Part shown: positions 1 to 35,915 of the stretch, piece by piece
How the letters are laid out: every line of letters starts with the position of its first letter
Numbering within the stretch: the stretch's first letter is position 1
Source of the DNA: Desulfobacterales bacterium
GTDB taxonomy: Bacteria > Desulfobacterota > Desulfobacteria > Desulfobacterales > 4be13
DNA length: 35,915 nt
Direction of reading: 5' to 3'
Assembly: GCA_029940115.1 (NCBI GenBank)
Contig: JAOZRQ010000004.1
Location: forward strand, 1-35,915
The notes under the pieces: model-generated
Databases searched by the model: none
What the model saw: only the letters and a program-made list of their open reading frames with translations
What the model was told of the DNA's origin: nothing
Made by a program: the position numbers and the translations under genes

Positions 1-214
1 AACGACAGGTTTGTGTTGGATTTGAGGCATGAGACAAAAGTTGTCTGCCAAAAAGGCGGACAAAAATTTTCGCCACATCAACAATCGACACACAAAAACG
101 GCAAAAGCCGACATGGCGGAAACAAACAAACCCGAACCCTACAGAAACAACTCACCAACTCATTAAACTCTTTAAACTCAAAAACTCTTAAACTTGATTT
201 ACATAGGAGAATTT

Positions 215-2116
215 ATGAAAAAAAAATTGTGTTTTATCATCATGTTGGCCATGGCTTCGGTTTTGCTGATGTCCCATCCTGCCGGCGCACACTCTGGAGA
301 TACGGACGAGACAGGGTGTCATATTTGCGAAACCAACTGTGAGGAATGGGGGCTTGAAGATGGCGAGTACCACTGCCACAAACCTGAAATTTCCGTATCT
401 CCCCCATCTTTCTCGGACCCGCTCACGATCTTCGTATCCTTCAACACGCCCGGCTTGTCCCCTTTTGGCTTGGCGTATGACGGAACCGATCTGTGGACCC
501 TTGACGCAGTGGAGAAGAAAATTTATAAAATGAATGCCGATGGCAACAAAATCGGGGATCCGTTGGGCTATCCGGGCGAATCTCCCTTTGGTCTTGCGGG
601 CTTGGCGTATGACGGAACCGACCTGTGGGTTTCTGAGATTGGCAACGGGAGAATCACCGAGATGGGCACCTCCGGAAACCGAATCGCCTCCTTTGACTTT
701 CCTGGCAAAACCTTTGCCGGGCTGGCATACGACGGGACATATCTGTGGGCCTCCGAATTTGGAGTACAGACCATCCACAAACTGGACACCTCTGGAAACA
801 TCATCGCGTCTTTTGATTCTCCCGGACCCAATCCCACCGGTCTGGCTTACGACGGAACCTATCTGTGGCATACCGATCCCGACACCGAGAGGATTTACAA
901 ATTAAGTACGTCGGGAGATGTCATTCTCTCGTTTGACGCGCTTGTGGAAAAACCAAAAGGCATCGCGTATGACGGTGAATACTTATGGGTTTCGGATGAC
1001 GAGAACAACCAGATTTATCAGCTTTGGCTGAACCCGTCTGTCACCGATATTGGCTCGTCAGCCTCCCGGACCTTTACCGTGGCCAATTCGGGGGATAAGC
1101 CACTTGCGATAGAACGCCTCTCCCTCGGAGGCGGGGACCCGTCTGACTTCATCATCGAAAACGATGACTGCTCCGCCCGGACTTTGGAACCTTCGGAGAC
1201 TGGCACGTTTGATGTCACCTTCTCCCCCACTTCGGCCGGCGGGAAAAACGCATCCATTGACATTGTTTCGGATGATCCGGCCACGCCTCTGCTGACCTTG
1301 CCGTTAAGCATGATGGGGCAGGGAACGGGCTATCTGCTTCCTTCGGATGATCTCTGGATCCGGGCGGTCATCAACACCGAGAAGAAAGGGCCCATTGAAG
1401 CGGTCTGGGAAAAGCGGGGGGAGGATCGGACCGAGGCAGGGGACAAGGTGACATGGGGGTATTTCCATGCGGATCCGGATGATGTCAACTGGGGAAGCAG
1501 GCAGAACCCGGATCTGTTCGTCAAGATCTGGTTTGACCGCAACGGGCGTCTGGATGTCAACTTCTTCCATGTGTCGGTTCCGGATATTGAGGTCTGGTCA
1601 GACTATCCGTATGACGGAACCCCGGACACCCACGGCGTCACGACCTTGACGAGAAGATACATCCGCCAATATCATGAGGATGGCGGCCATTTCATGGAGG
1701 CGCGTGATGAGGACGGCCTCCCGCCTGATCTGGAACCGCCCCAGGGAAACCCGCCCGGATATTATGCCATGAACGATCTGCATGTCAGCGCGGTGATTCA
1801 GACTCGTGAAAGGGGCCCCCTCACCGCCCGATGGAGCAGAGGCGGCGAGGAGATGACCGCCGACGGGCACCACGTCCTATGGGGACACTTCTACGCCAGC
1901 CCCGACGAGGTGACGTGGGGAAGCCCAGACAACCCAGATCTGTTCGTCAAAATCTGGTTCGACGCGAGCGGAAGGGTGGACGTGAACTTTTTTCATGTGT
2001 CGGTCCCCGAGATTGAAGTCTATTCCGACTTTTTCGGCGACGAGATTTATGACGAAATCGGCACCACGATCTTGGACAACCGGTACATCAGACACGAGTT
2101 TCATGTCCAGAACTGA
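215..2116 (+). CDS. Secreted multidomain repeat protein: signal peptide, Cys/His YHYH-like motif, five beta-propeller-type blades, choice-of-anchor-D/Ig-like domain, and two tandem domains of about 140 aa with unknown function
   Basis: ATG at 215 is preceded by 'taggaga' (204-210); the track start at 194 is TTG. N-terminus MKKKLCFIIMLAMASVLLMSHPAGA looks like a signal peptide. It is followed by HSGDTDETGCHICETNCEEWGLEDGEYHCH. Five repeats of about 42 aa carry GLAYDGT(D/Y)LW...I(Y/H)K(L/M)..SGN.I.SF. The segment TFTVANSGDKPLAIERLSL...FDVTFSPTSAGGKNASIDIVSDDP resembles choice-of-anchor D. Two tandem copies follow of a domain ending NPDLFVKIWFD..GR.DVNFFHVSVP.IEV. Confidence 0.85.
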   Translation: MKKKLCFIIMLAMASVLLMSHPAGAHSGDTDETGCHICETNCEEWGLEDGEYHCHKPEISVSPPSFSDPLTIFVSFNTPGLSPFGLAYDGTDLWTLDAVEKKIYKMNADGNKIGDPLGYPGESPFGLAGLAYDGTDLWVSEIGNGRITEMGTSGNRIASFDFPGKTFAGLAYDGTYLWASEFGVQTIHKLDTSGNIIASFDSPGPNPTGLAYDGTYLWHTDPDTERIYKLSTSGDVILSFDALVEKPKGIAYDGEYLWVSDDENNQIYQLWLNPSVTDIGSSASRTFTVANSGDKPLAIERLSLGGGDPSDFIIENDDCSARTLEPSETGTFDVTFSPTSAGGKNASIDIVSDDPATPLLTLPLSMMGQGTGYLLPSDDLWIRAVINTEKKGPIEAVWEKRGEDRTEAGDKVTWGYFHADPDDVNWGSRQNPDLFVKIWFDRNGRLDVNFFHVSVPDIEVWSDYPYDGTPDTHGVTTLTRRYIRQYHEDGGHFMEARDEDGLPPDLEPPQGNPPGYYAMNDLHVSAVIQTRERGPLTARWSRGGEEMTADGHHVLWGHFYASPDEVTWGSPDNPDLFVKIWFDASGRVDVNFFHVSVPEIEVYSDFFGDEIYDEIGTTILDNRYIRHEFHVQN

Positions 2117-2262
2117 CTGAGCAATTTCGGCTCCCGCAGGATTCTGACTGATTTCATGGTTTGAGGAAGTTTCCCTCAACGCAGAGTCCCGTCCGAATTC
2201 CACGGTCTCCTGCCGGCAAGGAACCCGAACCTCCGCGTCCGTTGCGCCTCTGCGACAGTTTG

Positions 2263-2300
2263 TTCCGCCTTTGGGCGGTGCCGCACCGCCCAAAGGCGAA
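2263..2300. repeat. GC-rich palindrome, a variant of the GTTCCGCC...GGCGGAAC hairpin family; possible terminator for the upstream gene
   Basis: 'ttccgcctttgggcggtgccgcaccgcccaaaggcgaa' is a near-perfect inverted repeat. Its core is related to the hairpins at 9467, 17831, 22104, 26265 and 26543. Confidence 0.6.
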
Positions 2301-2360
2301 CTAAAACGGGGTTCATTCTTGGAAAACGTCTGATATGACCTTGCAATAAAGGAGTGACCG

Positions 2361-3410
2361 ATGTTTATAAGATTCACAGTGGAGAATTTTCTCTCATTCA
2401 ACAGAAGAACAGAATTTAATATGATCGCATCTGCTGAAGATCGGCACAAGCATCATATGCTTTGCGCGAACAACGATTCTTTGGCAAGCTTGCTCCGGGC
2501 ATCCATCATTTACGGCGCAAACGCGTCAGGCAAGTCAAACCTGATCCGGGTCATGGAATTTGCAAAGGATTTCATTGTTGAGGGCGTGGAGAAGAACAAA
2601 AACATCGGGACAATCCCTTTCAAATTGTCGAACCCCGACAGACTGAAAGAACCGTCCCGATTCGAGTTTGAGTTCACATGCAACGGAAGGCAATATGCGT
2701 ATGGTTTTGTCACAAACAAACGCAAAGTTCATGAAGAATGGCTTTTTGAAGTGACACTTGAAAAGGATGATCCCATTTACGAAAGAACTGGCGATGATAT
2801 CAAATTCAATTTCTCCCACTCAATCCTTCAAAAAATCGATGACAAAGAGAAGGCTCGTCTTGGCTATGAGGCTGAAAGCACGAGGGAGAACCTCCTTTTT
2901 CTGACAAACACAAGGGAAAGAAAGATCAGGCATTTTGATTTTGCATACAAATGGTTTGATGATGTGCTGACCATCATATTTCCACATTCGAGAGTTGCCA
3001 CGTTGCCACTTTTGATCAGAACGGAGGAGCGCAGATTCGGCGAGTTGCTGAGACCTTTTGACCTTGGAATAGAGAGACTTTCCATCAGGGAGATATTGTT
3101 TGATGACTGCAAAGATATTGTTTATGATAAAACTGGCGGGAGACTGGACGAAAACAGAAGCATCAAAGATTGCATTGAGGCTCTTCTCATAAAAAAGCGT
3201 CCCAAAAAGTGTAAGGAGTTGTTTGTGCATATACACACTAACAACAACTACTCATCACAACTTTATGACAAATTGACAGAGTTTATCCACATTCGCAAAG
3301 CTATTGAAAGCGCCCGAAGACTTGGCGGATGCTCGCCAAAGGACCCGCAGTATCCTCATAAAATAGGAACTGAATTATACAAGTTGATGAGCAAGTTGTT
3401 GCCTTTATAA
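2361..3410 (+). CDS. AAA_15/AAA_21-type (ABC-like, Abi/OLD-associated class) ATPase, probably a 3'-truncated remnant
   Basis: The N-terminus MFIRFTVENFLSFNRRTEFNM...IIYGANASGKSNLIRVMEF is the typical N-terminal strand plus Walker A (nt about 2514-2540) of this family. I found no Walker B (hhhhDE) or signature/D-loop motif in the remaining roughly 290 aa. The last 60 aa or so look unrelated. The gene is visibly more AT-rich than its neighbours. Confidence 0.6.
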   Translation: MFIRFTVENFLSFNRRTEFNMIASAEDRHKHHMLCANNDSLASLLRASIIYGANASGKSNLIRVMEFAKDFIVEGVEKNKNIGTIPFKLSNPDRLKEPSRFEFEFTCNGRQYAYGFVTNKRKVHEEWLFEVTLEKDDPIYERTGDDIKFNFSHSILQKIDDKEKARLGYEAESTRENLLFLTNTRERKIRHFDFAYKWFDDVLTIIFPHSRVATLPLLIRTEERRFGELLRPFDLGIERLSIREILFDDCKDIVYDKTGGRLDENRSIKDCIEALLIKKRPKKCKELFVHIHTNNNYSSQLYDKLTEFIHIRKAIESARRLGGCSPKDPQYPHKIGTELYKLMSKLLPL

Positions 3411-3499
3411 AAATCTGGCATGGAAAATAGAAGAGTCAAGTTTCTGTCCCGATTCGCACATATCGGGAGAAGAAAATCTGCCTTTGCAGGAAAGTCGCC

Positions 3500-5251
3500 T
3501 CACGTCTCAAATTTCACCTTGCAAATCTGAACCCATCCTGATTTCCCCTTGACCTGAATCGGATCTTCCTTGGTGATGTTCAGGCTGTCCGGATGACGGA
3601 TATGGTGATATGTGCTTTCCGACAGAATCGTCTCTCCGGGACCCGCGTGGGAACATAGGCGGGAGGCCAGATTCACATGTTTGCCCAGAATCGTGTAATC
3701 CATTCGCTCCTCGCTCCCCATGGCCCCCATGATCATCTCACCGGTGTTGATGCCGATCCCCACCCGGATGCACCACTCGGGATAAACTTCATTCAATCGC
3801 TCAATGGCCTGATGGATTTCCACCGAGCAACGGACGGCATTCTCGGCCATGTCATGCTCCTGAAACACGGCGATCAGCTCGTCCCCCACATATTTGTCAA
3901 TATCGCCGTTATGCACACGGACGATTTGCGCCTGGGAACGCAGATAGGTGTTGAGCATCTTGATCACCGTCTCAGGCTCATATCTCTCTGAAAATGCGGT
4001 GAATCCCCGAATGTCAGAGAAAAGCACGGTTGCGGTTCTGCGTTCCCCGCCCAGACGGATGCCGTCATCCGCCTGTTTGATCGCGTGGATGGTCTGGTCT
4101 GAGACAAATTTCTGCAACTGAAGCCGTTCATATAGCCCCTCAATCATTTCATTGATCCGTTCCCCGAGCTCGCTGATCTCATCCCGGGAACGCCGTGGCC
4201 TGACCCGGGCGGTGAAATCCCCCCGACCCACGCGCTGGGCGATGCTTCCGATTTCGAGGATGGGGCGGCCAATGCGATTTGAAAAGAGGATGGCTCCGGC
4301 AACCGCGATCACCAGACCCGTCAGGGCCATCATGAATAGATTCTCCACCATCTTGCTGACCGCGAGATAGGCCTTTGACTCATCCTTCTCCACGATCACC
4401 ACCCAATCAAAATTTGAGGGAAAGGTGTAACCAGCCAGCATTTTTTTCCCTGAAGGACGAACATAAGGGGCCACACCGGTGGTTCCGATCCCCGCGTTCA
4501 ACAATTCCCGGGTGGCCTTGACAATCTCATAATCCCTGACATCGGATCGGCTCAGGTGAAACAGAGAGTCTCCGAGACGGTTGATCAGCATGATGTTTCC
4601 GTTCTTGTGGAAAGGATGGCGTTCCATCGTCTCCCTGACCCGTTTCAGGTTGATTTTCGACGACAATACCGCTTTCCGGCCGGCAATCTCTTTTAGGGGA
4701 ATGACGATGGAGAGCAACCGGCAGTCAATCTCAGGAATATATTCAGGGCCCTGGTTGAAGATGCCGTCCCGTTTCCACATCAGCACCAGGGAACGGTCCA
4801 TCTTTTCCATGTTTTGAATATCGCTGATCTGTTCGGGCGTCAATGACAGAAGGGCGGAGGGGTCGCTGACACCTGCACTCACCAGGCGGGCCGTGAATTT
4901 GTCCTGGGTGATCAGGATGGGGCTGGAGCTCCCTTCAATGCTGACCTGCAAGGAGACGATGTCCGCGACGTCTCTTATATTGGTCAGAATGGATAGTTTT
5001 TCCGATGATCCCAGATCCTCATTTTCAAGCACCCGCTTCATCATCAGCAACGGGGCCAGCCATGTATGGGTATGAAGACTGTCAATCTCTTGGGCGATCT
5101 GATCCGCGGTGACAATCAGTTCATCGTTGAGGAAGCTCTTCACTTCATCCTGAGTGATGCGAATCAGGCTTCTGCCAGCAACTCCCAGCGGAATCAGCGC
5201 CAGGATCACGGAAAAAAAGAGCAGTTTTTTTCGTAGGGTGAATTTCAGCAT
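3500..5251 (-). CDS. Membrane sensor adenylate/guanylate cyclase: N-terminal TM, extracytoplasmic sensor domain, second TM, HAMP, class III cyclase domain
   Basis: N-terminal TM LLFFSVILALIPLGVAG and a second TM LFMMALTGLVIAVAGAILF are followed by a HAMP-like segment RPILEIGSIAQRVGRGDF. Cyclase motifs TATVLFSDIRGFTAFSE, KYVGDELIAVF and GINTGEMIMGAMGS are present. Confidence 0.9.
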   Translation of the reverse strand: MLKFTLRKKLLFFSVILALIPLGVAGRSLIRITQDEVKSFLNDELIVTADQIAQEIDSLHTHTWLAPLLMMKRVLENEDLGSSEKLSILTNIRDVADIVSLQVSIEGSSSPILITQDKFTARLVSAGVSDPSALLSLTPEQISDIQNMEKMDRSLVLMWKRDGIFNQGPEYIPEIDCRLLSIVIPLKEIAGRKAVLSSKINLKRVRETMERHPFHKNGNIMLINRLGDSLFHLSRSDVRDYEIVKATRELLNAGIGTTGVAPYVRPSGKKMLAGYTFPSNFDWVVIVEKDESKAYLAVSKMVENLFMMALTGLVIAVAGAILFSNRIGRPILEIGSIAQRVGRGDFTARVRPRRSRDEISELGERINEMIEGLYERLQLQKFVSDQTIHAIKQADDGIRLGGERRTATVLFSDIRGFTAFSERYEPETVIKMLNTYLRSQAQIVRVHNGDIDKYVGDELIAVFQEHDMAENAVRCSVEIHQAIERLNEVYPEWCIRVGIGINTGEMIMGAMGSEERMDYTILGKHVNLASRLCSHAGPGETILSESTYHHIRHPDSLNITKEDPIQVKGKSGWVQICKVKFET

Positions 5252-6236
5252 ACGCTTCCTCGGCCTCTTTTTGCAAAAGATGGGGCATCCCCATGTATCT
5301 CGGGGAGAAATGAAAAGGGGTGAACTGTTTCACCCGTGCCCCGGCCGCGAGCTGGCCAGCCTGTCGAGCCGTGAGATGACATTTCTCCTTGGCGGTTTCT
5401 CTCTCTTTTTCAAGAAACGCGGCCTCAATGAACAGATGATCCGAATTTTCGGCAAGTCCGATGATCTTTTCGGCATTCGGTTCGCTGAAGAGAACATCTG
5501 TGATATAGGTGATTTTCTGCCCCGGGCTGATCATGGCGATCTGTTCAGCAAGTTCTCTTAGAACAAATCTCCGTGTTTCACCTTTTCCCAGTCGGACCTC
5601 ATAAGTCGAATCGGGATCCTGGCCGTCAAACAGGGCCTGTTTGAACTCCCTGAGCCAGGGACCCACATCAAGCCCGAGAGCGACCACGCGCTCCTTTATG
5701 ATGTTGACATGAAACTGTTCCCTGATGCTGAATCCGAGGCATGGAATGCCGTGATCAAGAATGGCTGTGGAAACAGACAAGGAGGGTTCCTCCAGCAAAA
5801 TGCCAGGGAATCCGTTTACGATAGTCTCCTCGGTGGGACGGAATCGGTTCCGGCATGGATATCGCCTTGAAATCAGGCGGTCCGGACGCACCTCGGTGAC
5901 ATGGAATGCAAACCGGTTGCTGTAATTTTCCACAAGGTTCCATGAGTATCCGGCAAGCTTTCCCTCCACATTTTTCAGAAAGCCCTCGGGACCGTATAGG
6001 GATATGATTTTTTCCCGGCCGAGGAGCAGGCGCAACAATCTGTCAAACCCCGCAAAATGGTCCATATGCGTATGCGTGACAAATGCATGGCTGATCTTGA
6101 GTATGTTCCGGGGGGAGAGCATGTGAATGTCACCCAGATCAAACATGAACGCACGTTTTTCAAAAAGAAAGGGGATGAACAGGCCAGGATCATCAAAAGG
6201 GCCGTTGACCATCCCGGGATGAAAGGAAGGACGCAT
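5145..6236 (-). CDS. MBL-fold metallo-hydrolase (RNase Z-like subgroup)
   Basis: The HxHxDH motif 'THTHMDH' is present. N-terminus MRPSFHPGMVNGPFDDPGLFIPFLFEKRAFMFDLGD is typical of this subgroup. I chose the internal ATG at 6236 over the track start at 6296. The 3' tail overlaps the cyclase start by 107 nt. Confidence 0.8.
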   Translation of the reverse strand: MRPSFHPGMVNGPFDDPGLFIPFLFEKRAFMFDLGDIHMLSPRNILKISHAFVTHTHMDHFAGFDRLLRLLLGREKIISLYGPEGFLKNVEGKLAGYSWNLVENYSNRFAFHVTEVRPDRLISRRYPCRNRFRPTEETIVNGFPGILLEEPSLSVSTAILDHGIPCLGFSIREQFHVNIIKERVVALGLDVGPWLREFKQALFDGQDPDSTYEVRLGKGETRRFVLRELAEQIAMISPGQKITYITDVLFSEPNAEKIIGLAENSDHLFIEAAFLEKERETAKEKCHLTARQAGQLAAGARVKQFTPFHFSPRYMGMPHLLQKEAEEAYAEIHPTKKTALFFRDPGADSAGSCWQKPDSHHSG

Positions 6237-6327
6237 TTTTTTCAAGCTCTCGGTTTTAAGTGTTTGATTTGACAGTTGACAGCTGACACCCACCAATCAT
6301 GGGATCTCACCCATGTGAACCTTCAGC

Positions 6328-6760
6328 TGTCATTCCCGCGAAAGCGGGGATCCACTATTGCCAAAACTGTCATTCCCGCTTGCGCGGGAATGACAGGCAC
6401 AGTGGGTTCCCGCTTTCGCGGGAATGACAGGCACAGTGGGGGTTCCCGCTTTCGCGGGAATGACAGGCACAGTGGGGTTCCCGCTTTCGCGGGAATGACA
6501 GGCACAGTGGATTCCCGCTTTCGCGGGAATGACAGGCACAGTGGATTCCCGCTTGCGCGGGAATGACGGGCATACAGCAATTCATAAGTTCGTCACCCCT
6601 TCCGCCGGATTGCCAAATCCGGCGGCTCGGTGCCAATCCGAGCCGAGCGAGGGGTACGAACTTACAAAGTGGTGTAGCAGGTTCCCGCTTACGCGGGAAT
6701 GACAGTGGGTTCGCGGGAATGACAGGCACAGTGAATTCCCGCTTGCGCGGGAATGACATC
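6328..6760. repeat. Tandem array of a hairpin unit of about 35 bp (TTCCCGC-ttyc-GCGGGAA-TGACAGGCACAGTGG), interrupted by a compound nested hairpin at 6586-6672
   Basis: 'ttcccgc' cores start at 6333, 6373, 6407, 6443, 6478, 6512 and 6546, a spacing of 34-40 nt. More copies lie at 6682-6760. The units abut directly with no unique spacers. The inner segment contains 'ccgccggattgccaaatccggcgg' and 'ctcggtgccaatccgag' hairpins, which recur at 22241-22289. Confidence 0.9.
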
Positions 6761-6882
6761 TTGATGATAGGTTGTTTTTGGCATCCTTCAAAAAAGTTGG
6801 AAAAGTATCTGCCCGGCACGAGCAGGGACAAAGTGTAAACTCAGCAGACCTGAAAGGACAAGGAAACCCGCTCTGTCCGAGA

Positions 6883-7016
6883 ACGTGAACTTGAACATGA
6901 ACATTCATTTGCGGGCAAGTTCAAGCACAAGTTCAGGTTCAGGTTCAAGTATAAGTTCACGTTCAAGTTCAAGTTCACGTTCACGTTCATGGCTCCCCAA
7001 ATCCATTATTAATCAG
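6883..7016. mobile_element. Partial MITE-like element (hexamer-stem family). The right terminus is present and degenerate; the left terminus is missing.
   Basis: GTGAAC/TTGAAC hexamers, then a 'cattcatttgcgggc' loop, then GTTCAA/GTTCAC hexamers, then 'ggctccccaaatccattattaatcag'. This last segment resembles the right end 'ggcctcccctaaatccgttataatcag' of the copies at 18192 and 18844. Confidence 0.6.
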
Positions 7017-7040
7017 CTTATTTTTTATAAATGGGGTTAC

Positions 7041-7460
7041 CTATGGCAGATATTTTACCACTTGTTTGTTAATACAAATATATATGTCTTCATCAGAGCC
7101 GAATATGTCCACAACATCTTTGTAATTAATCAGACGATCAATGACAAAGGATGTCAGATAAAGGCTGACAATATGTGGATCTTGCACGATGTTTCTTACG
7201 GGTGCCACTTGGTAATCGACTTCAAAGTCATCTAAATGGCTCAAGCTGTCAAGACATTTCCCGATCTGTTCCTGAAGGCCGTCTTTGTTGGTGGTCTCCA
7301 CGAGTTCTTCTTCAATAAGCTTCATGGCAACCGAGTTGCTCAAAGGCTCAATATGGTCATTTATGGCCTTTATCGCTTTGCGCCGCGCATGTTCTTTTGA
7401 GGATTCGATCTTTGACAGGATATTTGACTCACATGAACTTGGCCGGAATACTTTTGCCAT
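7041..7460 (-). CDS. Hypothetical protein (139 aa), AT-rich
   Basis: ATG at 7460 is preceded by 'aaaggggaa'. The track ORF start at 7643 would overlap recJ. No motif recognised. Confidence 0.5.
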   Translation of the reverse strand: MAKVFRPSSCESNILSKIESSKEHARRKAIKAINDHIEPLSNSVAMKLIEEELVETTNKDGLQEQIGKCLDSLSHLDDFEVDYQVAPVRNIVQDPHIVSLYLTSFVIDRLINYKDVVDIFGSDEDIYICINKQVVKYLP

Positions 7461-7569
7461 GGAAATTCCCCTTTTTGATAAGATCAGCAGATGCCTGTCA
7501 TGATAATGACAATCCTGTTGATTGGCAAGCGAAAATTTGGAGTTGCAAGTTGCAACTACCGAATTGAGC

Positions 7570-9291
7570 TTACAGCTCTTCCACAATCGTAATCTGTGCA
7601 ATTTTTCTGCCGTTCCAGCGGTTCCAGCGCAACCGGAAGGCAATCTGTGAAAAATGGTCCTTCAAAGGCATATCTGGATCGATATTGAACTGAATGGCCT
7701 TTATCCCCTTGCCTGTTCTGTTCTCAGAAACCTGCCTCAATGTCATCTGCCTGTGGTTTCCGTCGCCGACAATTTTGGGAGAGGAGGCCCGCACATTCCT
7801 GGCCAGAAAAAGCGGTTCGGGGTTCCCTTCCCCATAAGGCTCCAGTGTCTCCAACTCATCAATGAGGTCATTTGAAATGTCATTCAGGTCAAGTTCATAA
7901 TCAACTGAGACCGTTTGCACGAAGTCGCTCGGCATCGTCATTTTCCGGATGGCTTGTTCAAAATTTTTCTGAAACAGCGGGATGTTATCCCTTTTTATGG
8001 TCAGCCCCGCAGCCATGGCATGACCGCCGAAGTATTCCATATCATCGGCACACACCGAAAGCCCTGCATGAAGATCAATGCCCGGAATGCTCCGGCCCGA
8101 GCCTTTTCCGATCCCAGTCTTTGTTGAGATCAGTATGGTGGGCCGAAAATATTTTTCCACAATCTTGGACGCGACAATGCCGAGAACCCCCTCATGCCAT
8201 TCCGGATCCGACAAGACCAGAGACACCCCCCGACACAGGTCCGGATGATGGTCCACATATTCAAGGATATCCTGTACCATCTTTTTTTCGATGCTCTGCC
8301 GTTTCTGGTTCATCAGGTTGAGGGAACCGGCAATCCCTCTCGCGGTTTCGGAGTCGTTCGTTGTCAGAAGGTCAACAGCGATCTTGGCATGATCCATTCT
8401 GCCAGCCGCGTTCAGCCGGGGGGCCAGCCTGAAGAGAATCGCCTCGGTGTCAGCCGTGTTGCTGCTGATCCCGCAGGCTTTGATCAGTGCTCGGATTCCG
8501 GGACGATCCCCGGTCTTGATGACTTCCAGTCCGGTCTTGGTCAGGATCCGGTTCTGATCCACAAGGGGGACCACATCCGCGACCGTTCCAAGGGCCACAA
8601 GGCTGCAAAGCTGTTTCAGATTCGGTTCGGGACGGCTTTGCCAGAATTTTTTGTCACGCAGGTGTTTTCGAAGGCAGATCAGCAGGCAGAAGGCCACGCC
8701 CACGCCGGCAAGGTGTTCAAATCCAGCAGTACAGTCCGGGCGTTTCGGATTCACCACCGCCACGGCCCGAGGCAGGTCTGAGATGCTATGGTGGTCCGTG
8801 ATGATGACATCGGTTCCGGCTTCCCGGGCCATCTCCACCGCCTCATGGCTTGTGGATCCACAGTCCGCGGTGATGATGAGGTCGGCCCTGTCCGCCAAGC
8901 CGTAATCTGAAATATGACAGGGCCGGAGGCTGTATCCTTCTTTTACCCGATGCGGGATATGGTACGACACATTTGCCCCGGTCTTCTGCAAAAATTCAAG
9001 GAGGATGATTGTCGCGGTTATTCCATCCACATCATAATCCCCAAAAATCAGTATGCTCTCATTCTTCATGATGGCTGTGTGGATCCGGCGGACCGCGGGA
9101 TCCATGTCCTTTATGGAAAACGGCGGTTTCAGCATTTGAAGGGAATCACTGAAAAAATAGGACGCGTCCTCTTGGGACAGGATATGACGATTCACCAGAA
9201 TGGCCGCAAGGATGGGACTGCATTTCAGGCTCTCGCAGACACTTCGGACGGACTGCATATCCGGTTGCAGGATTTTCCAATTTTTGTTCAT
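7570..9291 (-). CDS. recJ: Single-stranded-DNA-specific exonuclease RecJ
   Basis: DHH-family motifs are present: ILIFGDYDVDGITA, ITADCG and VIITDHH. The DHHA1 region contains GGHAMAAG. The length of 573 aa is typical. Confidence 0.93.
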   Translation of the reverse strand: MNKNWKILQPDMQSVRSVCESLKCSPILAAILVNRHILSQEDASYFFSDSLQMLKPPFSIKDMDPAVRRIHTAIMKNESILIFGDYDVDGITATIILLEFLQKTGANVSYHIPHRVKEGYSLRPCHISDYGLADRADLIITADCGSTSHEAVEMAREAGTDVIITDHHSISDLPRAVAVVNPKRPDCTAGFEHLAGVGVAFCLLICLRKHLRDKKFWQSRPEPNLKQLCSLVALGTVADVVPLVDQNRILTKTGLEVIKTGDRPGIRALIKACGISSNTADTEAILFRLAPRLNAAGRMDHAKIAVDLLTTNDSETARGIAGSLNLMNQKRQSIEKKMVQDILEYVDHHPDLCRGVSLVLSDPEWHEGVLGIVASKIVEKYFRPTILISTKTGIGKGSGRSIPGIDLHAGLSVCADDMEYFGGHAMAAGLTIKRDNIPLFQKNFEQAIRKMTMPSDFVQTVSVDYELDLNDISNDLIDELETLEPYGEGNPEPLFLARNVRASSPKIVGDGNHRQMTLRQVSENRTGKGIKAIQFNIDPDMPLKDHFSQIAFRLRWNRWNGRKIAQITIVEEL

Positions 9292-9466
9292 AAACTCTTT
9301 ATACCTTATAATGAGGATTCAAACAACAGCAAAATTGAAAATTTTTCTGAATTTCATCATATAGATGCCACATTCTTACTTTACAATCATCTCGGTTCCT
9401 GATAAACACAATTTGGTCTGGGGTCTTGGGTGTAAACCACTTTTCAGGCAAGCCTTCAGGCATTCC

Positions 9467-9553
9467 AGTTTGTAGTTCCGCCTTTAGGCGGTCTCGCACC
9501 GCCTGAAGGCGGAACTGCAAACTGAACCACTTTTCAGGCAAAATGAAGGATGC
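9467..9553. repeat. GTTCCGCC...GGCGGAAC hairpin element (core 9467-9523) with its conserved flank
   Basis: 'agtttgtagttccgcctttaggcggtctcgcaccgcctgaaggcggaactgcaaact' is followed by 'gaaccacttttcaggcaaaatgaaggatgcc'. This matches the right half of the 26514-26630 element. Confidence 0.75.
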
Positions 9554-9580
9554 CGAGTAATCTGATAATAACATATTTTT

Positions 9581-9701
9581 CTGTGTGCAGGACAAAAAAA
9601 GTGATTGAGGAAGGAAACCCGGCTTTTTTTGCAGTTCGGAGGTCGGCCGTTTGGGAAAAAGTCGGGTTTCTCGCCCATTCCCGAATTTTTGTCCTACACA
9701 G
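9581..9701. mobile_element. MITE-like element, CTGTG...CACAG family, with a perfect 9-bp flanking direct repeat
   Basis: The termini are 'ctgtgtgcaggacaaaaa' and 'tttttgtcctacacag'. The flanks 9572-9580 and 9702-9710 are both 'catattttt'. The interior 'gaaacccggcttttt...gcagt.cgg...tttgggaaaaag' is shared with the copies at 14950 and 26811. Confidence 0.8.
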
Positions 9702-9721
9702 CATATTTTTGCAGGCAGACC

Positions 9722-10357
9722 ATGACAGAAGATCAGAACAGAGACAAGCAATTTGCAGAACTGAAACGAGCGATTCAGGAATTTCAATCAAGGCGCCTGA
9801 ATGGGACCTACACCGATCTCAAGGCGAATCCGGAATATGAGAAGATCGGAAAGTTCTTCTTTGAGAAGCTGTATGCGCCTGAGGATTTTTCCTTTCGGGA
9901 CGCCAGCATCAAAAAGCTTCACAAACTTCTGGACGGTGCGATTTATAAAGGAATGGTGTCGGCCGTGTCCATGGTCATCGAGCTGCATGAGCTGTCCGAT
10001 GCCCTGGATGATCTGATGCTTGAAAAGATGATGGAGAACGGCGTGGGACCGGATATGACCATGGATCAATATCAGGATGTCTATCGCCAACTCGACAATT
10101 ATGACCAGCGGATATATCAGGTCAAGCTGGTGAGCAGGGTCAACCGGGCCTTCCACCGTCTCAGCAAGGTATGGATCGTGGGTGTCTCCCTCAAAACCGT
10201 TCGCACAGCCGCTCATCTTCTCGGCATGGGCAAAATCATGGATTTCATCTATGAGGGATACGAAGGATTCCGCTCCATCAACAACATCGAATATTTTCTG
10301 AATACCATCGAACAGCGGGAACTGGCGTGGCATGATGAAATCTGGTTTGATGTTTGA
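9722..10357 (+). CDS. Hypothetical protein (211 aa), possibly related to the 'FFLEELY motif' family
   Basis: I chose the ATG at 9722 because the track start at 9605 lies inside the MITE. The protein contains KIGKFFFEKLYAPEDF. I cannot verify family membership. Confidence 0.55.
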   Translation: MTEDQNRDKQFAELKRAIQEFQSRRLNGTYTDLKANPEYEKIGKFFFEKLYAPEDFSFRDASIKKLHKLLDGAIYKGMVSAVSMVIELHELSDALDDLMLEKMMENGVGPDMTMDQYQDVYRQLDNYDQRIYQVKLVSRVNRAFHRLSKVWIVGVSLKTVRTAAHLLGMGKIMDFIYEGYEGFRSINNIEYFLNTIEQRELAWHDEIWFDV

Positions 10358-10480
10358 TCCGGGCAGTGGCTGAGACATTTGGCGGGTTCGGCTTCGGCGT
10401 GAGCTCAGACTTCGGCGAGCTCAGACGAGCCGTCGAACGATTTGTCAATCCGAGCAAATGGATGAAAAGGAGCAGATCGC

Positions 10481-11371
10481 GTGAAACAGGAGAGCGACGA
10501 ACAACAACCAACGACCCCCAACCAACGACCCACAGACAACAGCCAAATGAAACGTGCGTTGATTCTTGCGGGCGGCGGTGCCAGAGGGGCTTTTCAGGTG
10601 GGGGTGTTGCAGTTTCTGGAGGAGATGAACTGGAAGCCTGATTTGATCTGCGGGAGCTCGGTGGGGGCCATCAACGCGGTGGGGGTCGGCTCCGGTGTGG
10701 GCTTGGCAGAGCTGGCTCATATCTGGAACACATATAACCGCCAGAGGATGTACAGCGTCACGTTGCCAAAATTTCTTTCGGCGTTTCTGAGCCGGCGCAG
10801 ATACAGCCCCCTGATGGATACAGGGGCCATGAGAGCGGTTCTGGCGGAACATATGGATATTGACGCGCTACGGAGGAGCAGGACAAATATCGTCATCACC
10901 GCGGTGAACCTGCGGACATCCCAACTGGCATACTTTGACAACAGCGTCATTACGATTGACCATGTCATGGCCTCAAGCGCGATGCCGGTCTTCTTCCCCT
11001 ACCAGCTTATTGACGGGGAACCTTACTGGGACGGCGGGATGATGGCCAATGCGCCCATCATCCCCGCGTGGGAATATGGGGCAGAGGAGATCATCGTGGT
11101 TCTGCTCTCTCCCGTGGGCGCATTTGAGCGGCCATTGCCTCAGACCATCATGCAGGCGGCGGAACTCGCGTTTGAACATTTTCTCATCGGCTCGTATGCC
11201 ACCCTGTCCTCTTGCATGCCTCTTGGAAATATCAGGATGGGAATTGTCTCGCCTGCCCGGCCCCTCGGCTTTCGTTCCCTGCTGAATTTTTCCCTTCCCC
11301 AGGCATATACGTTGCTCCAGGAAGGATATGAGAACGCGGAGAAGCAGTTGAAGGATTTTCTGAATCTCTAA
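10481..11371 (+). CDS. Patatin-like phospholipase
   Basis: The oxyanion motif LILAGGGARGAFQVGVLQFL is present, as are the GxSxG nucleophile 'CGSSVGA' and a DGG-type catalytic Asp region 'YWDGGMMAN'. GTG at 10481 lies 9 nt after 'aaggag'. An alternative ATG is at 10547. Confidence 0.88.
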   Translation: MKQESDEQQPTTPNQRPTDNSQMKRALILAGGGARGAFQVGVLQFLEEMNWKPDLICGSSVGAINAVGVGSGVGLAELAHIWNTYNRQRMYSVTLPKFLSAFLSRRRYSPLMDTGAMRAVLAEHMDIDALRRSRTNIVITAVNLRTSQLAYFDNSVITIDHVMASSAMPVFFPYQLIDGEPYWDGGMMANAPIIPAWEYGAEEIIVVLLSPVGAFERPLPQTIMQAAELAFEHFLIGSYATLSSCMPLGNIRMGIVSPARPLGFRSLLNFSLPQAYTLLQEGYENAEKQLKDFLNL

Positions 11372-11518
11372 GTAAGTATAAGGAATCCATCAAGAGCAAG
11401 AAATAAAGATGGGAATCCAACCCTGAGAAACCACAACCTTCACCGACTCATTCACGCTTTTTGAAAAGCGGAGGATGTTGAATGTGAAGGATGTCACCTT
11501 TGGAGAGGGGGAAAAATT

Positions 11519-12187
11519 ATGACAAATCCCAAAAACGGAGACGCTGTGGAAAAAACCCGGATCATGCCTGAAGAACTCACACCCGGGAACCCCTCCACTG
11601 ACATTCTCGATGAGATTTTGAACCTGTATCCCGGGGGAAAGCAGACCACCCTTGTCAAAACATTGCTCAATCTGGTGTCAACTGCCTCAAAAATTGCCTC
11701 AAAAACCGGTGAAATTCCTTCAAAAGTGGGAAAAACGCTATTCACCTCCCCCGAACAGGATAGAATGTTGCAGGAAGCCGGGGCCTCATTAAGGGATATC
11801 CGGGAAGTGGCTGGCCTGACCGTGAAGGAACTGAGCCAATCCCTCCGATTGCCAGATCAGTCCCTGCTGACCGCGGTGGAAAACGGAACCGCCACCCTCT
11901 CCTTTGAACTCGTCTTGCGACTTGCGGCATTGCTCGCGCGGCATGATCCCCTCCCTTTCATCATCCGATACACCCGGACATACAATCCTGACCTATGGGC
12001 GGTTCTGGAAGATTGGGGGGTGGGGAGGCTACCCATTCACATTGAGCGGGAGCGGCAGTTCATCAATATTTACCGGAGCCGGGATTCGGCAAGAAAACTC
12101 TCCGACGAGGCATTCCAGCAGGTTCTGAAATTCACCCAAGCCGCGTTTGAAATGGCATTGGCATTTGCCACGGAACGTGAAGCGTGA
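11519..12187 (+). CDS. XRE-type helix-turn-helix domain protein
   Basis: An HTH-like segment LRDIREVAGLTVKELSQSLRLPDQSLLTAVENGTATLSFELVLRLAALL is present. An RBS 'ggagaggggg' precedes the ATG. The final codons and the stop lie in the heptamer array. Confidence 0.65.
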   Translation: MTNPKNGDAVEKTRIMPEELTPGNPSTDILDEILNLYPGGKQTTLVKTLLNLVSTASKIASKTGEIPSKVGKTLFTSPEQDRMLQEAGASLRDIREVAGLTVKELSQSLRLPDQSLLTAVENGTATLSFELVLRLAALLARHDPLPFIIRYTRTYNPDLWAVLEDWGVGRLPIHIERERQFINIYRSRDSARKLSDEAFQQVLKFTQAAFEMALAFATEREA

Positions 12188-12340
12188 AACGTGAAGCGTG
12201 AAGCGTGAAGCGTGAAAACTTGGAATACCTACTACGTCTCACGCATCACGGGTCACGCATCACGCATCACGAGTCACGCATCACGGGTCACGCATCACGA
12301 GTCACGCATCACGAGTCACGCATCACGAGTCACGCATCAC
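12174..12340. repeat. Inverted pair of heptamer arrays: (CGTGAAG)n, a spacer, then (nnnTCAC)n
   Basis: 'acgtgaagcgtgaaacgtgaagcgtgaagcgtgaagcgtgaaaac', then a 19-nt spacer, then about 15 heptamers of GCATCAC/GAGTCAC/GGGTCAC. The array ends 20 nt before the ATG at 12361. Confidence 0.9.
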
Positions 12341-12360
12341 GTTAGGAGCAAAAAATAGCC

Positions 12361-13557
12361 ATGTCCGGCAAACACATACTAGTGGCGGAAGATGAGGAAT
12401 ATGTCCGGCTTTCCCTGAGCATCATTCTCAGAAAGTCCGGTTATCGGGTGACGGTTGCTGAAAACGGGCGAAAGGCTCTGGAAAAGGTCATAAAGTTGAG
12501 AAAAACCGCTCAACCCCTTGATCTGCTGATAACAGACATTCAGATGCCGAGCCTCTCCGGATTGGAGCTGATTGATGAACTGGAAAAGCAGGGGATAACC
12601 CTGCCTGTTCTCGCCATAACCGGCTACGGGGACAAGACGCTGGTGGTGGAACTGATGCGCAGGGGCTGTGTGGATTACATTGACAAGCCCTTTGAGCCTC
12701 AGGAACTGCTTGACCGCCTTGACCGGATCTTCAAAAAGAGGAAACAGACAGAACCAGCAGATGGCAGGCGGACGGTTCAGGAGAAAATCAGGCTTGACCG
12801 GCAAATTGATTCATACATACACAATTTTGAAAGACTCCGGAAGCAGATGGACGCCGCGGTCGGGGCTTACCAAGATCTGATCCACATTCGGGAGGGGGGA
12901 TATAATGTCCGGGTGGCCTGCCAACGCAGGCCCTTGGCGGAGCTTGGCGGTGATTTCATGGACATACGGAACACCTCTGCCGGCTGTGACATTCTGATGG
13001 CCGATGTCGCGGGACATGATATGGGCGCGTCTTACCATACGGTTCTGATCAAGGCCTTCTTTGATGAAAACTGCCGCACCGGCAATGATGGAGATTCCTT
13101 CTTCCGCCTTCTCAACAAGCAGCTCATCGAAAACGGCAAAAATGAGCGGATGGTGACAGCCATCTTCCTCCGCCTGAACTTGGAGAGCATGACCGTCGAA
13201 CTGGTTGCCGCGGGACACCCGCCCATGATCAGAATGTTGAAGGAAGCCCCGGATCCGGAGACAATCGTCGCGTTGGGAGATGTGCTCGGCATTTTTGATG
13301 AGGTCGGCTTTGAAAACGTGACGTTTCCCATTGCTTCGGGAGACCGTCTGTTTCTCCACACAGACGGGCTGATCAACGCCTATCGCTTACATGAGCATAC
13401 CCGGAAAAAAGAGAAACTGGGTGCCGAGGGACTGACTCATCTCATAAAAAAATATCATCCGCTTCCCCTTGAAAAGATGATCGGACATATCGGAGAAGAT
13501 CTGTCCACATTCAAATTCAATGATGACATGCTGGTTTTGGGCGTGGAAATCCCATGA
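12361..13557 (+). CDS. Response-regulator receiver fused to a PP2C/SpoIIE-type Ser phosphatase (RsbU-like)
   Basis: Receiver motifs: ILVAEDEEYV, DLLITDIQMPSLSG and DYIDKPF. PP2C motifs: LGGDFMDI, MADVAGHDMGASY and LHTDGL. RBS 'aggag'. Confidence 0.9.
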   Translation: MSGKHILVAEDEEYVRLSLSIILRKSGYRVTVAENGRKALEKVIKLRKTAQPLDLLITDIQMPSLSGLELIDELEKQGITLPVLAITGYGDKTLVVELMRRGCVDYIDKPFEPQELLDRLDRIFKKRKQTEPADGRRTVQEKIRLDRQIDSYIHNFERLRKQMDAAVGAYQDLIHIREGGYNVRVACQRRPLAELGGDFMDIRNTSAGCDILMADVAGHDMGASYHTVLIKAFFDENCRTGNDGDSFFRLLNKQLIENGKNERMVTAIFLRLNLESMTVELVAAGHPPMIRMLKEAPDPETIVALGDVLGIFDEVGFENVTFPIASGDRLFLHTDGLINAYRLHEHTRKKEKLGAEGLTHLIKKYHPLPLEKMIGHIGEDLSTFKFNDDMLVLGVEIP

Positions 13558-13935
13558 CCCGTTGCGACTGAGGAACCCTAACAATGCTCGTCCCCGACAA
13601 AAGACGTCGGGGACAAGGTTCCGGCAGGAGCGGGCAAGCGATTCAGGAAGGGGCGCATTGGAATTGTCCCGAGAATAGCCCGGCCATTCATTGTCGGGGT
13701 GAGTTGACAGAAGCCCCCCGAGTCCCGTGGGGACTGCTGAAAATAGCCCGGCAATTCATTGCCGGGTCGGGCATGCACAATTTGTCCAGTCCGCAGGGAC
13801 GACTGGGGATCCATCCCAAAATGAGTTTCAAGACTGTTTGGGGACTCCCTCAACTTATAAATACGCCCTTCAGGAAGTGGCCGAAACCAAGATCAAATCC
13901 AAGCCGCCAAGGCAAGGGCAGGGACAAGGAAAGCG

Positions 13936-14397
13936 ATGAGAAGAAAAGAGAAAGAGATGACGGACAGGGCCGAAATCGAATCCGTCATCAGAAAGTCACG
14001 GGTCTGCCGGCTGGGACTGGCAGATGAGGGATATCCGTATGTGGTCCCATTATGCTTCGGATATGACGGAAATGCGTTCTATTTTCATTCTGCGAAAGCG
14101 GGCAGAAAAATTGACATGCTCAGAAAAAACAACAGGGTCTGTTTCGAGTTTGACATTGAGCAGGAGACAAAGCCGGCTGAAAAGGCGTGTAAGTGGGGAA
14201 TGGCATACAAGAGCGTGATCGGGTTCGGGGAGGCATCGTTTGTGGAAGATACGGACGCAAAGCGCAACGCCTTGGATATCATCATGCGACAATATTCGGC
14301 AGATGTGCGGCAGTTTGAATATTCGGAAGCCGCATTGAGGGGAACAGTGATTATAAGGATTGATATTCAGGAGATCACGGGGAAAGCTGATGCGTGA
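13936..14397 (+). CDS. Pyridoxamine 5'-phosphate oxidase family (FMN-binding split-barrel) protein
   Basis: RVCRLGLADEGYPYVVPLCFGYDGNAFYFHSAKAGRKIDMLRKNNRVCFEFD is typical of the family. An alternative ATG is at 13957. Confidence 0.8.
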   Translation: MRRKEKEMTDRAEIESVIRKSRVCRLGLADEGYPYVVPLCFGYDGNAFYFHSAKAGRKIDMLRKNNRVCFEFDIEQETKPAEKACKWGMAYKSVIGFGEASFVEDTDAKRNALDIIMRQYSADVRQFEYSEAALRGTVIIRIDIQEITGKADA

Positions 14398-14445
14398 TGG
14401 GTGAATTCACGTTTCACGTCTCACATTTCACGCCTCACGTTTCAG
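14392..14445. repeat. Palindromic heptamer block (GTGAnnn / nnnTCAC) between the PNPOx stop and the hisI RBS
   Basis: 'gcgtgatgggtgaattcacgtttcacgtctcacatttcacgcctcacgtttcag' is centred on 'gtgaattcac'. Confidence 0.8.
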
Positions 14446-14458
14446 AAAAGGAGTCCAA

Positions 14459-14830
14459 ATGATTGAACTTGATTTTGACAAGACAGGGGGGCTGGTTCCC
14501 GCCATTGTTCAGGATTATCAGACCGGAGAGGTTCTGATGCTCGCGTTTATGAACAAGGAAGCATGGGAGGCCACCCTTTCCACCGGCATGGCCACCTATT
14601 ACAGCCGATCACGGCGAGAACTCTGGGTGAAGGGCAAGACTTCCGGACATGTGCAACATGTGAAGGATATCCGAATCGATTGTGATGATGACACGGTCCT
14701 GCTGAAAGTCGAGCAGGTCGGCGCGGCATGTCACATCGGGTATGAAAGTTGCTTTTTCAAGAAAGTCGAGGAGGGGACCCTCAGGGTTGTCGGAAAGCCG
14801 GTGTTTGATCCCAGAGAGGTTTATAAATAA
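14459..14830 (+). CDS. hisI: Phosphoribosyl-AMP cyclohydrolase (monofunctional HisI)
   Basis: [33 protein letters not shown]...[52 protein letters not shown] matches the PRA-CH signature. RBS 'aaaaggag'. Confidence 0.93.
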
Positions 14831-14920
14831 GGGCGATGGGCAAGCGGCGATGGTCCATTTCAGTTTTTTCCTGCATGTCAGCTCTCCTTAATTATATTGG
14901 ATGCGTGACGAGTGATGTTT

Positions 14921-15158
14921 CTGGTTCTAACGGATTTTGTGGTTCCCTGCTGTGTGCCGGACAAAAAGTCGCGAAGGGCGGGAAACCCCGACAAAAAACG
15001 TCGGGGCAAGCTTTTTCCCAAACAGGCGAAATCCCCGACTGCCAGAAAAAGCCGGGTCTCTTTCCTCACACAGGGTTCCGGCCGGTCGGGAAAACGCCGT
15101 CCTCTGCGGCCTCTGCGTTCAAGAGACGGCTTCAAACCACAAAATCCGTTAGAATCAG
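14921..15158. mobile_element. MITE-like element (CTGGTTCTAACGGATTTTGTGG termini) carrying a nested CTGTG...CACAG MITE at 14950-15073
   Basis: Outer termini are 'ctggttctaacggattttgtgg' (14921-14942) and 'ccacaaaatccgttagaatcag' (15137-15158). They are flanked directly by 'tgatgttt' on both sides. The inner element has 'ctgtgtgccggacaaaaag...cctcacacag', with flanks 'ggttccctg' and 'ggttccggc'. Confidence 0.8.
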
Positions 15159-15254
15159 TGATGTTTCACGTTTCATGCTTGATGCTTGTTCGGGTTGGTT
15201 GTCAAGCGCGCATGGTGCCATTTTGTGTAATTTATAATTTACACAAAAAAAGCG

Positions 15255-15635
15255 CTACTGAATAGACCTTTCCCTATCCACAATCGCACATTTTGACAGC
15301 TCTATGCCGATGGTGAGCCAGGTTTCCCTCAGTTTTTCTGGCTGAATGTTTCTGTAAATTTTGATCACGTCCTCCTCCTCACCTGTGAGAACCAATCCAT
15401 AAGCATTTTTATCTTCCCCACATATGATGTCATCCGCAAAATAGTTCAGGTCCACACTGAATTTGTTTGCGAGCTTCACGAGTTTCTCAATCGCAATTCG
15501 GTTCTTTCCTGCCTCGTATTTGTGAAGCTGTTGGATGGAGACATCCAGATATTCGGCCAGTTTCTCTTGGGTCATTCTCTGATTTAACCGCAGTTCTCTT
15601 ATCTTTTTGCCTATGCTGTGAACCAAATCAACCAA
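15255..15635 (-). CDS. XRE-family HTH transcriptional regulator
   Basis: IGKKIRELRLNQRMTQEKLAEYLDVSIQQLHKYEAGKNRIAIEKLVKLANKFSVDLNYF is a canonical HTH_3/XRE domain. The gene is AT-rich. Confidence 0.88.
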   Translation of the reverse strand: MVDLVHSIGKKIRELRLNQRMTQEKLAEYLDVSIQQLHKYEAGKNRIAIEKLVKLANKFSVDLNYFADDIICGEDKNAYGLVLTGEEEDVIKIYRNIQPEKLRETWLTIGIELSKCAIVDRERSIQ

Positions 15636-16053
15636 AAGTTAAAAATCCCCCTTTTTGGGGATAAACATAGAATTAAAATTTGGCTGTTGCCAATCATCCT
15701 GTGTCAGCTTGTGTGGATGCATATATATTTTGCTTACATGACAATTTGGAGCATGAGAAAGGAAATATATCGAAAGACCCTTGCAAATGTTATTTCCCGA
15801 AGAATGAGGCAAAGGCAAAAATGCATGCTTTTTTGGCTGGCATGAACAAATTTGTACCAAGTTTGGGAATTGCAGCCAAAAAGGTTATTTTAATTTTAAT
15901 TCAGAAGATCTCAATGATATTAAAGTGTTTTTGCAGAAATTGGTGGCATAACAGATTGCAGCGGTGCGACATGAAGTCGCTGATCTGATTGTCAGTTCCG
16001 TTTTCATGACACAACATGGTGTGTTGTCCACCTCATCCACGCAGATGTTGTTG

Positions 16054-16098
16054 ACAAAAAAAAGCCTCATCAGCATAAAGCTGAGGAGGCTTTTTATT
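16054..16098. terminator. Bidirectional rho-independent terminator candidate downstream of the glutamate-synthase-like gene
   Basis: An A-run (16054-16063), then the stem 'aagcctcatcagc' (16062-16074), the loop 'ataaa', the stem 'gctgaggaggctt' (16080-16092, one mismatch), then a T-run. Confidence 0.6.
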
Positions 16099-16201
16099 TC
16101 ATGAAGGTTGCCATCGTCCGTTGCCAGTGACAAGGAAACCCGGGTTCTGGATACGAAACCCAATTTCGTCTTCAGGGAACAACCGGCAACAGACAACTCT
16201 G

Positions 16202-17785
16202 TCAACGGTCAATGATGCTCAACGCCTCTTTGCGATAGGCATCCATGATATAGGGGATGCCGGTGACTTTGGCCGCCTCCTCAGTCAGGGCGGCCAGATC
16301 CTTTCGGGTGATCAGATGGGTCCGCCACTTCCGGGCCCCGGCCATGAGCTGCTGAAGACCCACCCGCAACTTTTCCGAAGCGGTATAAAGCCCGATGGCC
16401 CCCAGCGGAAACTTTTCCACCTCATCTCCATAGATGCCCTTGAGTTTCTTGTAGGAGACGAATATCTCCTCTTTGGTGGTTCCGTATTTTGAGACCGACG
16501 TCGGCAGTCCCCCGTCCTCTCCTTTGAGCCAGCACTCAATGTTTTTCCCCACCATTCCCGGAATCATCAATGCCCGGCCCATGCAGACCGCCTTGCAATA
16601 CGGCGCGCCCAGGGCCATGGCCTTGAAGATGTGATCTTCCGAAGAGAATCCGCCGGCAAACGCGATGTTCGGAACCCACGCGCCTTTCTTGGCCAGACGC
16701 TTGCACAGCTCATACGCCATGGAATGCAGATAGATGGAGGGGATCCCCCATTCACTCATCATCCGCCACGGACTCATGCCAGTTCCACCGGGCGCGCCGT
16801 CAATGGTGAGCAGGTCAATCTTCGCGTCGGAAGACCAGCGGATCGCCATGGCCAGTTCCCGCATCGGATACGCGCCGGTCTTGAGCGTGACCCGTTTCGC
16901 GCCCAACTTGCGGACCCGGTCAACTTCCGTCATGAAAGCGTCCTGATCCAGGAAGCCCACGCGGGAATGGCGCTCAAACTCCTTGATCGCACCATCCTTG
17001 AACGCGGCCTGATTCGCCTCCTTTTCCGGTTCAGGAGTGACAATATAGCCCCGCTTGCTCAGTTCCAAGGCCCGTTCCAAAGAATCCACCTTGATCTCAC
17101 CGCCGATGCACTTGGCACCCTGTCCCCATTTCAGTTCAATGGTCTCCACGCCCAATTTGTCAATGACATACTCGGCCACACCGAGGCGGGTATCCTCCAC
17201 GTTCATCTGAACCATGATGTCGCCGTACCCGCCATGGTAGCGACGATAGGTCTCCACCCTGCGCCGCATCTCGGGCGATTCGACCACCTTGCCGTCCTTG
17301 CCAATCTGCAATTCCGGGTCAATGCCGCAGACATTCTCACCGCAGACCAGGCTGATCCCTGTGATGGCCGCGCCGATCGAAAAGTGTTCCCAGTTTTTGC
17401 GGGCAATTTCCGTGCTGCCCAGCGCACCGGTGAACATGGGAATCTTCATCTTGATCTTTTCGGTCGCACCATACCATGTCTCGGTATTCACCTTGGGAAA
17501 GGTGGCATGATCCGGGTCCGCCTCAATCCCCTCGGCACCTATGGCGTACCCCATGATATTGAGATGGGAATAATCGACCGGGTAGTCCTTGTCCGCGCCG
17601 GCTGTGATCTCTCCAAAGGGGGTGGGGTAAAGCAGCTCCCTTCCCCTGAAGGTCGATTTGAACAAATCGCAGTTTCCCTTGCACCCGTCCACGCACCGGC
17701 TGCATATGCCGGACTGGGGGGCAACACTTCGGGAACGGTTCTTGGTCTGCAAAGCTTCATTGGCGTTGGGCCTGTGTAGATTCAT
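16202..17785 (-). CDS. FMN-binding glutamate synthase family protein (GltB domain-2-like, archaeal type) with an N-terminal Cys cluster
   Basis: The Cys cluster is CSRCVDGCKGNCDLF. The TIM-barrel region contains IELKWGQGAKCIGGEIKV, DLLTIDGAPGGTGMSP and FAGGFSSEDHIFKAMALGA. Confidence 0.88.
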   Translation of the reverse strand: MNLHRPNANEALQTKNRSRSVAPQSGICSRCVDGCKGNCDLFKSTFRGRELLYPTPFGEITAGADKDYPVDYSHLNIMGYAIGAEGIEADPDHATFPKVNTETWYGATEKIKMKIPMFTGALGSTEIARKNWEHFSIGAAITGISLVCGENVCGIDPELQIGKDGKVVESPEMRRRVETYRRYHGGYGDIMVQMNVEDTRLGVAEYVIDKLGVETIELKWGQGAKCIGGEIKVDSLERALELSKRGYIVTPEPEKEANQAAFKDGAIKEFERHSRVGFLDQDAFMTEVDRVRKLGAKRVTLKTGAYPMRELAMAIRWSSDAKIDLLTIDGAPGGTGMSPWRMMSEWGIPSIYLHSMAYELCKRLAKKGAWVPNIAFAGGFSSEDHIFKAMALGAPYCKAVCMGRALMIPGMVGKNIECWLKGEDGGLPTSVSKYGTTKEEIFVSYKKLKGIYGDEVEKFPLGAIGLYTASEKLRVGLQQLMAGARKWRTHLITRKDLAALTEEAAKVTGIPYIMDAYRKEALSIIDR

Positions 17786-17830
17786 TACTCGTGTTTATCC
17801 TCCTTGAAATGTTATGGTTAAATGTGAGAC

Positions 17831-18010
17831 AGTTTGTAGTTCCGCCTTCAGGCGGTGCAACACCGCCTAGAAAGTGTTTGAAAACTCCCCTGCCCGTGCC
17901 CCTCTCCTAGCTTGGCCCGTGCCCCTATCTGTTCTGGTTTCGCATGGGCAAAGGGCACGGGCAGAGGGTGGCAGATGTTTTCAAACACCTTCTAAAGGCT
18001 AAACTACAAA
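17831..18010. mobile_element. GTTCCGCC hairpin element interrupted by a second palindromic element (AGAARGTGTTTGAAAAC...GTTTTCAAACACCTTCT, 17869-17995)
   Basis: The left arm and loop 'agtttgtagttccgccttcaggcggtgcaacaccgcct' come first. Next is 'agaaagtgtttgaaaactcccctgcccgtgcccc...gggcacgggcagagggtggcagatgttttcaaacaccttct'. A degenerate right arm 'aaaggctaaactacaaa' ends the element. Confidence 0.7.
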
Positions 18011-18191
18011 GGATGCCAGAATTTCTCTTATTTGTCAAGTCATATCTGAATGGATGACAATCTTTTGACTTTCACTTGACATTCCGGTTCACTAGAGATT
18101 TTATCAAAGTTTGGGCAATGATTTCCATATTTGTCAAGTTATATTTAAGCCTTACTTAAATACCCATAAACAAGGAACAAAAGCAACTTTC

Positions 18192-18370
18192 CTGATTATA
18201 ACGCTTTTTAGGGAGGCCCGTGCCCCTGCCTGCTCGTGCCCCCTTACCCTGCCCGTGAACATTTGTGAGCACGGACATGCCCGTCGCCCATGGGCGTGAA
18301 CATGTGAGGCACCCGCAACGGGGCAGGGAAGGGGCAAGGGCAGAGGCTCCCCTAAATCCGTTATAATCAC
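18192..18370. mobile_element. MITE-like element (CTGATTATAACG termini, GGGCAC-type stem) with a 10-bp flanking direct repeat
   Basis: Termini are 'ctgattataacgctttttagggaggcc' and 'ggctcccctaaatccgttataatcac'. The flanks 18182-18191 and 18371-18380 are both 'agcaactttc'. Confidence 0.8.
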
Positions 18371-18843
18371 AGCAACTTTCGGAGTGGCAGAGTGAGATTC
18401 TTGCTACCTTGTTTACAAGAACACTTGACAACATGATAAAAAAAAGGGCATACTTCAAAAAAGGGGAGGTAAGTACCCGGCCAAAAGTTTTCCGGGATTT
18501 TTCTTGGGAGGACAACTCACAAACCGCGGATGAACCCGTCGTCTGCGTTCATCTGCGGCTCACAATGGGAAGGTTGTCCCTCATATGCAGACACCTGAAA
18601 ACATATGGCCAAGTACTTAGTTTACACTTTCGTCCTTGCCCCGGCAACTCCGCTCCTGCCAGTGATAATGAGAATCGACGGCAACGGGCAATTTACATGA
18701 GGGAGCGAAGATGACCGATGTTCCGCCCTCATATGCGCGGATGAAAGTTCGCCAAGTGCGATTTCAAATCGCATGTGGCGACCTGTTCCGCCCCATATGC
18801 GCGGATGAGAATCCAAGAGGCCATTCATCCTTCATCCTTTTTT

Positions 18844-19011
18844 CTGATTATAACGCTTTTCGGGGAGGCCGCCTGCCCGTGAACGTGCACGTGAACGTGA
18901 ACTTGAACGTGAATGTTCATTTGTGGGCAAGTTCGAGTTCAAGTATAAGTTCACGTTCAAGTTCACGTTCAAGTTCGAGTTCAAGGCCTCCCCTAAATCC
19001 GTTATAATCAG
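18844..19011. mobile_element. MITE-like element (CTGATTATAACG termini, GTGAAC/GTTCAC hexamer stem) with an 8-bp flanking direct repeat
   Basis: Termini are 'ctgattataacgcttttcggggaggcc' and 'ggcctcccctaaatccgttataatcag': 12 matching bases, a 6-nt mismatch block, then 9 matching bases. The flanks 18836-18843 and 19012-19019 are both 'cctttttt'. The interior is (GTGAAC)n, a loop, then (GTTCAn)n. Confidence 0.85.
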
Positions 19012-19114
19012 CCTTTTTTCACATAAGGTTTTCACATAAGGAGCCAAGATGACGATGTTCCGCCCCAAGAGGCCGTTCATCCTTCATCCTTCATAATTTA
19101 CAAAGGGGTATATC

Positions 19115-20221
19115 ATGCAGATTTTTTCATCCATGGATCAACATGACCATGAAGAGGTCGTCTTTGTCAGCCACCCGGAATCAAGGCTGAAAGGCATCAT
19201 CGCCATACACAACACCGTGCTGGGACCGGCTCTCGGCGGGACCCGGATGTGGCCTTATGAAAGTGAGGATGCCGCGTTGAATGATGTCCTCCGCCTTTCC
19301 CGGGGCATGACATACAAGGCGGCTGCTGCCGGTCTCAACTTGGGCGGTGGGAAGGCGGTCATCATCGGAAACCCGAAAACCGACAAGAATGAAAAGCTGT
19401 TCCGTGCTTTTGGCAGATTCATCCAAGGGCTGGGGGGAAGGTACATCACCGCCGAAGATGTGGGAACTTCGGTCAGAGACATGGAATGGGTCCGGATGGA
19501 AACCGATTTTGTCACCGGCATAGATGAAGCCTTGGGGGGAAGCGGTGACCCGTCCCCTGTGACAGCCACGGGCACATTTCACGGAATGAAGGCCACCGCA
19601 AAAAAACTGTGGGGCAATGAGTCCTTATCCGGAAAAAAGGTTGCCGTTCAGGGGTTGGGCCATGTGGGCTACTATCTGGTCAAGCATCTTCATGAGGACG
19701 GCGCTGAGGTGATCGGCACGGACATTGATGAGAATTCGGTCAAACGGGTGGTCGATGAATTCAAGGTGAAAGCGGTGGGGCCGGATGAAATCTATGAAGT
19801 GGATGCGGACATTTTCTCACCCTGTGCGCTGGGCGCGGTGGTGAATGACGAGACCCTCCCCAAATTCAAGTTCAAGATCATCGCGGGGCCAGCGAACAAT
19901 CAGCTCGCGGATGAGGAAAAACACGGCGAAGCCCTTCGGGAAAAGGGGATCCTGTACGCGCCGGATTATGTCATCAATGCGGGGGGGCTGATCAATGTGG
20001 CCAACGAGCTGGAAGGGTATCACCGGGAAAGGTCCCTGAATCAGGCCAAGGGGATTTACGACATTCTGCTGGACGTTTTTGACATTGCGGAAAAAGAGAA
20101 CATCCCCACCCACAAAGCATCCAACCGCCTGGCTGAAAAGCGGATCGGAGACATCAGGGCAACCAAGCGAATCCACACCCAGCGAACCATCATTGCAAGA
20201 GATCGTGCGGGCCAGCGGTGA
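19115..20221 (+). CDS. Leucine/phenylalanine-type amino-acid dehydrogenase (Glu/Leu/Phe/Val dehydrogenase family)
   Basis: [12 protein letters not shown]...[32 protein letters not shown] contains the catalytic Lys region. The Rossmann motif is [11 protein letters not shown]. The length of 368 aa is typical of LeuDH/PheDH. Confidence 0.9.
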
Positions 20222-20237
20222 GCGGCCTGCGGCCTGT

Positions 20238-20266
20238 GGTGAGCGGCATGCGGCTTGCCGCTCGCC
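20238..20266. terminator. GC-rich hairpin between the convergent dehydrogenase and mglA-like genes; weak terminator candidate
   Basis: 'ggtgagcggc' (20238-20247) pairs with 'gccgctcgcc' (20257-20266) with one mismatch and a 9-nt loop. There is no clear T-run. Confidence 0.35.
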
Positions 20267-20272
20267 CCTCGC

Positions 20273-20872
20273 CTATTCTATCGCATGCTTCAAGGAATGA
20301 ATGGTCTTGGATATGACGGCCTTGAGGGTGGGAACCACATTCATGCCGCTCAACGCGCTCGCCTCAAAGGAGGGTGCCTTCAATCGGCTGTTGAGTTCCT
20401 TTTCCATGATTCTGACTGGCAGAATCGGAACGTCCTTGAGGTCCCTTTTGTTATATTGAAACACCAAGGGAAGCTTGAAAATGTTCTTTTTGTAGATCGT
20501 CAGATTTTCTTGGAGATTTCTGAGAGAGAGAATGTTCCTTTTTCTCCGCGACGCTGTGGAATCCGCGACAAACACCACCCCGTCGGCCCCCTTCAGCACC
20601 AGACGTCGGGTGGCGTCGTACATGACTTGCCCCGGGACGGTGTAAATTTGCATTCTCACCCTGAAACCCATTATTGTCCCAATATCAAAAGGGAGGAAGT
20701 CGAAAAAAAGGGTCCTATCCCCGTGTGTCCTGATACAGACCATATCCGAATCAATCCGGTCCCGGAATTTGCGATGAATGTATTCGAGATTGGTGGTCTT
20801 CCCCCCCATGCCAGGGCCGTAATAGACGATTTTTGCCTGTATCTCTTTGTTTTTGTGATTGACGAAAGCCAA
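20273..20872 (-). CDS. mglA: MglA-type Ras-like small GTPase
   Basis: MAFVNHKNKEIQAKIVYYGPGMGGKTTNLEYI..., ...IYTVPGQVMYDATRRLVLKGADGVVFVADS... and ...FQYNKRDL closely follow the MglA pattern (P-loop, TVPGQ switch II, NKxD). Confidence 0.88.
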   Translation of the reverse strand: MAFVNHKNKEIQAKIVYYGPGMGGKTTNLEYIHRKFRDRIDSDMVCIRTHGDRTLFFDFLPFDIGTIMGFRVRMQIYTVPGQVMYDATRRLVLKGADGVVFVADSTASRRKRNILSLRNLQENLTIYKKNIFKLPLVFQYNKRDLKDVPILPVRIMEKELNSRLKAPSFEASALSGMNVVPTLKAVISKTIHSLKHAIE

Positions 20873-20899
20873 TGAATCCCCTCCGGTTTCTGTAACTCG

Positions 20900-21040
20900 A
20901 CTATCAAGTTTTTAAAACTTGACCACATAAAAACAGTATTTCAAAGACTTAAAAACTTGATGCAAATATTGTGTTTTCAAACTTTGAAAATGTGACATAT
21001 TGAATTTGTTGATGGGCACATAAAATTTCAACTTGAAAAT
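20900..21040. promoter_or_regulatory. AT-rich upstream region of the mglA-like gene with several TTCAA/TTGAA-based palindromes
   Basis: The region contains 'tcaagtttttaaaacttga' (20904-20922), 'ttttcaaactttgaaaa' (20974-20990) and 'tttcaacttgaaa' (21026-21038). There are also further 'aaacttga' half sites at about 20953 and 21066. Confidence 0.4.
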
Positions 21041-21135
21041 ATCCAATAAATTCAGTCAACAGAAAAAACTTGATAGTTGAGTGTAAGGATGAAGGCTTTA
21101 ATCCTTCATGTTTCATCCTTCACCCTTCATGTTTC

Positions 21136-21258
21136 CTGATTATAACGCTTTTCGGAGAGGCCGCCCTGCCCATGAACGTGAACTTGAACGTGAATGTGAA
21201 TGTTCATTTGTGGGCAAGTTCAAGTATAAGTTCACGTTCACGTTCAATGCCTCCCCTT
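21136..21258. mobile_element. Truncated MITE-like element (hexamer-stem family). The left terminus is intact; the right terminus is lost next to the regulator stop codon.
   Basis: 'ctgattataacgcttttcggagaggcc', then GTGAAC-type hexamers, a loop, GTTCAC-type hexamers and 'gcctcccct'. The 'aaatccgttataatcag' end is absent. Confidence 0.7.
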
Positions 21259-21264
21259 CACATC

Positions 21265-21933
21265 TCAGTCCTCCCATAGCTCTGGGCCGATGATCCCGAC
21301 TTTCACCGCATATTTGACCATTTCCACCATATTGTGAACATCCAGTTTCTTCATGATGTTTGCGCGATGTTTTTTCACTGTTTTCAGACTGATGCATAGT
21401 ATATCCGCGGTCTCGGAAGTCTCCCTTCCTTCGACCAGCATGCGGAAAACTTGCTGCTCCCGCTCGGAGAGAAGGTTGTAGCCGGTGACATTCGGTTTTT
21501 CTTTTTGGTTTCTGAGATAAGTGTCTATAATTTTGGCATTAACCCGTGAGCTCAAAAAATATTCGCCGCTGAAGACCGCCCGTATCGCCTCGAGCACATC
21601 GGATGTCGGTGAGGCTTTCAGCACATAGCCCTTCGCACCGGAGGAGAGTGCCCGGTCCACATACGCATCTTTTTCGTGCATGGAGAGGAGAACGACTTGG
21701 ATGTCCGGAACGGCCTCCTTCATCAATGTCACGGCCTCGAGACCGCTCAGACGGGGCATGGCGATATCCACGAGTGCCACATCCGGGTGGAGTGATTTGA
21801 CCTTTTTCACCGTCTGCAAGCCGTCAATCGCCTCACCGACCACTTCCATATCTCTCTCTTCTTCCAAAAGTCTTCGCAATCCGTTTCGTACAATGGCATG
21901 ATCATCCGCAATTAATACCTTGATTTTACGCAT
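21265..21933 (-). CDS. NarL/LuxR-family response regulator (receiver + HTH)
   Basis: MRKIKVLIADDHAIVRNGL..., ...DVALVDIAMPRLSG... and LSEREQQVFRMLVEGRETSETADILCISLKTVKKHRANIMKKL. ATG at 21933 has the RBS 'aaggaa'. The track start at 22017 is an upstream extension. Confidence 0.92.
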   Translation of the reverse strand: MRKIKVLIADDHAIVRNGLRRLLEEERDMEVVGEAIDGLQTVKKVKSLHPDVALVDIAMPRLSGLEAVTLMKEAVPDIQVVLLSMHEKDAYVDRALSSGAKGYVLKASPTSDVLEAIRAVFSGEYFLSSRVNAKIIDTYLRNQKEKPNVTGYNLLSEREQQVFRMLVEGRETSETADILCISLKTVKKHRANIMKKLDVHNMVEMVKYAVKVGIIGPELWED

Positions 21934-22065
21934 TTTTCGTTCCTTATTCAAAAGCCTTGAAAGACTATCCCGACGACGGGTGCCGAATGTTCGCCCGGAG
22001 ATTCTTGGTTTTGCCAAAATCCTGTGTGCAGGCCAAAATCAGCAGACAAAAATGATCAGCATATC

Positions 22066-22181
22066 GGCATCTTTCATTTTGCCTGAAAGGTGGTTCACAC
22101 TTCAGTTTGTAGTTCCGCCTTCAGGCGGTGCGAGACCGCCTGAAGGCGGAACTGCAAACTGGAATGTAAACCCATAAATGA
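22066..22181. mobile_element. Element of about 116 bp with a GTTCCGCC hairpin core (22104-22160), an inverted copy of 26514-26630, with 10-bp flanking direct repeats
   Basis: It begins 'ggcatctttcattttgcctgaaaggtggttcac', has the hairpin core, and ends 'ggaatgtaaacccataaatga'. 'tcagcatatc' occurs at both 22056-22065 and 22182-22191. Confidence 0.7.
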
Positions 22182-22240
22182 TCAGCATATCTGAAAGGAG
22201 CTTGGGAACCGTGGCCAAACAACTTCCCCATTTCCAGCTC

Positions 22241-22289
22241 CTGCCGGATTGCCAAATCCGGCAGACGTCTCGGATTTGCCAATCCGAGA
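22241..22289. repeat. Paired small hairpins (CCGGATTGCCAAATCCGG and CTCGGATTTGCCAATCCGAG)
   Basis: 'ctgccggattgccaaatccggcag' and 'tctcggatttgccaatccgaga'. The same pair occurs at 6602-6642. Confidence 0.7.
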
Positions 22290-22699
22290 CGGGCGTGGGC
22301 CGGGATGTTGTTTGGTCATGGTTCCTTGGCAATGGTCCTGATTCTAACGGATTTTGTGTTTGCATGTGGTCACGATCCTGGAAGCCGGTCTGGGGACAGC
22401 CTGCCGCAACAATCCCCACAAACCGTGGATGGACGCTGACGAGCCTCGGCACACAGGCCATCCGCGTTCATCCGCGGATCACCATTCTCAGCTCATGTCG
22501 GAAACCACAAAAACCGTCAGAACCAAGTTCATTCAGAAAAAAGCCGGGTTTCTGGCCGAGGTGGGACACCGCAAAAGGCCGGTGTCAGCCCACAGATTGA
22601 TATTTTTTTGTTGGCCCATGTTCACTTACTTGAATAGAGGAACAGAACAAGGAAATCAATGGGGTGGGGGGAGTATTGAAAGGTGGGAATATCCTACCT

Positions 22700-22838
22700 G
22701 AAGGATGAAGTTTGAAGGATGAAGGATGAGGGATGAAGTTTGAAGGATGAAGTTTGAAGGATGAAGTTTGAAGGATGAGGGATGAAGTTTGAGGGATGAA
22801 GTTTGAAGGATGAAGGATGAGGGGTGAAGTTTGAAGAT
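22700..22838. repeat. Heptamer tandem array (GAAGGAT/GAAGTTT/GAGGGAT), about 20 units
   Basis: A direct read shows strict 7-nt periodicity. A short inverted counterpart 'catcatccttcacctttcaccttc' lies at 22934-22957, next to the regulator stop. Confidence 0.9.
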
Positions 22839-22957
22839 GACTTTGGAAAGAACAGGGGGAACTTTCCGACCTTTTTCCAAGTTGATTTGAGGAGTCATTC
22901 GCCATTAATCAGGATATCCCAAAAGATAGAACGCATCATCCTTCACCTTTCACCTTC

Positions 22958-23635
22958 TCATGATACATCTTCCCAGAGTTCAGGTCCGATGATCCCGATT
23001 TTGATGGCGTATTTCACCATTTCCACCATGTTATGGATGTCCAGTTTTCTCATGGTGTTCGCACGATGTTTGTCCACGGTCTTTGAACTGATGCACAGAA
23101 TTTCGGCGATCTCCGCATTGGACTTCCCTTCGACCAGAAGCCGGAACACCTGCTGCTCCCGTTCGGAGAGAAGATTGTAGCCGCTGACGGCAGGTTGCTT
23201 CTCATCCCGGTTTCTCAGAAATGTGCTGATGAGTTTGGAATTGATCTTCGAACTGAGAAAATGCTCGCCTCGCTTCGCTGCCCGGATGGCCTCAAGCACG
23301 TCAGAGGTGGGAGAGGCTTTGAGCACATACCCGAGCGCGCCGGAATTCAGGGCCTGATACACATACGCGTCTTTGATGTGCATGGAGAGAAGCACCACCT
23401 GGGTCTCAGGAGCCGCCTCTCTGATCAGGGTCACCGCCTCCAGACCGTTAAGCTCGGGCATGGCGATATCAAGGAGTGCGACATTCGGACGAATCGCCCT
23501 GACCTTTTTCACCGCCTGCATGCCGTTCGTCGCCTCGCCGACCACCTCCATATCTTCCTGCTCGTCGAGAAGTTTATGCAGACCTTCCCGCACCACTGCA
23601 TGATCGTCTGCAATCAACACACTGATTTTGTCCAT
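22958..23635 (-). CDS. NarL/LuxR-family response regulator, paralogue of 21265-21933
   Basis: MDKISVLIADDHAVVREGL..., ...NVALLDIAMPELNG... and LSEREQQVFRLLVEGKSNAEIAEILCISSKTVDKHRANTMRKL. ATG at 23635 has the strong RBS 'gaaggagg'. The track start at 23710 reads into the nonamer array (SFVSFVSFV). Confidence 0.92.
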   Translation of the reverse strand: MDKISVLIADDHAVVREGLHKLLDEQEDMEVVGEATNGMQAVKKVRAIRPNVALLDIAMPELNGLEAVTLIREAAPETQVVLLSMHIKDAYVYQALNSGALGYVLKASPTSDVLEAIRAAKRGEHFLSSKINSKLISTFLRNRDEKQPAVSGYNLLSEREQQVFRLLVEGKSNAEIAEILCISSKTVDKHRANTMRKLDIHNMVEMVKYAIKIGIIGPELWEDVS

Positions 23636-23647
23636 TTTTTCCTCCTT

Positions 23648-23965
23648 CAAACTCACAAAACTCACAAAACTCACAAAACTCACAAAACTCACAAAACTCT
23701 CAAAACTCAAAAACTCTCAAAACTCTCAAAACTCTCAAAACTCTCAAAACTCTCAAAACTCACAAAACTCAAAAACTCACAAAACTCAAAAACTCACAAA
23801 ACTCTCAAAACTCAAAAACTCATAAAACTCACAAAACTCACAAAACTCTCAAAACTCACAAAACTCACAAAACTCTCAAAACTCTCAAAACTCTCAAAAC
23901 TCTCAAAACTCATAAAACTCTCAAAACTCAAAAACTCTCAAAACTCTCAAAACTCTCAAAACTCC
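23648..23965. repeat. Nonamer tandem array (ACTCACAAA/ACTCTCAAA with occasional 8-nt ACTCAAAA units), about 35 units, filling the kinase-regulator spacer
   Basis: The direct read is continuous from just upstream of the regulator RBS to 2 nt before the kinase stop codon (23968-23970). It translates as KTH/KLS/NSQ or SFV repeats in the open frames. Confidence 0.95.
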
Positions 23966-23967
23966 CC

Positions 23968-26172
23968 TCACCCATTCACAGGGAGTTCAACCCTGATTGT
24001 GGTTCCCTTGCCTATGTTGGAGCGGATATCGATGTGTCCGTTCATGACCACCACCCGCTCCCGCATCCCCAGAAGACCGATGCCGTCGGTCCCCTTTGTC
24101 TGTTCATCGAATCCGGCGCCATCGTCCTTGATGACAAAGATGATGCCAGGATAACTGTAGGTCAGCCTGACTTCCACCTGTTTGGCCTTTGCATGTTTCA
24201 CGACGTTGTTCATGCTCTCCTGAAATATTCTGTAGAGCACCAGTTCAATATCCGAGGAAAGCCGCTTCTTGAAACCCACCGCCTGGAAATCAATTTGAAT
24301 GTCCGACCTTTTCTCCGTGAACTCTTTGATATACCATTCCAAGGTGGGAACCAGTCCGAGATCATCCAGCAGATCCGGCCGAAGGTCAGACGAGATGCTT
24401 CTGATCTTGTCTCCGAGATGTTCAATCAGCTCAATCAGGTCTCCGATCCCCTCCTTGTGATTTTTCAATTCGACGGGTATGGATTTCTGCAAGGATTCCG
24501 CATTCATGTGGAGTGCGGCCAAGGTCTGGCCGAATTCGTCGTGAAGATCCTGGGCCAGCTCCTTTTTGCCTTCCTCACTGCTGCTGATCAGACGGACCGA
24601 AAGATGTCTGATCTCCTCCTCCACCCGCCTGCGATCCGCGATCTCCCTCTGCAGCTCAAATGTGTGTTCCTTCTCCAGTTCGTTGAGCTTCTGCAATGTT
24701 TTGACCATCTTGTTGTAGGAATTCGTGAGGAGAAGCGGCTCATCCTCCTCAAGAGGTTTCACCACCTGATGATCCTCCGGTTCAATTTCCAGTTCTTCAT
24801 CCATCAAATCTTCTGAGAGATATTTTTCGATGAGTTCATTCTCCATCCGCTCATGGCTTTCGACCTTCTCTTTGCTGGGAGAACGGACCCCATGTCGGAT
24901 GGCAAACAGCAGGATCATCATTGTGGAAAAGAGCAGCAACAACGCAGTGGCCGAGACAAACGCGAGAATCATCTTTCCGGTGGTGGCATTCAGCGCATGG
25001 AGCGTATCCTGAAGATAGGCCAGCAGGGCGGATTCCGATATCACCACCCCCAACCGCCAACCGGTGGATGTCATGGAATGAGAGGCGATGATGCAGGGGC
25101 GCCCGTCCAAGAGGAAGTGGTCGAGCAGATGGTCCTTTTGGATCATGTTCCGACCGATTTCCCTGAGTTTCTCATCAGAAGCCTCTGAGAGACGATGGTC
25201 AAGGGTGGGGCCTTCATTCTCAAGTCTCTCGGTGCCGGGTTTGAGATCAAAGGCCTGAAAATATGCCGGCGGAACGGCAATGATGTTGCCGGTGCTGTCA
25301 AGAAGAAAGGAAAAGAGGTTCTCTGCCAGATCTTTTCCGTTCCTCACCGACAAAAACCGGTTGAGCGACTGGTCATCCAAAATGTCGTTCAAAATTCGTT
25401 TCATGGGCACGTCCAAGCCGGCCGTTCCGAGATGCTGCCCCATTTTGCTGTAAACCGGGGTGCTTGCGGTGATCACCCACTCATTCCGAGGCGTGGTTTC
25501 ATGGACGCTTGTCCAGACCGTTTTGCGGGTGGGGTTCTGTTTCGGACCGGCAATGGTGTAAAAGACGTCATGCCTCATGTCATACACGTCGGCTCGGGGG
25601 AGCTCGGTCACCTCATGGGTGTTCGGATAATACCGTCGAATTCCGGATTCGGTGATGACATGGGCGGCCTCGCATTCCGGATTCGCTTTTTGGGCATTCA
25701 TCAAAATGGGGTCCACATGGGAGAGCGCGCTCAACTCCGCCCTCGTTTCCGTTGATATGGCCGATGATCCCCAATAGACGGCCATTGTTGAGTCAAAAGA
25801 ATCATTCGAAAATATGCCATTCGGCGGATAACGTACCCAGGTTTCATCTGGGTTGAGCGGTGTTTTCCCATAGACGTCGACATGATCCAAAAAAAAACCG
25901 GCCTGCTTCGCGATCATTGCCGAAGACGTGGCCATTCGCTGGAATATCGCCTCATAGCGCATGGTCTGCTCATAAGTCAGGCGGGAGAGAAATCCATGCG
26001 CCTGTTCTTTCAGGCGAGTCTCACTTTCTGACGCGTAAAAGTCGTTCAGCTCATCCATCAGCCAAAGCCCCGCATAAAACAGCAGAGCCGCTGTCAAGGC
26101 CATCGCCAGCGTGAAGATGGTGATCATCTTCAGACCTATTTTCTCACGTATCCGTCTTAACACACGAATCAC
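23968..26172 (-). CDS. Sensor histidine kinase: two TM segments flanking a Cache-like extracytoplasmic domain, coiled-coil linker, HisKA_3, HATPase_c
   Basis: TM1 is ITIFTLAMALTAALLFYAGLWL and TM2 is ILAFVSATALLLLFSTMMILLFAI. The H-box is ELAQDLHDEFGQTLAAL (NarX/LiaS type). The N-box is IFQESMNNVVKHA, and the G-boxes are DDGAGF and GIGLLGMRER. Confidence 0.92.
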   Translation of the reverse strand: MIRVLRRIREKIGLKMITIFTLAMALTAALLFYAGLWLMDELNDFYASESETRLKEQAHGFLSRLTYEQTMRYEAIFQRMATSSAMIAKQAGFFLDHVDVYGKTPLNPDETWVRYPPNGIFSNDSFDSTMAVYWGSSAISTETRAELSALSHVDPILMNAQKANPECEAAHVITESGIRRYYPNTHEVTELPRADVYDMRHDVFYTIAGPKQNPTRKTVWTSVHETTPRNEWVITASTPVYSKMGQHLGTAGLDVPMKRILNDILDDQSLNRFLSVRNGKDLAENLFSFLLDSTGNIIAVPPAYFQAFDLKPGTERLENEGPTLDHRLSEASDEKLREIGRNMIQKDHLLDHFLLDGRPCIIASHSMTSTGWRLGVVISESALLAYLQDTLHALNATTGKMILAFVSATALLLLFSTMMILLFAIRHGVRSPSKEKVESHERMENELIEKYLSEDLMDEELEIEPEDHQVVKPLEEDEPLLLTNSYNKMVKTLQKLNELEKEHTFELQREIADRRRVEEEIRHLSVRLISSSEEGKKELAQDLHDEFGQTLAALHMNAESLQKSIPVELKNHKEGIGDLIELIEHLGDKIRSISSDLRPDLLDDLGLVPTLEWYIKEFTEKRSDIQIDFQAVGFKKRLSSDIELVLYRIFQESMNNVVKHAKAKQVEVRLTYSYPGIIFVIKDDGAGFDEQTKGTDGIGLLGMRERVVVMNGHIDIRSNIGKGTTIRVELPVNG

Positions 26173-26264
26173 TGCTCCCTTTCCCGTTCACCCGAAAAAA
26201 AGAGAAACCAAGTTGACATCCTTCATTTCACCTGAAAAGTGGTTTGCACTTTTCGGATGGGAAA

Positions 26265-26321
26265 AGTTTGCAGTTCCGCCTCTCGGCGGCGCCACACCGC
26301 CTGAAGGCGGAACTGCAAACT
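26265..26321. repeat. GTTCCGCC...GGCGGAAC hairpin element copy
   Basis: 'agtttgcagttccgcctctcggcggcgccacaccgcctgaaggcggaactgcaaact' is preceded by 'cacctgaaaagtggtttgcac', which is related to the conserved flank. Confidence 0.75.
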
Positions 26322-26459
26322 TTTTCGTCTCAAAAAACTGTGAACTGATGGATGAAGGATGCCGAAGTTTCTTATGGAACAAACTCTATATCAATCTCTT
26401 GATTTTTGGTCAAGGAAATGATAACATTTTTTTTGTGGAAGTACTTGGCCACATATTTT

Positions 26460-26513
26460 CTGATTATAACGGATTTAGGGGAGGCCTTGAACGTGAACTT
26501 ATACTTGAACATG
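26460..26513. mobile_element. Half of a hexamer-stem MITE (terminus in inverted orientation), cut off by the neighbouring element
   Basis: 'ctgattataacggatttaggggaggcc' followed by 'ttgaacgtgaacttatacttgaacatg'. The other half is missing, apart from 'tgaacgtgaacc' just after 26630. Confidence 0.65.
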
Positions 26514-26630
26514 GGCATCTTTCATTTATGGGTTTGCATTCCAGTTTGTAGTTCCGCCTTCAGGCGGTCTCGCACCGCCCAAAGGCGGAACTGCAAACTG
26601 AACCACCTTTCAGGCAAAATGAAAGATGCC
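26514..26630. mobile_element. Complete element of about 117 bp with a GTTCCGCC hairpin core and GGCATCTTTCAT...ATGAAAGATGCC termini, apparently inserted into the hexamer-stem MITE
   Basis: The termini 'ggcatctttcattt' and 'aaatgaaagatgcc' are inverted repeats. The core is at 26543-26599. The flanks are 'tgaacatg' and 'tgaacgtg'. Confidence 0.7.
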
Positions 26631-26710
26631 TGAACGTGAACCACTTTTTTTGGGCAACATGTCAAAGATGGCTCATTATTTATTGACAAACGTATAAGAA
26701 GGCACTATTT

Positions 26711-26796
26711 AGAAGGTGTTTGAAAACTCCCTTGCCGTGTGCCCCTGCTCGAAACTGGGCATGGGCAGAGGGCAACAGGTGTTTTCAAGCACCTTC
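26711..26796. mobile_element. Palindromic element of the AGAAGGTGTTTGAAAAC...GTTTTCAAGCACCTTC family
   Basis: 'agaaggtgtttgaaaactcccttgccgtgtgcccc...gggcatgggcagagggcaacaggtgttttcaagcaccttc'. A second copy is nested at 17869-17995. Confidence 0.7.
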
Positions 26797-26810
26797 CAAG
26801 AAGGATGAAG

Positions 26811-26938
26811 CTGTGGACAAAAAATCGGGAACGGGCAGGAAACCCGGCCCCCGACAAAAAACGTCGGGGCAAGCTTTTTCCCAAAAGGGCCGACTTCCCG
26901 ACTGCAAGAAAAAGCCGGGTTTCTTTGTCCTGTACACA
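26811..26938. mobile_element. MITE-like element, CTGTG...CACAG family, with a perfect 9-bp flanking direct repeat, inserted into a GGATGAA heptamer array
   Basis: Termini are 'ctgtggacaaaaaa' and 'tttgtcctgtacacag'. The flanks 26802-26810 and 26939-26947 are both 'aggatgaag'. Confidence 0.8.
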
Positions 26939-26986
26939 GAGGATGAAGAATGAAGTTTGAAGAATGAAAGATGAAAGGAAACGCAG

Positions 26987-27742
26987 ATGAAGCTCGCAAT
27001 CAGCGGCAAGGGAGGCGTCGGCAAGACCACCCTCGCCGCCCTGCTCGCACGGACATACAGCCAGCAAGGCAGGCAAGTCCTCGCCATAGATGCGGATCCC
27101 GACGCCAATCTCGGAGCCGCGCTCGGAATTGAGGGGGCGGACCAGATGATCCCAATATCCGAGATGAAGGATCTCATATATGAGCGGACAGAGGCAAGAC
27201 CCGGGACCATCGGCGGCTTCTTCAAGCTGAACCCCAAAGTGGATGATCTGCCCGAAGCGTTGACCGTGAAGCATGAGAACATCCGTCTCATGCGGCTCGG
27301 GGGGATCAAAAAAGGGGGGGCCGGTTGCATCTGCCCCGAAAGCACCCTTCTGAAGGCACTCGTCACTCACATTGTGCTGGCGAGGGATGAGGTGGTGGTC
27401 ATGGACATGGAGGCCGGCATCGAGCATCTCGGCAGGGCCACCGCCCGGGCAGTGGACCCCCTGATCGTCGTGGTGGAGCCGGGCCGCCGCAGTCTGGAGA
27501 CAGCCGGACACATCCGAAAGCTCGCGAATGAGATCGGATTGCCGAACATCGCGGTGGTGGGAAACAAAATCCGAGGGCAGGCGGACCAAGACTTCCTGGA
27601 GACGCACCTCCCCGATTTCAGATTTCTCGGATTCCTGCCATATGACGACGCGTTCATCGAAGCCGACCTCAGGGGATGCTCGCCGTATGACACCCCATCC
27701 CCCGCAAAGGCCCAAGTTGAAAAGATGCTCTGCAAGCTGTAA
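26987..27742 (+). CDS. cooC: CooC/AcsF-type nickel-insertion ATPase (MinD/ParA superfamily)
   Basis: The deviant Walker A is KLAISGKGGVGKTTLAALLA. The CooC-type CxC motif is 'GAGCICPE'. The length of 251 aa is typical. Confidence 0.85.
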   Translation: MKLAISGKGGVGKTTLAALLARTYSQQGRQVLAIDADPDANLGAALGIEGADQMIPISEMKDLIYERTEARPGTIGGFFKLNPKVDDLPEALTVKHENIRLMRLGGIKKGGAGCICPESTLLKALVTHIVLARDEVVVMDMEAGIEHLGRATARAVDPLIVVVEPGRRSLETAGHIRKLANEIGLPNIAVVGNKIRGQADQDFLETHLPDFRFLGFLPYDDAFIEADLRGCSPYDTPSPAKAQVEKMLCKL

Positions 27743-27758
27743 GCGACTTACAGCTTGC
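27732..27758 (+). terminator. Perfect 12-bp stem-loop overlapping the cooC stop codon; terminator or RNA-stability hairpin candidate
   Basis: 'gcaagctgtaag' (27732-27743), loop 'cga', 'cttacagcttgc' (27747-27758). No T-run follows. Confidence 0.4.
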
Positions 27759-27764
27759 AAATTG

Positions 27765-27826
27765 CAACTTACAGCTCACAGCTCACAGCTCACAACTTAC
27801 AGCTCACAACTCACAACTTACAGATT
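27765..27826. repeat. Heptamer array (TTACAGC/TCACAGC/TCACAAC) just upstream of the helicase start
   Basis: Direct read: 'aacttacagctcacagctcacagctcacaacttacagctcacaactcacaacttacag'. Confidence 0.85.
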
Positions 27827-27837
27827 ACCGCTTGATT

Positions 27838-29997
27838 ATGCACAGAAAAGATGCCACGCGGCGCACCCCATACAGAAGAACCCGCAAAAAAAAGGCCGAG
27901 GCCCCCAAGATACCCAAAATCAGACCCGGTGCCCATCCCGAACTGAAAAAGGTCTTCGGGACCGTCGGCATACCGGAGAAGACGGCTTTCACCCCTGATC
28001 CCTTCCAGATGGCCGCGGTCGAAGCCGTTGAGAAGGGGGACTGCCTCGTCACCGCACCGACCGGGGCCGGCAAGACCTGGATCGCGGAACAGGCCATCGC
28101 CCGAATCCGGGAAAAAGGGGGGAGATCCTGGTACGCGTCCCCCCTCAAAGCCCTGAGCAACTCGAAATACGCCGAGTTCTGCGAGATATTCGGCGTCAAC
28201 AACGTCGGCATTCTCACCGGCGACCGAAAGGAGAAACCCCGAGCGTCCCTGATCGTCGGAACCACGGAAATCCTGCGCAATCAGCTCTATGACGCCATGA
28301 GCCGCGGGGAGGACCTCGCGGCCGACTTCGTCATCCTCGACGAGGCCCATTTCCTCGGAGACCCCGACAGGGGCGTGGTATGGGAGGAAATCATGATCTA
28401 CCTCCCCGCCCGCATCCCCCTCCTCATGCTTTCGGCAACCATCGGAAACGCGGACCAGATCGCCGGCTGGCTCTCGGAAATGCGGGAAAAGGAATGCATC
28501 GTGGTCCAGGAGACCTGCCGACCCGTGCCCCTGTATCCGATATTCTTCCACCCTTCGGGTACCCTGCTCCCTCTCCTCTCGGAGAGCGACGAGGAGACCC
28601 AAAGCTCTCCCCGACATCCTTCATCTCGGGGGTCTCGGGGAAAGGCATCGGGGAAGCTCCACAAGAAGGTCGACGCGCACATCACCGACAAGAACCCCTC
28701 CGTGCTCGCCGCGGACCGGAGCCTGCCCCCCCTCGGCAGAATACTCGAGGTGCTGAAGTCCTTCCACCTGACCCCCGCCATCTTCTTTCTCAAGTCACGG
28801 GCCGACTGCGACCATGCCCTCAGCCTCTGCAAGACCCCTCCCCCGGATGACGACCGGAAGCAGAGGCGCAGCCTGAGAATCCGGGATCTCGCCTCGCAAA
28901 GCGGGCACATCGCCAACCATCGCCACCTCTGGGAGATCGAGAACCTCGCGGCCGCATCCCATCACAGCGGTCAGCTCCCCGCGTGGAAGCTCGTGATCGA
29001 GTCCCTCATGACCGATGGCCTCCTCGACGTGGTCTTCGCCACCTCCACCGTGGCCGCGGGTGTCAACTTCCCGGCCCGCACCATCGTGTTCCTCAACTCG
29101 GACCGGTTCAACGGCAAGGAGTTTCTCCCCCTCAGTCCCACCGAGTTTCATCAGATGACCGGAAGGGCCGGCCGCCGAGGGATGGACAAGATCGGCTTTG
29201 CGGTCGCCATTCCGGGAAGATTCATGGATGTCCGTCTCATCGCCCGGCTCACCAGCGCCTCCCCCTCCCATGTGTTGAGCCAGATCAAGATCAACTTCTC
29301 CATGGTGCTGAACCTGCTCCTCTCCCACTCTCCGGACCAGATTGAGGAGATCCTGAAAAAATCCTTTGCCACTTATATGATCGTGAAGGGGAAGCGCACC
29401 CGCAAGGCCCAGCGCCTCATCGGAAACGAGCACAGGCTCCTCTGGCAGAACTTCCTCAACCACTTCCACTTCCTCCGGGAGTCCGGATATGTCACCGAGG
29501 CCGGCGATCTCACCCCTGACGGCGTCTGGGCCTCCCAGCTTCGGGTGGATCAGCCCTTGATGATCGCCGAGGGGTTCCGGCTCGGCGTCTTTCCCGACGC
29601 GGACCCCGCCCTCCTTGCTGCCGTGATCGCCTCCCTCGTGAACGAGGAGGAGTCCAACGACCGGATCCCCAAGCGGCAGATTCCCGATGCCCTGCTCAGG
29701 ACCATGCTCCATGTCCGAAAGGGGCTCAGACCCTTTGCCAAGCAGATGATCCTGAATGGTTTCGAGCCACGGGTCCTCTTCCTCCGCCCTGCCCTCACCC
29801 TATACGCGTGGGCCATGGGGTCTGAATGGGAGGATCTGCTCGCGTTTTCCGAAATGGCCGAAGGGAACCTCGCCATGCTCATCTTTCGCACCGCCGACAA
29901 CCTCAGACACATCCGGGCCCTCGACCATGTGTTCCCAAAAGCCGCCGCCACCGCCGCCCGAGTCATCGAACAGATCATCCGGGACCCGGTCATCTGA
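27838..29997 (+). CDS. Ski2-like (HelY/Mtr4-type) DExH-box SF2 helicase with a basic N-terminal extension
   Basis: Motif I is TAPTGAGKTWIAE, motif II is ILDEAHFLGD, motif III is LSATIGN and motif VI is HQMTGRAGRRGMD. The C-terminal region has the Ski2 arch/DSHCT-like length. ATG at 27838 is preferred over the TTG at 27832. No obvious RBS. Confidence 0.85.
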   Translation: MHRKDATRRTPYRRTRKKKAEAPKIPKIRPGAHPELKKVFGTVGIPEKTAFTPDPFQMAAVEAVEKGDCLVTAPTGAGKTWIAEQAIARIREKGGRSWYASPLKALSNSKYAEFCEIFGVNNVGILTGDRKEKPRASLIVGTTEILRNQLYDAMSRGEDLAADFVILDEAHFLGDPDRGVVWEEIMIYLPARIPLLMLSATIGNADQIAGWLSEMREKECIVVQETCRPVPLYPIFFHPSGTLLPLLSESDEETQSSPRHPSSRGSRGKASGKLHKKVDAHITDKNPSVLAADRSLPPLGRILEVLKSFHLTPAIFFLKSRADCDHALSLCKTPPPDDDRKQRRSLRIRDLASQSGHIANHRHLWEIENLAAASHHSGQLPAWKLVIESLMTDGLLDVVFATSTVAAGVNFPARTIVFLNSDRFNGKEFLPLSPTEFHQMTGRAGRRGMDKIGFAVAIPGRFMDVRLIARLTSASPSHVLSQIKINFSMVLNLLLSHSPDQIEEILKKSFATYMIVKGKRTRKAQRLIGNEHRLLWQNFLNHFHFLRESGYVTEAGDLTPDGVWASQLRVDQPLMIAEGFRLGVFPDADPALLAAVIASLVNEEESNDRIPKRQIPDALLRTMLHVRKGLRPFAKQMILNGFEPRVLFLRPALTLYAWAMGSEWEDLLAFSEMAEGNLAMLIFRTADNLRHIRALDHVFPKAAATAARVIEQIIRDPVI

Positions 29998-30078
29998 AGG
30001 ATTAAGGGCTAAGGGCTAAGGGATTAAGGGTTAATCCCTAACCCCTTAACCCTTCATCCCTAACCCCTTAATCCTTCT
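29998..30078. repeat. Inverted heptamer arrays, (TAAGGGC)n and (TAACCCC)n, forming a hairpin between two convergent genes
   Basis: 'attaagggctaagggctaagggattaagggttaatccctaaccccttaacccttcatccctaaccccttaatcc'. The central stem 'agggattaa' / 'ttaatccct' has 9 bp. The right arm encodes the last residues (..KGLGMKG) and the stop of the 30046 gene. Confidence 0.85.
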
Positions 30079-31965
30079 AAGAGCCAGTTCCACAATCCGG
30101 TTGATCAGACGGGCGATGTCCCAAGTTGAGGCGGGGTCGAGTTCCGCGGCACCCAAGGCCGGGATCACCGCCTTGTCGCCGAAAATGTCATACTCCCGGG
30201 TGTGGAACGAGCGGATCGGGTCCACCCCGCGGGCATCCTCCTTCGGATGAAACAGGTAAAGGGAGATCACTGGCGACTGCCCCCCCTTCTTTCCGCTGAT
30301 GCCATGGACATAGCGCATCACCAGCATCGGAAGCTTCTCAAAGAAGACCGTGTCCGGCGGAGAGTACTTCGCGTCAAACACCGCAAGCAGACACGCGCCG
30401 GATCCGGCCCCCCGATCCTCCCGAATCTCGAAGATGTAATCCGGCACCCGCTTCGCATTGGCCCCCTTCCTGCGGTACGACTCCCACACCCACCCCTCCA
30501 CATTGAAGTGGCGATCCTCACCAGAGCCGCCATGCCTCGGGGACCATATCTCCTTCTCATAGCAAAGGGTCAGGGAGACGTGGCCTCTGCGGAACTCGTA
30601 TCGGTGGCGGGGGCGAGGAGCGAGGAGCGAGGAGTCGGGGGACGGGGCCGGTTCCTCCCCTTGCCCCTCAGCCTCACCCTGACGTCGGAACCCCGCCTTC
30701 TCAAGCCCGTCAATCAGGCGGTACAGACAGAAGTATTCATACAGCTCGTCAATCGAGCGGACCCCTGCCAAGGCCTCCTCATCGGACCAGTCCGCACTCC
30801 CCATCTGATACCAGCGGATGATCTTCTCAAAGAGCACCCGATAATGGGCATTCGCCTTGACCCAAGGGGTCATGGAGGGGGCCGACGACATCAGCCGGCC
30901 GACCGGGATCCGCTCCTCCGCGACGCTCATCAGGTAGTTGCACCGCTCCAGCATCCGGTCGCACTTCGTCTTCCGGCCCCTGAACAGTTCCCGCATGGAC
31001 GTCTTGATCTCCCTTGAGAAGCTCACATACCTCCCCGCATCCCCGTGCCGCCCCTTCCCTTCATCCGTATGCCAAGCGTCCGGATCCGGCCCTTGGGACT
31101 CGATCCGGTCACACGCCTTCCGAATCTCCACGAGAAACGTCTTGATGTTGTTCAGAAAGCTGTGCAACACCCGATTCTCATACACATCGCTGTCCTCAAC
31201 CAGTTCGCTCACCTCCAGCCGGCTCGCGGTGTAGGCCCGGTTGTCAATCACCGCGACCGCCTCGTCAGGCATGGCTGCCGGGACCAGGATGTCGAGATGG
31301 GAGAGGAGCCACTCCGCCGTGTTCGCGTCAAAGCAGTCCCCAGGCCTTGGCATCCGCACCACCCGTCGCGGCACCAGCCGGGTGCAGTGCTTTCCCAAAA
31401 GAACCGGCAGATGCCGCTCAAACAGGACCAGCCCCTCCTCGGCCTCCTTCATCAGCGTCGTCACATTCCGCCGCTGCTTTCCCGCGGACACTTGGGTCAC
31501 GCTGAAGATCGACCCCGGCAGGTCATCCATCCGGGACGCCAGATAGGAGATGATCTCCCGAAGCCGGTCCGCCGTGATCTTCCTCGCCCTCACCTCAAAG
31601 GGCCGCAGCTCGATCCAGAGCCGGCCCCCGTCCTTTCGCCTCACCTCCACATCCAACTGGCAGGAGCCAAAACAGTTCAGAAAGAAGGCCTGATATCGGT
31701 TGAACCCCCTCGACTCCGGATGCCAGAGATAGATCACCTTGTTGCTCAACCGCTTGCAATCCGACGGCGGCTTGGGCAGATCCGAAATCCAGAGCACCGG
31801 ATTCTCCATGTATGCCGGTGCCACAAGCATGAAGCAGATCTCCTCATCCTCCTGAATCCAAGCGCACGGCGCCGCCTTGGTCAGCTCCTCCTGAGGGGGG
31901 ATCTCAATCCGCTCCCCCTGCCTCGCGCCGGCCAGCACCTTGATGTAAAATCTGAAATCTTCCAT
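30046..31965 (-). CDS. McrC-like partner protein: DUF2357-like central region plus a C-terminal PD-(D/E)xK nuclease motif
   Basis: C-terminal 'VPDYIFEIRED...ACLLAVFDAKYS' (nt about 30364-30450) fits D...(D/E)xK. The gene lies 98 nt downstream of, and is co-directional with, the McrB-like NTPase. ATG at 31965 is preferred because the track start (GTG at 32019) is encoded by heptamer repeats. The start remains uncertain. Confidence 0.7.
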   Translation of the reverse strand: MEDFRFYIKVLAGARQGERIEIPPQEELTKAAPCAWIQEDEEICFMLVAPAYMENPVLWISDLPKPPSDCKRLSNKVIYLWHPESRGFNRYQAFFLNCFGSCQLDVEVRRKDGGRLWIELRPFEVRARKITADRLREIISYLASRMDDLPGSIFSVTQVSAGKQRRNVTTLMKEAEEGLVLFERHLPVLLGKHCTRLVPRRVVRMPRPGDCFDANTAEWLLSHLDILVPAAMPDEAVAVIDNRAYTASRLEVSELVEDSDVYENRVLHSFLNNIKTFLVEIRKACDRIESQGPDPDAWHTDEGKGRHGDAGRYVSFSREIKTSMRELFRGRKTKCDRMLERCNYLMSVAEERIPVGRLMSSAPSMTPWVKANAHYRVLFEKIIRWYQMGSADWSDEEALAGVRSIDELYEYFCLYRLIDGLEKAGFRRQGEAEGQGEEPAPSPDSSLLAPRPRHRYEFRRGHVSLTLCYEKEIWSPRHGGSGEDRHFNVEGWVWESYRRKGANAKRVPDYIFEIREDRGAGSGACLLAVFDAKYSPPDTVFFEKLPMLVMRYVHGISGKKGGQSPVISLYLFHPKEDARGVDPIRSFHTREYDIFGDKAVIPALGAAELDPASTWDIARLINRIVELALRRIKGLGMKG

Positions 31966-32063
31966 GATATGAAGGATGAAGGATGAAGTCTGAAGTCTGA
32001 AGGATGAAGTCTTCATCACTCATCCCTCATCTCTCATCCCTCATCCTTTCCTTTCGCCCGTTG
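31966..32063. repeat. Inverted heptamer arrays (GAAGGAT/GAAGTCT versus TCATCCC/TCATCTC) filling the spacer between the McrB-like and McrC-like genes
   Basis: 'gatatgaaggatgaaggatgaagtctgaagtctgaaggatgaagtcttcatcactcatccctcatctctcatccctcatcc' is centred on 'gaagtcttc'. Confidence 0.85.
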
Positions 32064-34469
32064 TCAGCTGAAAAATGAGTAAGAGTTGTGAGTCTGTTTC
32101 CCGGCCTCAATAATGCGGCGGAGAATCCTCGCGGAGCGATAGAGGGAGTTGTCGGTGGTCACCTCCAAGAGCTTCTCGAGCCGCCTGCCAAACCCGGTTC
32201 CGTATCCCTCGATCATCGGAAGGATGAACTGGGCCGTCGCGAAGTCAATCGCCTGGTCATTGACAAGGATGTCCCTCGCAATCGTGCAGTAACGTCTGAT
32301 GGCATAGTATTTCCTCGGACTGATCACCACAAAGGACGCGCCATCAAAGTCGGACGTCTCGGTCTGGAGAATCTCGATGATCTCCTTCACGATCTCCGCC
32401 TCCTTGCTCGCAAAATCCTCCTCATCGGAACCCGCGAAGAATGCCTGCATCCTCTCAAAGAGAAGCGCCCCGTCGGGCCTCATCCGGTTGCTGCTCAACG
32501 GATTCGAATACTCATAGCTCGGCTCCATCTGGATCACCGGAACCCGGTCGATCAGTCGGGGGGAGAGCCGCTCGGTGGTGTTGTCGTTGTTCACCGTGCC
32601 AATGAACCGCACAGATGGGCCGACATGGAGGAACCGATCCTTGTCGAGACAGCCGGTGTCGAGGTTCCGCTCCCCCTCGGGATCGCACATCCCGAGAAAG
32701 TCGGCCCAATAATGCTCAATTGGCGACAGGTTCGCCTCGTCGAGCAGCACCCAGCGGGAAAACCGGCCGACCTGCGGGTCGGTCCGGGTGAGATGGAGAA
32801 AGTCGTACAACCCGGTCCTCGCCTTCTGATATTGGCTCCGAAGCGGATTGAAATACCCGAGTATGTCCCGCTGGGACGTCCACCCCCGGGAGACCGGGAT
32901 TTTGAGCAGATTCTCCGAATTCCCCAATGCCTCCCCGAGATAATGGATCACCGACGTCTTGCCAGTGCCCGGCGGGCCGGCGAGTATGGTCAGAAAGCTC
33001 TGCTGCATGCAGATCAGCAGGTTGGCGATCTCGTCCGATGTGTAGTTTCTCCCGCACTGCTCCACCAGATATTCCCGGATTTTGTCCACAAAGTCCTTCC
33101 GATTCCCGTCAAACTCCCTCACCGCAGGCATGGCGACACCTGACTCGCCATCATCCCTCTCCTCCAATGTGTAGCTGCCGTTGAGCAGGTCCAAATACGT
33201 CTTGATCTCCGTGAGCCTCTCTTTGATGTCCTCTGCCTTCAGTCTCTTTATCTCGGTCTCGATCTTCTTCTTGTTCAGCTTCATGAATTCAATCTCTTTG
33301 TACAGGTTCTCCGCCTGTATCAGCTTCCCGATTCTCTCCTCCAACGCCCGGAGTTCCCGGGTGCGCTCCTCCTCATATCGCGTCTTCTCCTCCTTCTTCC
33401 TCTTGTCGAGCTCCTCGATCTCCCGGTTGAGCTGGTCCTTCTGGGCCCGGAGGAAATAGAGCTCCCGCCTGATCTTCACCGCCTCCTTCTCGGCCCTTTC
33501 CTCTATGTGCTTCAGATGATCCTTGAAAAACTTCTCCTTGTTGTCCTGCAAATACTGCTCCACAATCACGCGGCCCTCGGTCTCGTTGGTCAGGAAGTTG
33601 TTGATGAACGAGGCCTGCTGCACACCGGCCTCGAGTATCTTCGGCATCAGGCGGATCAGCCGGTCCCTCCGCTCCTGATCCATGCCGGTGAGGTGCTTCA
33701 GGTTTTTGATCGCCTCAAGCCACTCGGTCACGGTCTTCCGATTCAGTTTCGCTGTCCCGGATCGGAGCAGATACTTGTTCCCCCATGTCACCAGCCGGTC
33801 GTCGGAGATGTAGTCCTGCTGCTCATACGCCGCCGCCTTCAGCAGGTTGGTGTTGAACAGATACGCGACCGGCGGCCGGCTCAGGCTGCTTTTCAGGGTC
33901 TCGAACTCGATGATGTAGTGTCGCACCTCCTCGGTCCTCACCTTGAACACATGGTCGGGCCGGAGTCCGAGCAACGGCGACTGGGCCGCACTCAGCCGGA
34001 TCCCCTCGTCATCCTTTGTCCATTCAAACGGGCCATAGATGCTTGTGCCGTCGTTGACAAAGACCGAACGGTTCGGCAGGGGCCCCCCGGAACTCAGATA
34101 GGGCCGCTCCACGTCCGGCAACGGCTCCTTGATGATGGGACAGAGCTCGAATCGCTTCAGCGCCTCCGCATCCGATCCCCTCATCCAGTATTTCTCAAGA
34201 TAGTCGTTCTCTATGTATGCCTCATTCTCATCCGCACTGTAGCGGTTCACCCGGAAAAACTCATGGTCGGAAAACCGCCGGTCTATCGCCTCGTATTCGC
34301 TCGACACCCAAATCCGGCCGTTGTTCGGAAAATCGCAACGATCCGCCGGGGCATACGTGCTGTTCTCCAACTCATGGGCTATGGGTATCACAAACCCGCC
34401 GCTCGTTGAGATGGGACGGTCCTTCAACGCCAGCAAGGGCTTGAACTCATTCATCTTCGTTCTCTCCAT
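32064..34469 (-). CDS. McrB-like AAA+ (AAA_5) NTPase with a long N-terminal coiled coil and an unassigned N-terminal domain
   Basis: Walker A is ILAGPPGTGKTS (about 32953-32980) and Walker B is WVLLDEANLSPIEHYWADFL (about 32729-32750). 'RFIGTVNNDNTTERLSPRLIDRV' (about 32560-32610) is also present. The preceding K/E/R-rich heptad region runs from EERAEKEAVKIRRELYFLRAQKDQLNREIEELDKRKKEEKTRYEEERTRELRALEERIGKL to IKERLTEIKTYLDLL (about 33185-33510). ATG at 34469 has 'ggaga' 8 nt upstream. An alternative ATG is at 34454. The track start at 34538 lies in repeats. Confidence 0.8.
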   Translation of the reverse strand: MERTKMNEFKPLLALKDRPISTSGGFVIPIAHELENSTYAPADRCDFPNNGRIWVSSEYEAIDRRFSDHEFFRVNRYSADENEAYIENDYLEKYWMRGSDAEALKRFELCPIIKEPLPDVERPYLSSGGPLPNRSVFVNDGTSIYGPFEWTKDDEGIRLSAAQSPLLGLRPDHVFKVRTEEVRHYIIEFETLKSSLSRPPVAYLFNTNLLKAAAYEQQDYISDDRLVTWGNKYLLRSGTAKLNRKTVTEWLEAIKNLKHLTGMDQERRDRLIRLMPKILEAGVQQASFINNFLTNETEGRVIVEQYLQDNKEKFFKDHLKHIEERAEKEAVKIRRELYFLRAQKDQLNREIEELDKRKKEEKTRYEEERTRELRALEERIGKLIQAENLYKEIEFMKLNKKKIETEIKRLKAEDIKERLTEIKTYLDLLNGSYTLEERDDGESGVAMPAVREFDGNRKDFVDKIREYLVEQCGRNYTSDEIANLLICMQQSFLTILAGPPGTGKTSVIHYLGEALGNSENLLKIPVSRGWTSQRDILGYFNPLRSQYQKARTGLYDFLHLTRTDPQVGRFSRWVLLDEANLSPIEHYWADFLGMCDPEGERNLDTGCLDKDRFLHVGPSVRFIGTVNNDNTTERLSPRLIDRVPVIQMEPSYEYSNPLSSNRMRPDGALLFERMQAFFAGSDEEDFASKEAEIVKEIIEILQTETSDFDGASFVVISPRKYYAIRRYCTIARDILVNDQAIDFATAQFILPMIEGYGTGFGRRLEKLLEVTTDNSLYRSARILRRIIEAGKQTHNSYSFFS

Positions 34470-34486
34470 GCATGAATCTCCGTTTT

Positions 34487-34670
34487 TTGAAGGATGAAGG
34501 GATGAAGGATGAAGGATGAAGGATCCTTCACATTTCATCCTTCATCCTTCATATTTCATCCTTCACATTTCATCCTTCACATTTCATCCTTCATCCTTCA
34601 TATTTCATCCTTCATATTTCATCCTTCATATTTCATCCTTCACATTTCATCCTTCATATTTCATCCTTCT
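34487..34670. repeat. Inverted heptamer arrays: (GAAGGAT)n for 37 bp, then about 21 units of TCATCCT/TCACATT/TCATATT
   Basis: The palindromic centre is 'gaaggatccttc' at about 34515-34528. The right arm runs to 34670 and encodes the last residues (EKDEI) and the stop of the 34654 gene. Confidence 0.9.
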
Positions 34671-35355
34671 CATCAGATGCCTTGTAGATATCAATGATCT
34701 TGGTGCTTTCGATATAGTCACGGGTCTCATATTTGGTGATCCGCATCAGTTTCTTGGTGATCCTTCCCATCTTGTCTATCTGATCCTTGATTATTGAAAT
34801 GTATTCATATCGGGGATCATCCATGGTCATGTCATCCATCAGGAGCTGGGAAAACCCGAGCACGGACTGCATCGGCTGGTTGAGCTCATGGCAGACTGCG
34901 CCCGCCATTTCAAGAACCCCCTCAAGCTTCTCCTCCTCAAGCAACTTCCTCGTCAGCTCCTGTTGCGTCAGGGCCGACTTGATTCTTGCAAGCAATTCCA
35001 CTTTGTTGACCGGCTTTCTCACATAATCGGTTCCACCTGCCTCAAAGGCCTCCTGCAATGTGTGGTCATCGGTGTTCGCCGTGACAAAGACAACCGGGAT
35101 GTCCTTTGTCTCGGGCTTGCCACGAAGAATTCGGCAAACCTCATACCCGTCCATTTCGGGCATCATGATGTCGAGCAGAATCAGATCCGGAATCCCGCAC
35201 ATGTCCGTCCTTGACGTGGCGATCTCAAGGGCCTCGGATCCGCTCACGGCAACGCTGATCTCGTAAGTGCCGGCCAGTATCTCCACCAGCACCCGGATGT
35301 TCGCGGGCGCGTCGTCAACGATGAGAATGTTTGGCCTTTTCAAATTTTCACCCAT
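34654..35355 (-). CDS. Response-regulator receiver fused to a HisKA-like (DHp) domain, with no catalytic ATPase domain
   Basis: Receiver motifs: ILIVDDAPANIRVL, DLILLDIMMPEMDGYEV and DYVRKPV. The C-terminal H-box-like segment is MAGAVCHELNQPMQSVLGFSQLL. ATG at 35355 has the RBS 'ggaagga'. The track start at 35481 reads through GGGCAC repeats (GHGVGHGHGQGHG). Confidence 0.85.
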   Translation of the reverse strand: MGENLKRPNILIVDDAPANIRVLVEILAGTYEISVAVSGSEALEIATSRTDMCGIPDLILLDIMMPEMDGYEVCRILRGKPETKDIPVVFVTANTDDHTLQEAFEAGGTDYVRKPVNKVELLARIKSALTQQELTRKLLEEEKLEGVLEMAGAVCHELNQPMQSVLGFSQLLMDDMTMDDPRYEYISIIKDQIDKMGRITKKLMRITKYETRDYIESTKIIDIYKASDEKDEI

Positions 35356-35359
35356 TTTT

Positions 35360-35477
35360 CCTTCCCCGTGCCCCTGCCCGTGCCCGTGCCCGACCCCGTG
35401 CCCTGCCCCTGCCCGGTGTCGGGCAGAGGCAGGGGCACAGGCAAGGGCAGGGGAAAGGGCACGGGCAAGGGGCACGG
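35360..35477. repeat. Long imperfect palindrome of CGTGCCC/GGGCACG-type repeats between the STAS and receiver-DHp genes
   Basis: 'ccccgtgcccctgcccgtgcccgtgcccgaccccgtgccctgcccctgcccg', loop 'gtgt', then 'cgggcagaggcaggggcacaggcaagggcaggggaaagggcacgggcaaggggcacgg'. Confidence 0.85.
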
Positions 35478-35783
35478 TCATCTCGACATGATGAAGATGG
35501 TGTCCAGTTTCAGCATCTTGAACAGTTCAGAGACGGCCTCTGACATGTTTTCGATTCTTATCTCTCCTCCTCTCAGGGCGAGATCCTTGTAAAACAGCAA
35601 CAGCTTTCCAATGCCCGCGCTGCCGATGTGGGAGACCTTTCCAAAATCAAGGGTCAGTTCCTTCAGTGAGGACATGTTCAATTCACGAAAGCGGCGTTTG
35701 AGGATTTCGGATCCAGATTCATCTATCTTCCCCGCGACCACAAATTTTGCCCGCTCTCCCTCCTGAGTGATGGTCAATTCCAT
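35478..35783 (-). CDS. STAS-domain protein (SpoIIAA/RsbV-type anti-sigma-factor antagonist)
   Basis: LTLDFGKVSHIGSAGIGKLLLFYKDL follows the STAS pattern and has a candidate phospho-Ser in 'SHIGSAG'. ATG at 35783 lies 6 nt after 'ggag'. An upstream ATG at 35795 is also possible. Confidence 0.8.
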   Translation of the reverse strand: MELTITQEGERAKFVVAGKIDESGSEILKRRFRELNMSSLKELTLDFGKVSHIGSAGIGKLLLFYKDLALRGGEIRIENMSEAVSELFKMLKLDTIFIMSR

Positions 35784-35795
35784 GATAAGCTCCAT

Positions 35796-35915
35796 GTTTG
35801 GAAGGGTGAAGGGTCCATTTCATCCTTCATCCTTCACGTTTCATCCTTCACGTTTCATCCTTGATCCTTCACGTTTCATCCTTCACGTTTCATCCTTCAC
35901 GTTTCATCCTTCACG
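35796..35915. repeat. Heptamer array (TCATCCT/TCACGTT) upstream of the STAS gene, running off the window edge
   Basis: Direct read: 'catttcatccttcatccttcacgtttcatccttcacgtttcatcc...' with 7-nt periodicity. Confidence 0.9.

Follow-up and report, generated by a model that had tools for sequence, protein, structure and literature searches.

A McrBC-type gene pair in a Desulfobacterales contig

The 35,915-nucleotide stretch of Desulfobacterales DNA analysed here (contig JAOZRQ010000004.1, referred to in its entirety as the window) carries on its minus strand two adjacent genes, B and C, whose products belong to the McrB and McrC families and possess intact motifs. It is probable that they constitute a two-gene system of the McrBC family (Type IV-restriction-like) that is intact, belongs to the NxD/CoCoNuT class and has the Type I-C architecture, a sub-type placement made by architecture against the published description and not by phylogeny or against Type I-C sequences. 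None of the five published Type I-C accessions was among the sequence clusters examined for the family. The CoCoNuT class has been described computationally (Bell, Sahakyan, Makarova, Wolf and Koonin, eLife 2024; PMC11090510) and, because the full architecture recurs in many phyla, the pair is an added member of that known class and not a new kind of system. An earlier sequence-only reading had proposed an uncharacterised McrBC/CoCoNuT-class candidate with a novel sensor domain; it is partly supported, its choice of class being right.

32064..34469, minus strand: gene B, CnuB/McrB-like NTPase of 801 aa (ORF with N-terminal beta-rich region, coiled-coil and AAA+ NTPase of NxD type)
30046..31965, minus strand: gene C, CnuC/McrC-like protein of 639 aa (ORF; AlphaFold model with McrC fold matches)

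The ORF listing agrees with the sequence-only reading of two co-directional minus-strand genes 98 nt apart (801 + 639 aa). The start codons used (B, MERTKMNEF at 34469; C, MEDFRFYI at 31965) are both backed by the alignments of relatives, and antisense ORFs within B and C are without family matches. Both genes are full-length ORFs in which all of the catalytic and signature residues conserved across 75 homologues are present, and five relatives retain both genes intact, all of which argues against the pair being a decaying or inactive remnant. That reading draws on the loss of C from a close relative, HSG8, and on the 98-nt hairpin spacer, which uncouples B and C here while in other phyla the genes abut or overlap without a spacer; it is considered highly improbable.

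The AAA+ NTPase of gene B

32067..33101, minus strand: AAA+ NTPase core and lid, B residues 457-801 (aligned to McrB residues 197-440; Foldseek AAA+ matches)
32952..32978, minus strand: Walker A GPPGTGKTS, residues 498-506 (G498, P500, G501, G503, K504 and S506 invariant)
32727..32747, minus strand: Walker B LLDEANL, residues 575-581 (D577, E578, N580 and L581 invariant)
32583..32591, minus strand: N627-N-D629, shortened NxD signature (sensor-1; N627 and D629 invariant)

The P-loop, Walker B and sensor motifs previously quoted for B are all present, at residues 498-506, 575-581 and from 622 respectively, the sensor segment reading F622-IGTVNNDNTTERLSPRLIDR. Across the family the Walker A follows the pattern GxPGxGKTS, while LDEANLSP occurs in 65 of 77 B homologues and N[NYH]DxTTE in 70 of the 77, B itself having GTVN-N-D-NTTE. 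The NxD signature marks the McrB clade that bears the CoCoNuTs with their N-terminal coiled-coils (PMC11090510).

Profile comparison indicates that B is McrB-like and not MoxR-like. The B family profile aligned with Escherichia coli McrB (hhalign; 96%, E-value 3.9e-9) over 228 columns that take in Walker A, Walker B and the sensor, whereas with the MoxR-type RavA of E. coli, used as a control, it aligned over 33 columns of the P-loop only (30%). A BLASTP comparison of B with a published Type I-A CnuB gave an E-value of 2e-21, the two being 32% identical in the first half of the NTPase domain. PADLOC, suggested as a check in the sequence-only reading, returned a partial PDC-M26A match for B (3.2e-36, profile positions 152-428 of 724) and no model matching C.

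That same reading had allowed for the NTPase being placed in MoxR/dynein-type families by profile searches. In such a case B would be a chaperone-like AAA+ ATPase of MoxR, dynein or Lon type and the pair would not be of the restriction type. The generic searches lean in this direction, as the best Pfam matches of B are AAA_18 and AAA_5 ("dynein-related"; AAA_5 3.5e-5), the sole phmmer match in the PDB is a Lon fragment (E-value 0.001) and Foldseek with full-length B ranks Lon, dynein and BrxL at the top of a set of AAA+ matches that includes McrB (6ut6_C and 6hz4_D). However, the Foldseek ranking comes from a full-length model of moderate quality and is non-discriminating within AAA+, not separating McrB from Lon, dynein, BrxL or MoxR. 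With the profile covering the whole McrB AAA+ module, the NxD signature and LDEANLSP Walker B in agreement with published CnuB, and an obligatory neighbour that is a McrC-fold nuclease, a chaperone-like ATPase is judged extremely unlikely and the McrB-like assignment is preferred.

The N-terminal region and coiled-coil of gene B

33804..34469, minus strand: B residues 1-222, conserved beta-rich N-terminal region, presumed target-recognition module (AlphaFold secondary structure, conservation)
33180..33542, minus strand: B residues 310-430, K/E/R-rich heptad (coiled-coil) segment (composition, heptad score, predicted helix)

The strongly heptad-like, K/E/R-rich region formerly placed at 33185-33510 is essentially B residues 310-430 and is borne out by composition, periodicity and predicted helix. 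K, E and R make up 49% of this segment versus 25% of the whole protein, its heptad a/d hydrophobicity is 0.44 against 0.28±0.05 in shuffled sequences (a value reached by 0 of 500), and AlphaFold predicts a continuous helix of approximately 80 residues over positions 311-391. These features support a predicted long coiled-coil fused N-terminally to the NTPase, as in the CoCoNuTs.

The region preceding it appears to consist of two sub-domains, at about residues 10-90 and 110-220 (AlphaFold, pLDDT about 65-85), and is kept with less than 5% gaps across 75 homologues. No match was found for the first 220 or so residues by Pfam, NCBIfam or PDB sequence searches, in keeping with the lack of any recognisable motif ahead of the heptad region in the sequence-only reading. 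Profiles of 8 and of 67 sequences were both without a match in the PDB, a word-indexed homologue search was also negative, and hhalign detected neither a match to CspA nor profile similarity to the N-termini of Type I-A CnuB. A CSD-like OB fold and a YTH-like domain are described at the N-terminus of Type I-C CnuB (PMC11090510); no sequence method assigned CSD/OB or YTH folds to the N-terminus of B, for which the model is of moderate quality (pLDDT 67.5). These "unrecognised" 220 residues are part of the architecture that recurs at 70 or more of the 80 top-ranking loci among 373 with B relatives.

The McrC-like partner

31585..31965, minus strand: C residues 1-127, predicted Ig-like beta-sandwich (model strands 5-127; Foldseek sub-matches NPC2, LAIR-1 and RhoGDI 1ajw)
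30766..31572, minus strand: C residues 132-400, predicted McrC N-terminal (DUF2357-like) domain (weak Pfam DUF2357 match at 96-289; McrC fold match)
30052..30753, minus strand: C residues 405-638, predicted PD-(D/E)xK nuclease domain (invariant residues; PDDEXK_7 matches in relatives)
30439..30441 and 30367..30375, minus strand: catalytic candidates D509 and D531-A-K533 respectively, together with E410 (all invariant)

A search of the PDB with the C sequence found nothing, and profiles of C (narrow, then of 75 sequences) gave no significant alignment with E. coli McrC, for which reason a fold search was needed. The AlphaFold model of C is confident (pLDDT 88.5, pTM 0.83) and its Foldseek matches in the PDB at E-values of 1e-3 or below are McrC chains only, namely 6ut7_G, 6hz4_M and 6ut6_G (6.6e-8 to 8.8e-5). 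Window C itself falls below the Pfam threshold; among its 75 aligned relatives PDDEXK_7 was detected in 36 and DUF2357 in 34. The two domains of the DUF2357/PD-(D/E)xK partner proposed in the sequence-only reading are each detected in about half of the relatives, and the significant fold matches of C are to McrC only. The C-terminal PDYIFEI...VFDAKY pattern that it had noted is present as VP508-D509-YIFEI ... VFD531-A-K533-Y. None of the residues E410, P508, D509, D531 and K533 varies among 75 sequences, and Y262-E263-N264 in the DUF2357-like domain is likewise invariant. The PADLOC models likewise matched no C protein of four other family members. Model and sequence conservation together support the assignment of C as a predicted McrC-fold protein, with a PD-(D/E)xK site predicted to be intact.

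Hairpin arrays and the adjacent helicase

31969..32046, no strand assigned: B-C spacer with inverted heptamer arrays (TCATCCC / ATGAAGG) that fold into a hairpin (TRF; RNA fold -41.9 kcal/mol, z -5.0)
34488..34673, no strand assigned: hairpin-forming heptamer array between the upstream REC-HisKA gene and B (TRF; fold -53.3 kcal/mol, z -7.3)
29997..30077, no strand assigned: hairpin-forming heptamer array where the 3' ends of C and of the convergent helicase gene face each other (TRF; fold -54.6 kcal/mol, z -6.6)

The pair had been described as lying in a repeat-laden region next to a helicase and bracketed by heptamer-repeat hairpins. The hairpins are real, but they are not specific to the module. 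Since most intergenic gaps of the window hold the same kind of inverted heptamer array, a feature that is genome-wide, the arrays are no marker of B-C. In relatives, hairpins are found at the same position in the B-C spacer, built from unrelated heptamers. The Ski2-like helicase gene (27832-29997) is convergent with B-C and adjoins the pair in no relative, and the helicase was rejected as a component of the system.

Distribution of the gene pair

Relatives of B were found at 373 species-level genome loci, and neighbourhoods were compared for the best 80 of these. Comparison of neighbourhoods, a check put forward in the sequence-only reading, showed C directly after B, with the full B-C architecture including the N-terminal region, at no fewer than 70 of these 80. 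The loci span Gamma- and Betaproteobacteria, Bacteroidota, Chloroflexota, Armatimonadota, Saccharibacteria and Bacillota. No third conserved gene recurs across the 80 loci; what does turn up repeatedly nearby are integrases, transposases and a D5-type primase. There are also 274 plasmid records with B relatives, of which 14 are close to full length, and B-C pairs reside on Enterobacterales plasmids, often beside integrases, where they are annotated as "AAA family ATPase" and "DUF2357 domain-containing protein". No homologues were found in phage genomes. The pair has a mobile and patchy distribution together with a conserved B-to-C operon. A point against the restriction-system reading is that in the Desulfonema-like lineage its chromosomal position is fixed and lies amid signalling and housekeeping genes, with no recognisable defence island.

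A REC-HisKA gene upstream of the pair

34654..35355, minus strand: REC-HisKA, 233 aa, receiver and DHp domains with no ATPase domain (Pfam Response_reg 6.5e-27, HisKA 8.1e-11)

Directly upstream of B, and on the same strand, lies a gene for a small REC-HisKA protein, an arrangement shared by the window and 7 of 7 Desulfobacterales relatives (gaps of 42-184 nt). The gene is a lineage-specific neighbour and a possible regulator of B-C. Identities to the relatives (REC-HisKA 78-86%, B 74-80%, C 62-72%) show the three diverging roughly in step. Synteny stops right after C in every clade genome: 3' of C there is the Ski2-like helicase gene in the window, while in D. magnum the place is taken by UvrD, in HSG2 by a beta-propeller/cohesin protein and in L011 by a DHH-CBS protein. 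In D. magnum, REC-HisKA-B-C is kept despite a different flank further upstream. The clade block is usually preceded by a STAS and REC-PP2C-kinase partner-switching module. Two-component genes have been reported in operons of other NxD systems, as has a REC domain on the CnuA of Type I-B (PMC11090510).

From these observations it could be argued that in Desulfonema/Desulfococcaceae B and C represent the output of a signalling unit, the three-gene block REC-HisKA, B and C, and not a free-standing defence cassette, with a phosphorelay licensing or repressing the nuclease; its role in stress, dormancy or self-targeting would then be regulated and might have been domesticated. This is regarded as rather unlikely. 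The link is limited to a single clade whose members are rather closely related and may thus reflect no more than inherited synteny, and REC-HisKA is absent from the other 70+ B-C loci. A metagenome scan with REC-HisKA found only distant receiver relatives, in 80 loci without B or C. Within the window, GC3 is 0.79-0.80 for B and C versus 0.675 for REC-HisKA, large hairpin arrays lie between the genes, and HSG8 has kept REC-HisKA and B with C gone. The AAA_21 gene beside this orphan B in HSG8 is unrelated to the AAA_21 gene of the window. It is equally doubtful that the Type I-C-like CoCoNuT, kept at one chromosomal position across genera of the filamentous Desulfonema/Desulfococcaceae and with hairpin arrays particular to the lineage between its genes, forms a three-gene unit with REC-DHp, beside the STAS/PP2C module. 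The clade-specific link nonetheless offers a concrete lead on CoCoNuT regulation; were it functional, it would mean a signal-gated McrBC-type nuclease, which could be an immune effector under regulation or else a domesticated system that targets the RNA or DNA of its own cell under stress.

Predicted mechanism and significance

The hallmark of McrBC is a GTP-dependent hexamer, hydrolysis by which is stimulated by McrC, with cleavage of modified DNA. By homology with the solved McrBC complexes, B, as the preferred two-gene Type IV-restriction-like reading would have it, may assemble into a hexameric ring via its AAA+ domain, and the DUF2357 domain of C would enter this ring and stimulate NTP hydrolysis. 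Projecting on the coiled-coil, the N-terminal region of B would recognise a nucleic-acid feature of the invader, upon which the nuclease of C, with its E/D/D-x-K site intact, would cut. The substrate may be modified DNA or RNA, and it is likewise by analogy that we infer the hexamer/C stoichiometry, the nucleotide used, the target and the defence role of B-C. RNA has been proposed as the CoCoNuT target by Bell et al. (PMC11090510).

The CoCoNuTs form a large branch of McrBC that is experimentally almost untested, to which this locus adds a member from the Desulfobacterota. A 2025 study reported that a cloned Type II CoCoNuT conferred resistance to phage (PMC12735699); in the literature searched, no experimental support was found for any Type I CoCoNuT. 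The two-gene arrangement seen here occurs commonly in Yersinia, Citrobacter, Klebsiella, E. coli, Xenorhabdus and Pseudomonas, plasmids included, and the orthologues of B-C in these bacteria are directly testable in standard hosts.

Comparison with known systems

With EcoKMcrBC and the McrBC of Thermococcus gammatolerans the pair shares the AAA+ core over 228 columns, the McrC fold, the order B then C and the PD...D-x-K site. However, B has NxD where these have NxxD, a coiled-coil and an unrelated N-terminus replace the 5mC-binding domain, and C, which carries an additional beta-sandwich, approaches twice the length. PDC-M26 resembles the pair in that PDC-M26A matches B over its coiled-coil and half of its NTPase, the first, yet only this A component was matched, partially, and C is without a match.

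Among the CoCoNuTs, Type I-A has in common with B an NxD NTPase and an N-terminal coiled-coil, but its Walker B and NxD are set apart by a helical insert that exceeds 100 residues, where B has 45, and its CnuC bears CoCo-CSD-CoCo and ZnR additions. Type I-B is alike in having a receiver domain linked to a Type I CoCoNuT, and this association in both Type I-B and the present locus suggests phosphorylation-dependent control. The REC of Type I-B is, however, fused to a separate PYD/CARD-coiled-coil protein (CnuA) and its CnuB is without a coiled-coil, whereas here REC is fused to DHp (HisKA) in a separate small protein found in one clade only.

As regards Type I-C, the fixed REC-HisKA and the hairpin-filled spacer are particular to the present locus, the paper mentioning neither for this type. 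The two agree in the features that follow. There are two genes only, and CnuA, CnuH helicase and CnuE/HEPN partners are absent from B-C. CnuB has an N-terminal beta-rich region, a coiled-coil and a McrB-like NTPase of NxD type whose Walker B and NxD are not separated by an insert (45 residues in B, between L581 and N627, which align to McrB without a large insert), and its N-terminal domains were missed by HHpred-type searches in the paper too (PMC11090510). CnuC comprises a RhoGDI-like Ig beta-sandwich, reported at the N-terminus of Type I-B/I-C CnuC (PMC11090510), then McrC_N/DUF2357 and a PD-DxK site that is predicted to be intact in C. The Type I-C systems are mostly from Pseudomonadota and yet, like the family of B-C, widely scattered (PMC11090510).

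Gene pair B-C

The two-gene module at the centre of the analysis consists of a CnuB/McrB-like NTPase gene (B) and a CnuC/McrC-like nuclease gene (C), and the ORF listing bears out two intact genes where the sequence-only reading had placed them:

32064-34469, minus strand: B, intact ORF of 801 aa
30046-31965, minus strand: C, intact ORF of 639 aa

The genes are 98 nt apart. The start codons assigned to them in that reading match the N-termini of relatives, and all motifs it quoted are found in B and C. The source of the window is a relative of Desulfonema, with the closest homologues in Desulfobacterales bacterium HSG2, Desulfococcaceae bacterium HSG8 and Desulfonema magnum.

Protein B

In a library profile search B matches Pfam AAA_5 (3.5e-5) and its N-terminal part matches no library profile; on this sequence evidence, such profiles are uninformative for B. 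A profile of the B family, when compared with E. coli McrB, aligns over the entire AAA+ module (96%, E 3.9e-9, 228 columns), whereas the MoxR ATPase RavA, used as a control, is aligned over the P-loop only (30%, 33 columns). The choice between a MoxR-type and a McrB NTPase, raised as a test in the sequence-only reading, thus falls in favour of McrB. The full-length model of B is of moderate quality (pLDDT 67.5), and Foldseek with this model returns Lon, dynein, BrxL, McrB and MoxR intermixed, with no discrimination among them.

B has N627-N-D629 in place of the N-T-A-D of McrB, and such a shortened NxD signature defines the McrB clade that holds the coiled-coil CoCoNuT systems (Bell et al., 2024; PMC11090510). 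The NxD motif is invariant in the alignment, and 70 of 77 homologues have it in the form N[NYH]DxTTE; the accompanying Walker B is LDEANLSP. B also matches a Type I-A CnuB fragment from the supplement of the same paper (E 2e-21), with motif order shared over that fragment.

The K/E/R-rich heptad stretch noted earlier is borne out by composition, helix prediction and heptad score, residues 310-430 being 49% K/E/R with a long predicted helix and a heptad periodicity of 0.44, against 0.28±0.05 for shuffled sequences (reached by 0 of 500). The region N-terminal to it, in which the sequence-only reading recognised no motif, is not peculiar to this locus: the N-terminal 220 aa have <5% gaps over 75 family members and are a standard part of the family.

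Protein C

C has a marginal match to DUF2357 (E 0.013). An exhaustive profile search yielded a C family of 735 representatives, 120 of them at E<=1e-30, and among 75 aligned members DUF2357 is matched by 34 and PDDEXK_7 by 36. An AlphaFold model using this 75-member alignment is confident (pLDDT 88.5, pTM 0.83) and has three parts:

residues 1-127: beta-sandwich
residues 132-400: mixed helical/beta domain
residues 405-638: nuclease domain

The sequence profiles of C did not reach E. coli McrC. At E<=1e-3 the only PDB fold matches are McrC chains, from the T. gammatolerans and E. coli McrBC complexes, and E410, P508, D509, D531 and K533 are invariant in the alignment. The model has the nuclease fold expected of the partner. 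In a fold search the beta-sandwich alone resembles NPC2, LAIR-1 and RhoGDI, the last being the likeness described for Type I-B/I-C CnuC (Bell et al., 2024; PMC11090510).

Distribution and neighbouring genes

With one genome scanned per species, B relatives were encoded at 373 loci. In the best 80 the match to B extends over nearly the full length, the N-terminal 220 residues included (27-35% identity); these loci are from Gamma- and Betaproteobacteria, Desulfovibrionales, Bacteroidota, Chloroflexota, Armatimonadota, Saccharibacteria and Bacillota. C lies directly after B in at least 70 of these 80, mostly abutting or overlapping it. No third conserved gene was found beside B-C across the family loci; recurring neighbours are tyrosine integrases, rve transposases, a D5-type primase and a SNF2 helicase. 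Plasmid records with a B relative number 274 (14 near full length); phage genomes yielded none. The pairs on Citrobacter and Klebsiella plasmids adjoin integrases and IS elements and are annotated as 'AAA family ATPase' with 'DUF2357 domain-containing protein' or 'hypothetical protein', while the Enterobacterales version is present on hundreds of contigs, including those of E. coli and Yersinia. This distribution is that expected for a mobile, self-contained two-gene module.

B homologues without an adjoining C are found in HSG8 (loci L002/L008) and P0013 (L004). In HSG8, C has been lost, with an antitoxin-like gene, a DDE transposase and other genes in its place. A distant B-like protein adjoins MutS, also without C. 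Citrobacter plasmid NZ_CP056253.1 (L087) and D. magnum (L003) have a UvrD-family helicase gene shortly after C, at 10729-12237 and 12743-14881 respectively. Most other loci lack it; it may be a coincidence or an occasional accessory gene.

Linkage to REC-HisKA

Upstream of B, the window has:

34654-35355, minus strand: REC-HisKA, 233 aa, receiver and DHp without an ATPase domain, directly upstream of B
35365-35475: (CCCGTG)n hexamer array between the REC-HisKA and STAS genes
35478-35795, minus strand: STAS protein

In the window and in 7/7 relatives of the Desulfonema-like clade, REC-HisKA immediately precedes B in the same orientation, and a STAS protein and a REC-PP2C(SpoIIE)-HATPase_c_2 (kinase) protein are usually encoded farther upstream. 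STAS and REC-HisKA look like a partner-switching/phosphorelay module (window 34654-35795; relatives L002, L007-L013). Synteny stops directly after C in every clade genome, and D. magnum retains REC-HisKA-B-C with otherwise different flanks. Divergence is roughly parallel in the three proteins (identities of 78-86%, 74-80% and 62-72% for REC-HisKA, B and C respectively). That they form a functionally coupled, regulated unit is in keeping with the REC and two-component links reported elsewhere in the NxD clade (Bell et al., 2024; PMC11090510), but we consider it unlikely. The linkage could as well be inherited synteny. REC-HisKA is absent from all non-clade B-C loci examined, and 80 loci with distant REC-HisKA relatives have no linked B-C.

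Hairpin arrays and other features of the window

Arrays of tandem heptamers in an inverted-repeat arrangement are found at:

12176-12341, 14406-14444, 18824-19094, 21101-21246, 22699-22956, 26943-26975, 27750-27823, 29997-30077, 31969-32046, 34488-34673 and 35818-35915

Their hairpins are very stable (-42 to -55 kcal/mol), and the three around and between B and C fold in this way; the sequence-only reading had pointed out hairpins bracketing the pair. A hairpin fills the B-C spacer, leaving the genes uncoupled, and relatives L009, L011, L012 and L013 have one at the equivalent position made of unrelated heptamers; structure at this boundary is conserved and sequence is not. As the arrays occupy most intergenic gaps of the window, they were rejected as part of the B-C system. 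Two other repeats were observed: a spacer-less array of a 34-nt unit (x5.8, 6373-6572) that is palindromic internally (TTCCCGC...GCGGGAA), and ~36 copies of the 9-nt unit AAACTCACA (23649-23964).

The block 26987-34469, comprising a ParA/CooC-like gene, a Ski2-like helicase, C and B, has a GC3 of 0.75-0.81, against 0.48-0.73 for all other genes of the window (REC-HisKA 0.675). The GC3 values of B, C and REC-HisKA lie close together in relatives. The helicase is as follows:

27832-29997, plus strand: Ski2-like SF2 helicase, 721 aa, with a C-terminal DSHCT (Ski2/Mtr4-type) domain and Hel308-like similarity

It has broad, weak PADLOC helicase matches (HamB, PDC-M23B) and was rejected as a system component, being convergent with the pair and not beside it elsewhere. 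Overall the window is ordinary chromosome (RecJ, glutamate dehydrogenase, histidine kinases, cyclase), in which no tRNA genes or integrase were found and the large antisense ORFs had no family match. An Rfam match to Acido-Lenti-1 sRNA lies at 13721-13766 on the minus strand (40.7 bits, gathering score 37). An AAA_21 (AbiEii/OLD-like) ATPase gene (2361-3410, plus strand) is low in GC relative to its neighbours (0.42, GC3 0.49) and may be a horizontal acquisition. The orphan B of HSG8 also has an AAA_21 gene nearby; the two AAA_21 genes are unrelated.

Proposed function and relation to known systems

By homology to solved McrBC complexes, B would form an AAA+ hexamer using GTP or ATP, with the DUF2357 domain of C predicted to enter the ring and to stimulate hydrolysis of NTP. 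Recognition of the target, either modified DNA or, under the CoCoNuT hypothesis, RNA, would fall to the N-terminal region of B, which the coiled coil would carry as a stalk, and the target would be cleaved by the intact PD-(D/E)xK site of C. Within the literature searched, a cloned Type II CoCoNuT is the only CoCoNuT with a reported defence role (PMC12735699), and no experimental test of a Type I CoCoNuT was found. The value of the finding lies in its easily testable enterobacterial orthologues and, further, in the clade-specific linkage to REC-HisKA. The CoCoNuT-like McrBC classification proposed from sequence was right and withstood the tests set for it: the pair belongs to a class described computationally in 2024, and its family is abundant in public genomes.

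Follow-up and report, generated by a model that had tools for sequence, protein, structure and literature searches.

The window, the whole 35,915-nt stretch of DNA considered here, is contig C710 of a Desulfobacterales draft genome (G000; 7.2 Mb, 951 contigs, 52.6% G+C, ~54% complete). At positions 34487-34673, the spacer between a receiver-HisKA gene and a McrB/CnuB-like gene is filled by seven-nucleotide units repeated in tandem, first in one orientation and then in the other. This locus raises the question of what such arrays are, how they come to lie between genes, and whether they serve the genes beside them or are simply tolerated. Records of heptamer repeats in bacteria go back to 1990, but to our knowledge no origin or role is generally accepted.

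The element consists of two arms of unequal length, listed here with the genes on either side:

34654 to 35343, minus strand: upstream gene, receiver and HisKA domains (Pfam)
34525 to 34673, minus strand: long 5' arm, ~10 copies of a 14-nt double unit made of two GAAGGAT-type heptamers (TRF periods 14, 28 and 49)
34487 to 34524, minus strand: short 3' arm, 5 copies of TCCTTCA in the gene sense (TRF)
32064 to 34469, minus strand: downstream gene, McrB/CnuB-like AAA+ protein (Pfam AAA_5 and gene call), given as context outside the repeat

The repeat starts within the last six codons of the receiver-HisKA gene, its first 17 nt encoding the final codons and the stop (34654-34656), and the short arm ends 13 nt ahead of a GGAGA that is followed by the McrB/CnuB-like ATG (34469 or 34472). 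RNA folding paired the short arm with the loop-proximal portion of the long arm, at −51.9 kcal/mol for the whole RNA (z −5.7). The transcript would carry ~100 nt of purine-rich repeats and then an imperfect stem of 30-36 bp that stops 13 nt short of the ribosome-binding site of the downstream gene, and a change in copy number would alter the length of the spacer, the length of the stem and the C-terminus of the upstream protein. Intrinsic termination was rejected: no array hairpin with a T-tail was flagged, and the focal stem is followed by AAAAAAC. Because T-tails are absent, the hairpins should act in some way other than termination. By analogy with the stems of IVS in rRNA, they probably act on mRNA processing or stability, and array stems would be likely sites for RNase III or other processing, or 3'-end stabilizers, uncoupling adjacent cistrons.

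The focal pair is one of many arrays in the window. An earlier note, made from the sequence alone, had listed a series of 7-nt arrays, and TRF recovered a period-7 array at every site that it named (TRF coordinates 12176-12216, 12239-12341, 14406-14444, 22699-22840 with 20 copies, 26943-26975, 27765-27823, 29997-30077, 31969-32009, 32013-32046, 34488-34524, 34523-34673 and 35818-35915). Hexamer arrays (18878-18985, 6881-6989 and 21173-21246) and those of GGGCAC type (35365-35475), which the note also mentioned, were found as well. The periodicity had been called strict, which is somewhat too strong a word: matches range from 67 to 95% and some arrays contain indels. Super-periods of 14, 21, 28 and 49 nt occur within the window arrays, and five of the window spacers fold as long hairpins (z −5 to −10). 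Assembled from TRF, sequence and fold, the elements beyond the focal one are:

6881 to 6989 and 21173 to 21246: further copies or fragments of the hexamer MITE
12176 to 12341, plus strand: inverted pair, (CGTGAAG)6, a 22-nt loop, then (TCACGCA/TCACGAG)15 (TRF, sequence, fold); runs from the stop of an HTH gene to 19 nt ahead of a receiver-SpoIIE ATG; −59.5 kcal/mol, z −6.4
14392 to 14445, plus strand: short array of TTCACGT type and a weak partner, separating two small co-directional genes; z −2.1
18878 to 18985, no strand assigned: arms of the hexamer MITE, CGTGAA then CAAGTT (TRF)
22699 to 22840, minus strand: TCCTTCA-type array (gene sense), 20 copies, in a 1-kb spacer between two NarL-type regulators; a short GAAGGTG-type partner lies ~110 nt upstream
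26943 to 26975, plus strand: short GATGAAG-type array, 11 nt ahead of a ParA-like ATG
27765 to 27823, plus strand: direct-only ACAGCTC-type array between the ParA-like and helicase genes; no hairpin (fold z +0.4)
29997 to 30077, no strand assigned: inverted pair, TAAGGGN then NCCCTTA, in a convergent spacer, overlapping the helicase and CnuC-like stop codons; fold z −5.6
31966 to 32063, minus strand: inverted heptamer pair, GGATGAG-type then TCATCCT-type units (TRF, sequence), occupying the entire spacer from the CnuB-like stop to the CnuC-like start; −41.9 kcal/mol, z −5.0
35356 to 35477, minus strand: inverted 6-nt GC-rich pair, CCCGTG-type then GGGCAC-type (TRF, sequence, fold), in the spacer between the STAS gene and the receiver gene; terminal sequence GGAAGGAAAAATG; −101 kcal/mol, z −9.9
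35796 to 35915, minus strand: GAAGGAT and GAAACGT double-unit array upstream of the STAS gene, running off the contig end

The genes that flank these arrays are of every kind and have no function in common (Pfam). Two repeats of other periods also lie in the window. A 316-bp array of 36 copies of the 9-mer AAACTCACA (23649-23964) fills the spacer between a histidine kinase and a NarL-type regulator and overlaps the longest ORF of the latter, and at 6373-6572 a 34-nt unit with an internal palindrome (TTCCCGC...GCGGGAA) is repeated six times in tandem. The latter is not a CRISPR array, as spacers are absent.

To place the window in its genome, tandem arrays were called with TRF across all of G000. 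The tandem repeats form 7,066 clusters covering 316 kb, or 4.4% of the genome, and period 7 is the commonest class (2,388 of the 7,066 clusters; 111 kb, ~1.5% of the genome). Period-7 arrays of at least 3 copies number 1,902 in 7.2 Mb against ~7 expected by chance, the chance level being set by a third-order Markov simulation that yielded 3 such arrays per 3 Mb; the density, ~260-264 per Mb, is ~260 times above that level. They are built from 380 canonical heptamer units, led by AAGGATG (202 arrays) and followed by AAGCTGT, AACCCTT, ACGCCTC and ACGCATC. With these top units and an rpoB that falls within Desulfobacterales (65% identity to named MAGs and 70-72% to G001-G004, the four other genomes of the same GTDB family), the arrays are not cyanobacterial STRRs in the strict sense. 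The core TCAC/GTGA or TCAT/ATGA, said in the earlier note to be shared by many units, occurs in 36.5% of arrays and in 10.2% of composition-matched random heptamers, a 3.6-fold enrichment.

Repeats of this kind in a fragmented draft could be mis-assembled or chimeric joins of low-complexity sequence, and 378 of 1,836 heptamer arrays in G000 do sit at contig ends, among them the array at 35796-35915 of the window. Most arrays, though, lie within contigs, where the coding flanks are unique and reading frames continue intact through the array, and arrays are also present in four independent assemblies and in the single-contig, finished genome of G001 (8.03 Mb). Given the finished genome and the intact frames, we reject an assembly artefact as the source of the arrays and hold it to be exceedingly improbable. 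The heptamer arrays are a main cause of the fragmentation of the G000 assembly. Since they end contigs, array lengths in the draft may be wrong or underestimates.

According to the earlier note, arrays mark most gene boundaries. This is true of the window, where 13 of 23 junctions carry one if hexamers are counted (10 of 23 for heptamer arrays of at least 3 copies alone), but not of the genome, where 6- and 7-mer arrays are found at 34-36% of junctions. The genome-wide repeat scan that it proposed did reveal enrichment between genes: 71% of array bases lie within the non-coding 23% of G000, a fraction that is only approximate because genes were called with a purpose-made dicodon caller (5,285 genes, 77% coding), which reproduced the Pfam-supported genes of the window. 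Arrays are equally frequent at co-directional, convergent and divergent junctions, and the per-base load in divergent, promoter-bearing spacers (4.1%) is half that in the others (9.2-9.6%). Within co-directional spacers, 25% of arrays start no later than the upstream stop codon and one third end 0-30 nt ahead of the next start; arrays that abut stops are as numerous as those that abut starts. Subtracting the array leaves a spacer of 135 nt, similar to the 151 nt of array-free spacers, indicating that arrays are additions and not replacements.

The position of so many arrays just ahead of start codons could be taken to reflect a regulatory network, in which each unit family would be an RNA or DNA platform bound by its own protein (such as a PF05635 pentamer or a Csp/S1-like protein) and the number of copies would adjust how the neighboring genes are translated or how stable their mRNA is. 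Such a network would also fit the enriched core, the strand bias of some units relative to gene direction (GAGGCGT 42:8, AAACTTG 22:5, AAGGATG 60:34) and the arms that stay complementary around PF05635 genes, described below, and it has precedent in published proposals and reporter effects for Beggiatoaceae TAACTGA and Nostoc heptamers (PMC4679880; bioRxiv 10.1101/2022.06.06.494920). It is difficult to reconcile with 380 unit types, with equal frequencies at 5' ends, 3' ends and convergent junctions, with arrays inside the ORFs of unrelated genes, with flanking genes that have no function in common, and with orthologous junctions at which neither the units nor the presence of an array is conserved. 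We regard a dedicated network of this kind as quite unlikely.

Arrays are also present within genes. Deep inside called genes of G000 lie 374 arrays of at least 3 copies, 354 of them with a unit that is stop-free in the sense; for comparison, 41% of intergenic units contain a stop on a given strand. About 20% of heptamer arrays in G000 are in frame within genes, where, because three units equal seven codons, they are read as heptapeptide repeats. Hosts verified by Pfam include a PKS, with the array between its methyltransferase and KR domains, HypF, with the array between the YrdC-like and Kae1-like domains, CheA, with the array between Hpt and the dimerization domain, a RimK-like protein and a TPR protein. 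Linker arrays reach 36 copies (G000 loci L127-L134, on contigs C155, C507, C895, C131, C390, C881 and C288). This is the pattern expected if arrays were seeded everywhere and selection kept the harmless ones. Even RpoB carries array-encoded insertions: in G000 they are encoded by two GC-rich inverted pairs (contig C553, 6641-6692 and 7034-7091, locus L001), and in G004 (locus L124) a 125-nt array, translated as repeated QTSDIED, occupies the same loop as in G000. The RpoB inserts of both genomes lie at loops without a counterpart in other Desulfobacterales. RpoB is 1,470-1,590 aa long in this family and ~1,370 aa in other Desulfobacterales.

The opposed arms of the focal element are not an isolated case. 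Inverted pairing, which the earlier note had remarked on, holds for 12-23% of heptamer arrays genome-wide: 12% have an inverted neighbor called by TRF, and for 23% a reverse-complement 14-mer lies no more than 150 nt away, compared with 0.5% at random places (~45 times). Comparison of heptamer pairs within one unit family revealed no common flanks or loops. Since neither is shared, pairs built from the same unit are not copies of one element, and the absence of conserved ends led us to reject heptamer hairpins as MITEs. The hexamer arrays, which had been grouped with the heptamers as related, do exist but are something different: they form the stems of a MITE that has inverted repeats at its termini and target duplications. 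Paired hexamer arrays are more frequent (37%, with a tight 14-nt gap), and 142 pairs genome-wide (132 oriented pairs) have the termini CTGATTATAACG...CGTTATAATCAG, an 8-9-bp target-site duplication and a conserved 14-nt loop. Alignment of flanks showed that arm length varies between MITE copies from 20 to 157 nt, indirect evidence from sequence comparison that arms may change length after insertion.

All four other genomes of the family are array-rich, with units that are partly different: in G001 a 400-kb sample yielded 130-177 arrays per Mb, again biased to non-coding DNA and including inverted pairs, and G002-G004 have 126-849 per Mb in small samples. Around 80 rpoB loci of other Desulfobacterales and their neighbors, the density is 18 arrays per Mb, ~14 times below that of G000. 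A single unit common to the whole order was rejected for GAAGGAT, which is essentially confined to G000 (188 matches in G000, 4 in G004 and almost none in 149 other genomes), while AAGGGTT, GATGCTT, GATGTTT and TTTGGTG recur across the family. Nearly every spacer of the G000 rplKAJL-rpoBC operon contains an array; at the rpoB-rpoC spacer, the arrays of G000 and G004 are unrelated to each other, and G001 and G027 lack one. Variation in array length is supported indirectly, by these differing orthologous junctions between genera and by the range of MITE arms. Elsewhere in the phylum, 80 kb of G172 (70% G+C, 4.2 Mb; loci L194-L197) hold arrays at 175 per Mb, among which GACCGAC/TCGGTCG units recur. 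A high density thus also occurs outside the family of G000.

Among the genes next to arrays, one class stands apart. Genes of PF05635, the four-helix-bundle family of the 23S-rRNA-IVS type, are bracketed by matched arrays in 12 of 12 cases in the five genomes of the family: 4 of 4 in G000, each within ~30 nt of a matched unit (two inverted, one direct, one both), and 8 of 8 in G001-G004. One G001 gene lies between 32 copies of a unit and 65 copies of its complement. The unit of the pair at 29997-30077 of the window (TAAGGGN/NCCCTTA) also flanks PF05635 genes in G003. In a set of 30 PF05635 genes, drawn from as many further genomes of the phylum, an array lies within 200 nt on at least one side in 28, on both sides in 19, and with matched units in 17, where 0.15 arrays per flank would be expected from the rest of the locus. 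As background, matched arrays occur at both ends of 19 of 5,285 genes in G000. Together with the strand bias of units, arms whose complementarity persists over a 300-nt gene speak for selection or a directed process and against pure drift. The closest solved structure to the PF05635 protein is 2rld, an uncharacterized four-helix-bundle protein.

These associations allow a more specific proposal: an IVS-type fold-back cassette would, when complete, carry a PF05635 (S23p, Avd-like) gene whose protein helps make, recognize or spread the arms, and the heptamer arrays and hairpins would be relatives of this cassette that lack the cargo. PF05635 ORFs in the loop of an inverted-repeat stem were found elsewhere in the genome and not in the window, in which we found no PF05635 gene. 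An rRNA IVS of the same design was not found in the 23S genes examined: in G001 and G002 they run without interruption and contain no arrays, in G003 they hold group I introns instead, and the 23S gene of G000 is unassembled. The G003 introns (loci L151 and L154; Rfam RF00028, 51-82 bits) interrupt both the 23S and the 16S rRNA genes. The number of PF05635 genes does not track array density and is not supported as its driver, with 11 genes and 12 arrays per Mb in G026 and 4 genes and 264 arrays per Mb in G000. On contig C154 of G000 (5925-6543), a frameshifted PF05635 gene is flanked on both sides by AACTTG hexamer arrays like those that form the MITE stems, a locus that hints at derivation of the MITE from a PF05635-type cassette. 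We put the cassette forward as a tentative and rather doubtful extension. If it is correct, a single element family underlies the 23S rRNA IVS, the spacer hairpins of Desulfobacterales and possibly the cyanobacterial STRRs, and a 35-year-old repeat puzzle gains a testable gene.

The simplest opposing account is that all of this is mutational debris, in which slippage alone generates arrays with no mobile element and no structural role, only harmful insertions are removed, and inverted pairs are accidents of template switching. The distribution over tolerated sites, the diversity of units and their turnover between genera are as this account predicts, and heptamers are the commonest long SSR in many bacteria, as PMC4679880 relates from Mrazek (2007). 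Against it, the hexamer arrays demonstrably travel in a MITE; inverted partners are ~45 times more frequent than at random places; AAGGGTT, GATGCTT, GATGTTT and TTTGGTG are common to several genera; and PF05635 genes are flanked by arrays in 12 of 12 cases within the family and, on at least one side, in 28 of 30 elsewhere, mostly with complementary units. Slippage as the entire explanation strikes us as unlikely.

The account we favor, and consider reasonably probable, is that the heptamer arrays are slippage-prone repeats of the STRR type that have proliferated genome-wide in one Desulfobacterales family, were partly spread by fold-back elements and are kept where tolerated, with hairpins that probably act on mRNA. 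Hundreds of units are in use, the arrays have no conserved ends, spacers are filled up to stop and start codons, arrays within proteins are in frame in permissive linkers and require a unit free of stop codons, and orthologous junctions in related genera have different arrays or none. Slipped-strand mispairing and block duplication would create and resize arrays; inverted partners would come from template switching or arrive with fold-back elements; selection would then purge arrays wherever they are harmful. Loss of mismatch repair as a cause was ruled out, as G000, G001 and G004 all have intact MutS and MutL, and seven-base loops would escape repair despite the presence of both proteins. The enriched TCAC/TCAT core counts against this explanation, because free slippage from random seeds does not predict such a core. 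An origin driven by PF05635 and a dedicated regulatory role are less probable candidates, and the reproducible association of arrays with PF05635 makes the question of origin open to experiment. With a finished 8-Mb genome, a third of junctions occupied and array-encoded insertions in the essential rpoB, the family of G000 is an extreme and tractable case. It also matters to annotators of such genomes, in which arrays break short-read assemblies and produce false ORF extensions and altered C-termini.

How do these arrays compare with known heptamer repeats? STRR heptanucleotides were reportedly described in filamentous, heterocystous cyanobacteria by Mazel and colleagues in 1990. The likeness drawn in the earlier note is sound: as in STRRs and long heptanucleotide SSRs, units of G000 recur in tandem beyond chance, at hundreds of dispersed, mainly intergenic loci with a strong non-coding bias and with several families per genome. 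The differences are the Desulfobacterales host, other units and far more unit types (380), the inverted hairpin pairs, the ~20% of arrays in frame in genes, and the association with PF05635 and a MITE. The inference that a cyanobacterial system is unusual in such a host stands in part. The density is exceptional within Desulfobacterales, and the literature searched contained no papers on heptamer or STRR repeats in Desulfobacterales or Deltaproteobacteria, but heptamer repeats were already known in non-cyanobacterial genomes, among them Xanthomonas (PMC4692102) and Beggiatoaceae (PMC4679880). Mrazek, Guo and Shah (2007), as reported in PMC4679880, found heptamers to be the commonest class of long SSR in many non-cyanobacterial genomes. 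The long SSRs described there (5-11 nt) resemble ours in heptamer dominance, in the non-coding bias of non-triplet units and in slippage as the proposed origin, and Desulfobacterales are absent from the repeat-rich genomes that PMC4679880 names.

Two systems based on single units are closer in position. Xanthomonas GGGAATC and Nostoc PCC 7120 GGGGA(T/C)T (Rehm et al. 2015, PMC4692102) are likewise intergenic, form some inverted stem-loop pairs, and differ in length and sequence between close species at the same junctions. They use one G-rich, quadruplex-prone unit per genome at ~100 loci, whereas G000 has many, mostly non-G-rich units at roughly tenfold more loci or above. Beggiatoaceae TAACTGA (MacGregor 2015, PMC4679880) similarly abuts start codons, including those of ribosomal-protein and RNA-polymerase operons, and CAACTGA of G000 (35 arrays) is one letter from the marine Beggiatoaceae unit; CAACTGA is also present in G002 (L102, 1490-1590) and G003 (L108, 305-380). 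However, TAACTGA is a single unit in 2-6 copies, forward upstream of starts with one inverted case, unlike the arrays of G000, which reach 36 or more copies. With 380 units in both orientations, and stops abutted as often as starts, the arrays do not belong to the TAACTGA type.

The remaining parallels concern structure and expression. The IVS of Coxiella burnetii (Warrier et al. 2016, PMC4990558) combines an S23p ORF with a stem that RNase III cleaves and with heptameric repeats that vary in number between strains, and ORF-bearing 23S rRNA IVS (Coxiella and also Leptospira) share with our cassettes a terminal-inverted-repeat stem and a PF05635-family ORF in the loop. Here, by contrast, the cassettes lie between protein-coding genes, their arms reach 65 copies, the array hairpins have predicted stems of 30-50 bp, and most hairpins, including all those in the window, have no ORF. 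In Haemophilus influenzae, as PMC8262952 and PMC12721329 describe, expression of hmw1A is controlled by heptamer copy number. The 7-nt repeat of hmw1A/hmw2A lies between promoter and start and acts through 5'-UTR structure and RNase III, a mechanism of the kind envisaged in the earlier note. According to the same accounts it is a contingency locus at specific surface-protein genes, unlike the arrays of G000, which occur throughout the genome without association with any gene class. The arrays are thus a known heptamer-repeat phenomenon, present here at unusually high density and tied to the PF05635 family.
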